Source of the DNA: Raillietiella orientalis | Lineage: Eukaryota | Direction of reading: 5' to 3' | NCBI GenBank assembly: GCA_036172245.1 | Contig: JAYWIR010000047.1 | Span: 558,001 to 622,000 of the forward strand | Length of the DNA: 64,000 nucleotides | Shown: positions 1 to 64,000 of the stretch, piece after piece | Position numbering within the stretch: position 1 is the stretch's first letter | How the letters are laid out: each line of letters starts with the position of its first letter | Made by a program: the position numbers and the translations under genes | Notes under the pieces: generated by a model | Database searches by the model: none | The model's input: only the letters and a program-made list of their open reading frames with translations | What the model was told of the DNA's origin: nothing

Positions 1-194
1 GGACCTGTGCGTTTAGCTTGTAAGTAGGAAAAGCAGATTCCCATGACAAAAAGGAAATTTAAGTTTTGAGCGTGGATGCATTTGAGCGATTGCTGGGTCC
101 TTGCATGGAAATCATCAAGCGTAATATCGTTGATTATGAGACCCAGGTGCAGTCAAGCTTTGGCTTCAAAGTCAAGCTCTCAGAACTTAATTGA
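1..194 (+). CDS. PRKAR2: 3' end (last two exons, partial) of cAMP-dependent protein kinase type II regulatory subunit
   Basis: Exons 1-19 and 64-194 (GT..AG intron 20-63) translate [63 protein letters not shown] is the conserved C-terminus of PKA RII subunits. Confidence 0.9.
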
Positions 195-654
195 TTAAGG
201 TAAAAATGCTGTTTAATGCACTTGATAACCAGTATATATCTCCTTTTCTAGTGTATTGATACAGGAACGCCTTGATTCCTTATATTTGTGTGCTTGCTTG
301 ACCATGTTATTTCAATTGTTAGCATTGCATATATCAAAATACTATGTAGTTTTTCAGATGAAAAACACCCTTTTTAATGTTTCTCGCAATAAATTCTTTT
401 TTGTCGTATATATACTAGGATTTGAAAGACCACATTAGTAAAGTTAAAAGAAGTTGTTGTTTATAATTAAAGTTGTAAACAGTGGCATCCATGTGTGCTC
501 ATCTGGTGCACTTTGTGGTGTTGACACCCTGATATTGTCTACCATATGAATGAGTTCATAATGATCATAAAATTGATGGTGCTCCAGCCTTAGATTACCC
601 TTTTTGGGATTACATTTCCCTCAGTGATATCAGTGTTTCTTTGAGCAAGGTACA

Positions 655-2375
655 ATGTCTGAAAATGTAAATCGAGACTCAGGAAAAACCTCGCTTCCTG
701 TCGAGAATAAATGGTCTCTGTTGTTGACAGCTCAAGAGAACAAGTTGGTGTTTAGTCTCATGGGCACAGGTTGCCAGGTATGCTAATTATAATAATGGCA
801 CTATTTGATTTCAGTTGTATCTTATCAGTCTCTGTCCACAGCTGTGGTACAAGTTTATTTGACAAAACCTCCTGTTCACAGTCAGTGGCACAAGCATTGT
901 TGTGGGGTTGCTTGCTTTGTTAAAGACTGCAACCTGTGTTCCTATTATATCCGGGTCTTCAGTATGGATGATAGGAAACTGGTTTGGCAGCAAGAATTAT
1001 ACAACCAGTTCCAATATCATGTGGTTCTTGAGAGATTCCATTCATTTGAAGCAGATGTATGTTGTGTTCAAGGAGGAACCTCAGCTGAAAAAACACCTAT
1101 TTTAGAAAAGCATGGCAGGACTCAACTTTGCCGATAGCCGAGAAGCACAGATGTTTCAGGAAACAATCCAGGGAAGGTTGCAAGAAAAGGAGAGGCGCAA
1201 GCAGCGTAAGCATGACAAAGAAAAAATTCATCCAAAACATAAAAGTAAACTTAGAGAGGAGGCAGATGAATCAGCAGCCTAGGATATCCACACACCAAAA
1301 CGGACAACTGGCGAATAATCATCTTGGGTCTTCTTCTAGCCTGGCCAGCAACAAAAAGCACAAACCCAGACGCTCCATCAATAAGGATGACATTTCATGG
1401 CCAACCAATGTTTACCATGTGCATCATGTGGGTTTTGATAAGGACCTAGGTCTCATACAGCAATACAATGATGTACTAGAGGGTTATCCTGTCAATGAAT
1501 TGCAAGAGTTTCTTCAGTTGGTAAGGATGCAGCATGGTTCCTTTATCCTTGTTTCTCCTATGTTAAGCCTGTGTTTTTGTGTCTCAATAGGCAGGGGTGA
1601 CGAAGAGCCAGTTGCAAAACAAAAAGACTAAGGATTACATTTATAGATTCATTGAAAAAAGGGGAGTGATAGAGGCAATTCAAGAAGTCAAGAAACAGAA
1701 TGCTCCTGAGCCTCCTCCTCCTCTTCCTAGCAGACCCTCAGCAACACCATTAGTAAAGAGTACCACTGTTTCTACAAGCCGTCCTGCTGTGCCATTACCC
1801 CCTGCCCGTACAGAACCCTGTGCTCCAGTTCCCTCAAGTACGTTAAGCAGAAGCCAATACTTCCTTCTAAGCTTGTTGATTTTGCAGCTTCTGCTATACC
1901 ACCGCCACCACCCATACCTCCACCCATGATGCCAGCACCAACTATTAAGGTGACTACATCCAAAGATGAGAAAGATGAGCCGTTAGGCAATGGACCACAA
2001 GCTAGTGATCCGAGATCGGCTTTGCTACAGGCCATTAGGGAAGGCAAAAAGCTAAAGGTATGTTGGCTCTGAAGTTTGGCAAGAGTTGGTGATTTGAACT
2101 TGTGACAGCCTGTGGGATCAAGCAAGACCACTTCCAAGGGTGATACAAGGGAAGAAATGCTTGATCAAATAAGGCAGCGTGTGGAGTTGAGAAGTACTTC
2201 TGAGTTGCAACCAAAGCCAGCCACTCCTGTTGCAGACTGTTCCCGAGAAAGCATTGCTGTTTCATTAGCCCATGCACTTGCCAACAGATTGAAGTTCGTT
2301 CGCTCAAGTGAATCAAGTTGTGACAGTTCAGACGACGATGATGACGACGACGATGATACTGAGTGGGGGGCTTGA
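655..2375 (+). CDS. WASp: Wiskott-Aldrich syndrome protein family member (WASP/N-WASP-like), 7 coding exons
   Basis: ATG 655; short GT-AG introns (778-828, 1057-1104, ~1206-1254, ~1521-1590, ~1838-1887, ~2058-2108). WH1 domain (LSTAVVQVYL..GVACFVKD..SYYIRVF..GLNFAD), CRIB (ISWPTNVYHVHHVG), proline-rich region, two WH2 motifs (RSALLQAIREGKKLK; REEMLDQIRQRVELR), central helix and acidic tail DDDDDDDDDTEWGA*. Confidence 0.95.
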
Positions 2376-3478
2376 CCACTGATGCAGTGATCGTGCTTGA
2401 TATCGTTACGAACCGAAGGACTTCGGATTTGTACGTTCATTATGCATTCCCATACTGTACTTCGCCAGTGCTCAAGATCTGGGCATTTCATTAAGAAAAC
2501 CAAGACCGACTTGTCAACACTGCATGTGTGCAATACAGCATTGTTTCTGGTTACAAAAACTATTAATCTATGGTGTGCAATGTTACAAAAGGGCAACTTA
2601 GATCCCCAGTGATGAAACAGGATGAAAAGCGGAATGCGTGAACCATTGAGTTCTCGTTAACCCTCCAGAGAACGGCAAACTTTTAAAATGGAATAAAAAA
2701 CATAGGAGTTAAAAAGCATGCAGAAAGAGTTGTCTTTGATGTGATTTTTCATCTGTCAGGATGGCTAGAATGACCATCTTGGAAGACGCTGCTCTGCGCG
2801 TCAACCCTTCCTGTACCGGAAACGTGATTGTTGTCACCCGGAAACGGGCTCCGTCGGATGGGTGCGAAAGGAGGTCGGCCAATCGGTTCCTTACTCTCAC
2901 AGGAAACAGTCGACAACCCGCGCCACCAAAGTGCACTCTCGGGTCTTCCACTCTTAGATCGGAAACCCGATGGCGAGAGCGAAAGCACGAACCGTGGTTC
3001 ACCAACTATCCAGAGGTCGTGCAAGTCACTCATACGTCTCCGTTCTCTGAGTCAGCAGACTTCCAGTGAGAAGATCGGGGAACAGGGGGATCAGGGGAAT
3101 GACTCGCGATGCCGCCATTCCACACAAGAAAACGGGATAGCCGAGGGAGGGGGAAGCCCTTCAGCCCTTCCCGATACTCGGAGGTAACATATTTCGGGTT
3201 ATCCACCCGTCCCGCTGTCCGCCAAAGGGCCTCCGAAGAGGGCGAGCGATTTCTACCTGGAGCGGACTGTCCTTTGGTTGGAGGCGCTGGGTGAAGCTGT
3301 GGGACTGGTCAACCAGCAGCGGCGGCACAAGGGTTGTGAGAGGATCGAGGGAAGGAGGTTTTGAGGTTGGGTCACCTTGATACACCCTCGACTGTGGTAG
3401 GGATGATCGATGGTTCATTTGGGCCACATCATCCGGGAAAGAGATGGGGCACCCCGTGCTTCAGCGAATAGGCATGCG

Positions 3479-3533
3479 ATATGCCTAAAATAGCTCCACA
3501 CCACAGACAACAAATATGCCTAAAATAGCTCCA
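3479..3533. repeat. Perfect 20-bp direct repeat, 2 copies
   Basis: ATATGCCTAAAATAGCTCCA at 3479-3498 and 3514-3533. Confidence 0.9.
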
Positions 3534-4887
3534 ATCACAACGAATAGGGTCTTTCGACTACCTATTTGTCGAATCACGAAAATGTCGATTTTTCCCGTAA
3601 CATCGGTTAGAGAACACCACAGTGAGGGGGAATAATTGTTCCTCAACATCTTGCGGTGAAAAGCATCCTCACAAAGTAGTCTCTCTATTTACGAGGACCC
3701 ATGAGATCGGAAAGGGTGGAAAAGACGGGACAGAGTTTGTTATGGAGGAAGCGGAGAAAGCACCTGACATCGGTGGAGAGGGGAGGTTTCACAGGCGGAG
3801 AGGTTCTTGGGAGATGATGGGAGGTTTAAGGAGAGAGAATAGAGACGGAACAGACTGAGCTTCTTCCATCCTTCTTACATCCCACGTAGAACAGTCACCC
3901 ATGTGACAAGGGAAATGGAGGGGTGGGCAGGCATGAGAGTCAGGACCGCCCCTCGAGTGGGGGGGGTGGGGTGAACGGGCGTGGAATAGCGGGGCTGTCG
4001 AAGCAGCTCTCTCGCACGCCTGCAAGAGGTTCTCTGTAGAAAGGAAAGATTGGTACGGGCTGCACGGTAGCTGTAGCTTTGCTGGGGGAGCGCTGAGCTG
4101 ATCTTCTGCCAAGGGTTGTAGTGATTGGAGGCAGCCTCATCGTCCTGGCACCCATGCTTCTGCCGCTGTTTATGATAATCCCGGTTCAGCACCCGTATAC
4201 GCTTACTAACGCTAGCGGGGGGGGGGGTTTCTTCTGGGAGCAGCGCCGCCTGCTCTCCGGAAGACCTCGGACCCCCTCTGCTAGACGGCACCGCTGGCTC
4301 CAGAGGAGTGCGCCTCCATGGTGGTCACTTGAAGAGGCCACTACGGAGAGGGCTACCCCAAGGTCTCCGATCATTCCCCTTCACCCCTCCCCTCCGAAGA
4401 CTCAATGGAATTCCGGGATAGGGTGTGTCTGAGCATGTCACCAGACGGCAGCAGCTCCGCTTGACTTCCTCCTCTTCCGAGCTTAGAGTACTGTACCTTC
4501 CTGCTACGGGGAAGTTCCCCCATCCACGTCCACGCTGCTACTGGTGGTCGTTTCCCACCCTCTTGGACCCGAAGCAGGTAGGGTGTGCTGGGGTGGAGAG
4601 GGGAGGAAGGCTAAGAGGAGACGACAGCGAGGGAAGTAGGTGATCCCCACTCCCCTTGCTGCCACTTCACCTCTCCTTAGGCGGCGACAGGAGGGGACGA
4701 GCGGACTCTTTCCCGAAAACTCCCGTGTTCGAGGGACGAAGTTCATCCCTTTCTTTAGCCTTCTCTTCCTTCCCCTCTCCTGTTCCTCCATCGTTATATC
4801 CGCTGCCGGTTCTTCCCAGGATCTGGAAGGGTGGGTTCAAAACTCGGATTCGGGTTAGGGCCAATGGAAGCCACAAGAAAGAGCTCT

Positions 4888-5292
4888 TTATTTTCGCTCC
4901 CTGCTGCGGAAGCCGAACCCTGTGGCGCTGGCCGAAGCCTGAGCCGAGCTCACGCTCGGGCGCCCGCCTAGATTGGGCTGTGGGTATCGTATTCCTGGGT
5001 AGCCGGACGGGCCGACTGGCTGGGGGACAGCGGGGTAGATGCCGGGGTAGTTGCCACCATTCAAGTACGGAAATCCGCCTCCCTGGTAGGTCTCGAAGCT
5101 GCTGGACTGCTGGGAGGAGGAGGACTGCTGCCACCGGGAGTAGTAGTTCCCGTTGAGGGGGTAGAACAGGCGAGTGTCCGTGCAGTTCTCGGTCTCCGTG
5201 TCGCAAAGCCGGCCCGTCGGCTTGCCGTCAACGACTAGTGGAAATGCCTCCTCCTCCTTGGGGAAGACCAGCTCCTCCCTGCGCTGCCTCAC
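4888..5292 (-). CDS. Probable terminal exon of an unknown Gly/Pro/Tyr-rich protein
   Basis: Open frame with protein-like composition (..FYPLNGNYYSRWQQ..GGGFPYLNGGNYPGIYPAVPQPVGPSGYPGIRYPQPNLGG..SAQASASATGFG..), directly preceded by a pyrimidine tract and CAG acceptor (ctctctcttctacag). Upstream exons not resolved. Confidence 0.45.
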   Translation of the reverse strand: MRQRREELVFPKEEEAFPLVVDGKPTGRLCDTETENCTDTRLFYPLNGNYYSRWQQSSSSQQSSSFETYQGGGFPYLNGGNYPGIYPAVPQPVGPSGYPGIRYPQPNLGGRPSVSSAQASASATGFGFRSRERK

Positions 5293-7199
5293 TGTAGAAG
5301 AGAGAGGGAGAGGGGGGCGTGAGAGACGACCAGTGTTTCGGGTGTACGTTCGGCTTCACCTCCAGATCCGGTCGCGCGCCTTGCGCCGCCGCTGCCCGCT
5401 GGCTTTCATCTCCCCCGTCACTCTCGAAGATCTCCCGGACGGCGCCACAATCCCGCTCGCTGGGTTTACCACTTTCTAACTGACCGACCGGTCTCTTTCA
5501 CCGACGCTCCATCTCTCAGTATCCGTTCGCTTCCTTGCACTTTGTCTCACCCGGCATCACACACTGCACACGCCAGTCTCGCTTTCAGCTCGCATGCGTA
5601 CTGCGAGCCATCCGTGTTGCCAAATGCTGCTCTTTCAAGACGAGGCTGCTACAGCTTCAGATTCCCAGACGGTTTCCTGCTCGTGTTTCCAAACCCGATC
5701 TCAAGAAACCAAATCGATCCGAGGAGTGAGTGTACCGCGTTGCACTCCTGCACAAGCAATTGCTTGACATTTGGTCAAGGAGCGCGACCGGGTCCGGAGA
5801 AGTTCATGGCATGGGAAGTCCAAGACATGCATCCGTTTCGCGATGGGGGCGCCTGGGCCAGCGCGTCTGGCAGCACTGTGGGTTCGGGAAGGGCGAGAAG
5901 CTTCGAGAAAGTCGTTGCCATTCCTTGCACTGGTGGTGCAGTTTGTGAAATTCTGCCAGGTGATGACGGGATTCCCCTGTGGTGAGCGAGCATTGCCAGG
6001 TGGCCGTGAAGCAGAAAGCGCACGAGGAGAGTCCCATGAAACCATGCAAAAGCCATGCCCTTAGCGCCGTCGGACCGAAGGACCCAAGGTGATGGCAGGC
6101 ACTGCAGACGTCACGATCCACTCAGATAGGACCGAAGAGCCTTTTCTCCCACTGAGCGGAATATTTATAAGCACGAGATACTGAAAAAGAGAAAGACGGT
6201 TGCTTCATTGGACCGCGACCAACGAAGCAGGATCTGATTGACCGGGAAAAGTAGGGAAGAATTCTATCCACGGTTGGCTCTGTCACTGCCTGATAGGTAG
6301 AAAAGAGGCATGACGTCTTCCCACCCGCGCCGGAACCCCCCAGCGAACAAGCGTGCTCCAGCTGGTTTGGCGTTCTTTCGCTAGCAGTGGCAATCGCTCG
6401 TGAGTCTTCCAATTTAATGTTTCTCGTGAAACACCAGAGCGCACTATCAGCGAACTCCGATGTTATTTCCTGTTTACGTTTCTTTGTTTTATTTCGCCGA
6501 GCGTAGAATTGGGTCGCGGTACTCTCTGAGAAGACAGGCACCCTTGCTAGCGCGTGACTTGGGAGTTTTGGACATCTGGAGAGGCGCAGTGGCCAGGCAA
6601 CCTCCTCCACGATCGCGTGTCTAAACAGCGTGTCTCACTCAAGGAATGCGCAACCACGAGGATGAGAGCAGTGGGTCCACGGGCGCAAAAGGCATGAGGT
6701 ATGCCTTGATGGCATGCAGCTTTTGCCGTGCACCCCCGTCTTCTCAGCACCCCGCCGGAAGCGCACGCACGAGACTTTTCGAGGTGGGTTTCGGGGGTGC
6801 TCTGCTGGGAGCTTTGGTTCGAGACGCGACGCTTGATTGAGATGTATTGGACAGCCGCTGGCGGCGGATGACCTCAGGGAGGAAGAATGGGAGTGTGGGA
6901 GATGGGGAAGTGGGGGCGGAGGAAGGAGACGGCGAAACGAAGCGAACTGGTCTGAGGTGGGTCCTCCGCTCTCTCGAAGAGGTGGATCTTGGCGGAAGAT
7001 CGAGTTGCTATGGAAACAGGCTAGTAACCCTCTACTTCGGAAGACTTCTCCGCTCGAGCGTTTTTCTGATGAGACTCCTCTGCCGTCGCGTGCGGGCGTT
7101 GTTGGGCAGTGACCTGCCGTCCACGAGGCCCGGATGGTGAAAGTGCGCGTGACCCACCTCAAACCCTGCGCGTTTCCTACCCCTTCAGAGGGAAGGAAC

Positions 7200-7234
7200 A
7201 CACTTTGATCTTAGCCAAAAGGCCGAGAAGCGAT
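7200..7234 (-). pseudogene. U2: 3'-truncated U2 snRNA retro-fragment (nt 1-35)
   Basis: Minus strand reads ATCGCTTCTCGGCCTTTTGGCTAAGATCAAAGTGT, the U2 5' end. Flanked by GAGGGAAGGAA (7188-7198) and GCGGGAAGGAA (7235-7245), an 11-bp target-site duplication with 1 mismatch. Confidence 0.92.
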
Positions 7235-10200
7235 GCGGGAAGGAAGGGAGGGAGGATTGAACCGAAGGACCGTCGTTAGTGTTCGACCAGGCAGAATTTC
7301 AGATTTGAGGCGTCACCTCCTCTAAGACCGCTCTTTCCCGGAGAGCACTTCCCAGTCAGCGCACGAAAAGCGAGCGTTGTCAACTACTGACGCGGCAGGA
7401 AAAGAGCATCCGAGGCGCGCCGGGGGTCTTGGGGGGAAGGGGGAGGGCACTGGTGGAAGAGGTGTGGATGAGATCCCCGGAAGACTCACGGATCGCGGAA
7501 GCGTGCAGCACTCCTCTGCAGACTTCGGGAAAAGAAAGAAAAAAAGGGGGAGATGGGGGTCAAGTCGCTCACCTGATGCGCAGCTTCCTCCTCCCAAGTA
7601 GCACAGAGCTACGAACGACAGGAAGAGCCAATGCTTCATGCCGAAAGGTCCGTTTTCGTTGCCGTTACCTCCACGAATGCTTCTCACCTCGGTCTCCAAA
7701 GGATGGGTGTGCGCGCTCTGCACCGCTTTTGATGCATTCAGCCGTGGCTCTCATCTTTATATGTCTGCGGCCCAGGTTTTCCCGTCCCGTTGCCTCGAGG
7801 CCTTGATCGAGGGAATTCCGCTCCGAGAGATCTCATCTCTCGCGAAAGAAGTCTCTCCGATCTGCTGCCTCTGCCGCGGTTGATAATACTAGGACCGTCT
7901 TCAGCCCATCGCGGACAGCCATGGCCACGGGAATCACCTGAGAGCGAGTCACCATTGTTTGATCCTTTTTTTTATTTATTTGTGCGCTTTTTTTTTTTTT
8001 TTTTTAAATTCGTCTTTTGCGGGGAGCATCGCCGATGGAGGGGCAGCAACGAAAGACAAGGACACGCTTTGTTTCCCCCTTTTCCTTCTCTGTTTTCCTT
8101 CTCTTCTCTGTCTCTTTCTCTTCTCTGTTTGTTCGACTTCTTTCTTCTCAGAGGAGAGGGACGCCTTCATCCGGCGGTTACGTCTCGCCTTGGTGGGGAG
8201 GGGGGCACCGCCTTGGGACCGGTTCCCACTGCATTTTCGGCAGAAGTCCAGCTGCTCCCCTGGAGCACTCAGAGGACGTCGGGGGTCGTGCAGGGCACCA
8301 AAGAGATTCCTGTCCAGATGCTGGGATCCCATACTTTTCGCCCTCCTTTCCCCCCCCCCTCCTCTCTCTCTACCGCTTCGACGACTCCTTCAGCGAGCGG
8401 ATACCTCCCGATCGCAGCACTGCTCTCGCATCTCAGGAGCGCCGCACGCAAATCTCACGTCGCGGAGAAGCCTCCTCCTCGATCCTCGATCTGTGGATGG
8501 GGGCGATCGCGAAGGAGTCCGTGATCTCCGGACTCTGGAGCAAGCGGGGATCCCCTTTTCCTCTCGCTCGTCTTTCCTTCCTGCCCCCTCTTCCTCCGCC
8601 TGCCGTGTCGCTCTCTGCGGAGTTCCTCGGCAGTCGTTTCCTGAAGCGCTGGGATACCGGGAACGCTCCCTCGGTTTTTGTGATGAGCGGTTGCAAAACT
8701 TCTTCAGCGCCCTCTCCGGCGGGCCGTGCTCCCAGCTCCTCCTGTCTCGTCGCAGCAGCATCCCCGGTTCCTTCTCTTCCCCCCTGATGGTTTATCCCGT
8801 CCTTGACGAAGCGATCCAGAAGATCCCCAGCAGCCGCGAACACACGGTGTTCGGCCTTCCATGCAGCAGGAGCTGCTCGTGGGAATCGCCCTCCACCGCT
8901 TTCCGGGAGCCGTCTCCTCTGAGGAGGGAGCTCTCTGTTCTCGCGAGGGATGCGAGAGCCTCCTGGTAGGAGGCTCTTGGAGCTTCCCAACTGGACCGGT
9001 AGTCGTCGGACGACACGTCACGTCATGGGTAGGAGGAGGAGGACAGAGCCCAACGGCTGCCGATGGGGAACAGCTGGATGGTGCGCTCACGTGATTCGAG
9101 GCGATCGCTCTGCCGGCACCTCGGGCCAGCGCTGAACGAGACACCGGGTGATCCCCGAGTTGAAAGAAACCATAAAGGCGTGTAAAAATAGCCGCAGCGA
9201 AGGTTATCCGCAGAGGAGGGGGAAGGGGCACCAAGGTGTGTGGCAGCGGCGTAGAAAAAGAAGAGAGGAAGAAAAAACTTTTAGGCGCTTTTCTCTTCGT
9301 GGATCGCACGCCTCCCCCTTTGCCTCTTTGAATAGTATCGCCGTCTGCGTAACTCATCGTCCGTCGCAGCTTGCCACGAGTCGCTCCTTGCCGTGTCACC
9401 TCGCTTTTTGAGAGCTCTCGCGCGCCCTGTCACCGAGGGAGAGGGAGGGAGGGAGGTCCGTTTTCTCTCTCTGCGTTTCTCCTGGCAGGGGAGGGGGAAA
9501 AAAAAAAAAAAAGCATCCCGTCTGGCGGATGGCTGCTCGCACCCACACCCTCTTTCGCATACTGTCTTCCGCCGGAGAGTTCCTGTTCTTTTCGGATCTT
9601 TTGCGTGTCGCTACCTCGAAGCCATGAAAGCAGTTTTTTTTTTTTCTGCTTGCCTTTTTTTCCCCCCATTCTTCCCTGTTCGTTGTCATCGTGGCGTACT
9701 GAAGCTGGGAGGGAAGCGGAGTGTGCTGCAAGTTGTCTGGCAGGGCAGCGCTCCTCGCGGCGATCGAAGCGACCAGGGTTGAAGGCAAACGCGGCTCCCC
9801 TCCATTGCGCGCGCCGCATCTTCTGCTGCGTGGGCGCGGGTGGTCCCCACTCCTATTCCTCGGAAAACACACCTCCTCCTTTCCGTGAGAGAAGAGGAAC
9901 CGCGCAGAGTCTGCGGACGTGGTTACGATGGATGCACATCCTGTGCGGTTGTTCCCCAGCATCACCGCCGGAGCGACGAAGTGGCTCTTCGGGGAGATCG
10001 ATCGGATGCCACTCGGTGCACGCTCGCGGCGAGGTTCTGCCAAGAGTGTTGGTTGCGGGCAAGTCGCGTGCGTCCGCATGAGCGCGCAGCGTTTGCTTCG
10101 CCCTCCGAAAGCTGGCAAGGAATCGATCGCCATCTTCTTTCTTTCTTTCCAACGCACTTCAGCACGAATGCTGCGGAATAAAGTGCGTGTGCTGCCGGCT

Positions 10201-10771
10201 CGGACGGCGCGATTCGTCGAAGTTCGCGCTCGAAGATGAGGGGGCGGATCCTTCGTCAAAGGATACCTGGCGCCCTTCCGGAAACAGCTGGAGGAAACTC
10301 TCTGGTGGGGAAGCTGTTGGCAAAAAATAGGTCTCCGAAAACTGGCTGCTGGTTTGGCCACGCTTTCGGAAGTCCATTCGACAATAACATCCCATTTAAT
10401 CTCGGCGTGGCAGGAAAAGTTGTCTTGGATTTACAGAAGAAGGTCAATAAAGTGAACCAGCTCTTCAACTCAAGCGGGGAAGGAAACTCTTAGAGCCCTG
10501 TGGAAGCGTAGCTGGTCACAAGGCTGAAATCAAAATCCTGGAAAGCTGCAGGACTGTTTCCTCCATACAGCTGCCGAGCAATCGATGATGTGGGACTTCC
10601 CCCCTACGCTTGTTTAGCACGGTCCTTGCCGTGGAATCAGCACCGAAAGCGTTCGCACGATCCGAAATCCTCAAAAATGAATTGCACGCCATGCTGTCTC
10701 GTTTCTAGGAAACCGTCTCTGCTCCCGTATCCATGCAGCCATACCCATGAACTTGTTCTTCGATGTAGTAA

Positions 10772-11696
10772 TACGAGGCCCATTTCAAAAGGAGGGGCCG
10801 ATCGGGTATAAAGAAAGAAGAGAAACAAAAATGCATTGGTGGTTCTGAACACATACGTCCCCATTTCATTTTCCCAAGTAGTCACCATTTTTTTCCAGAC
10901 ACTTTTGATACCGTGGGAGGAGCTTTTTGGAACCGCCTGCATGAAGTTCCGCTGCCTGGGAGTTCGGCCAGTTCAGCAGCAGCCCTGCAGTTTCCAACTC
11001 CTCACTTTCCCCCTTGAATCGTTGAGCCACTTCTGGAGGTGCAGGAAGACGTGGTAGTCCATTCTGGAGAGGTCAGGACTGAGTGATCAAAAAGTTCCCA
11101 TCTGAGTTTCTGAATTGCCTGGAATGTGCGGACAGCAGCAGTGTGTGGGACTAAAAGAGTGGTGGACTTTATGGAGCCTGGAACAACCACCACTTCGCAA
11201 GTCCACTGTGAAACACTTTCAAAAATGTGGCGTGCCATTCAGAGGCGAAGACGTAAAATGCTGAGATCAGGAATGGTTCTTCTCCTTCCTTGACGACATA
11301 AACCGTCTTGTCAACACATGTTGTCTTCACGTTCCAGACATTTCCAGAGAATTCAAATGGGAACCTTTTGATGACCCACATTACAGTCCTGCCCAGTGAC
11401 TACCACGTCTTCCTGCACCTCCAGAAGTGGCTCAACGATTCAAGGGGGAAAGTGAGGAGTTGAAAACTGCAGGGCTGCTGCTGAACTGGCCGAACTCCGA
11501 GGCGGAGGAATTTCATGCAGAGTATCTCAAAGGGCTTCTTCCACGGTGTCAAGTGTTTGGAAAAAAAATGGTGACCACATAGAAAAATGATGTGGGCATG
11601 TATGTGTTTCGAACTGCCAGTACATTTTCGTTTCTCTTATTTCTTCTTTCTTTCTATTCTATCGTCTCCTCCTTCTGAAGTACTCCTCTCAAATTA
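10772..11696. mobile_element. Fold-back mariner derivative made of two inverted transposase 3' ends
   Basis: Left arm (minus, ~10870-11150) and right arm (plus, ~11330-11590) both encode a decayed mariner C-terminus (PHTAA..WELFDH..SPDL/DYHVFLHLQKWL..KC.EKNGD). Left end TA+CGAGGCCCATTTCAAAAGGAGGGGCCGAT; degenerate inverse at 11661-11689. Confidence 0.8.
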
Positions 11697-12829
11697 GTTA
11701 AAACCTATCGACGTATCTTTGGCTGTTCCTTTAAGAGTGTTCAGTCTCTTCTTGATTTCTTCGGTTTCCGATTCTGGAAGGAGGCAGCAAATGCTATATC
11801 CTCTAGCTGTCAGTGACCACGCTTTTTTTTCTTTTTCCTTTGTTTGATCTTCATGAAGTATAACTCTCCAGGAGGAAGAAGCCGAAGCAAGCTGCTGCTG
11901 GCCGAGACCGGAACTTCCGCTTTCCAAAACCAGCATCGAGATATTCATCCAGAATCTCAGCTGCCGATCGCCATTTTCAGGAAGTCCTCCCGTTCTGTCG
12001 GCGTCGCTCGAATCCCTCACGCCAACGTTTGCATGGGAAGCCCGGGCAAGGCTTCGGTCCCCCCCTTTGCTCCAATCCTGCTGGGTCCGTTCCCTTGGGA
12101 ATGCCGCTTATGCGACCGATCCACACACCCACCTACTCGGCAAGTGGTCGAGGATTCGTCGGCGGGTCTGTGGACCTCATTTGCCGTTCACACACAACAT
12201 CCCGTGCACCTCGGTTTCCGCAGGATGCGCTCGCGCTCCAGCATACAACATGAGTCACCTTCGTTCCCAGCATAGCACCGGTGATTCCCACCCACTCATT
12301 TCAATGGGATCGGGATGCGAGTCCTTGTGCCGCGAACCCGTTCACCACTCGAAAGTTAGGACGCCGCGAAAGCCAGGGATCAGGACACAAATGATTTTTC
12401 CGCTTTCCTCCGAGGGGCTGGTTTCACACACTCATCCCTTTTCCGAAAGGAAGAAGCCTCCCGTTCCGAGGTGGAGAGAGTGGAATCAATCGAAGAATGG
12501 AAGCAGCTCCTCGTGCGAGGGTCGCAAAATGTGTGCGTCTTTTGGTCACTCCAGCTGTACGTTGCAGGCGCGCGGCTTTCTCGTGTCCAGCCATTTCATC
12601 CTCTGCGCTTTCCTCGGGACCTCTCAGCCATCCCTTGTCTTGCTTGCACCAGAGGGTCTGCTGCTGATTTTTTTTACTTCCGTTCTTTACTCCTAGGGTA
12701 CGGGAGGATCCTAGGGCATGTTGGCGCCGCCTCGGCGTGACAGAGGTGGAGCCGCGTTCCCCTTACCGTACGGTAAATGCACCTGCCTGCGCGCGAAGCT
12801 GCTAGGAAACCGATACCCCTCCGTAAAAG

Positions 12830-13080
12830 AACCGCAACACCGCCGTGGTTACCATGTGGCAGTGGCACGTCCGCGCGCGCAGGGAGAAAGCGGCGCGGGT
12901 TCGAGATATCCATCAAGGGCCGAGGTCTCTCTGGATGCGTCGTCGGACCCGCTGCTCGCAAGATGGCTCTGAGATGGATCAGACTTCGGGGTGCATTGGT
13001 GTAGGACTGCGCGCTTGCGCCGGTGGCCCCGGATGCTCCCTTGGCTAGCCGGGAATGGGAAGTGGCCCTTTCAGCGTTTT
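12830..13080 (+). mobile_element. Truncated copy of tRNA-headed repeat family Y
   Basis: GCGGGTTCGA (~12895), GGATGCGTCGT..GCAAGATG, and the body start GGATGCTCCCCTTGGCTAGCCGGGAATGGGAAGTGG, all shared with other Y copies. Confidence 0.6.
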
Positions 13081-13369
13081 CTCTTCCTCCCCTCTTCACA
13101 CACTCCTTGGATGCGTGTCATTGGAAGAGCCTTGTGAATCCTCATGTGGGCGGAGCTTTCGAGCCGTCACGATACCTTCATGGGCGTAGAGTGCTTAGCA
13201 AACCGGAAAAAAAAAAAAATGAAAAGAAAGAAAGAAGGAAGGAGGGAGGTCGGGAGGACGGAGGAAACGGCGAAAGCGAATCAAGATTCCATCATCGCTG
13301 TTTTCTTTTTTCCTCTTCTTTTAACCGAACGCTCGTCAAGAAGGGTTACTGATACAGTCGTGCATGCGA

Positions 13370-14690
13370 CCACTCAGATGGATCATCGCTGATTTGGCCG
13401 GTGCTGTTCCTGAAGAGTCACATCACACGGGCAGCGACTCACGTAAAGCAGGGCTCGCTCCAAGGTCTCTAGCACAGGCTGCCGCGAGAGTAAGTCGACA
13501 GCGGTTCAGCCTGGCGGCAGCCCACCAATCGAAAAGTGGAAACTTGCCAGCACGCCGATGCGTGTCTGAGTTCCCACCAAACGTCTGCACGAACTTTCCG
13601 CCGGACCTTGAGACTCCAAGGACGGCTCTCGGCGAACCCGGGGGATAGTTCGCGCGGCAGGAGAGAACATCCCCGTTTCTCTTCGGGGGAACCGGGGTGA
13701 AGACAAGCGGCGGCGTCGGAAGAGTGCGTCGAAGTCTTATGCGTGTTCCGCAGGAGTAGCAGCGTGGCGTGCGGAGGCACTAGTGCACGCAGCCGGGCGC
13801 GTGTTTCCCCGAAGATCGGGCAATGCGATGTGGAGTCGCGCGGGCTCCGAGAAGTCCTAGATGCCTTCGTTCCCTCATTGAAGGGGCACTCCTGAGAACA
13901 CTCCGAGGGTTGGATGCAGCCCTCTCATCGATGGGCGCGCTCATACCCATTCTTCTGTGGTTCCTTTCCTTCGCGAATGCTTCGTCTCTCGAACGCGGAA
14001 ACAGAGACTTCCATGGTCCAGGATACGTGAGGCTAACCTGCGTCCTGGGGGCACGGAACTCCCTCAGAAGGAGGATCCGTTACCTGATAGAGGCTTTCTT
14101 CGCAGCTTTCGCCAACCAATACGATCTACGTACAAGACAACGAGGGAACCAAAAAAATCAGCGTCATGGAAAGAGTGCGATTTCTCGGGGTCATGATGGC
14201 GGTGGTCTCGCAAAAATTGCGAGATGAATGACATGATTTCTGCTCTGGCACGAACATGTGTGTGTGTGTGTTTGCAAAAACAAAAAAACAAGCAGATGCA
14301 ACTCTGGATGTCGTCCGTCAGGTCTGGCTTCCGTGCAACGACGACAACTCCCGGTCGTTCAGGGCGAAGAAAGCCCGTGAGGCCTCGTCGTCAGGGATCG
14401 CGGTCGGATGGCAGCTATTGGATTTCTTGTATACAAACACGAAACATAAGAATGAATGGCTCCCTGGAACTGGACGAATGTCCATCCTGGCTCGGGCCTT
14501 GAGGCGGGAGACGTATGCGCATATGAGGCACCGCAGCTCGGTCTCGAGGTCATACGAAGGAACTCGCGCGCGCACCGCAAGGGGGGTAGGATCACAGACA
14601 CCTCACGGGACGCTACGAAACGTCTTCTTTGCATTGCGCTTGTCCGCTGGAGTCGACCTGAAAGGACCTGAGACTTATCAACTTTAGGTT
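13370..14690 (+). mobile_element. Decayed BEL/Pao LTR-retrotransposon pol (RNase H, integrase, C-terminal region)
   Basis: Degenerate motifs in the expected order: KAGLAP..RFSLAAA (K.RVAP..PRLEL.AA), TNFPPDL (NPADL), DFHGP..TC..EAFFAAF (integrase), W..GLEAGDV..GRI. Frames are broken. Confidence 0.55.
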
Positions 14691-15149
14691 CTAGTTCTGG
14701 GACAGCAGAGTGAGTTTCGTCGTCCTCCCCCATCCTTTCAGCTTCCGTGTCTTTGCTCTTGGCGATGTTCCCCGGCGAAGCTGGGAGAAAAGGGAGGTGG
14801 AGGAGAGGAGGAAAATGGTTTTTGCCTATCGGAAGGCACAGTCTGACGGAAAGTCAAGAAAGCACGAAGAGTACAGGCATGGGCCAAGGAAACAGCTGCA
14901 GGGTGCAACCGACGGAAGGACCTTGCCGACGCAGCTTCCGCACCGTTCATCTGACAGCACCACTCGCTGATCCAGAAAAAAAAACAGTCTGCCCTTTCTC
15001 CTCCCCCGGAGAATGGGAGCTTCCTAGGGCGAACCCCGCCTCCCGAAATGGACGACCCGCTACGGATTCGTCGGAATTTCTTCCCGCGAGCGGATCTTCG
15101 CCCATCCTCCCGACCAGAAGTGCTGACTGAGTTGACCGCTCGGCGAAAC

Positions 15150-15950
15150 CTTGGAAAACCGGCTTGAACATCAGCCAAAGGTGCTTGACCGGATGGGTTT
15201 TCCAGCAGCAGGAAGCCCGGAGCGTGAAACGCCTGTCAAAAGCTCGTGCCCGCAAGCCTTCGTTCCCAAACATCCCAAGGAAACCTTCTCTCGTTCACGC
15301 GCTGATGCTCTGCTCGACCTTCGCCCCTGAAAGTCGCTCGGCTTGCTCAGAGATGCTGGGAGACCCCCGCCGCCAAGCGCGCTCGACGACGTTCCAAAGA
15401 GCCAGGAGACATTGGAAAGGGTCCCTGATCTCGTAGAGACGCGTCCAGGATGAGCGTTCGCCCACCTGTGCGATTTCGCTGCACATCGACCACTGAATGA
15501 ACTTGGCCTTTCGGCATCTTTTCGCAACGGCTTTACTCACGCTTTGGGACAGTGAGGTTGCCGCCATTCTCTGTGGGTGGCGCTGAACACCGCGGCGAAC
15601 GCAGACCACCTGCCCCTGCTAGAGCGAGCTCTTTAGAAGGGCTACTGGGGAGACGATCCACAAGTGGGAGAGTCGCTGCTTGTGGGTTGCTACGATCCAT
15701 CACCGGGAAGACGATTTGCCACCTGCAGGCGTTGTTTTCCACTGTGCATCATCCTCCCGTTCTTCCTGCTTTCTTAAATGAAGAAAATTCTGCTGATTCT
15801 TGGAGTGCAAGGAGTCTTGTGCAAACTCTGGCCTAAGGCAAGGGTGGGTAATGGAACAGGCAGTTGAAGCACTGAGTCTTTTAAAGAACTGCGCACGGAA
15901 CGGGTCGACACTTCTGCCGTCGAGAAGAGCGTCCACGCGCACTCCAGATC
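15150..15950 (-). mobile_element. Decayed hAT-like transposase fragment
   Basis: ALLDGRS (DGWS-like), IVFPVMDRSNPQAA (V.D.A.NM.AA-like) and later W..LY motifs in order, with frameshifts. Confidence 0.4.
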
Positions 15951-16449
15951 AATCACCGCTCCTCAGACAGGAAGTCCGGGGCTGGAGTGGAGCTGTCCGG
16001 TGAGGATGCTCTTCAGAGTGACCCCCGCATTTTTCTACGCAGCTGCGCACATCGGCGGGTGGATGGAAACTACTGTTCACACAACAAGAATCTGTCTTTT
16101 CGCCCTTGAACGAAAAGCTTTAGGTTCGGAGCTGCATTCTGGTCTTTTCTTGGTCACCTTGTGCTCCCCAGAGCTCCCCGCGCCTTATCCCAGACGATCG
16201 TTACCTTCAATCCCTTGCTACATCTCCTCTCGCTGCAAATATCCAGGTGTTGTTTTTTCTTCGATGCATGTGTGAGTCTTATTTTTATTTTTTACTTTTT
16301 TTTGGCGGCATTCAATGAACCGTTCTTCGACACCTTTTTTAGTTTAGGGCTTTCATAGAAGCGCCGCTAACTTTGCTCCAATTTCGATGACGAGGCAGAC
16401 CTCACCGCATCCATCAAATTCTATTCATGACGAACGGAATATAATCTCA

Positions 16450-17062
16450 CTAGAGAAAACACGAAAGAGATGTGGTCTGCGCATTCGAAGGTGGGGGGCA
16501 TCTAACGTAGGTCGCTGCAGTGAGAGCTCTCCAGAGCAGCTTCCGACGCAGAGCATCTTGTGGCAGAAGCACATTCCGATGTGCGAGTATTCCGAGTCTA
16601 CGACATCGTGGCTGACCAAAAAATGGGCCTTTGGTCATCTTTCTGTTTCAATCTGGGATCCAGTCTCTAATATTCGAGTGACCTGGAGTGAGGCGGTCTC
16701 TGCTGGTACTTCTGCCTCCCCTTATTTACTTGGAACTGGACCCTTGTCGGCCTCCCAGTTTTGCCTCTTGGCATTCTACTTTCTATTGTAACCATTCTTG
16801 ATGATGCGATTTCCAGTGTTCCGTTCCGGACTCTTCCCCATTTTTTCTTTGTTAGAAGGAACGCGACTAACCAAAGACCCGTGTCCCACCCGTTCCCCAT
16901 TTCCTTCTGTTATTCATTTATTGCTAGCTTCCTTCCGTTCCTAATTTACAGATGTTCCGACCTGCGTGCCGGTAGCCCTCTCCTTGAACTTCCATCTTTG
17001 GTCGGGAAACAACCGGTTCCTGTTTTTATTAAATAAACGCCCCTGCGCGACCGGGAGAGAAA
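16450..17062 (+). mobile_element. Diverged 3' fragment of an L1/Tx1-like non-LTR element
   Basis: Ends in AATAAACGCCCCTGCGCGACCGGGAG (17032-17057), the terminal motif of the Tx1-like copies, after a pyrimidine-rich UTR. The 5' limit is uncertain. Confidence 0.55.
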
Positions 17063-17099
17063 TTTCCAGCTTTTCAGGCTTTCAAGAAGCTCGGGTGAT

Positions 17100-18080
17100 C
17101 GCCCTTGGGGTTCCGAGGGATGTTTTAGCAGGACCACAATCTGCCTTTGAAATCTGGAGGTGACCTCCTCATCCTTCAGCCGCCCACTGAAAAACAGCTA
17201 CGTTTGCATCGCCGCACAGCTCGCTGTCCCTTAGTGGAGTGCACGTCACTCCAAGTGTCCGAGCTGCAAAAATGGAAAATTCTTTCAGCCACCTCTTCAC
17301 GGAAAATTCCAAGGCAAGATGGCAAGCTCTGTTGCAGCTACGGAGCAAAGGTCGAGACATGCCTTTGAGTGATCAGCACGTTTGCCCTGCTGGGCAGAAT
17401 CAAGGACTCCGGAAGTTGTCTTGTTCTTCAGGAGCGTTCGATCTGCTTTGCTGAACGCTTGCAGCCCTTGGTAGTGTATTAGTCTAAATTGCACGAGGAG
17501 CTCTCATAAAGATGGTCATCAGCTACTAGCTGTAACTTTTGCAGAGATTTCTAAAAATGCAACAACTCTGACGAGGATGCAAGATATACTCCTCTCGGAA
17601 AAGAGTGTGCATCTTTCATCTCCAGATATCACTTGCAGGCAATGTACGAAGCAGTGAGCTCGTGTCGATCACTACTTTTCCCATTTTAGCATGCGTATAC
17701 TTGAGCTCATCGTGAGTTACTATGCAAACGAACAGCATTCATTTCACAGCAACCCCCTATGAGCTATGCGAAGAAATTCCTACGTGAGTTTCCTCCCAAA
17801 AGATCCCTGATAAATCCACATGCATCTCCAAGAATGTCCTGAAGCTCACAGGGGAGATTTTTTTTCGCCTCGGCCCTGCTTTCATGTTGTCCCTGCTGCA
17901 TGCCATCACCCACTGCATTGCTTGGCAAACGTTAGCCAGAAAACCACGCTCGTGGTAGACTGAGGATCGGCTTTCCAGAGTTCCTGCTAATCCATTGGAC
18001 GTAGAATAGCTACCAGGCCATGTCACCACTCTGGTTGCTTGACAGATCTCTGGAACCGCCTCCATTTGCTTCCCTGTTTA
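17100..18080 (-). mobile_element. Possible decayed hAT transposase
   Basis: Weak motifs (AEAKKNLPCELQDIL..GFIR..NSRR; LPASDIW; CLDLCSVAATEL) with many stops. Confidence 0.28.
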
Positions 18081-18849
18081 CGTGCTCCGTTCTTCCGTGC
18101 TGGCTGCATCACTTGGCTCTTCACGTGCTGTGATAGGTCGCTGCATCTTCTGCTTCCGTCGAGTTTGGAACACCCCTCGAGTGTTTGGAAGCCCTGTTTC
18201 TCGCATCACCTCTAAGTGCACCCAGAATGCTGGCATTCCATTTGAATATTCAAGATGCAATACAAATCGTAACAAGTGACACATTTGAATGTGAAAAACT
18301 GAATACGGTCACCCACTTCGTTCGATGTCAGTTTCGATGAAAGACTTTTATTGAATTCTCATCCATCCTCACTATATTATGGAACAATGTATGTTTTTCT
18401 CAATATTCTGTGATGTATGGTGTTCGTGAATCGAAGCAATGTAAAACTCTCAGAAGTGTACTTATAAATGCTGAATAAAATGCCAGCTGCATCTAAACAA
18501 ATTTAGCACAATCATACCTAATTAATTGGATGAGTGAACCGAGTTTTTTACCCCACATTCCAGACCCTGGTACAGACGCAGGCACTGTTTGCGGGCTACT
18601 CGAGATGCAACGCATTGGCATGCATGACCAGGTACTGAGCCTAACGGTAGACTACAGCCGGTGCTTCCGGCCACAAGAGGCTCTCAAGTATCTGAGGGGC
18701 TTCAAAATTGAATATTTGGCATCAGATCTGACTTTATCTCTGCTCACTGTACGGAATCGCTGCTGCCTTGCTTGCCTTCATATCTTTCCAATGTCGAGAA
18801 TCAAAACGGAAATGACCAAATCTTCAAATCACGAAACGGGAAGGTCTGC

Positions 18850-19900
18850 AATGCCGTCACCTGCAGACCACACAAGCGCTCCCAAGAAGCATCGCAAGCA
18901 TGACGTCACAAAGTTTCGTGACGAGGAAGCAGCCTCTCTCCATATGTTCGAATCCCCTGCACACTCCATCCGTGCCTGTTATCATCCGTTCGGGTCCCGT
19001 CTCTTCCCAAGCTGGTGGACTCATTGATGATCATTTCCGTCGTAGCAGACCTGAGGGTAGGACGCCATAGAATGGCTCATGGCCCTCATCTTCAAGCCTA
19101 AGAGTCAATCGAACCGACCCCCGTATGCGGCTTGGGAAACGATCCGCCGGTCAGTCGCACTTCTCCAGCAGCTTCCCGTTTTCGAATTTGATTCCACGAT
19201 AGCACGGCGTTACCATGGCGTTCCCCAAACTGGAAGTGCACCCTCCGGACGGAGCGTTTCTCGGTTTGGTCACGTGCTTCGGAAGCCAATAGTCGCGTTT
19301 CCGTTTGCTCCGGCGAAAATCCGATGTGTCCCGAGAAGGAGGTGGTGGCATCCCTGGATCGGCTCTGCCTGTCTAACCTTGCGTATCCTCAGATGCGAGA
19401 GCGAATCGCTGCCGTGCGTTTGCTCAGCTAAGCCTGGGCTCAGCAGAGATCTACTGCGATCCCGACTCATCTTTCGGCTCTGGTTTATCTGTTAAGCGAA
19501 CCAGTTGGTCATGTCGGTGGACCCCCCGTTCTCCTGGAAGCCATCCCAGGTTCCTCCTTTCCCCTATCACATTACAGCTGCCGGCAGTGTGGCTGCTGAA
19601 CCTGATGTATTCTTCGCGTCCTGCAATGGCGTTCTCGCTGACCACGGAGGACTCCGAGAGTCCCACAGAATGCCCAGCGCTCGGGACTATTTGCAGCCAC
19701 TGACGCCGTCGCCAGAGACCCCATGTCTTCGCGAGAGGTGCTTGCCTGCTCTCGCATCCCTGCTTCCCGCATTCTGCCACCCGACTGGGAAGCGCGGCGC
19801 CCCCCAGTGTTTTGACGAGCACCTTCGCGTCTCCTCCTCGCGTTTCAGCCTTCGATGCTGCTCCTCAACGAGAGCACTTCCGTCAATTCAGTATGCGCAA
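18850..19900 (-). mobile_element. Possible decayed Ty3/Gypsy integrase region
   Basis: IVPS..LSE, W.PGERGVH.D and H....HRIFAGANG resemble V.P..L.E.H, PW.RVH.D and YHP..NG integrase motifs, in order. Confidence 0.38.
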
Positions 19901-20148
19901 GGATCGCTCCTTCGTGCTTCGGACCCATCAAGTCCAGATGTTCCTCTTCAGGCTAAAGTGAAGGAATAAGATTGAGGGATTGCGATCTCAGGGGAAGGGA
20001 AGGAGTCGCCAATGGTTTTGGGTTAGCAGATCGTAGCCTTCGAGGACCCTGCAGGTCGGCTTTGACACACTGATCCACGTTTTAATGACGTACACCAAGC
20101 GCTTGGTGGAGGGTACAGTCGAAGACGACAGAATTTCCCGCGTGGATA

Positions 20149-20765
20149 GGCCGCGTTGGCGGCCGTGCGGCTGAGTCCTCTCTGCCGACGTGGTGTCAAG
20201 CATTCGCAGGTTCGAATCCCCACGTGGAACATCGGCATCCAGAAATGGGTTGTGTGGGTTCAGAGTCCGCAGAGTGGCGCCAGCTGGTCCACGGTTTTCG
20301 GGTGCGGCACCGGTGGAAGGTGGATGCTCCCGTTGACTGGCCAGGATTGGAAAGTGGACCTTCCAGGGTCCTTCCAGGAATCAAGGAATCCTTCAGGGTT
20401 CGCTTCCGGTAGTGAAAATGGAGCCATCGGGTATCATGGAGCTAGCTGATATCCTCCTCGGGATTGCCTCTCCAGAGGGTAAGGAGAGTGCCTTTCCCTT
20501 CAGAGAAATTGGGGAGCGTCCTTTCGGGGTTTTCTTGAAGCGAAGGGGGATCCTTTCCGGGAGGCCTCCCTGGAGAGAATAAGGAGGAAGTGGTTCCCAT
20601 CGGGGTTCCCCTTTCAAGAGTGAAAGGAACGGACTCCTTCCTTCGGATCCCTTCCCGGATTCATACGATGGTACTGAAGACTCAGTTACTCGCACCCTCA
20701 GGTGTCGTGGACAGTATCAAAGAGCTTCGTGAGCCCCCTTAAGGAGCTCAAAGAGTGCCGAAGCA
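20149..20765 (+). mobile_element. tRNA-headed repeat family Y, uninterrupted copy
   Basis: GGCCGCGTTGGCGGCCGTGCGG (A-box-like), GGTTCGAATCC B box 20209-20219, empty site CGGGTGCGGCACCGG^TGGAAG (~20300), body GGATGCTCCCGTTGACTGGCC... to CGCACCCTCAGGTGTCGTGGAC..AAGAGCTT. Confidence 0.75.
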
Positions 20766-20779
20766 TCATCCCTCTAAGG

Positions 20780-23700
20780 AGGCGAGCGGTTCTTCAATGC
20801 TCCTTGAGGACCTCCCTCCCCTCCAAAAAAAAAAAAAAAAAAAGACTCTCCAGGACCTCCACCTTTGGGTCATCCTATACATCGAGTCGTCTGGGGAAGA
20901 GGGGAGAGGAGTTGAGCTCATCGCATTCGCTGGATCAGTAGACGCGACCAGGATTCGCCTCGTGGGCAAATCGCGTCGCGCCATCTCTCCTCTCGAGCGC
21001 TCCGCTTTGCGCTTCCACGAAGACGGCGAACTCTGCCTGGCCTGGACGAAGTCAGGGAGGAAACTCTGGCGGAGGTCCGCAGCGATCCCAATGTGCAAAT
21101 TGGTCGTGGGAGCTGGGTACAGGGGACGAAAGACAAAATGAACCTTCTGGTAGCTGCTGATTCCCTCTGAAGTTTCCCTCAGGATGGCTGGCGCTCGCTG
21201 GAACGGAAAAAGAATAGAGTCTCATCCGGTAAAGCGAATGATTAGGAGACCTTTGGGCCAAAAATGACCTCAAACCTATACTCAAACTTGAGATGGGTGA
21301 CAAGTCCGACTTGCTTGAAAGCTGAAGCTCGGACTGTCGGATCCATGAGCGCCCAGTGGGCCCACATTGGTGAGCGGAAGTGGAGTTGTGCCAAACGTGG
21401 AGTCACGGCGCCCGATGCGACGCTCATCAGATCCCACGAGAAGCATTGGTTGCTATGGACAGCAGGACGGTGGCCATGGAAGTCTGTATTAGGCAATGAC
21501 TCACCTCGCCTTGCACCTACTGGCCCTGAAGATGGATGGCGCTCAGGCGTCGAGTCTATGTCCAACCGCCAAGACAGAGTCGTTCCTGCCTTCCGGAGGC
21601 GTTCCGGAGGACGGCAGGTTCCTCAGTTTCCGGCGAGTAGGAAGGTCGCAACGGAGAGCGCAGAAGAAGGACGCCGGCGCGAGCTCGCATGGAGCCCCTC
21701 AGGTCTTGGAGGTAGTGGCAAATACTCCAGTGAGATCCCGGAGGTCTGATGTGGAGGAGGGTTTCCATGCGAACAGCCAGTCTCGAGGACTCCTCTTTGT
21801 GTGCCAAGGGCACTTCACCTCCTTCAGCGCGGCGTCGTTCCTCGAACCCTGGCCTCCCAGAGATCCTGCTGTGAGTGCTCTCGCGGGAGCAGCAGTTCGT
21901 CTGGATGAGGAATGGAGACTGCCAGCTCCCTGCATTTCACTTTCTCCGCCTCTCGTTTTCCAGACGTGCCTCATGATTTCTAAAAGCTCAGGAGACATCG
22001 GGAAGAACGACTGGCTCCTCACCCAGGAGCATCAAGAAGGGTTGGAGTTATGAGTCCACAGCAGACATCTCCAGCGTTTTTTTTTTTCGCTCCTAGCGGT
22101 GGAAAATCCAGTGAAGGGGGCGTTCCTCATGCATCCTTCCCCATCCCTCCAGCCCTTAGAAGTGCCTGCCTCCAGGGATTGGCCTCCGTGGGGGGCGGCT
22201 ACCCAGCTGGTGGTACCTCCGGTAAATGTCGCGGGAGAGCTGGGCGTCGTTGAAGAGCGCCATCTCTCCCTCGCTGTAAAAGATTGCAGCACTTCATCCC
22301 TCCTTGATTCCCAGACTCCTGCACGCTCCTCGATGGACTCCTCAGGACGTGTAGTGTACAACGGCTGCGCTCGCTCGTTTTCCGTCTCCCTGCTCTCCCC
22401 AACTTCGTCAGGAGGAACGCGACATGGAAGATCGACGACCCGTCCCACGCCTCCTGGCATTAGTTATGGTTGAGGCAGGGGCTCGATCCCCTGCCCCGCC
22501 CCTGGTACAGGCTTATTACGAGCCACTGGCTCTCGTGGCTCCCGAGTAGCTCCTTGATCTGCGCCACTGCTACCCTTGATGCCCGACCGAGATTGGGACC
22601 GAGTGCAAACGATTCTTCCTCAGTGCATTTGACCGGAAACGTTCCCGGAGGGCGCAGCCCAATTCACAGGAAAGCTGAGCCTTCCTGAGTCTACAGGTCT
22701 TAACCTGTCTTCTTCCTCCATTACGCTCACCCATTGGCCTCTACCCCAGTCGTCTTCGGCTTCGGGTCGAAACACGCAAGGAGAACTGCGCACTTGGCGC
22801 TACTTCGAGGCGACTGCGGTCAGGGCGGCAATCCCTCTGCAGCGAGAGACCTACCACTGCAGTGCTTTCGGGCTGGCCTACGAGAAAAGCTGCAAATATG
22901 GGGCGCGTGGTAGCGGAACGTTTGGGCTGGACAGCTGCGTTTCCTTGGGCGACCGCTTGTTCTGGGTCCGTGGGCGGTTCCAGTGATCCGATCCCCCCTT
23001 TTCCCGGTGGGATGAACGCTGAACGGTGCAGTACGAGATTTCCTCAACGCAAAGATTGTCGGTCTTCGAGGACGATCCTGGCATGTTTCTTGGACGGGAG
23101 TCGAGGCAAATGCTCTTCATGCTCCATGCTTCCAAGAGCCCAGTCCAAGTCCACGTCAAGCGAGGCGGCGATGACTGGGATGTGGAGGCATGCTGTTGCG
23201 CGTAGCAGCGGCAGTCTCAGAAGCTGCGGGGAGTTCCGCGTCATTTGTCCCCCAGTCTTGACGAACGCACAAGCCAGCCACATCAGAACCACCACACTCA
23301 ACGAGCTAGTTCTGAAAATGCACAGGAAGACGTGGCCAGTCACGAAAGGAAGGCTACCGGGCACTCTTCTAGCGCTCCTCCGACAAAGCGTGGGTCACGT
23401 CTAAATGGGGACAGTCGTGACGTTTGCAGGAGCATTTCCTCTTTCCACGCTGAAGGGGAGGAACTGCCGGAAAGGTCCGCCGAAGGAGAAACTGATGTTT
23501 TGCCGGCAAAGCGCTCACGGGGGTGGGTGAGTCAGCGGGGACGACTGCACACCGGAGGCATGGGATGGCCGTTAGAAGAACAGGAGCGAAGAATGAAGGA
23601 GGCAAGGACAGTGACCACTAGGAGAGAAAGAAAGGATAGGAGCATGCGAAGGTGAACGAATGTAGGACGAAACACGTGATAAAAGGCAGAGACCGTCAGT

Positions 23701-26050
23701 GGCTGAGGTCCTAGCAAGAGGAACTCGAGGAGGAAACGGAGCCAACCATAGCTTAACGGGGTGGCCACCCAACTCCTGAGGCAACAGGAACTTCCAGACA
23801 CACAGACAACGAGCTGGGCAACAGATCGATCGACAGAGGGCGATGGTAAAGCGAGGGGGGAAGAAAAGAATCCCTCCGTAGCAACGGACTTGCGTTGAGG
23901 TGCGTTTTGAGGATCATGGGAAGGGAGGTGGACGCATAGGGAGCGAACAGCATCTCTCTGGAGGGCTGCCAAGACAGCGCAGACCGAGAGATCCTGGGCA
24001 CGTGCATGGAGAAGCAGAGGCCAACTTCAACCACTTGGAATGGAAAGCGAAGAGAGCCCTCGACGTCACGCGAGTTTCGGCAAGAGAAGAAATGCTCTCC
24101 AAGAAGGAAAACCGGGAAAATGAAATGCTTGTCTGTTATGGCTTAGCATTCTTATGTACTCGCAGCATGTAAATAAACGACCCCAACTCTGGTCGGGTCG
24201 GGGAAAATTGTTAGATGGGTCAAGTAGCCTCACAACAAAGCCGTAAGTTTATGTTTGTGCATACTCTGGATGCCAAACTACTCTCCCTTTCCACGGAACG
24301 ATTAACTCGTGAAAGAGGTTGCATGACCATGTATCAGCTGACTAGAGATTTCCCACCATCTTCTCATCCTGCCTATTCTTCTCAGCTCGTTCAAACGATT
24401 CACGAGGCCTCCTCCGCCATCCATTCCATCATGCCTTCGGTGTGTATCCCAGGAGTGCCCAGCGCTCGAGCGCGCCACTTCTTTCCAGGAGCGCTTTCCC
24501 CTGCTTCCTGGGAACTTCCTGTTTCTCCCCAGCACTCCCTCATTCACTGAATCCTGGAGACCCCGAGACAACTGCTCCCCCGGAAGTGTGTGCTCCTTCC
24601 ATGGGGTGGTGAAGCTCCAGTGCTCGGCCCTTGTTCTCCTTCCTTTCCTCTTCCAGCGACGCTGGTGACCATTCGTAAAGGAAAGCAACGCCCACTGTGA
24701 CGGCCCCTCCCTCGCCTGGGAGCACTTGATCGGAGTCTCAGTTTTCAGCCCATTTCCGGGAACTCTCTGGTTGGCGGCTACCGACTGTCAGTGTTCCTGA
24801 ACTCTATCCTTAATGTGGGTCACCGTCAGACGTGGGTTGTTATCCGGAAGAGGTCATCATCGACTGTTTATCGGAATCCAGCTCTGCAGAACGTGAAGTT
24901 GGGATCCTGTAGGAAGTTCTTCTCTAAGAATCCACATTCCGAAGACTTCCGACCCGGGACTTCCAGAACGGTTTGTTCTGGAACTTTCGGAAGGGGACCG
25001 TCTTTGCGAAGTCCAGAAGACGCGAATCGCGGTCAGGAAGCAAAGGCTCCCCAGCACTTGAAACGGACAGTGACGTAGTATAAGAGGGAAGACGACTGTG
25101 GGGGTGACTTGTCCACAGGAGCGTGAAGAGAAGTCCTCGAGTCCAAAGGAAACGGCTCCAACCACCTGGACCATCCGATGCCTGACATACGGAGAGCAGC
25201 AGCAACAGCAGCAGCAGAAGAAGAAGAACGCAAAACCCATTCAGATAATCCGTGATGGTGGTACTGTCTTCTTTTCTTTTCTTCCTTCCCGGATACGAAG
25301 AACGAGTGGCTCTTGCAGAAGATCTGCAAGAGGCATCACCAATTCTGTGCCATCGAGGTGTCTGGACTCTTGTCGAAGAAACACGGCAGGACCTCCGATC
25401 GCTTGCAATAATCTGACATGTCTGTATTCGAGAATCTCGGTTGCTGGGGTTGCTGCCCAAACGATAATCTGCCGTTCAAGGACACCGGGAGACACGCCAT
25501 CCGCCTTCCCACTCCTCCGTGAGCAGCCAGCAGCCTCTCTCGCGTGTCCGAACTCGCGCTGATGCTTTTCCTCTTGCCGCCGCCACCGCCTCGCTGGCAC
25601 CAGTCTCAACATCACCTTGAGAATGCGCAGTTGCGTGTGCCGAGATGCTCGACAGTCCTCCGCCAGTCCTCCGGGTAAAGCGCGAGCAAACCCGGAAGCG
25701 GACCGCCGTGGTGACATTCGGAATGTTCCAGAAGAGGAACGCGCGTTTTCCCGTTTCTCCTGCATCGGAGAACCACTTCTTGGTTCTCCTGGAACTCTTC
25801 CCACACCTTCAGCATCTCAGTCCCCGGCCGTCAGCGCTTCACAAGTCTGTTTGGAGGGATCCACTGCCAGAAGAGAAACTGGATTTTTCTGTCGGGAAGG
25901 GGGAAGAAGGGGAAGGGCTGCATCCCTTGGGACGCCGGGACCCAAAAGTCCATCCTTTGGCCAGCTTTTCCTGACATCTGGGCTTCAAGGAGAGCGCTGC
26001 TGCAGTTGAGAGGAGGGGGATGGATATCCCTGGATGCACTCGAACGTTTT
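20780..26050 (-). mobile_element. Old, nearly full-length L1/Tx1-like LINE (APE endonuclease + RT), heavily decayed and interrupted
   Basis: APE-like motifs ~25470-24800 (IIVW..PAVFLRQES; SLHAP; WGAF; WILREELP..NSR). RT-like motifs ~21900-20900 (LKEV..RSPRD..LTGVF; IRQ..LSP; HIGI). All degenerate but in canonical order. Confidence 0.5.
22700..24205 (+). mobile_element. Possible 3' fragment of another non-LTR element inserted in the old LINE
   Basis: LNELVLKMHRKTWP..RL resembles the region before the C-terminal zinc finger. Ends with AATAAA followed by hairpin CGACCC..GGGTCG (~24172-24200). Confidence 0.3.
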
Positions 26051-26239
26051 AGAGACAGATCCACGTGGATCTGAGATTGGCAGTCTTTTTTTCCCGTGGA
26101 GTTGATGGAATCCGAACCTGAGAGGACCTCGGCGCGCGCCGGCTCGTTCCCACCCCTACTGATTCCCTTTCTCGTGCTATTCCCGTGTCCTAAAAGCAGG
26201 CGCCTACCAAAATCCGCGGATAGGAAATGTCGGAAGATC

Positions 26240-26700
26240 GCAGAAGAAATAAATACATGTGTTTAATATGTGTATTAACGTATATATTTATATATAGATT
26301 GATGTACTGATTTATTTCAACATACATACCATTAATGTAATGCGCCTGGAGAATGAGACTTTCCCGGTAAATGACGAATTCCATTTTCGGGATTTTGATC
26401 GTTTGATAAATACATGTGTTCATCATTCGATATTTATATATTAATTGAATATATATTTTTTATATATATAGATAGACAGAGGTACAATAAGCATACATAT
26501 TTATTTTTTTAATTCTTTAAGACATATATATTTTAGCAATATATTCCGATACATATTGTCAATTATATTAATAATATATATGTTAATAAATATCGATAAA
26601 TATGAATGTTGAAATAAATTTGTCTGCCAATCTGTGCACTAATTTGTATATATCAACACACGTAATAAGCGGGTACATTTATTTTTCATGGTCTTTTGGG
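26240..26700. repeat. AT-rich low-complexity island
   Basis: Abrupt TA-rich block in GC-rich context; TAAATACATGTGTT occurs twice (~26250, ~26407). Confidence 0.7.
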
Positions 26701-27217
26701 AGTTTTGATCGTTCGGGATTTCGAACCGACCCTCCCAAGCGTCTGCGCATGAGGCGGATCCCAACTCCACGCGGGTCACCTCGGCGAACGGCCTTCTCGA
26801 GATGGTCCGAGCAGTGGCAGTGGGAGTGGCCCAGCAGCCGGCAACTCCTCCTGGCCTCCCTTTTCGACCCGCCTTGCAGCTCCTGCGCCAGCATCGAGTG
26901 GTTCTTGTAGTAGGGCACGTCCAGGAGATCGTGGTGACTCTCCCCCCCCTTTTTTTTTTTAATTCTTCTTCCTCCCGGCCATGCCATGTCGAGCGAGGCA
27001 CACCCCTCGCCTGCGTCGCCCCGCAGTTCCGACGCGACGCGTGGAAGTGCCATGTCGAACACGTCCAGGGGCCCGGTAGGAACGGCCCTACTGCTCCTTC
27101 CCGCGTGACCACGCGGCTCCCTTTCGCTGGGGCTCGTCACGTAACACCCGGCGCTGTACGCAGCCGTAACTCGAGAGCCGCCTCCCCCGGCTCAAGCACT
27201 TGCCGTCCCTCCTACCT

Positions 27218-29260
27218 GACCCGTGCTGGCGACCCTGTAGCTGCAGTCTCCGCGCGCGTGGTGCCAAGAGTCGCGCGTTCAAATCCCGCCCGGGGGAAGG
27301 GTCGACGCCGAGAAAGGGGGATGCGTCGTGGGTTCGAACCCCCCCTTTGCAAGATGACCCCAATTGGCCTACATTTTTTAAAAGGCCAGTAGCAACCTCA
27401 TGGGGAGATCGTTGCTATTGGCCCAGGATGACGTAATCCGCTACTTCCTTCCAGTCTTCCCTCCCCCCCCCCGGGTTTTCTTTTTTGAGGGTTCGCCAAG
27501 TGCTCAAGAAGACGACCCTGGAGGCTCACGACGCTCTTTGACATCGTCCCGCGCCATCCGAGGGTGGGTGCAGCAACCCTTCAAGTTAGGGGTGCCCGGA
27601 AGGATACCACCCTATGAATCCAGGAAGGGCTCCGGAGGAAGGAGTCCGCCTCTCTCTTACTCTTGGAAAAGAATCCCGAAGGGAACCCTCACTCTGGTTG
27701 CCTCCGAAGGGAACCCCAGAGGGCTCTCCGATTCCTGAAAGAACCCTGGAAGGTCCACTTCCGATCCCAGCCAGTTAGCCTTCAACCAGGGCCGCACCCG
27801 AGTATGGGCCAACCCGAATAGGAGTAGGTTTCGAGTTTCCCTTGCAAGTTGGCTTGGAGTTCGGCACTGGAGGGAGGCAAATGCCCCGCTGACTGGTCCG
27901 GATGGGAAATGGTCCCTTCAGGTCTTTCCAGAATCCAGGAGCCCTTTGGGATTCCCCCTCCAGTTGTGCAAAGGGATCCGCTTCTATCCTCAGGAGAATG
28001 GAATGGGGAGGGGACCTCCATCGCGTGCCATGGAGCTAGTTGATAGCTCCCTCGGGCGGTGCCTCTCCAGAGTCCAAGAAGCGCGCTGCTCCCTTCAGAA
28101 AAAACGGGAAGCTTCCCTTCCGGATTCCCTTCGGAGGAAGAAACGAGGAGCGGATCCTTGCCGGGGGTGCTTTCGGAGAGAATGAGGAAGAGGTGGCTCC
28201 CATCGGGGTTCCCTCAGGAGATAACCAGGGCGAGGATCCCCTTTGGGATTCTTTTCCAAGAGTAAGAGAGGGGCGGACTCAACTCTCCGGAGAATTCCCG
28301 GATTCACAGGGTAGTCCCTCTAGGGCGTCCCCTATCACTTGAAGAGTGGTTCACGAACGCTGTGATCCCAAGTGCCCCACCGAAAGGACTATTGCGCTGG
28401 AGTGAGCTGCTGGGAAACCTACAGGAAGACCTCGAGTGGCCCACAGAGCTGTAGAACAACCGGATCCTCCCCCTGAAGTGGCCGAAGTCGGCACTTCTGC
28501 TGTTGCACTGGGGTCTCCCGTGCAACGCCCGCCGCTCTCACTGGACTCGGGGCACAATGGACCCAAACTGCTTCAGGTGCGGGCAACGGAAATCCCAGCT
28601 CCCGCACCTGCTCGTAGACCGTGTCGCCCTCCGGTCCCTGTGGTTGCCTTACGCAACGCCCCTTGGTGCACCCACGGACAATGCCAGAGGCGCCTCTTCG
28701 TACACGATGCCCTTTTGCCCGACGCATCCCCAGCAGCTCTTTGCTGCCTACGTGGGAATGTGGCGGTCTGGATCTACGCGAGCGGAGGACGGCGCGATAG
28801 GGACGCCATCTGCCCTTCGCCCAGTGTGTCCTGCGGATGGCAGCAAGATGGTCCCACCTGGAGCATACTCGGATAGAACTTGCCGGCATCCTGGAAAGGA
28901 TGCAGAGAACGACCTTCAGCTCCCGGTGATCCCTTCTCTAACCCTCCCATTTTTTTGTATATATAGTTTTTTTGTTTTAATTTTATTTCTGTTTGCCACC
29001 CCACCCCCTTTCCGGCCGGCGTGACTGGGTGAAACCTCGCCGGCCTGCGTGCCGGTTACTCGGCAGGTTCCGAGCATTGTAGGACGTTGTAGGGTCGATG
29101 ACCCTACACATGTATGTTTATTTTTTATAATAAACGTCCCGGCGTGATTGGGCGATGAACGTATAACTTGAAGAGTTGACATGTACCCTCTGGTAGCGTA
29201 GGCGATGCCAAAGAACTTGGCGAGCCCCGAGGCGAACGGCTCTCGAGTACCTGGCTAACT
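27218..29260 (+). mobile_element. Compound Y locus: head with two B boxes, nested inverted Y copy, plus-strand Y body split by a Tx1-like insertion
   Basis: B boxes CGTTCAAATCC 27276 and GGTTCGAACCC 27331. Minus-strand Y at ~27440-27815. Plus-strand Y at 27820-28347, resuming at 29162-29260. Confidence 0.75.
28348..29161 (+). mobile_element. 5'-truncated L1/Tx1-like retrotransposon inserted in Y
   Basis: Decayed zinc finger DPNCFRCGQRKSQLPHLLVD; AATAAA-hairpin end; 15-bp TSD TAT(C/A)ACTTGAAGAGT at 28333-28347 and 29162-29176. Confidence 0.85.
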
Positions 29261-30087
29261 TTTCCGCCCAGCGTGAGAGGTTCTCAGGGCGCCACCTGTC
29301 CGTCCCAGGAGGGGACCGGGAATCGAGGGGATTGGTGGCGTGGCAACACTAAAGGCGCCTTCTTCGAGAGGGAGCTGCGAGACCTTCCGGCTTTGTGGAC
29401 GCCCGCTCGCGGCGTCGGCGGGGCGCTCGGCAACGCGGGAAGGGGTGCCCGGCTTGGGCCGACCGGGAAAAATCCGGGAATGCCACCACTACTCCCGCGT
29501 CAGGTGAGGACGGGGTTGCCCGCGTTGCAGCTTGTGAGGAGGAGGGGAGGGACGGGTTCGCTGTTTGGGGACCGATGGCTGCAGTGGCAGGGTCTCGCCA
29601 CCGGCAAGCTCAGGTAGGGTGGGCAGAAATGGGTGTCTGGGTGGGGTGGGGGAGTGGAGTGGAGGAGGAAAGAAAGGTAGAGAGAAAGGAGGTCGCGGAG
29701 GCTGAAGAGAAAGAGGAAAAAAATCGGTCCCCTGGACGCCCACTGCGGTCGTGCCACGGGGCTTTCATTGCGGCAACGCGAAGAGATGGGAAAATTCCTT
29801 GCGAGACTGCGAGCGCCGCGAGCCGTGGAGTGGTGACCCACACTGCCATTCGGGGATCCGTGGATGCCACTCTTCAAGGGTCCGTCGAACTCTTCCCGCC
29901 CGAGAAACGACAGCCCCTCCGCCCATCTCGCGCGTCCGGCGGCGCAGACTTTCACCTCGCTCCCAGCCCGGACCGCAGAATCCGTCCGCCCGGTCATCGC
30001 TCCTGCAGGGAAGCGGGCAGGGTGCGCGCAGACTCTTCGTCCATGGAAACAGCCCGCTTTGCGACGACCACCACCGCTCCCGGAGCC

Positions 30088-31300
30088 CGAGGCACACTCT
30101 GGCGGCCGCTCGGCCACAACCTCTGCCGGCGTGGCTCCGACCGTCGCGGGTTCGAATCCCTCCTGGAGCAAAGCATCAACGTTAAGAAATAGGGGGGTGA
30201 GTGTTGATTTCGAGTCCCCCTCCCCCCGCGAGATGTCGCTGGTTGCGGGTGTGGCACCGGTTGACACCCTGTCAGGCCGGGCGTTTATTTATAAAATAAA
30301 CATTAACAGACGTGGATGTTTATTTTATAAAGAAGCGTTTGATCCTACCACGTTACTTATAACTACGAGGAGGAACCTGCCGGGAACTGGCACGCAAGCC
30401 AGACGGGTTCCGGCGGAGTTCACCTCGGCAGCGCAAGGGAAGGGGAGACAAACAAAAAGAAAAAAAAAATAAAACAAAACAGTCAAAAAGTGGGCGGTTC
30501 GGGAAGGGATCACTGTGGGCTGGAGGGCGTCCTCTGCATTTTTGGCAGGATTCCGGTAAGTTCCTCTCAGATGGGGCCATCTTGACGCTGTCCTCATGAA
30601 GAGGACAGCAAAACAGATAATGTCCCTGTCGTCCTGGCCTCCTCTGGCATTGCTCCATGCAGTGCGGAGCGCGGATGCTCCCATTGGCTAGCCGGAATTG
30701 GGGTCCTTCTAGGGCATCAAGGAGCCTTTTGGGGTTCCCTTATCTGGTTATGCAAACGGAGCTGCCCCTCCATCCCTCTGAGGGGCACCTTCCATCGCGT
30801 ACCATGGTGCTGGTGGATCAATGCTTCTCCAGAGTGTGAAGAAATGCTCTGCCCCCTTGGGGAGCACCCTCCAGAGAAAATGGGGAGCATCCCTTGGGTG
30901 TTCTCTTCAGCGGAGAAAAGCAAGGAGCGGATCCTTTCCTGGGGGTCCTTCCACAGAACAGATGAGTAGTGGTCCTCTCCGGGGGACGTTCCGGAAAGAC
31001 TAAGAGAGAGGTTTCTTCATGAGACAACCAGGGCAAGAGTTCCCTTCGAGAATCCCTCCCAAGAGCAACGGAGGAACCCTTCCTCTGAAGCTCTTCCCGG
31101 ATTCATGGTGTGTACCCCTCTCCTGGGGTCACCCCTTATAACTTGAAGAGTTGACACGCACCCTTGGGTGGCGTGGACGGTGAAAAGAGCTTCGCGAGTC
31201 ACACACACACCGTAGGGAGGTGAACGGCTCTTCAGCACTTGGTGAACCAAAAAGAAAGAAAACCGGGAAAAAAGGAGCAGAAGGAGAAGCTGGAAGGGAA
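30088..31300 (+). mobile_element. Y copy interrupted by a minus-strand Tx1-like fragment
   Basis: TGGCGGCCG..GCGGGTTCGAATCCC (B box 30149-30159), second degenerate box TTTCGAGTCCCC (~30208). Body resumes at ~30670 (GGATGCTCCCATTGGCTAGCC) and runs through TAACTTGAAGAGTTGACACGCACCC. Confidence 0.75.
30261..30660 (-). mobile_element. Short 3' fragment of L1/Tx1-like retrotransposon
   Basis: Aligns with 39445-39850; terminal AATAAACGCCCGGCCTGACAGGGTG on the minus strand. The second TSD copy is not recognisable. Confidence 0.8.
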
Positions 31301-32150
31301 GCAGAGAAAATGGAAGAACCTGAAAGGGGTTCCATCGCTGGAAGGGAGCGTCTCCCGCTGCTCATCTTCCCAGACGTTCTTCCTGGAATGTAAGTCAGGC
31401 CACGGAAGATTCACTGGCGACTTTCGACCCAGATAGCCAATGGTGCCGCAGCTTCTTCCTCTTGCAAAACTGCCTTTGGCATTCGCCCTTTGCTGTCCAG
31501 AGCTGTTCCGCCCTGGGGGCGTCCGCGACACTCTCAGAGGCATGAACTGCGTCTCCGGTCTGGGTGAGTCGAAAATTCTCTGCGGTCCCCGCGCGGCGCC
31601 CTCGTCGCGAAACCGCAAGTTAACCTTCCCCCTCTACCCCCTAAACCCACTCTGTGACCGAATTGGAACCGAGACGCTCGGAAAGACACGGCTCGGAGAA
31701 GAACGCGCGCGTGACGAAAGCATCGGCGATCTCATTCCATTTGTGGTCCGCCCTGCGCTTCCATTCGGCTGATCTGAGATTGCAGGCTGAACATGGGGGT
31801 TTCTTTGCTCAGCGGCCCGCCTGCCGCTGGAAGGCGAGGACGAGGTGGTTTTCCGCAAGATCCTCCGGAGAGTCCGACGCGTTCCGTGCTCCGAGATTGG
31901 ATGCGGATCGGTTGTTTCAGAAACACGTGAGGACCCTACCGCACGCGCTAGGGTCCCCCCCCACCAACCCGCAGTGGGTGTACCTTTTTGCGCACTCTCC
32001 GTGGAGAGGAGTGGTGACGTTGTCCGTCTCGAGGGAAGCTCCAGCGACAAAGGAGCTGGAGAAGGAAGGAGACGCATGCTGTTTCCTATTCTCCCGAAGC
32101 CATCCGGCCGCGGTGACCGGGGTGACGTGACACCACACCAACGGGCCCCG

Positions 32151-33237
32151 AATGGATCTCTGCCGCCCAACGAACTTTGAAGCCTGGCGGCAGGAACCGT
32201 TGCATGGCTGGGCAAAGCACCAGGATGTTTCCCTCCTGGAACTCCGTTGCGCTCACCTCTCCCCGTACTGCACGGTGGATGAGGTGTGCAACAGCCAGGA
32301 GAAGTGGATCCGCCTGGCCGTCACCCCCCTCGCCGACGCACTGTCAGCCCTCAGGGCAAGAGATGACAGCTGCGAACCGGCGAGATGGGAGGTCGCCTGC
32401 ACCATCGCAGGAACAACACGACCTATTGGCGGCTGGAGGACTTGCGAGCTGGCGGACGCCTCCACGCCTTGCCACGTTCCGAAGGGACTCCTTCGGTGGA
32501 GTGAACACTTAAGTGTGGCCCCCGAAGAACTTGTGGTCCCTCCCTCCTGTTTGAACACTTCTGTGTTCCCTCTGAACTGGAAACAGGACGTCATCATGCT
32601 GGTGCATCGCGGTTTCCATCGCAACCAGCGGACGAACCGTGTTTCCGGGGGAGTTGCCTCCCCGAACTGTAAGCGGTGCGGGGAAGTGGAAACGCTCCTG
32701 CACCTGCTCCTGGACTGCGGTGTCCTCCAAGGACTGTGGAGGAGGCTGGCCTCAGCTCTCCTGCACCAGGGGGACATCGCGAGGGACTTGATGCGCCGCT
32801 TCTTCACGCCAGGCGGCCTGTCTTTGGGTGCTGTCGTTGCAACCGTGTGTTGCACCCGCGCCATCGACAAGGCCCACCGAGAGTTGGAGAAGCTGGCCAT
32901 CCTTCGTCAGCCCACCGGATTAGCCAGCGCAAGCATGTCGTTGGCTGCCGAGTGGGCCCATCTGCCACAGGACGTAAGGAGAGAGATCGCCGGCATCCAT
33001 CGCCGGTTCTGAAAGGAAGGAACGGCCGAACCAAAGACCCCTGTCTCCTGCCCTCCATATTTTTCTTTTTATTTTTTATAGTAGTGTATTTGTAGTCCCC
33101 TCCCTCCCGTTACGGACTTTCGGCATACCGACCTGCGTGTCGGGGATCCCACCATCTTCGTCTCTTGTTTTTCCCTTTGTCCAGGAACTCTGTTCCCGGA
33201 TAGTTTTTAATAAACGCCCCGGCGCACCCGGGTGATA
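32151..33237 (+). mobile_element. 5'-truncated L1/Tx1-like retrotransposon with an intact 286-aa C-terminal ORF
   Basis: ORF 32152-33012 with CCHC finger SPNCKRCGEVETLLHLLLDC; terminal AATAAACGCCCCGGCGCACCCGGGTG; perfect 14-bp TSD ACCAACGGGCCCCG at 32137-32150 and 33238-33251. Confidence 0.9.
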
Positions 33238-34155
33238 ACCAACGGGCCCCGTCGTCACCGTTGCCAGGGCTTGACAGATGCCTCCTTGTCGGACGATCCT
33301 CCTCTTCGACGTGGACGCAGCCAAGGAGACCACCGGAATAGAGGGAGGAAGGCTGCAGCAGCACCAGGGATTGCGAAAACATCGCTAGGTCCGCGTTGGC
33401 GGTCGTGCGGCTGCGGTGCGCGCGGCACCTGGGTCGTGGAGGTCCTCATCCGCCCGGGGATGCATCGAGATCGAGAAGCGGAGGGGGACCGTTCGTTGTA
33501 GGTTTCGATTCCCCCCACCTCCACCCACACGATGGCGTGCTTGGCTTGCGGACTCCGGGAGCGGCACCGATGGGACGCGTGTCCGCAGGGACGCCCCCGC
33601 TGACTGACTGGGATTTGGAGGTTTGCAAGCCCCTCCGGAGTCCTTCCAGGAATCCGTCGGACTGGTTCCCTTCGAAGTTTCCCTCCAGTTGTGGGATGGA
33701 GCCGACCCCCCCTCCCCTCCTTGGGGAAACCATGCTTCGCTCCAGGGAGCTGTATTTCCCCCTGGGGATGAGGTTCCCCTTCGGGGTTCTCTTCGGCGGA
33801 GGGAACAGGCAGAGATTCCCTAAGGGGTTCCCCCTCCCTCGAGTGAGAGGAATGGTCTCCTTTCTCCGGAGCCTTCCTGGATTCGTTGGGTGGTCCCTCG
33901 GAGTTGCCCCGCGACAGAACTACACACCCTCAGGTGGCGCAGAAGAGCTTTGGGGGCCACCACCATATGGCCGCATCCTGCAGCCCCTCTGATGCTCCTC
34001 CGCGGAGGCGAACTGTGTTCGAGCGATGCCAAACCAACAGACCCGTTGCCACCGTTACCAGGGAGACCCACCCCTGCGTGCTTTCCAGATACCTCTTTGC
34101 TGGAGGATCCTCTTCGACGTGGGAGCAGCCAAGGAGACCGCCGGGATTGAGAGAG
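33238..34155 (+). repeat. Two copies of a ~110-bp repeat ('Z') flanking a Y copy
   Basis: 33238-33345 and 34030-34155 share ACCAAC.G.CCCGT.G.CACCGTT.CCAGGG and TCCTCTTCGACGTGG..GCAGCCAAGGAGACC. A weaker relative lies near 39015. Confidence 0.7.
33387..33955 (+). mobile_element. Y copy with empty insertion site
   Basis: GGTCCGCGTTGGCGGTCGTGCGGCT head, GGTTTCGATTCCCC (~33501), GCGGCACCG (~33561), body GGACGCCCCCGCTGACTG.. to CACACCCTCAGGTGGCG..AAGAGCTT. Confidence 0.7.
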
Positions 34156-36549
34156 TCGGTTGGCGGCGAGAGTCATCCCGGGCAGTCACGCGGCCCGATC
34201 GGGGAGGGAACTCTCGGACGATCGCGAGTGACGCCCCCTTCCCTATCCTTCGATCCGCTCCCTCGGGAATCACGTCGAGTGCCGAGACCCGGTCCATCCC
34301 GTCCCTTACGCATCTGCTTCTGTATTCCCCCATCCCAGCTGCAGCAACTTTGCTCGCACGAACAACCCGGAGGCAACCCGAAACGGGGAAGTCTCTTTTC
34401 CTCGGAATTCTGACCCGTCGTGACCCCAGACTTTACTGGTTGTGGCCGAAGAACTCATTTCTCGAGTCACGCACGCCTTCCCGTTCTCTTCGGTACTCGG
34501 ATGTATCGGAAGAGCTCCACCCACGACGGGCCACACCACCGGATGCTGAGAAACGCGCGAGATTGGCCGCCGAAAAGAATCCCGAAGCGAAGGTGCTGAT
34601 CCTGTCCAAAGGGTAAGGTGCATCTTCCTGGTTTTTGCTTTCCTGTTTCGAGTGAGCAAGAACCAGATTTCGAGATTCGTCGCTGGGGAAAGGGGGATCA
34701 GAAGGTCAGCTGATGCGACCTAATTGCCTTCCTCTGGCTTGACTTGAGCCAAGAAGTCAGCTGAGAGGAGGGAAGAACGGCTCTCCTTCCCTCCTCCTCT
34801 CTCTCTCCAGGCGTCATCTTCCAAGCTTCGTTACCCGTATTTGAGAAGCTGTAAAGATGGAAGAAGGCAGCAAACACGGTTCGGGATGGAGGGCTCCGTG
34901 CTCTGCTGGATGCAGATGACAGCTGCCTGGGTGATCGGAGACTCTCTTGCACGGGTTTCCCGGGCGATCCCCAGAGGACGAAAAACTCGCCCACCAGCTG
35001 TTGCCTAGCACACGACCTTGCTCCCCAGTCCGGACCACGACGCGCACTCCGTTGCCCGAGCGGCTCATCGCAGCATCCGCTCCCTCCGAAACAAGAGCTC
35101 TGAAGCAGGCATCAGAGCTCATCTCCGATCGACGGAAACTGCTTCCGGGTTCAGCTCACCTCAGCTCAATGGACCGGTCTCAGCTGGCATCTTGAGTTAG
35201 AAACCTGAGAACCTGATTCGGAGGAACTGCGGTTTCTTCGCTGCTCTTTTTGTTCCAAACAAAAAAAAAACGCATGATTTTATCTCCTTCCTGGAAATTT
35301 TTTTTCTTTTCTTTCCATGGAAGCGACGAAGCGGATGAACGTGCGTGACGTCAACGGTGGTCGCCAGAAGGAAAAAGGGATGTTCCGTGTTTGTGTCGCG
35401 CAGAGGATTGGAACCGCGGCGCGATTACCAAACGGGCAACTGAGGATGGTCGTCACGACTTTCCCGGGAGGAACTGCGGACGCGTCTGCCTTTCGGCTAG
35501 TGACGGCTCGAAAGACGATTCTGCAGCCGGTGGGGAGAGGAAGAAGAGCCGCCGTGGCGGGAGCGCTTTTCCAACTCGGTTGCTGCCAAGCAACCGGCGC
35601 TTCTGCACGGCGGCAGCCCGTGGAGATTTTCGTCTCGGCTCATCTCTTTCGCCTTCTGAGCTTGCAAAGCGGGAAGCCATGTTCCGCGCTTGAATGTCGC
35701 CGTTGCCTCCTCTTTCGTTCTGGAATGAAAGGTTCTGCGGACAAAGCTGGACGAGGTTGTTCATTCCCGGAGAGAGAACAAGAATAAGAAGAAATCGATT
35801 TCTTCGTTTCCTCGGACGGGAAGGACAGCGCGCGGCACCATCTTTGACGGATCCGAGAGGGAAACGCAACCTCCCAAGCAGAGCGTTCGGGCTCTTCGCT
35901 CGGAGCTGCGGGCAAGGAGAATCGAAAAGCGGATTGGCAGTGAGAATGTCAAATCAACACGGACGCCAACACGCGGTCCAGCCACTGTCTCCGAGGATAC
36001 GTCTAAAAGAATGGTGTCGATCTCGGGGATCGACGCAGGGAAACCAAAGCCATCGCGCGAGCGGGTGCCCAGAAGAAGCGACGTGGATCGCATGCCTGCA
36101 AGGCGCACACGCGCGTTCCCGATCCCGCCTCCAGTGGGAACTCCACGGCCAGCAAGCAGGAACGAACAGAAGAAGCGGCGCGGAAGGAGAACAAGAGTAG
36201 GTGGCCTCCGACCAACCAGTCCCGGAGAGCGGCATGAAATCCCTCCCGGAACCTGTCGCATCTTCCTGATCGAAGGCACATGCTCCTCAAGCAGGAAAAC
36301 GGCGCAGCGCCGGAATCGGAAGGGAGTTCCCGGAGAACTTGGAATCCCTGGCAGTCCTTCAGAATAACCCAAACGAAGCCGGGACATGTGCCGAGGGGAT
36401 GCCTTCGTAGCCTCCGGCCAAGATGAACGGCGCCCGCGATGACCACTGACGATGGACGCACCCTCCTCTTTTCCTGCCGGTGGAGAGTTCCCGCAGGGCA
36501 TTAGCTTCAAGTAACGAGAACTTGGATGAAATTTGGTCCCATGGGTTAC

Positions 36550-37745
36550 CTTTTCTTCTAGCAGCTCTGATGTCCCTGCTCTGAAGACAGCCGAAACGGC
36601 GGACCGGCATGTTCGTGGTCGATCTGTGGTCAGTCGCTCTCAAAAATTCCAGCAAGAAAGAGGCACAGATGAGACCAACCGATGCATTGGGAATTGTGAG
36701 GTCCTGCATACCTGCAGAGGCACGAAACGCCTCTCCACCGACTGACATTCCTGTGTCACCCCACACCCTGTTGTCCGGAGATGCAGCTACGACCGCTGCA
36801 CTCCTACAACAACCGCTCGCTGAAGAACGTCATCGTGCAGCCCACCCCACGTGGGCGGAAAGAACCTCTCTAGCCGCAGCAATACTCACCTTTAGGGAGG
36901 ACCTGAGCAGTAACCAGCCGGCCAAATGGGAGGTCAGTTCAAAATTGGTCCCAGTCAAAGAAATTAGGTTGTTGGATCACGGGCCAGCTCACTGACGCTG
37001 AGACCCCAAATGTCCCAACGAAAGAACTATTGCGCTGGAGTGAGCTGTGATCCTCCCCCTGAAGTGGCCGAAGTCGGCACTTCTGCTGTTGCACTGGGGT
37101 CTCCCGTGCAACGCCCGCCGCTCTCACTGGACTCGGGGCACAATGGACCCAAACTGCTTCAGGTGCGGGCAACGGAAATCCCAGCTCCCGCACCTGCTCG
37201 TAGACCGTGTCGCCCTCCGGTCCCTGTGGTTGCCTTACGCAACGCCCCTTGGTGCACCCACGGACAATGCCAGAGGCGCCTCTTCGTACACGATGCCCTT
37301 TTGCCCGACGCATCCCCAGCAGCTCTTTGCTGCCTACGTGGGAATGTGGCGGTCTGGATCTACGCGAGCGGAGGACGGCGCGATAGGGACGCCATCTGCC
37401 CTTCGCCCAGTGTGTCCTGCGGATGGCAGCAAGATGGTCCCACCTGGAGCATACTCGGATAGAACTTGCCGGCATCCTGGAAAGGATGCAGAGAACGACC
37501 TTCAGCTCCCGGTGATCCCTTCTCTAACCCTCCCATTTTTTTGTATATATAGTTTTTTTGTTTTAATTTTATTTCTGTTTGCCACCCCACCCCCTTTCCG
37601 GCCGGCGTGACTGGGTGAAACCTCGCCGGCCTGCGTGCCGGTTACTCGGCAGGTTCCGAGCATTGTAGGACGTTGTAGGGTCGATGACCCTACACATGTA
37701 TGTTTATTTTTTATAATAAACGTCCCGGCGTACCCGGGCGAGAAA
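36550..37745 (+). mobile_element. 5'-truncated L1/Tx1-like retrotransposon
   Basis: PAKWEV motif (cf. PARWEV in the 32152 ORF), zinc-finger remnant and AATAAACGTCCCGGCGTACCCGGGCG end. 37049-37731 matches 28463-29145. Confidence 0.8.
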
Positions 37746-39284
37746 CCCATACCTTGTTGTTGCTCCAGCGTGTTGCACAAAGCAACATGCAAGGATCCGC
37801 TTGGGATTTCCCTTAAGCCACGTTGTTCTGCATGAACCCCACGTTACACGGCGTGACTCCTAACTAACCCCTCACTGATCTCATGAGAGCTCTGTAGCAC
37901 GCAAGCAACAGATGATGGGGGCTAGTCGTGCGGGCTTGGTGTATTCTTCTACTAGGGTCATTGATTTCGACCAAGAGAGACTCGTGGTCTTTGCAAAAGT
38001 GGTAACGCAGGATTTTGCCTTAGACCATGAAAGTCATCAAGCTCTTTGGATTTCGGAAGTGTCCGGAATACGGAAGGTCAGAGATAAGGCAGTGATGCAG
38101 AGAGAAACGCAGGGGGATTCTCGCGCGCGCTGCAACCGCCATAAAGACGTTTTGATGACCTACACAAGGAAACCTCATTTGAAGCGGCCACCCTGAGATT
38201 GTCTCAAGACCCCAACGTCTTCACGGAAAATGGCGGTCGATGGAGACACGCAACGAATAGGTTGCCAGCATCAGGAATCACCCGCTCCGTCCAGAAACCC
38301 TTTCTATCGAAAACGTTCGGACCTGACTCGGAGAGGAAAGAACGGTGTAAGACCTTTCCGTGGGTTCCACTCAGGCAAATGAAGATGTCTGGAACGGAAA
38401 GTCCTAAACAGGCAGAAGTCCAAGCAGATTCTGTGTGTACCTGCTTCGGCGGTACATATACTAAAAATGGAGAGATGTGGTGATGGTGCAAAACCACGCG
38501 AAAGAGCTTGGAGAGCGGATGGAAGCGACTCGGTAACCACAGTCTGCATGGTAAATGTACACTCGTGTGGTGTAACTACCACCGTCCATATAATAAGTGC
38601 GTCTACTCAGTGAACACGCTCCCTAAATTCAATAAACCAACCACATCGTGAAAGAACTATATTCAGAACGGTCCTCACGCCCGTTGCCTGGATGAAATGT
38701 CAGTGAACCCTCGGTGCTGATTGGTCGTGGAGTTGAGCGCCAAATCGGAACGGTGACGCGATGCCACTTCGCTTTGAACGCGGTGAAAAACGGGAGAAAA
38801 CGGGACTGGGACGAACTTGGTGACGCAAGCTGAAGCGCAAGCAGGCAGGGATTCCTGGAACGACGCCGAAGTGAAAGCAAAGATCGGAGGGCCGCTGGAA
38901 ATGCGATCGACTCGCGAGCTGCCCTCGGTATGAGCAAGTATCGATTTTCCCTTTGTAGGATCGCTTCAAAACATATCTCTGCATCCGGAGCTGCAGCAGC
39001 AACAGACGAACAAATGCCGAAACCAATGGGAACGGCTCAATGCTCGCGGGGACGAGGTCCCTGCCTGCTCCCCCCTGCAGATCCTCCACTGCCGCCGCCG
39101 ACCGGGAGACCCCTCTCGGCGATCAAAAAGCCATCGAGGATTTTTGGAGGAGAATCCAGTAACGATTGAAGCTCGGTGTCCCACCAGGAAGACTCGGGTG
39201 CGACACTCCAGAAATAAGGGGTGTGGCGGGCTCCCTGAACGACCCTTGGTTCAAGATGTGAGAGCTGTCTCATTTCGAGCTTCC

Positions 39285-40960
39285 TACGTTGGCGGCTGTG
39301 TGGCTACGGTCTCCGCGCGTGGTACCAAGCATTGCGGGTTCGAATACCCGTAAAGGATCGACGGCAGAGAAACGGATGTATCATGGAGTTTCGAGTTCTC
39401 CCGCAAGGTGATGCTGGTTGGCTTATATTCGGGTGAAGCATTGGCTGGCACCCGGTCATGCTGGGGCGTTTATTTATAAAATAAATATAGATGTCTGTGG
39501 AGGACGTTTGATACTGCTGCGTTGCTTATAAACACGAGAAGGGACCTGCCGGGAACTGGCACGGAGACCAGCGGGGTTCCCCTCTGCAGCACAGGGGAAG
39601 GGGAGACAAACAAAAAGAAAAAAAACAAAACAAAAAACGTAGTCAAAAATTGGGAGGTGGGGTGGGTGGTTCGGGAAGAGATCACTGTGTGCTGGAGGGT
39701 GTCCTCTACAACCTTGTAAGGATGCCGGCAAGTTCCTGTTTCAAGACTCCGAGGTGGGGCCATCTTGACGCTGTTCTCATGAAGAGGACAGCAGAATAGA
39801 TGGCGTCCCTGTCGTTCTGGCCTTCTCTGCTCTGCAGAATAGATGGCTGCATGGAGCAGCAACGATCCCGCCACGTGAGCAGCAAAGTGCTGCTAGAGAG
39901 GGATGCGGCCGGCAGTGAGGGCGTTGCGCAGGAAAAGGTCTTTAAAACTTGTCTGGCATTGCCGCCGGGGGTTCCAGGGGTCGCAAAAAAGCGTCATCAA
40001 AGGGGTCGGAGGGCAACACAGTCCAATAGGAGGTGCGGGAGGGATTCCCGCTCCCCGCACCTTGCACAGTTTGGATCCACACACACCTGTGTCCAGTGAT
40101 GCCAGCGGGCGTTGTACGGGAGACCCCAGTGCAGCAGCATCAATGCCGACCCCTGCCACTTCAAGGGGAGGGTGCGGTGTTCATGATCACCGTGGGCCAC
40201 TGCAGATCTTCCTCCGAAATACCCAGTAGCACACCCAGTAGCAAAAGTCCATGAGGTAGAGGACTCGGGGTCGCAGCGTCGGTGAGCTGGCCTGTCGTCC
40301 ACTCTCCCGGGCCTCTTCTCCTTCCGGAGATGTCCACAATAACCTCCCATCTAGCCGTGAGGCTGCTGTCCATGTGCTCCCTAAGGGAGGCAGCGCGGCG
40401 TTGAGGGAGGTTCTGCCTGCCCACGCACTCCTCGCGGGATCTTCCAGGATCTCCCAGAGCGTGCAGTTGCTATTGCAGTCCAAGCATTGGTGGAAGCCGG
40501 AAACCGGATGCCCGCCGTTGACTGGCCGGGATTTGAATTTGACCCTCCGGGGCCCTTCTAGCAATTAAGTAGAAAATTCCCTTGTGGGTTCCCCTTCGGT
40601 TGTCAACATCGAGCCGTCACCCTCCCAAGGGAGGAAACATCGATTCAGTACCATGGAGCTGGTGGACTGATACTTCCCCAGAGTATCCAGAAGAGCGCTT
40701 CTTCTCCAAAACCTTCATAGAAATTTGGAAACGTCTTTCCGGGGTTCCCTTCTGAGGAGGAAACGAGAAGCGGTTCCCTCTTGGGTTCGCTCCGGAGAAG
40801 AAACAATGGACTGGCTCCCTCCGGAGGTCCACCGGAGAGAATAACGAGAATAGGAGGAATAGACTCCTTCCTCTGGAGCTCATCCTGGAGTCATAGGGTG
40901 GTCCCTTCCCGGGGCACCCTCTAACGTGAAGACACGCACCCCTGGGTGGCATGGAACAAT
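39285..40960 (+). mobile_element. Y copy interrupted by a minus-strand Tx1-like element
   Basis: CGTTGGCGGCTGTGTGGCT..TGGTACCAAGCATTGCGGGTTCGAATAC (B box 39337), second box TTTCGAGTTC (~39389). Body resumes after 40490. Confidence 0.75.
39445..40481 (-). mobile_element. 5'-truncated L1/Tx1-like retrotransposon inserted in Y
   Basis: TARWEV motif, finger DPNCARCGERESLPHLLLDC, AATAAA-hairpin end; 9-bp TSD AAGCATTGG at 39436-39444 and 40482-40490. Confidence 0.88.
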
Positions 40961-43731
40961 GTTAAGCAACAAGAAGGCAGAAAGCGCCTTCTTGGTCTTG
41001 TTGGTGCGGCCCCACGCTTCGTGAATGTGCGTATGCTCCCTGGGCACAGACAGCAGCCACCTCCTCGACTGCGCCATGACGGAAAGGAGGGGACGGATGG
41101 ACGTTGGATGGACTGGCCAGATCCGACCCTCCCAGACCGCGGGGAGAGTGGTGAGTATCGAGTGCTGCACGCCTTCTCAGCGGGCGTAGGCCGCCGCTTC
41201 CAGCGCTCACCGCCTTCAAGCCCCAGCACACAAGACGGAAGGACCAAGGGCTTGGGAAAAATGCAGCGTTGGATCTCGAATGCATCCCACCACGAGCGGA
41301 GGAATCGAAACGAGAAGCAGCGCTCTGCTCTCCACGGAGCCACGTCCGTTTACAGGGAGATTCTCTCCGCCTTCTCCTATCTCATCCACCAGGCAGCTCG
41401 GAAATTCGCCACATCAGGCGCTTCCCACGAGTCGAACTTCGCTTATCCGATGGACCGAGGGCGGAGAAACGAACCAACACAGGCCGGCGGCGGGGAAAAG
41501 GTCGCCAAGGTGACACTCCATGCATCCGATGCAGGGAGAGACATCGAAAGCAGGTCCTGGGGAGTGATGAGGGGCCTGCGGCAACATTTCAGAGCGAAGG
41601 AATCGGATGCTTCAGCGCACCACTTTTATTACTCTCCAGGACTCACACCAGCATCACCCAAACCGATCCATCTTCGCAATAAAATCACCATCAAAAACCA
41701 TCAGGAATAATGAACTTACTCTGAACTTACCTTCCGCGGATCATCATCCCACTCGACACCCTCCTCCTTAGCCTATCAAAAGTCCTGCATACGTACAGTC
41801 CCACCATCTGCGCACCCATTCACGTTACTAGACCATCCCCTCTCGAGCGCCCTGACATCTCATCATTTACCGCGACCTCTTTTCCACCATGCACCGGCTA
41901 ACTACGGCGAGTCGTCAAGGAGCGACGGGTGGTCACGTGATGAGGGCAGAGACGTTCGTGGAAACGCCGCGTGGAGTCTCCCCCCGAGATCACGCGGGAA
42001 GTTTCCCGACTTTTGCTTTACGCCCAGAGGCCATAACTCTGGTACTACGCTGAATGGCAGGAGGAAGAGGAGGGAGGGAGGGAGGGAGGGGGGGGGAGTA
42101 GAAAGAACGTTCGGCGGCATTGGTTGGTCTGTTGCCGCCGCATCCCCTTCCTCTGAAGCTCCACCTCCGGCCGCCGGCAACTCCCCTTTAATGCTCCTCC
42201 TGGACGGACGGCCTCAGCGGGTTCACAGGATGAGATGGCTCCGAAGAGGAGACAGATCTACTTGTCACTCCCAGGGAAAGGCCGGAGGGCAGCGAGCGAG
42301 CCGCATATCGGCAGCCATTGGCTGGTTCGTCTGCAGTCTTGGGGTCGGGGTGGGAAGCACCCAGAACCCTCGGTGCGATCCCACGCCCGGCGAGGCGAGG
42401 CGAAACTGCAATGAGAGGCGCCGGATCGCACGCTGGGTCGCGCGTTCCCCTCCCAGGCACGCTCCTTCCATTGTTGCGTCAGAACGGGAGTGCCAATCGA
42501 ATCCGACTTCCGCTTGTCGACGGGCGAGCGTGGCGCCCGCGTGCAGCAACGGCGCGCGAGGCAGCGAAACGGGATGTTTCCGCGTGAGACTCCAGCTGCA
42601 ACCGCGAAGCGCAGGGAGAAACATTCTCGCCTGGGGGAAGCTGACGGCGAGGACCAAGCGACATTTCTGTGAGCGGGAGTACGGGAGCGAGAAGGAGCAG
42701 ACGGTCGAGGCACACCATCCTCCAGGGTGTCTCGCCCGGGCGATCTGCCCGGAGCAGCAAAGCTGACGAACGGGCGGCGGGCGGGCTACGGGACCCTGCC
42801 CTGCCGACCATTGCACCGGGTTCCAGGAGGGGACGTCAGCGCCCGCGCCTGCTGTGCCCCCGGCACCTCCTTCCCCGCCGGATGCTGCCTGCCGGCTCGG
42901 AACAAAGAGTTGGGGGCAAGGAGAAAGCGCGTCACGCCCGAGCTCCACCTCTTCCTCTTTCTCCGATTTCCGAGGCGGATGGGAAAGCGCCCCCGGCCTG
43001 CAGCGCTCGGCACTCGGAAAAGCGAAGACGCTGACCTTGGAGCTGTCCCCTCTACACGTCGATCCGCGGACCATCCCCAACGAGCGAGAAAAAGAGCGCC
43101 CGGACTGCTGTTCCAAAAGAGGGCGATCAACTCCTCTCGGAATGGGGCCAGGAGCGTAAAGAAGGGAAAGAGGGATAAGCTCGGTCGTTCCTGCTCGGTT
43201 CTTCGCTCGCCTCCGCGCTCGCGAGTTTTCGCGAGAGCGGACGGAAGTGAGGGGGACGGAAATCCGAACTTCCCCGCTGCGAGCCTCGCGCGGCTTCGCC
43301 CCACGGACCGTTCCTGTCACGTTCCAGAGAGAGGAGCGTCGAGCTGTCGTCATTGCGCGCGCGCTCCCGGAAGCAGGAGGATGCCTCCTCCGAGGCTTTT
43401 CCTCCGCGGTGCGGACTGCGCGGAGTCCACCCTCCCGCGTGGGGCGAGTTTGTCTTGCGACCCTCCTGCAAGACATGTAGTAGCTGGTGTCCATGGTGAC
43501 AACCGTCTTGCTACAGACGAAGGACAAAGGAGGGGGGGGGAAGGACGAAAAGCAGAGGTTTCTTTTCTCTCCGAGGCGGTCTTGGGCGAATTTCCGCGAA
43601 ATTCACCTCAGAGGAATTTTCTCTCGTGAAGATCAGTCCACGTTGACGCCATTTTTTTCTGGAGGATTCCCTGAGACATTGAGGCTGAGGGGGTTTGGCG
43701 GTGGCCACGGATTGGCAGCGATGGCAATGAG

Positions 43732-44220
43732 TTTCCATGCCGGGGCGTCTACTCAAATTTACAGTAAACTCGCAAATTGTGGTAGGACACATGTGGTCCT
43801 ACCACGCTCGATCCGCTGTCTGTGGACCTGGCTGTTTGACGACGCTGCAAACCGACGAGGTTCACCGCGGCGGCGGAGAGGAGGGGGGAAAACAAAAGGA
43901 AAAATAAAGTTGATGAAATAAAACACACAAAAAGAAAACAGAGGGCCGTCGCTGGATGCCGACTAGATCGGTCCTGATAGCACCCAGGTGGGGCCATCTT
44001 GCTGCTACCCGTAGAAAGAGGAAGCGCACACTCGACAGCATCCCTGTCGGACGGTCCTCCTGCAGAGTCACTGCAGGCCGCCACAATCCCGCGGGTGCAG
44101 CAAACAGCTTCTAAGGCTGTGGCTGGCGGCAGGGCATTCCGCGTGAAGAAGAGTTTGAAAACGTCCCTGGGATTGCCAGCCGGGGTCCGTAGGGTCGTCC
44201 TAAAACGTTCCCACAGGTGC
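43732..44220 (-). mobile_element. Older 3' fragment of the same Tx1-like family
   Basis: Shares CAAGATGGCCCCACCTGG and the UTR layout; degenerate end AGTAGACGCCCCGGC; degenerate 13-bp TSD CGATG(G/A)C(A/G)ATGAG at 43719-43731 and 44221-44233. Confidence 0.7.
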
Positions 44221-44316
44221 CGATGACGATGAGCCGTAAGACGAGCCCTGAAGTTTCCCCTTCCTCTCCCAATGAATAGAGCGATGAGCAGGACCCCCTC
44301 AGGACATAGATGTGGA

Positions 44317-44400
44317 CTTCCTAGGGAGCTTCCTAGGATCCTAAGGAATTTTCTAGGAAATTTCCTAGAATTTCCTTACTAGAGAATTTCCTAGGATTCG
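44317..44400. repeat. Cluster of TTCCTAGGAA-like palindromes
   Basis: Repeated (T)TCCTAGG(A) units; perfect 20-bp palindrome TTCTAGGAAATTTCCTAGAA at 44351-44370. Confidence 0.8.
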
Positions 44401-44730
44401 GAGCCTCCATTAGGATGCTCCAAATGGGCAGGATACCTGCCTGTATGACTCGAAAGGGATGTGTCGAAGTTTTGCCGAAAAGAAGCATGATAGCGGCACG
44501 TCTTATGGAGGGTGGCTGCGGAATCAGTGGAGCGACTGTGATGACCGTGACCCATAAAATGCGGGGAAGCTCGTAAGATTTCTTTCTTGTTAAGGATAAT
44601 TCCCTTGAGGGCGATTCTGGTGAGGTCATGGTTCTTAGGGCCCCAGAAATCTCGGGCAGGAGAAAGAGATTCATGTGCAGTCAGCTAATAAGCTGATCAA
44701 GAAGATGAAGGTTTCGTTCCAACGTGCACA

Positions 44731-45394
44731 GTGAACTTGGGATCCTTCAGAATAAATGATCCCTTGGAAGTGTATAGAGTCCGGCAGCGTCCGAAGTTGC
44801 TAACCTTCGGAAAAGCTCTCAGGTTCTGCCACTGTGTTGAGGAGGAAAACAGCCAAGAAGAAAAGGCTGTTTCCAAAACGGAGAGTCTTGGAAAGGAGTC
44901 TAAATGTTGTTGGATGTCAATTTTGAGAGAGTTATCGCTATCAGTTATCGTTATTCAAATTGATAGACACCCTACACTCACAACTGAGACATCCGGTAGA
45001 TCTTATGCAAAGGCAATCATGAATGCGATAGCCGTACTTGGAGAACCGATTGTGAAAACTTCATGATCACAGAAACGATCGACGAAACAACCGTGCATCC
45101 TGATCCTGGATCGCTGCATCTTCGTTCGCGTTACTGGAAGTTCCTTGAATCATTCATCGCACACAATACGGTGAACCGTTGCCCAAACTTTCATTGGTCA
45201 AGCATTGGGAGAAGCAAATCTCGTTGGAAATTTGCTGCCGAGACCGGAGCAGAGCTTGCATAGCAGATTTTTCTACAGTCATGATCAATCTGGGAGATGT
45301 GGCGATGAATTCTTTTGAAAATTGTTTGAAAGGAAGAGGACTTTTATTTTTGTGTCCGTTTTTGTCAGTATCTGCTATTAAATCCAAAGGATGA
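44731..45394 (+). pseudogene. Possible decayed Ulp1/SENP6-7-like peptidase fragment
   Basis: KQPCILILD, preceded by VIVIQI and AIAVLG, resembles the SENP6/7 catalytic-domain layout. In-frame stops; catalytic motifs not preserved. Confidence 0.3.
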
Positions 45395-46899
45395 AAGCAC
45401 GAATTCTGTGCTTGAATGAAATTCGGACTTTGCTCATCAAATCATTTTATACTTTTATACATTCTTGTTCACGCCTCAGTGTATTTACCAATCCAAATAT
45501 CAAAGGAATACATTTGATATTTGCACTGTCAATAGAAGCTGGCATGAATAGTCATGTGAGCAATCATCTGATAAAGAGCTTTAGTGGCATGGGCCTCCTT
45601 TCAAATACCATTCATCTTACGATGTTGCCATTCATGTACACCTAACATCGTAATTTACTCTAGTGAGTGGAAGTCAAATTATCATTTAGAATAAACGAAG
45701 CATACGTGCAATCCAACAAGAACCTGAAAAACTTTATGGAAAGTGACGGATTATCTTTATAATCCTCCGTTATTTATGTATCAATAAAAACGAGGTGTCA
45801 TTTGGCACTTCGAAAAAGTAAAGAGTATTACGTTCAGCAGTTCCTGCTGCATTAGTCATTCGTAATCGATTGCCAAAGTGGAAAATTTTCGGAAACTTGA
45901 ATTTATTAGAAATATGGCATATAGCAGCGCATGAACCTCAACTTTGAGATTTATAAATTTATATCCAGATTGATTGTACCAAGCACCACGATAAGGATTC
46001 AAGCTGAGGCGAACACGTATGAAGATTCATGATTTTGATCCGGATAACCCCTTCTTTTTTTCCTTTTTAATGTTAAACGCTTGTTGAATTCTTACTTTCT
46101 GCCCTGGACGCCTAGGAAGCAATTCTTTTCGTTTCCTTTACTGTGCTCAGTGAAAGGGGTTCATTAAACTTCAATCCTCTTTATTTTTTCTCCCACAGCG
46201 ATTTACATTAGCTACAAATTTTTTGGAAAAGAGAGTAACTTTTAAAAATGCCATTGTTCAACTAAATTTACGTATGTGCCCAATACACAGATTAAATGCA
46301 GTGAGACGCAATTGTTCACCGAAGTCTTCTGAAGTATCTCGTTTGCATATTAAGCTTCCCCCCCCCCCCCCCTTCCCATTAAGGGCCTCTGGGTTAATCC
46401 CTGGAACAGCATCCGTGAAGTCGGAGCAGAAAATCCCCGAACGAGAACTGCATCTAAGAAAACTGGAGCTAAACGGGTCCCAAACCGTGCTTCCAGAAAT
46501 ATGCCGGCATCAGTACCGAACTGCAGCAGCAATCGACAACGGAACACGTCCTGCGTGTGCACGCAGGAATTTCAAAGGAATTACCACAACCGAGGATCGG
46601 ATGCTGTTTCCACGGAGACTACGTAAGCGGGTCCTGCAGGCCACGGAGTAACTTCATCCCGAGCGCGGCAGTCCCCCAACAGTTGAACACTCCAAGGAAG
46701 CAGTTGTCAATTATTTTCGTGTAATGTCTTGAGTCGGGAAATCGAAGCCTTGAATCGGGTAGCTGTGCGTCAATTTCCATCCAGCTAGCTGTTACTGATA
46801 AGCAATTGAGACGAGACGGTATGAAGAAATGTTCAAGGAGGAGTTCGTGTTCCCTTGATGCAGTGTGTGTAACGTGGTTGATTACATTTTGTGGTTTTC

Positions 46900-49800
46900 A
46901 TGGCATCTAATATACCCCTTGGCCGCGTCTTGCACTCCAGAAAACCGAATTCTCCAGTGGCAATACAGGACTTTGAAGAATTCGAAAAATGCCAGGTAAG
47001 TCCATAAAAATTAGCACGCCCCCACGTGCCCGAATATCGATATATGATGGTACACATTTGTAAATGTCTGCAGATGAAACATTCTGTAAGTGCTGGTAAA
47101 ATCATGATGTATAGATTTGCATAGAACCGCCGTAACAAGTGGGCCCAGTTGATCTCGAACAATAAGCAGTTTGGCATAACAAAACATTTGCATCTGAATT
47201 CAGTTTTTAGCCAACAAGAGCTTAAGTGATCATCGTATATAAGCCCATTCGAGATTCGAGATTATAAATAATGTGAACTTTATCATTTACAGTTTTAAGG
47301 TAGTGTATTTGAAAGTTATTCAGTGAGCATACATATTTAAGATTAGATGGGATGATTATGATGATTTCTCCTTTCCAGAAGCATTAACAACGGCTTAGGA
47401 CTATTGTTATAATGGATATATATAGTCAAATATCTTCAATTTTGTATCACATAATTATTTATTTGTGTTATTTATGCAATATTTTTTTTGCAGCTGTTAG
47501 CAATCACAAAGGCAATAAATCCAATGGAATGTCCGGTAAAAGGCAAACATGTAAGAAGTATCCTTTGGGAAATGTAAAAAAGTTTGTGAAATAGTAAGAA
47601 AACAATATGAAAACTATCAAAGATTTTGACTCAAATATAAATGAGTGAATAATGTATTTGCATCCTCAAGTAATTTGATAAACATTCATTAGTACACATC
47701 TGCAATCTTAGGTTGCTCCTTTTGTATATTCATGATTCTTAATGATGATTAGCAGCTATCATTGGAACTTTTCAAGAAAAAGGTGGTGGTACGTTTTGGT
47801 CCATTGTACGCAAGTCTTTACCCCTTCAGGCAAATTGTATTGTGGCATGGAAATTCTGCCATGTTCTCCATAAAATTTGTCGTGATGGGCATCCTAAGTT
47901 CTTAAAGGATACTCAGAAATATCGGGACTTTTTACAAGATTTGGGCAAACTGTGGGTATGCATTTGTGTTGTCTGTGTGACTGCATGCTGGTAATCACAG
48001 TTTACAAGGTGTATTTGGTAGTTGTGCATAATAAACCTGGAGCATAGATGATATCATCTGAAATACAAAATGTATGGAAAATTATTCAATACAAAAGATA
48101 TTTCTTTGAATAGTTCTCTTTGGAGACGGTGACTGTTTGACATGTACAAGTGTATGTCTGTTTGCATGTGTTTTCAGGGACATCTGAAGGATGGGTATGG
48201 ACAGTTGATCCAGCACTATTGCACACTTTTGGATAGAAAATTAGATTTTCACCATAAAAATCCCCAGTTTCCTGGATCCATGCATTTGAGTGACAGTGAG
48301 CTCATCCAGATTGCTGAAGATAATGCAGACAATTAGTATGTGGAAAACAGTACATGAGGAAGTGCACTGACTATAGTTTCGAGATTTCAGCTGAGATGTT
48401 TGACTACATGGATGAAATACTGGGATTGCAGGCTGCAGGCAGGTCACCCTCAGGGGATGGCACACTGCTAATCTGGGAGCAGTGTTTGATTCACTCGATC
48501 AGTCTCGGGCGAATTCTATGACCAATGCGGGCCAGTGTCGTATTGCACCTCTCATCCCATGCATCATCGACTCCTCTCATCTTTACGACTATCTGGTCAA
48601 GATTTTATTTAAATTGCATGCTAGCATCTCAGCAGACAATTTGCGGGGACACCGAGAACGTTTCCAACAAGAATTCGTACTTCTGCAGAAATTTTATGTG
48701 ACCTGCAGTAACCTACAATATTTCAAAAACCTGATCCAGGTGCCCTTGCTTCCAGAGGTGCGTTCATCCATCTTTAGTATTTTTTTGATTAGCGTTTCAG
48801 CATCCACCGAATTTTTTAATTGCTTCCAATTTGAGTTTGCATGTTAGCCCTGTGGTGCAACTTCCTCCAGAGCCTGAAGAGGGTGTCTTAGTTGATACAT
48901 CATTTGTAGAAGAGTCTCTTCAGGATAACATGGACTCATCTGCTTCTCCAGAAAACAGGTAGGCTCACGTTGTATCAGCATGATGACAGGCATCTTTCAG
49001 TATTACAGAGGTGGCAAATCTTCAAAGTCAGGTTGATGCTTTGAAGACATGCATAAAAAACTTTCAGAGGATGATGCATGTTGCCTCTACCAAAAAAACT
49101 CAGCTTGAAAGGCAACTGCAAGAAAAGGTATATATCGTGTTTATTTAGTAATTTTTTTCATATACGGAGGATGCTTTTTAGGATGCACTCATAGAAGAAA
49201 TGCAGGAAACTAGACTGACTCAAACGCAGTGTGCACAGGATACTGAAGAAAAGCTCAAAAATTCTGAAAGTGAGTATGCAAGAAATCAGTATGTTTCATG
49301 TTCTCTCAGAAAAATTGCAGGGCGTGGAGGACAAATTTAACAAGCTGAAGGATGTCTACCAGCAGTTACGTGAAGAGCATATACGGCTTCTGAGGATGGT
49401 ACGTTCTGAAAGACCATGTGGAAGGGTTAATGGCAAGCTCAGAAAGCAGAGACAGACAAGCAGCTGCAACACATCAAGCAGCAAGATGATAGGCAAATTT
49501 TACTGGAAAAGTTGGCAGATTGCGAGTGTATCCTGGGGAGACAAACAAAGATCATAGAGGAGCTAAAGCTTGAGAAAGAATCGTTTGAAAGGGATCTCAC
49601 AAGCTTGACAAAACAGCAGCAATTAATGCAGATATCTACAAATGAACAAGTTGAGGCCATGAAAAGACAGCTGAAAACACAACAGGAAAAGGAAGCAGAA
49701 AATCAAAAGGACTGGGAAGCCAAGCTGCAAACATCAGAAAAACGATTAGAAGTATGTGAGATAAGTGATGACATCTAACAGTGTGCTGTAGGATGTTGCT

Positions 49801-51255
49801 GCTGCTTATGAGCTGAGAATTGCAGAAAGGGAATTTGCAGGCAAAGAATCCGAAGAATCTTTCCGGCACATAATCGGTAAGATAGCGATTTCCTGAACTA
49901 CAGAAATTCTAGTTCTTCAATAGATGATTCTGTTAGGACTTGTCGGAATTTACTGAAGGCTGTGTTGGACTCTGATTTTCAGTGGTCTTTAGAGTTTGTG
50001 CACTCCCTTGTTGGGGAAGGGAATGATAGTTTGCAGAAGCTAGAAGAGTCCAAGAATTGGCTATGTGCCCTGCCTAATCTAATCCAGAGTTGCGTTAAGG
50101 TATCACAGCTGAGCAGCTGGGGAATTGCAGCATCTCAACGTGTCTCTGATGAGTTCAAAGGTCAAGGTATGCCACAATATCAAGAGCATGTTTATTCTGG
50201 TTTGCAGCTTTGGAATCATCTTGCAAACAACTTGCTGCAGAGTTCATGAAAGCTTTGGACACTACTAATAGTCGGCAAGAAGCAGCTTGGAAGTCAAGTC
50301 TGCAGTCTGTGAAGAAAGAGATGGAGCACCTAGAGTGTATCTTGACACAACTACAAAAGTCATCTCAAGACACAGACACACGAGCAAGTTTAGAAGCTGA
50401 ACTGTTGGCCATGGAGTCAGCTATCGCAGCAGCTGCACAACATATGGAAGTAAGGGAAATCTTTTGAACCTGAAGGTAGTTTTTTTTTTTTTTTTTACCC
50501 CTACCCTAGGAACTTTTGAGTAGTGCTCGTAAAGACAACTCTGGAATCAAACTGGAAGTAAATGAGAAAATCTTGGAATCCTGCACTTCTCTGTTGGTTG
50601 CCATTCAGCATCTAGTGTTACGTGCTCGAGGTTTACAACAAGAAATTGTTGGCGAGGAGAAGGCAAGCAAGCAACTTGTTGCTTAGGTGCTTTAAATCCA
50701 GCTTTATCCAAAGGGGGACGCTGTGGTGCATCAGTTCTACAAACGCAATCATCGTTGGACAGAAGGGCTCATTTCAGCTGCTAAAGCTGTTGGCTTGGGT
50801 GCCAAGTTGCTGGTTGAAGTTGCTGACCGGGTAGCAACAGGTGGCGCCAGACTTTCAGAACTTATTGCAGCATCCCAAGAGATAGCAGCCAGCACAGCAC
50901 AGCTTGTGGTGGCATCTAAGGTTAAAGCAGATCAGAAAAGTCAAAAGCTTAGACTGTTAACAAGTGCATCACGCGAAGTTACTGAATCCACAGGCCTTGT
51001 AGTGGCAACTGCTAAAAGCTGTATGCAGCTCATTGATGAAAAGCAAGGTAAGTCAGCATGGTACATTAAAATTGTGCACAGAGACATCCAGATGAACTGG
51101 ACTTTTCCAAACTCACAATGCATCAGGCCAAAAAAATGGAAATGGAGATCCAGGTGCATCTGCTAGAATTAGAGTGTGCTCTGAATGCGGAACGCATGCG
51201 ACTTGGTCAGTTGCGCAAAGTGCATTATCAGCTTGCAGAAGAAAAGCAGCCTTAA
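46900..51255 (+). CDS. Hip1: Huntingtin-interacting protein 1 / HIP1R (Sla2 family), multi-exon
   Basis: ATG 46900; ANTH domain (KAINPMECPVKGKHVR; AWKFCHVLHKICRDGHP; SMTNAGQCRIAPLIPCI), coiled coil, I/LWEQ talin-like domain (FYKRNHRWTEGLISAAKAVG; IAASTAQLVVASKVKA); stop TAA 51253-51255. Confidence 0.95.
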
Positions 51256-51323
51256 CGAAACAGCACTTGCGGACAATTCTATTAGCAGCAGGCATATCTG
51301 ATTTTGAAAAGCTTTCCAGGAAG

Positions 51324-54300
51324 TCATTGCCGCATGAGATTAAAAGCCAGATCTTTGGTTAGGAATCTCTTGACAAATTGTTGGAGGATGGTGGGAGTCA
51401 GTTGCACTTCATCTACAAGCAGATAGAATTTGTTTTCTGATATGTCCAGAATGGTGGCCACTGGTGGCATCTGCTCCAGTCCAACAACATCTCTTATCAA
51501 CTGACTCACATGTGCCTTTGGATGATCTTTGATGGTTAACGCATATTTAAAATTTTTCTTACGTTAATAGCATAGAAGAATTGCAAAGTCCTATCGTCGT
51601 TCTGTTGATAAAAATCGTAATATTCTTCCGCAACGGGCCAGAGAAGATCTTCGGCTTTTTCAAAATCATCGTCTTCTCCTAAAATTAGGCTTTGAAATCT
51701 ATTACAACAACTACGATGCCTGTTTACTCAGAAACAGCACTAGGCAAGGCTCCTCGTACAGTTTGATAGCCAGGTTGTCAGTGAGTTCTTCAACCAGTCT
51801 GGGTCGCCATGGGAATTGCTGAATTGTATTCAAGGATGCTGTCGGTTCTTTTCTATAAGTAAAAGTAAAGACCTGCGCATCAGGATCCTCAATGACTTCA
51901 GTGCGCCCGTTGACAGAAACGATCTCATCATCTTTATCCAAAATGATCAGAGAAGGAATACTTTTAATCTGGAAAGTAAGCGTCAGCCGGCGTCTTATGT
52001 TCTCTTGATCATAAGGAATGCATATCCAAGGCATATCTGCTTTATATTGTTCAAATGATTGTTTGCTCCTACAAAATCTCAAATCATTATCACAGCAACG
52101 AGATACAGGGTTTTTTTTTAAAAAAAACTTTACATTTAGCACGTATGCCACAAAAAATTTCCAAGGCTGAGCAACTTTCAAAAATCATTCATTCACAAGG
52201 GAAGATGAATCACCGAATTGCGGGAGATTTTTTTGGCAATTGCTACGTATGTGAGAAAAAAGGCGACAGCTGAAAACTTTCCCAACCTTAAGAATACTTC
52301 TGTAATTAGATCATGCCCTAATGCTTCAAAGTTTGAACCCCGGAACCCTCTATATTTTTGAAAAAAGCTATTCTTTAAAAAGCATTCGATATATCAACTA
52401 ATTTGGTTCGGGATGTGGCATCACTGCAACACAGTCTGCGAACCTTGTCTGTGCTGCTGTTTCATCAACGTGAGAATTGAGTGAAGTACTTGAAACGTGA
52501 AATATGGCACTCCATTTGACCACTGGGAATTTAGAGGAATGATACTGAACAAGGAACTTTCTTTTTTATTGTACAGCATGCTAACACTATATAACTAGTC
52601 ATTTTACACTTGGCGCTTTGAACCCCGGAAGACAGTTGTAGTAAGTTCCCCAGTTTCACAAGATGCCCAACGACCTGGTTTCGGCAGGACCGCTCCTAAA
52701 GGCAAACTATCCTAAATACTACGAATTGGTGTCATCGATCTGACTTGATTTCTAAAATATCACATTCAGATGTTTTGGGAATTGAGACGAGTAGCTTACG
52801 CTATTTCCAAAGATTCAGAAACGGCATTCTCCTTAAGGAAGCATATTCCTTAAAACCTTGAAGAAATCGTGCATTTGGACAAAACTGACAGCACTTGCTC
52901 AACATGGTGACGTGTTAAAAGAGTCGAGTAGTGCTTCGAGCACGGTATACCATTTCATCGGCACAAATTTCAGCTGTATGAAGTGAGAGGGGAAGAAAGG
53001 AGCGAATTATTCCTGGAAGACTCCGACACCACACTTGGTGACAAATCGAAGACTCGATGTGAAGTACCAAGAGTTAAGAGAACACTTTGATTCAGGAGGC
53101 AAAAACGTACTAAAAAGACCTGTTCCTAACATACTTAATTGTGATTACATCGGGACAGCTCTTTTGAAAATTTCTGAGAATTCTGACTTCTGCATTCTAA
53201 AAAGCTACTCGAGAATGAAAGCATGTCTTAATTCTTGTGTTTCACGATATATATGGTGGAAGATGTGCTACAAAAATGTAAACAGCTAATAATTGAATAA
53301 TTAAAAAACATTTTTTCATAACGTACAGTGATTTCTGTTGCTAATGAAAACCAAGACTAAATTCTTATATTTCATACAAAGCGCTTAAATACTTACATAT
53401 AATATTTGAACTCTCTCTAACATCCACTCTAATCACCACAAAACCATCGGTCACTAACCGTTCTGGATGGACTGTTCCTTTGGTTTAAAACTAATTGAAA
53501 ACACTCATTCCTTTTGTTCCATTTTACAAATATCCAATGAAAAGTAAACTCGAACCAAGGAATAATAATAATAAAAAAACATTACTATAAATCTCACAGT
53601 TTCACAGTAATACTTCTATACATCTCTAGAAAACAGAAAGAAAAAAATACTATTATGAAACTAACCGATAAATTATAAAATGACCTGTTTGAAATATTAA
53701 ATACCAATAATTCATGTTGTTTGACACTTGCAACCAGAAGGAAAGCAACTAGAACTTTGATGGAACTTCAAATTTCAACTTTACTCTCAATCTAAGAAAG
53801 CAATAAAAGAGAATCCACAAATGCTCGATTTGGGTACCACAAAAAGCATTTTTCCGAGGAACCGGAAGAGTACCGTTTTCACTAACTCTCCCGTGAAACC
53901 CATAAAACACATCACAACGAGCAGCCATGGCAAACCTCAGTTCGGTATCCGAAACCCGCAGAAAATCACTCACAGGCAGAAACACAGATTTGCAAGACAA
54001 TTTCAAAAAATGCAAAATTGCCATCAAACCGGTGGAATCGTATGTGAGAAAGGAAAATATGAACGAGAAGACGAAAACGCTCCTTGAAAGGATGCACTAC
54101 GGCTAACAGGGCGTAGACCTTCTGGTTCAGATAGCGGGAGTCACCAGTCGAAGACAGCAAAAATGTCTTGACAACATTCCAGCTGCTGCAGAAGACCACA
54201 TTATCAAGACATCGGACATGGTATGATTCGTTGGTATGATTTGAAGATGAACGTGGAAGAATTGGACGATGCCTATCTATATAACATCTATCGATCTAAG

Positions 54301-57300
54301 CATTTAATTTCTGTATTTATTTGTTTATCGACAATCAGGAAGGCTGGAACGCAGGCAGCTTCCCTGAAATTTGAACGATCGCAGGACCAGTTGCACGCAA
54401 CAAAAATCTAGTTTCCAACTCTGGCATTTCTTGGCACTTTTAGCATACTGAAGAGCCATCCATGTCGCTAATAAACGGAACACTAGTGTTGTAGAAACAC
54501 GGGAAAGAAGAATGGCATGGAAAATTACAATTTTTCCTGTAAACACAACAGCTGATCGATGTTATTCGGGGAATTCTTACGTACAAGTTTATTCACAGAA
54601 AGTTCAAAACTTCTGGAACCTACGGAAATTCGGGAAATTGAGATCAATTTCCTTTGGAGAAAAAAAAAAAAAAGACCTATTCTAGCAACCGAACCTGTTA
54701 AGACATATCCGTCACATTCATTCCTATGGGGGAACTCGCAAAAACCCAATAACCTATAGTCTGAAATGATACACTTTGTTATTATTTTTTTTTTTTTGCA
54801 TAGCTTAAAAAATAACGCGCCAAATTTCCCAGATACACTGATCGAAACATGGCTGAAGAAATGCTGTCCAAGCTTGCATTCTAGTGTAACCTGCTTTGAA
54901 AACACATCTGATTCTCATATTCAAGCCGAAAAGTGTTTGGCATCTCGTACACATCTCGTTACTGCTCGTTGCCAGCGGCACTACAGACTTCAGTAGTGCA
55001 GTGGGCTGGACGCGGTTCTTTAAGTTTACATGGGGAAGTCATGCCAGCACGGACACGTTGCAAAAAAAAAAAAAAAAAACATAGCCAGAAATTAAAAAAA
55101 GAAACGCACATGTGACCTCTTGCTGCTGAAAGTCGGTCCTGACACCATAAATTAGCATACACATTAGAAAGTGGAATTCGTATTCTTGTTAATTAGAAAT
55201 TAGGTATTTAGAACGTGATGCGAGTCACAGATGAAACGGAAAGATGCTATCGAGGTAAGAAAACTACCACATTGCATCTTGCGAAATCAATAAACCCCAA
55301 AGCTGATGCCTAAAAGCAGGTCTGGAGCAGGCTGTGTGGCGTTTCACGAACTACTTGGCTTCGACTGTTTACCGAGCAGACACACCGAGAAAAGGAAACC
55401 TCCAAAACGATGAGATCCGATGGAAGTTGCCATCTCCCTCTGACACACCTACCGACCCGAAATTCGAGCATTTTTCCATTCGTGCTTCGCGTCCCGTCTT
55501 GCCATAAGCGCCCATTCTTAGTTTACTCTAGGGCGGAAGAAACTTTTGCGGAGGAAAACAAAAGTCCCTCTCGAGTTCGGGAAGAGCCAGAGGGGCAGAG
55601 GTTGCGAATAGTTCCAGAGTGGTCATCAGCCTTCGAGCGACGAAGATGCTTCGGAAGAATCGGACACGCCCTCGCCCCCGCCCCCCTTTCAATGCCGACT
55701 CGCCTCTTCCGGAAGGGAAAGTTGCAACTGCAGGTGAGAGGCGGAGACACGCGAAAAGTGGGGGCGTGCCTGCAAGTTTCCCATGCAGTTACGCACGCAA
55801 CGAAGAATTTTTTTCTTTTTTTAAATGCACTTCGATTTTTGAAAACAAGACAAAGTACTGACGACGGGGATTCAAGATCATGGGTGGCAAGGAGTGAACT
55901 GGAAATCAGTGTGTCCCTTTCACGAGTGTCCCTTCCCAAGGGTTTGTCTTTTCCCATTTCGATTCCCATCACAGTACATGCTGCTACACGAGACAACTAC
56001 ACTTATGCTCTTGGTGCTTTATGCTTGCTTTGATGGAGAGCATAAAGGGTGCGAGACGGTACGAAGGGCGCCAACCTACCTCTCGCCTCAGTGTTCAGTT
56101 GAACGTGACTTTTTTTTTTTGAGAAAAAAAAAAAAAAAACTTGAAAAGAAAAAAAAAACGACTGATGTAGAAAAAAAGAAATATCGATAAAATATGTAAC
56201 CAGTGTTACTGTTTTAAAAGACACGCGTGGGCAATTCTGTCAGGGCCTCGACCATTTCTTTCGATGTCCTCCGAACACGACGCAGGATTTGTCTCGCTCA
56301 CCAACGGCAAATTTTTGACTACGCAGTCGTGAAAATTTTCGCACACATTCATATCCTTAATGAGAACAATAACAAGATTAGTAACTAACCTATCCGAACT
56401 TACGAATATCACTTCGAACTCCTGACCTCTTTGTTTGAGCTTATGGTAAGCGTCACAAAGAACGGGAGTGAATCCCCTGCAAGGCGGGCACTAAAATAGT
56501 CACATTGGTCCTGTCATGAGTTTTGTTTTTTTCATTTTCATCATCATCTTAATTTTCTACAAGAAAGTCTGTTAAACAAGCATTACCTACCAGCCCCACG
56601 GAGTAGAGCTGCTGACGTGACTGGCTGTCGGGAGAGGAAATGCTGCTGCACGCAGACTGCAGCTCATTTCAGATGGTCGGCACAGAGAAAGAGTGCAACT
56701 CGAAAGCTGGGTCGGGTCAATTGGTCACTCCACTCACAAACCGAGTTCGCAAAACTTTCGAGCTCACGTGATCTTCGCAGGGCACGAGGAAAAAAAAATT
56801 CACTCTGCAGCAGTGGAAATCTCGCAGAAGGGAACACCCAAAGCTTCCGGGAGAGGGTCCATTTGGGGAAGGAGGTCTTCTTCTTCTCGTTTGCTTTCCA
56901 CCCCGAAAGGGTTGGGTTGCTTCACGTGCGTGAACGCTACCGACGTGTTTCTTGGATTGACTCTTCATTGCTTTTGCGTTTTCTTACTGGAGGCACGGAT
57001 GGATGTGCAAGCACCTGGGGGTCTATGAAAAGCTTGGATTCGTCTTCGAAGGTTCGGGGACAAGTTTTCCCTGCACTCGGAGAAAGGATAGAGACGTGGA
57101 CGGAAATTCACACGTCCTGTGATTGCCTTTCTAGGATGTGCTCTCATCCTGGTCCACAACAGGGCTCCCGGGTGGCCGGCAAGTCGCGTTTGATGCCAGA
57201 TCCATGGAAACGCGGTACCACGCGAAGAAGAAAATGGCGGCGCTCGGCCATCGGAGGCAGCCAGCGGTCGAAGATGTTGCTACCTCTCGTGAAAAATCAA

Positions 57301-60300
57301 AACAAGTTCCTGCGTGGACAACTTCTAGCATGGATGCGATCCATGAAGGACGCTGCTTCAACTCTTTCGTAAGAAGCCAAAAAAAAAAAAAAAAAAATGA
57401 AGGACAGAAACTCAGAAGTCATCGAAACACATTGCTTGAATCAATGCACCAGAGCTGTTGCTAATCGGTGTGCACAGTGATAAAAAGCACCTAGCGTAAT
57501 GACGATGGCGACAAACTGGGGACCAGAGCAGCAAAACAAAATCATTCGTTCTATGGCTGGTGCTTGACAGCCTGCAATATCGAATGTCCATCACCAGCTG
57601 ACAGAAAAGGGGGGACGCAGGGTCGTTCCCTCTGACTTATCTGGGGGAGATATCTGTAACACCGGTAAGGTGACCCAGAGATCCGCGAAATGCTCTTCAA
57701 AATAACCGATCTTTACAGAAAAGTAAAAGGCTACGGGATGGGTACAGCGCTGCCGTCATAGTGTTTTCGGGCTCTGTCCTTCGGATAAATCAATCTTCAC
57801 AACGTCGCATCGCACCAATTTGAAAACACAAAGGCGAAAACACTTCTCGGCGTGTATATTTTGCGGGTCGTGCATGCACCTGATGGAACACTGAGCCATC
57901 CAAATAGATTTCACGTCACGCTGGCATGAGGCATGCTGGGCAGGAGCGATTTGCTTGGACGGTCGGATCGATGGAACTGGGAATTGCCGTCCATCAGTTC
58001 CACGAGGAAGATTGCGAGTGTCTTGGAGATGCGCTTTCACAAATAGGCAAATTGATGATGAAAAGTGAAAGCAGCTCCACTGGCGATGAGAAACCTACTC
58101 GTTCGCACACGGCTCCAAAGGAACGGTAGTTAGATGATACGAGGAGACGGCCCTTGTCGCAGAAACAATCTTGACGACGTCGTTGCTCGCTTGACGACCT
58201 GCTCTGACAAGGGAACACGAAAATCTCTGAGCATGCAGGGAGGTCTTCGGATTATGAGAAAGGTGCAGGCAGTGTCACTTCATGTGATCCCTGAGCAAAT
58301 CCTCAAACGATCGGAATGTGGAAAACTGCAATTCTCGATGTTTTCCCAGATCACGTGATTTCCTTCATTCATCGCCATTCTGCAAGAAGCAAGCAGCACC
58401 TTCGTCGCTAACATCTTGAATCAGCTGCCATGAAGCCTCGGTCAAGCGGTGCACGCCGACTACCCGAACCCTTTGCAGTATCAACCCATGCGGAAGAGAA
58501 GGGCCTGCGGACGTGCAAGTGCCACTCGTGGTCACGCGGGTGGGAGACTGAATGGCTGCACACAGCTCCCGCCGAGGCGGTGGAGAGGGAGGGACGCACC
58601 AGCCGTATTCATAGCGCATCCTCGAAGCACGAACTGACTCTGTCTGGATTGGTGCGAAGTGCCCTTGCAGGAAAGCGCCCGCGGGACGGCAGCCCGTGAG
58701 TGCATGGACAATTTCGCTGCAAAACGTTCGGTTACGGAGGAGGTCCTGAGGAGGTCGCAAGCGAGGGTCAAGAGGCAAGCTGGGCATCCCCGTTTGGGAT
58801 TTTCCTTTCTCCGGGATCCGCGGGCTGTGAGCAAGCAGGAGGAGGATGTGACCCCGGCAGTGGAGCAAGGTCCACGGTGCTTCCGTTCACTCTCCGGTAA
58901 TTTGTCAACGGCTCAACCGGATTTGCAGGTTAAGAGAAAGAGCATTTTCTTGCTGCACCGGCTGAAAGTGAACTGTTGTGAGAGATCACGCCTCTGCTTT
59001 GATCGAACCCTAGTACCCACACAGCCTCCGCAACCAATCCCATGCACCACTGCTCATGGAGGAGATATTCAGAGAATTTCGGCAGTAAGAATCAGGGAAT
59101 TTCATCTTCGTACCGTTCCCGCTGTGGCAAAGGAGAAACCAGAGGTTTTATATAAATGCGGTTCCATTATTCCGGGGACACCGATATTCCCAGAAGAACC
59201 CTTGTGAGGTCATTGACCTTTGCGAGATTCCATGACATTCTTGACGAAAACTGCCATCCTCCTAGAAATATATCTGGATGCTTCTTCCCTCTCAATATCC
59301 GGAAGCTGGGATCGACAGATGCCAAGCGCCCGGGTATTTCCCGTTTTGTTCCTCGGCGCTGCTGCTATCCAGCCGTCCTATTCGGTCGACGAAGACGGAT
59401 TCGAATTCAAGGGAAGAAAGCGAATCTTCCCTGGAGTGCATTCGCGCTCAAAGCAAACAAACAAACAAACTCTAGAGGATTTGGAAGACCAAGGAGCGAG
59501 TCGAGATCATGTAGCTGCAGCTTCCGACCGAAAGTGATCAAGGAACCAGAGTTCCTTCTAGAGCTGAATTTCCGTGGCTCTCTCTCTCTCTTTCTTTTTG
59601 GAGTTTCGTCGATTACAGGAAAAGTTTGCCAACGGCAGTCACTTCAAGAGTTTGGCGTGCCGTACCTCCTCCGGTTTTGCATCGTTCCCGAGGGGACCGT
59701 TGCGCGAACCGCTGGAATGGACTTCAGACGTCAGCAGGTCCGACATTCGATTCCTAGAGCTTTCCCTTGTTTGCTGTGAAAGCAACACGAACAAACAGCG
59801 GGTGCAGGAGACGAGCGACCTGTAAACCCGGCAAATACTTTGGCGGCAAGTAAAAAGAGAATGCGGAGGACAGGCGATCAGCAGTTTCGGGACAAACGTA
59901 AACAGCGCGCGTGAACGCGGAAGATGCAGAGGGAGTGCGGTCAACTGGGAGTCACGGGGAGGAATCGGGCTCTCCCATTCAAGCATACTCAGGCGCGCGG
60001 GGACAGACAGTTTGTTGAAACATGGTTCACATGCGATGCTGAAAGCGGCTACAGAAGTGCGTATCTTACCCAGTGAGAAGCAAAGTAAAGTCCCTTGAAA
60101 TTGTCCTTTATTTCTTTGTACTTGATCATTTCTCCAGAATGTGATATCAGGAGCGTGTTTTCCAGGATTTCACTCAGGTGCGGTGGCCACCAAGGAAATC
60201 CGGCCCCATCGGGATGATCGATGACGTAATCTTTCCCGCTACTCGTGATCGCCTGCCCAGTTTTCGGGTCGATCAGGACCAACGAGGGGGTTCCTCTAAC

Positions 60301-60324
60301 CTGATACTTCCGGCAGATCTTTTG
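51324..60324 (-). CDS. NXN: Nucleoredoxin-like thioredoxin-fold protein, 3' exons (5' exons not found in the window)
   Basis: Exons 60324-60070 (..[13 protein letters not shown]), 56490-56390 ([18 protein letters not shown]), 52068-51873 ([11 protein letters not shown]), 51818-51728, 51678-51563 and ~51515-51324 splice in frame. The WCPPC active site is formed across an intron. Confidence 0.92.
53950..54420 (+). mobile_element. Possible pogo/Tigger N-terminal remnant
   Basis: KITHRQK.. and [13 protein letters not shown] weakly resemble HTH-psq and CENP-B HTH segments. Confidence 0.25.
56600..58400 (-). mobile_element. Decayed non-LTR retrotransposon RT (CR1/L2/Jockey-like) in a nucleoredoxin intron
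   Basis: W..LPV....K...LRP (WK..V.P.K..YRP-like) near 57650, then CFDFSRE (LDFSKAF-like) near 57300. Confidence 0.45.
58400..59990 (-). mobile_element. Tandem 3' fragments of a LINE family also present at 60780-62800
   Basis: 58655-58850 aligns with 60983-61165; 59406-59582 aligns with 60788-60970. Translation [13 protein letters not shown] resembles the LTGH region of LINE C-termini. Confidence 0.55.
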
Positions 60325-60779
60325 CTGCAATTCAAGAAGAATTCGCAGGTGAGAAGAAGATTTTGCGCGAGCGCTCTCCGAAAGAAATCAGCAATCTCAT
60401 CGCAACCAAACCTGCAGCGCGCAGAACGTACACGCTGAGGTCCGTACACGCGACCTGATAGAATCATCGAACGATCCGATGCGATCAAAACAGATCTCCG
60501 ATCACATGGGCATGCTAAGGGGGAATGATCTTCGAAGGTAATGAACGCAGTGCTATTAAAGAAACGTGGTCCAGTATATTCGGAAACAAGAAATCGAAGG
60601 ATTGCGTAATTTAGCACTGTGTACAGTGCTGCGATTTGTATTGCAGCACACTCTGAATGCCTCGGAAGACATTTCATAAAGCAGAAAATTAACGATCCGC
60701 CAAGTCATTCCTTGTTGGACCGTCGGGTTGGTTTTTTGCCCGCAATATTAGAACGCGAATCTCCTTCTGAGGGAAAAGA

Positions 60780-62800
60780 GCTCGTGATCAAGGGAAGAAA
60801 GCGGATCCTCCGGCAGTGCGTTCTTGCGCAAAAAAAGAAAGAAAGAAAAACAAACAAACTCTAGAAGATGTGAAACACCAAGGAGCGAGTCGAGATCATT
60901 TAGCTGCAGCTTCCGACCAAAGGGGATCAAGGAACCAGAGTTCCTTCTAGAGCTGAATTTTCGTGGCTCTTTTTTGGTGCGGAGAAGTGCCCTTGCAGGA
61001 AAGCGCCCGCGGGGCCGCAGGTCATGCATGTATGGAGAATTTGGCTGAAAAAAGTCGGTGGCAGAGGAGATCCTGAACGTCGCAAGCGAGGGTCAAGAGG
61101 CAAGCTGCGCATCTCCGTTTCAGATTTGCCTTCCTCTGGGATCCGCGAGCTGTGAGCAAGCAGCTGGCTAGCAGAAAGCTCCTCCGGAAGGTTATAAACA
61201 GATCTCACACAGCCTTCTGGCGAATGACTAATCCAGTTGTCTCGAGTGACCGCCATCGATTTCGAAATGATGTAATCCGGAGAGCGTTCGCTTTCCAGCA
61301 ATCTCCACCTGGCAGCACAATTCATCTTGAGACTGTGCCGAGGAAGGTGGCGTATTCCTTTGCCAAGACACACGTCAAGAATGCGTCTCCTTCCTGGTCG
61401 TCTGCCACGAATATGAGCGCAGGACTGAGAGGTCTTCGCTCACGAGCTCTGCACAGAACTGCGCTTTCATGGAGGACGCTCCATTTTGACAGCTTCCTCG
61501 CAGAGTTTGTCGAGTATCAATTGCAGCAAATGCCGTCGAAACAACTCCCTCCGCACCAGATACAAGTTTACTCATTCCATGCCAACCACGTCGCAATCTG
61601 TGATGTCTTCTCGAGAGAGCTCCAACGCAGTCCTGGCCGGGACCGGCCGCTTGGATCGAGAGACGAGGAGGTCCTGATCCACGACATCGGAGTCAGCTTT
61701 ATCTTTCTGCCATGTCTTTTTGCGTCACGGAGACGCGAGAAAAATCCTTGCCCCCGTTTTCTTTTACGCACGCTAGACGCGGAAGACAAAAAGGGAAGAC
61801 CTTACCACCATCGAGCACTGCGCTTGCGCTCTCTTTTCGACTCACTCGGCTGAAAAATTCGCTACCAGGGGAACAAGCACTGGCTCTCTCCCTCTCTTTC
61901 TTGATCATCAATCAGCCTAAGATACCAACAACGACTTTATTCCCAGAATTCATCTTATACTTTTAAATTCTTTTCCACGCAGAGAAAGCGCACTTCGATG
62001 GACATTCTTCGTCTTTGTACCGGGGATTTCATTTTGCCACCCATCGCGTCACATTCCATGCTTCTCATCTCATCGTTCCAATCAGCAGCCTTAACGATCC
62101 TCGATAAGGTTCTTCTTGATATCTCTTTTGATCTTTCCAACCCCTTCCTCTTCTTTCGAAAGGGGACGACTTTGTGTTGCTTACGAGATTTACGATCTTT
62201 CAAAACCCTTCGATAAGAAATTTTCTTCTTCGCATCCTAAAGGATACAGCAGCCTTCCCGTCTCTGTGCCGTCGTCTTCGCACCGCACGCAACCCCTATG
62301 TCGATGTGCTGACCAGGGGCCGCTGGAAACTACTGGAATCCGGAAATCGGCTCGAAAAACTGTTGCGAATTTCCACGACCGCCCGCCTATCACAGAACTC
62401 GGCATTGCGTAGTGGACCTGTCCACCTGAAATCACCCGGACAGCCACTCGGGTGATCCGGAGGGGGGTTGCCGGGAAACGCTGAATCTGGAGCCGTCTTC
62501 TGGCGGCGGCGAAGTGGATTTTGACATCTTCAGAACGTGAGGGATTTAACCACACTTCCTGTTCGAGTGCTCTCTGCCAACCTCTCCGGTAAGCGATGAG
62601 GGACGGAGGAAAGAACGCCACCGAGGGTGGTCGGCGGCAAACGAACACCAAGAGAGCCGCATGAAAAAAGAACAAATTGATGTCTCTAGCTACTGACCTC
62701 AGCATCGAGCAGAGTGGCACAGAGTGGAAGCGCGCCGGGCTCATAACCCAGAGGTCCACGTATCGAAACCACGCTCCACTAGTGCCCTTTTTCTTTCACA
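60780..62800 (-). mobile_element. Decayed LINE (RT to C-terminus)
   Basis: KVVPFRKKRKG (RT domain 1-like), FVADD, and C-terminal segments shared with 58400-59990. Confidence 0.45.
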
Positions 62801-63408
62801 GCGTCATTTTAATCGCGCCAACTCACGACGAGAGAATTTTCAGCGTTGCTGCTTCCCAAGCCGCGCGAGAAGGGATCGAGGGACCGCAATTTGGGGTTCC
62901 GGAGGAGCTCTCTGCAGAAAGTGACGTTTTACACCAGGAAAAAACGGGAACAGTACGGTGGGAATGACGCTTTGGTTTACAAAAAGGGGAAGACTTGTGC
63001 TAGCACAGCTCTTCCCTCCTACCACTTCACATGCTCCGGCATCTTACTTTACTAATGGGGTGGCTCCGAGCCAAGCATTGTATTTTGGATAGAAAAAACG
63101 GGATTTAAAAATCCTAATTAGGATTAATTAACAAAAAAAGGGGAGGTGGGGGGTAGAGAGCGCACACGAAAATATCGAAATGGTTTCTTTGATGCATCAA
63201 CTTCTGACAGGCTTCACCATCACACGGGGGAAGGCATAGATCGGATTCTATCTCCCTCGAAAACCGAGGCAGTCCGTGAATTCAAGAAACAACCGCAGCT
63301 CAGCGCAGATCTCTCATCAGTCTTACAAATTTCATCCATTGCAAAAAGTCCGACCCGTGACTAACGCAAGTCCCAGAAAGTTGCTAGCAAAGGAGAAACT
63401 TCAATTAC

Positions 63409-63409
<1 letters not shown>

Positions 63410-63441
<32 letters not shown>

Positions 63442-63709
63442 GCACGGTAGCAATTCTGATTCACGAAGATGGTTTGCAACCCGGAGAACCGTCTTTTTTC
63501 TTCTTCCTCCTCAAAACCCAGAAAAAAAAAAAAAAAAAAAACGGAATACTGCATCCTTGGGAGAGCCGAAATGAAGGTGTACAGGTTGATCATGGATATA
63601 CACAGACGAAATACACCCGACATGTAAACATCAAAGCTCGCGAGGGGGGAAAACAGCAACCCGGAACCAAACGGACCGGAAGCAGCAGCAGCAGCAGCAG
63701 CAGCAGCAG
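63410..63709. repeat. Microsatellites: (GA)n 63410-63440, poly(A) ~63522-63541, (GCA)n ~63682-63709
   Basis: Directly visible simple repeats. Confidence 0.9.
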
Positions 63710-64000
63710 TCCTTCTCCACCGAGCGAGTTTGGATTCCGAGTGGCGTGCCACAGCCTTCGTCTTTGCTGAACTCGTGCACGCCGCACTGTGGTCAAGTCA
63801 CGTCTCCATGATTTGGTTTGCCGACTGCCAATTGAATGGTGACAGCGATCGGGGAAGATCTCAATGACCGATAATCTTTCTGGATGTGGATTTGAAAAAG
63901 CACCGAGTGGAACCAGACTAAGTTGTGCTCTGTAAAGGGCACTACGCGGGCAATGATATTAAGATGAAGTAACCTTCATTTTTCTCGTGCATCAGAGCAA

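Follow-up and report, generated by a model that had tools for sequence, protein, structure and literature searches.

Two LINE copies inserted at the same nucleotide of a repeat carrying a B box

The site-specific LINEs of arthropods include R1, TRAS and SART, which belong to the R1 clade, and sequence-specific nicking is known from this clade. The cases described for LINEs of the Tx1 clade that target transposons come mostly from vertebrates. Excerpts of PMC4494074 report fixed transposon targets for this clade: Tx1L is found in Tx1D, the crocodilian Tx1-Mar in Mariner-N4_AMi, and Tx1-9_AMi some 300 bp inside Harbinger elements. Further target-specific Tx1 families appear in excerpts of PMC3706591 and PMC4494074, namely Keno in the U2 snRNA gene, Mutsu in the 5S rRNA gene and Dewa in the spacer of tRNA-Leu arrays. 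In Dictyostelium, TRE3 inserts about 100 bp downstream of live tRNA genes and does so within broad windows, for example 14-228 bp, according to the excerpted text of PMC5006619.

The window analysed here is a whole stretch of 64 kb. In this window, two LINE copies, C and D, join two copies of a dispersed repeat, Y, at the same nucleotide, which confirms the observation made in the initial annotation. The junctions lie in one alignment column, share local sequence and carry signs of independence. As with the Tx1 elements that target transposons, one position of an interspersed repeat was hit repeatedly by copies that are 5′-truncated, and the target is itself a mobile element and not a gene. 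Unlike in those systems, the target is SINE-like with a B box and is not a DNA transposon or LTR element, only two cases are at hand, and the clade of the LINE is not demonstrable from a window that holds no reverse transcriptase (RT). The landing sites of Keno, Mutsu and Dewa are likewise repeats related to small Pol II or Pol III RNA genes and are recognised by sequence; their targets, however, are functional multicopy genes or spacers, whereas Y is a decayed retroposon. Two points recall the R1 clade: the host is apparently an arthropod, and excerpts of PMC5563155 place in TRAS-like ORF2 a zinc domain of the zf-RVT kind, to which the present element gives a weak match. Unlike R1-clade targets, Y is neither rDNA nor telomeric. 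The resemblance to TRE3 consists in a non-LTR element lying about 100 bp downstream of a B-box-bearing Pol III unit. In contrast to the broad windows at live tRNA genes given in the excerpts of PMC5006619, the position here is nucleotide-exact and the hosts are old, mutated repeats.

The shared insertion point in repeat Y

Eight LINE fragments and seven Y fragments form an island of about 27 kb. The Y copies are 46-70% alike (MAFFT) and dispersed, the loci of Y3 and Y5 having no common sequence outside Y. A-rich 3′ tails are seen in the fullest empty copy, Y1 (20102..20859, plus strand), which ends in a 19-nt A run (20825-20843), and in Y3. When the five Y heads are aligned with MAFFT, the junctions of C and D fall into the same column, which corresponds to CGGCACCGG|TGGAAG in Y1 (the bar marks the junction).

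Copy C (30261..30662, minus strand) is 5′-truncated, has its 3′ end at 30261 and lacks a target site duplication (TSD); a LINE profile made without C aligns to 30662-30263. Its host is Y3, with the head at 30040..30260 (plus strand; Y-left profile in nhmmer, 30032-30261) and the body with the A-rich tail at 30663..31290 (plus strand; Y-right profile, 30642-31275). The junction reads ...CGGGTGTGGCACCGG|TTGACACCC at 30260/30261. A Y profile made without Y3 halts at 30262 and picks up at 30666 with its position (82) unchanged, and the bases just past C (TGC, 30663-30665) fit TGG of Y. Copy D (39445..40481, minus strand) is also 5′-truncated, with its 3′ end at 39445, and contains the CX2CX7HX4C stretch of the ORF2 C-terminus with frameshifts. 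The head of its host, Y5, lies at 39230..39444 (plus strand; nhmmer 39223-39444), and the junction reads ...CGGGTGAAGCATTGG|CTGGCACCC at 39444/39445. A perfect 9-bp TSD, AAGCATTGG, flanks D at 39436-39444 and 40482-40490, and the second copy leads into the body of Y5 (40482..41139, plus strand; Y-right profile, 40473-41139). From the exact B box GGTTCGAAT, the distance to the junction is 112 bp at C (box 30149-30157) and 108 bp at D (box 39337-39345).

The initial annotation had recorded two copies in the same orientation at one position of Y, these two distances and the clean TSD of the longer copy, all of which are borne out. Of its lengths, 1037 bp is exact, and the short copy given as ~400 bp measures 402 bp. 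The empty sites that it placed at ~20300, ~27862 and ~33561 are present at 20314/20315 in Y1 (CACCGG|TGG; B box 20209-20217), at 27868/27869 in the 5′-truncated Y2 (27802..28348, plus strand; CACTGG|AGG) and at 33568/33569 in Y4 (33361..34083, plus strand; CACCGA|TGG), the B box of which is decayed. What had been taken for the head of Y2 turned out to be mostly an inverted, 5′-truncated Y fragment (27520..27815, minus strand; nhmmer 27801-27706 and 27693-27520). This fragment holds a fourth empty site near 27765, which reads GCCCTGG|TTGAAG in its own orientation. The head fragment Y6 (27219..27375, plus strand; Y-left profile positions 54-214) stops before the site.

Exact GGTTCGAAT occurs three times in the window (20209, 30149 and 39337), every time in a Y head, so that three of the five heads carry it; when one mismatch is allowed, its count does not exceed expectation (13 observed versus 17.3 expected in the window). 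A search of the window for tRNAs gave no match with ARAGORN at default settings and none in Rfam at E ≤ 5. At the 80% threshold of ARAGORN, a plus-strand match ending at the B-box arm is obtained in all five heads, among 51 matches window-wide. The B box and these relaxed matches point weakly to a tRNA origin of Y.

The LINE and its other copies

The initial annotation counted four LINE copies. The window contains eight 3′ fragments (A, B, C, D, 'five', c1, c2 and c44), the additional ones being c1, c2, B and c44. The 3′ end common to the copies consists of AATAAACGYCCC and a short hairpin; with up to one mismatch, the end motif matches seven times in the window versus 0.41 expected, and none of 100 shuffles reaches seven. 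Both the 5′ truncation, which leaves copies of 402, 814, 1037 and 1087 bp, and the length of the TSD vary (9 bp at D, 14 bp at 'five', 15 bp with two mismatches at A, 0 bp at C). Copy A (28349..29162, plus strand) lies within the 3′ part of Y2 between ATCACTTGAAGAGTG (28334-28348) and ATAACTTGAAGAGTT (29163-29177); the empty counterpart in Y3 reads TTATAACTTGAAGAGTTGAC. The initial annotation had likewise placed this copy in the 3′ part of Y, with a 15-bp TSD. Copy 'five' (32151..33237, plus strand) represents a related family and retains an intact reading frame of 293 aa from the ORF2 C-terminus. Its 14-bp TSD, ACCAACGGGCCCCG at 32137-32150 and 33238-33251, agrees with the earlier description; from its end to the head of Y4 the distance is about 134 bp (~150 bp in the initial annotation).

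The remaining fragments are B (36850..37745, plus strand), with its 3′ end at 37745 and a 5′ end that is not fixed, c44 (43736..44185, minus strand; nhmmer among the bases for it), a 3′ part that has diverged and whose end is altered, c1 (17017..17060, plus strand), a 3′ end recognisable by its end only, and c2 near 24172. A possible TSD of 7-8 nt for B, CATACCT near 36707, would set its 5′ end at about 36715. Over a tract of 683 bp, A and B are 100% identical, although the two copies are diverged on either side of it. Gene conversion may thus act in this island, or the assembly may be faulty, and either of these could also make C and D look too young.

No RT or endonuclease domain (RVT, Exo_endo_phos) was found in 258 scanned ORFs, which comprised 108 ORFs with 140 aa or more from the whole window and, out of the 226 ORFs of 80-139 aa in the first 45 kb, the first 150. 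As every copy is a 3′ fragment, this reflects truncation and is no evidence against a LINE. The sole domain signal comes from copy 'five' and is the match of ORF P0001 to Pfam zf-RVT (E 0.0033; 18.5 bits, under the cut-off of 27.5 bits), with the zinc stretch C-KR-C-GEVETLL-H-LLLD-C. All three matches in a whole-library HMMER search bear zf-RVT over the cut-off, and 27 of 30 Atlas feature matches fall into zf-RVT clusters. Judged by its footprints, namely 5′ truncation, variable TSDs and the weakly matched zinc knuckle at the ORF2 C-terminus, the element is a non-LTR retrotransposon of the APE/TPRT type. The zf-RVT domain does not define the L1/Tx1 clade, since it also occurs in the R1-clade ORF2 of TRAS-like elements (excerpts of PMC5563155). 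"Tx1-like" is an unproven candidate label, the window offering no RT by which the element could be placed.

Divergence of the inserts and their hosts

When only those MAFFT columns are counted in which A, C and D all have a base, C and D are 80% identical (296/369). Their hosts, Y3 and Y5, are 63% (95/150) and 58% (315/537) identical by MAFFT. Pairwise, the values are 313/366 (85.5%, K2P 0.163) for the inserts and 134/197 and 365/514 (K2P 0.43 and 0.37) for the hosts, the shuffle control of these pairwise identities being uninformative (free end gaps, mean identity 0.74). The divergence of the hosts is two to four times that of the inserts. The difference is seen in transversions alone (21/366 in the inserts versus 109/711 in the hosts) and is therefore not accounted for by a faster decay of CpG sites in the hosts. 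In the right part of Y, Y3 is 78.5% identical to Y1, 76.8% to Y2 and 71.0% to Y5. The end branches of the Y tree measure 0.26 for Y3 and 0.38 for Y5, and a clade of the two appears in 2% of 200 bootstrap trees; an AU test does not reject this clade (p 0.25), in a star-like tree with none of its three inner branches well supported. Between the loci of C and D no similarity was found beyond Y, all matches being at most 37 bp long with E of at least 0.13. Both TSD copies of D read AAGCATTGG, compared with CGGCACCGG in Y1 and Y4 and TGGCACCGG in Y3. Since both carry four host-specific states, D entered a site that was already altered at four positions. At C there is no TSD, and Y is colinear across the insert without loss. 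Simple deletion therefore cannot make C from D, nor D from C.

C and D are best read as separate insertions. The initial annotation had offered as an alternative one old insertion that was duplicated with its host and later deleted internally. The copying could have been by retrotransposition of a Y that already contained the piece of the LINE, or by local duplication. Such an origin would account for the identical position and orientation, for the closeness of C and D, which are nearest to each other among the LINEs of the window (80% versus 64-66% to A), and for the unrejected Y3-Y5 clade. It is distinctly unlikely nonetheless, given that the inserts are less diverged than their hosts, that homology ends with Y, that the four states in the TSD of D are missing at the site of C, and that the deletion would have to stop precisely at the border of the TSD to leave Y unbroken at C. 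Ectopic gene conversion between Y copies, which would have moved an existing insert to the homologous place, draws on the identical tract of A and B, a sign of conversion or of an assembly fault in the island. The inserts, however, are unlike in length and TSD state, Y3 has kept its own sequence up to the junction with C, and the difference of 15-20% between C and D leaves no recent tract visible, which makes conversion highly improbable.

Local sequence and the choice of the site

On the primed strand, the sequence is CACCGG|TG for copy C and CATTGG|TG for copy D. At 'five', a related LINE at a locus outside Y, it reads CGTTGG|TG, with a register uncertain by 1-2 nt. Three of the six Y copies that bear the site keep YYGGTG (Y1, Y3 and Y5), and two of these are occupied; the three copies that have lost it are all empty. 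The motif CRYYGG|TG is derived from the same three sites that it should explain, and CRYYGGTG is not rare (19 in the window versus 13 expected). A (GTGAT|AG) does not match it, and B and c44 show no clear match. The evidence at the Y site amounts to two events, to which one non-Y locus is added.

We consider it probable that two independent insertions into old Y copies took place, most likely through a sequence preference in nicking or priming. The two Y copies would have been old and diverged by the time the element inserted at one nucleotide of each, the preference acting at the first-strand nick or at the priming step on a primed strand of about CRYYGG|TG. This sequence is carried by Y, by coincidence on this reading, some 110 bp past its B box. 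From these sites we infer both that the endonuclease or the priming step may read CRYYGG|TG and how strong the preference may be. Specificity for the Y site is a preference at most, because other LINE copies lie outside Y. Two of the eight fragments occupy the site and the other six (A, 'five', B, c1, c2 and c44) are found at different places, so that the LINE is not site-specific in the strict sense of nearly all copies at one target within the window.

The initial annotation had also considered targeting by TFIIIB/C. TFIIIC and TFIIIB on the internal promoter of Y would draw the element to a set distance downstream, as in TRE3, and the junctions 112 and 108 bp past an exact B box resemble the distance of about 100 bp in the excerpts of PMC5006619. 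Y copies with intact boxes are occupied in two of three cases and copies without the box in none of three; the copies with intact boxes are the same three that bear the motif, which confounds the two readings. The sequence register is nucleotide-exact, yet the distance differs by 4 bp, and TRE3 windows are broad in the same excerpts. Moreover, the site in Y5 had decayed before the entry of D, hence Y5 was an old copy, and the Y heads give no tRNA call at normal thresholds. The distance is not kept by the other copies: A is inserted in Y but about 700 bp beyond the site, 'five' is upstream of a head, and the remaining four are not in Y. As 'five' used the same hexamer plus TG at a non-Y locus, a short nick-site preference is favoured over Pol III tethering, which we regard as unlikely. 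Pure coincidence in a transposon graveyard has to be considered as well, since nesting is expected with eight LINE and seven Y fragments in about 27 kb, and with Y making up about 10% of the island, three of eight LINE copies in it are a mild enrichment (about 0.04; binomial, hand estimate). Under uniform insertion, however, a coincidence in both nucleotide and orientation within a repeat of roughly 750 bp has a probability of about 1e-4 over all 28 pairs (hand-estimated). Even if the element could insert only at YYGGTG, of which the island has roughly 93 sites, two hits on three Y-site copies come to about 0.03, and chance is very unlikely.

If the preference held genome-wide, a SINE-like repeat would join the targets of sequence-preferring LINEs, and CRYYGG|TG would become a candidate for the short motif nicked by an endonuclease of an animal lineage that has been little sampled. 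LINEs of this kind bear on how retrotransposons find harmless landing sites. The present evidence consists of two events in one window, and good descriptions of such behaviour in general exist for elements of the Tx1 and R1 clades. It is conceivable but doubtful that a lineage of arthropod LINEs has become specialised to land safely at one nucleotide of a SINE of the Pol III type, by means of an extended sequence or bound Pol III factors, in which case a large share of the intact SINEs would be occupied genome-wide in one orientation. Such a lineage would make the SINE a new target class for site-specific LINEs. As a minor observation, the best homologues of the flanking gene HIP1 are from arthropods, with 64-68% identity.

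The GC-rich island and its repeats

The results on elements and repeats were obtained from the 64-kb window alone. A GC-rich island of approximately 42 kb (2000–44500, 50–61% GC) is located between two genes on the plus strand. These are a WASP-like gene (796–2069), encoding WH1 (796–1134), PBD and WH2 domains, and a HIP1-like gene (48416–51163), encoding ANTH (48416–48844) and I/LWEQ (50696–51163) domains. In homology searches the HIP1-like exon is most similar to arthropod sequences, at 64–68% identity. The protein domain scan of ORFs also revealed a thioredoxin-like exon on the minus strand (51714–52184). The Pfam scan covered 258 ORFs, among them 150 of the 226 short ones, and within the island it returned only a weak zf-RVT match and a below-cut-off match to INT1_R3 (14067–14390, E 0.0079). 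The Y and LINE fragments described here make up only about one quarter of the island.

Seven fragments of the SINE-like repeat Y were found in the window using profiles built from Y copies. The fullest copy, Y1 (20102–20859), contains a 19-nt A run. The head fragment Y6 (27219–27375) lies just upstream of an inverted pair, which is formed by a minus-strand fragment (27520–27815) and the plus-strand copy Y2 (27802–28348), which resumes after LINE A. The members of this pair are 5′-truncated, abut head to head and both have empty sites. Y4 is located at 33361–34083, and Y3 and Y5 are the hosts of LINE copies C and D, respectively. The Y copies share 46–70% pairwise identity (MAFFT) and form a star-like tree; judged from their sequences, they are old and have decayed separately. 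The exact B box GGTTCGAAT is kept in three Y heads. No tRNA was detected in the heads by ARAGORN at default settings or by Rfam at E ≤ 5. At the 80% threshold, ARAGORN gave a match ending at the B-box arm in all five Y heads and 51 matches across the window. A tRNA origin of Y is therefore only plausible, and the tRNA label is unproven.

The LINE group consists of 5′-truncated elements defined by self-BLAST and by the end motif AATAAACGYCCC, which occurs seven times in the window against 0.41 expected (none of 100 shuffles attained seven). On the plus strand are A (28349–29162), the copy termed "five" (32151–33237) and B (end at 37745), and on the minus strand C (30261–30662), D (39445–40481) and c44 (43736–44185, with a diverged end); c1 ends near 17060 and c2 near 24172. 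In all copies AATAAA precedes a small hairpin of conserved sequence (CGYCC...GGGYG), which leads into a 4–8 nt tail. The hairpin has six predicted pairs, none with a compensatory change, at −4.95 kcal/mol; it is conserved in sequence, and its predicted structure is unproven. Among 11-mers with at most one mismatch, nothing convincing was found as a target-site duplication (TSD) of B, c1 or c2, and CATACCT, considered as a 7–8 nt TSD of B, is within chance.

Conceptual translations of the LINE copies show a CX2CX7HX4C knuckle at the end of ORF2. In "five" this frame is intact over 293 aa, and its match to Pfam zf-RVT reaches only E 0.0033. An exhaustive HMMER search gave three weak matches, all to short zf-RVT proteins, and zf-RVT clusters account for 27 of the 30 Atlas feature matches. 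The word-index search with the 293-aa C-terminus gave no matches among longer proteins at E ≤ 0.001. The zf-RVT domain is also reported for TRAS-like R1-clade ORF2 (PMC5563155), and the host genome here is arthropod-like. Among the 258 scanned ORFs, none matched a reverse transcriptase or an endonuclease. The element is therefore a LINE by its footprints, any assignment to a clade is putative, and the Tx1 label is likewise unproven. A metagenome scan with AATAAACGYCCCGGCG-N3-6-CCGGG returned 10 loci whose likeness to the element is confined to the motif. The longest likeness among them to window sequence is 32 bp at 84%, at the end of an apparently bacterial gene with a terminator-like hairpin.

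The shared insertion site and its origin

C and D both join Y through their 3′ ends, at a single column of the MAFFT alignment of Y heads. The junctions read CGGGTG TGGCACCGG/ in Y3 and CGGGTG AAGCATTGG/ in Y5, and the empty site of Y1 reads CGGGTG CGGCACCGG/TGGAAG. Counted from the start of the B box, the junction of C is at 112 bp and that of D at 108 bp. D is flanked by a perfect 9-bp TSD, and four empty Y sites were found. The initial annotation, which had reported two LINE copies at the same nucleotide of Y, these two distances, a clean 9-bp TSD for the longer copy and empty versions of the site, is borne out in all of these points.

The same annotation had offered, as an alternative, one insertion copied together with its host and then internally deleted. 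The inserts are much closer to each other than their hosts are. By MAFFT, C and D are identical at 296 of 369 positions (80%), and Y3 and Y5 show 63% and 58% identity; pairwise, the values are 313 of 366 (85.5%, K2P 0.16) for the inserts versus 68% and 71% (K2P 0.43 and 0.37) for the hosts. Transversions alone number 21 in 366 positions of the inserts versus 109 in 711 of the hosts. By pairwise identity, Y3 is closer to the empty copies Y1 and Y2 than to Y5. A Y3+Y5 clade appears in 2% of bootstrap trees of the star-like Y tree; the AU test does not reject this clade (p 0.25), which counts against two events. Divergence in the island may also be misleading. A 683-bp tract of A (28463–29145) is 100% identical to B (37049–37731). 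Upstream of it the two copies are 86% alike over 59 bp, with 53 bp of A absent from B, and over the last ~17 nt of the tails about 6 of 15 positions are mismatched. Such a pattern suggests recent gene conversion or else an assembly or polishing fault; since such identity lies between diverged flanks, either process may act in the island and could give the inserts a falsely young look.

Three lines of evidence do not depend on divergence. No similarity beyond Y was found between the C and D loci, so segmental duplication is excluded as the origin of the pair, and only a copy bounded by Y could be invoked. At four positions the two TSD copies of D depart in the same way from the Y consensus, and the C site lacks these changes; Y5 was thus already mutated when D entered. 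Finally, LINE homology runs to 30662 in a profile built without C, and Y resumes directly, at the same profile position, in a profile built without Y3. C is accompanied by neither duplication nor loss, and so neither C from D nor D from C can be derived by simple deletion. TGGCATTGC, considered as a degenerate second TSD of C (6/9), was rejected, its bases being covered by the LINE profile built without C. The copied insertion is accordingly not favoured over repeated, independent insertion of the LINE at the Y site, which we regard as fairly probable on this sequence comparison.

A 13-mer, CAGAATAGATGGC, occurs twice in D (39792–39804 and 39835–39847), 43 bp apart, with 0 expected. It suggests a small internal duplication that is not in C; Tandem Repeats Finder did not report this repeat.

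A proposed preference for the shared nucleotide

Both inserts would lie at the same nucleotide if nicking or priming favoured a short sequence. The strand whose 3′ end would prime reverse transcription reads CATTGG/TG at D, CACCGG/TG at C and, at an unrelated locus, CGTTGG/TG at "five" (register ±1–2 nt, tail/target overlap). The D and "five" sites agree at 7 of 8 positions, and their loci are non-homologous. YYGGTG is kept in three of the six site-bearing Y copies, both occupied ones among them, and the three copies that lost it are all empty. Support for such a preference is limited. The motif CRYYGGTG is post hoc, having been read from the same sites it would explain, and the window contains 19 occurrences where 13 are expected. 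The site of A (GTGAT/AG) does not fit it, and B and c44 show no clear fit. Pairing of the LINE 3′ end with the Y site through microhomology was rejected as the cause: Y1 and Y3 score 7.5 against a mean of 7.86 in 300 shuffles, and the match is absent from the D target itself.

The same pattern might arise if the Pol III complex guided the LINE to Y. Intact B boxes and intact motifs fall in the same three Y copies, and this explanation may therefore hold. However, C and D match in sequence register and differ in distance, the windows of TRE3-type elements are broad (PMC5006619), and the remaining LINE copies are located elsewhere. Guidance by Pol III is therefore less likely, and a short sequence preference is the favoured explanation of the shared site.

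Known target preferences and further repeats

The background invoked in the initial annotation, namely the target-specific Tx1 families Keno, Mutsu and Dewa and the TRE elements, agrees with the relevant parts of PMC3706591 and PMC4494074 and, for TRE5 and TRE3, of PMC5006619. In the crocodilian section of Kojima 2015 (PMC4494074), Tx1 families prefer a Mariner family, LTR elements, microsatellites or, in Harbinger elements, a position ~300 bp from the end. Preference of a LINE for one place in another transposon is thus already known. To the Tx1 families described there, a LINE with a SINE-like target and an arthropod-like host would add a further case.

Several other repeats were observed in the window. 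A eukaryotic large-subunit rRNA fragment (20947–21782, plus strand; 312.8 bits) begins ~100 bp past the Y1 poly(A), spans model positions 665–1888 in only 836 nt and has no rDNA unit near it. Either an rRNA retro-pseudogene or a captured piece of rRNA sequence could account for it. An inverted repeat (10784–11137/11679–11319), with arms of ~360 bp, 80% identical and ~180 bp apart, may represent an element of the foldback or MITE-like type. Two pairs of direct repeats with ~84% identity, 58649–58838/60974–61163 and 59407–59581/60788–60970, lie where the window is richer in AT.
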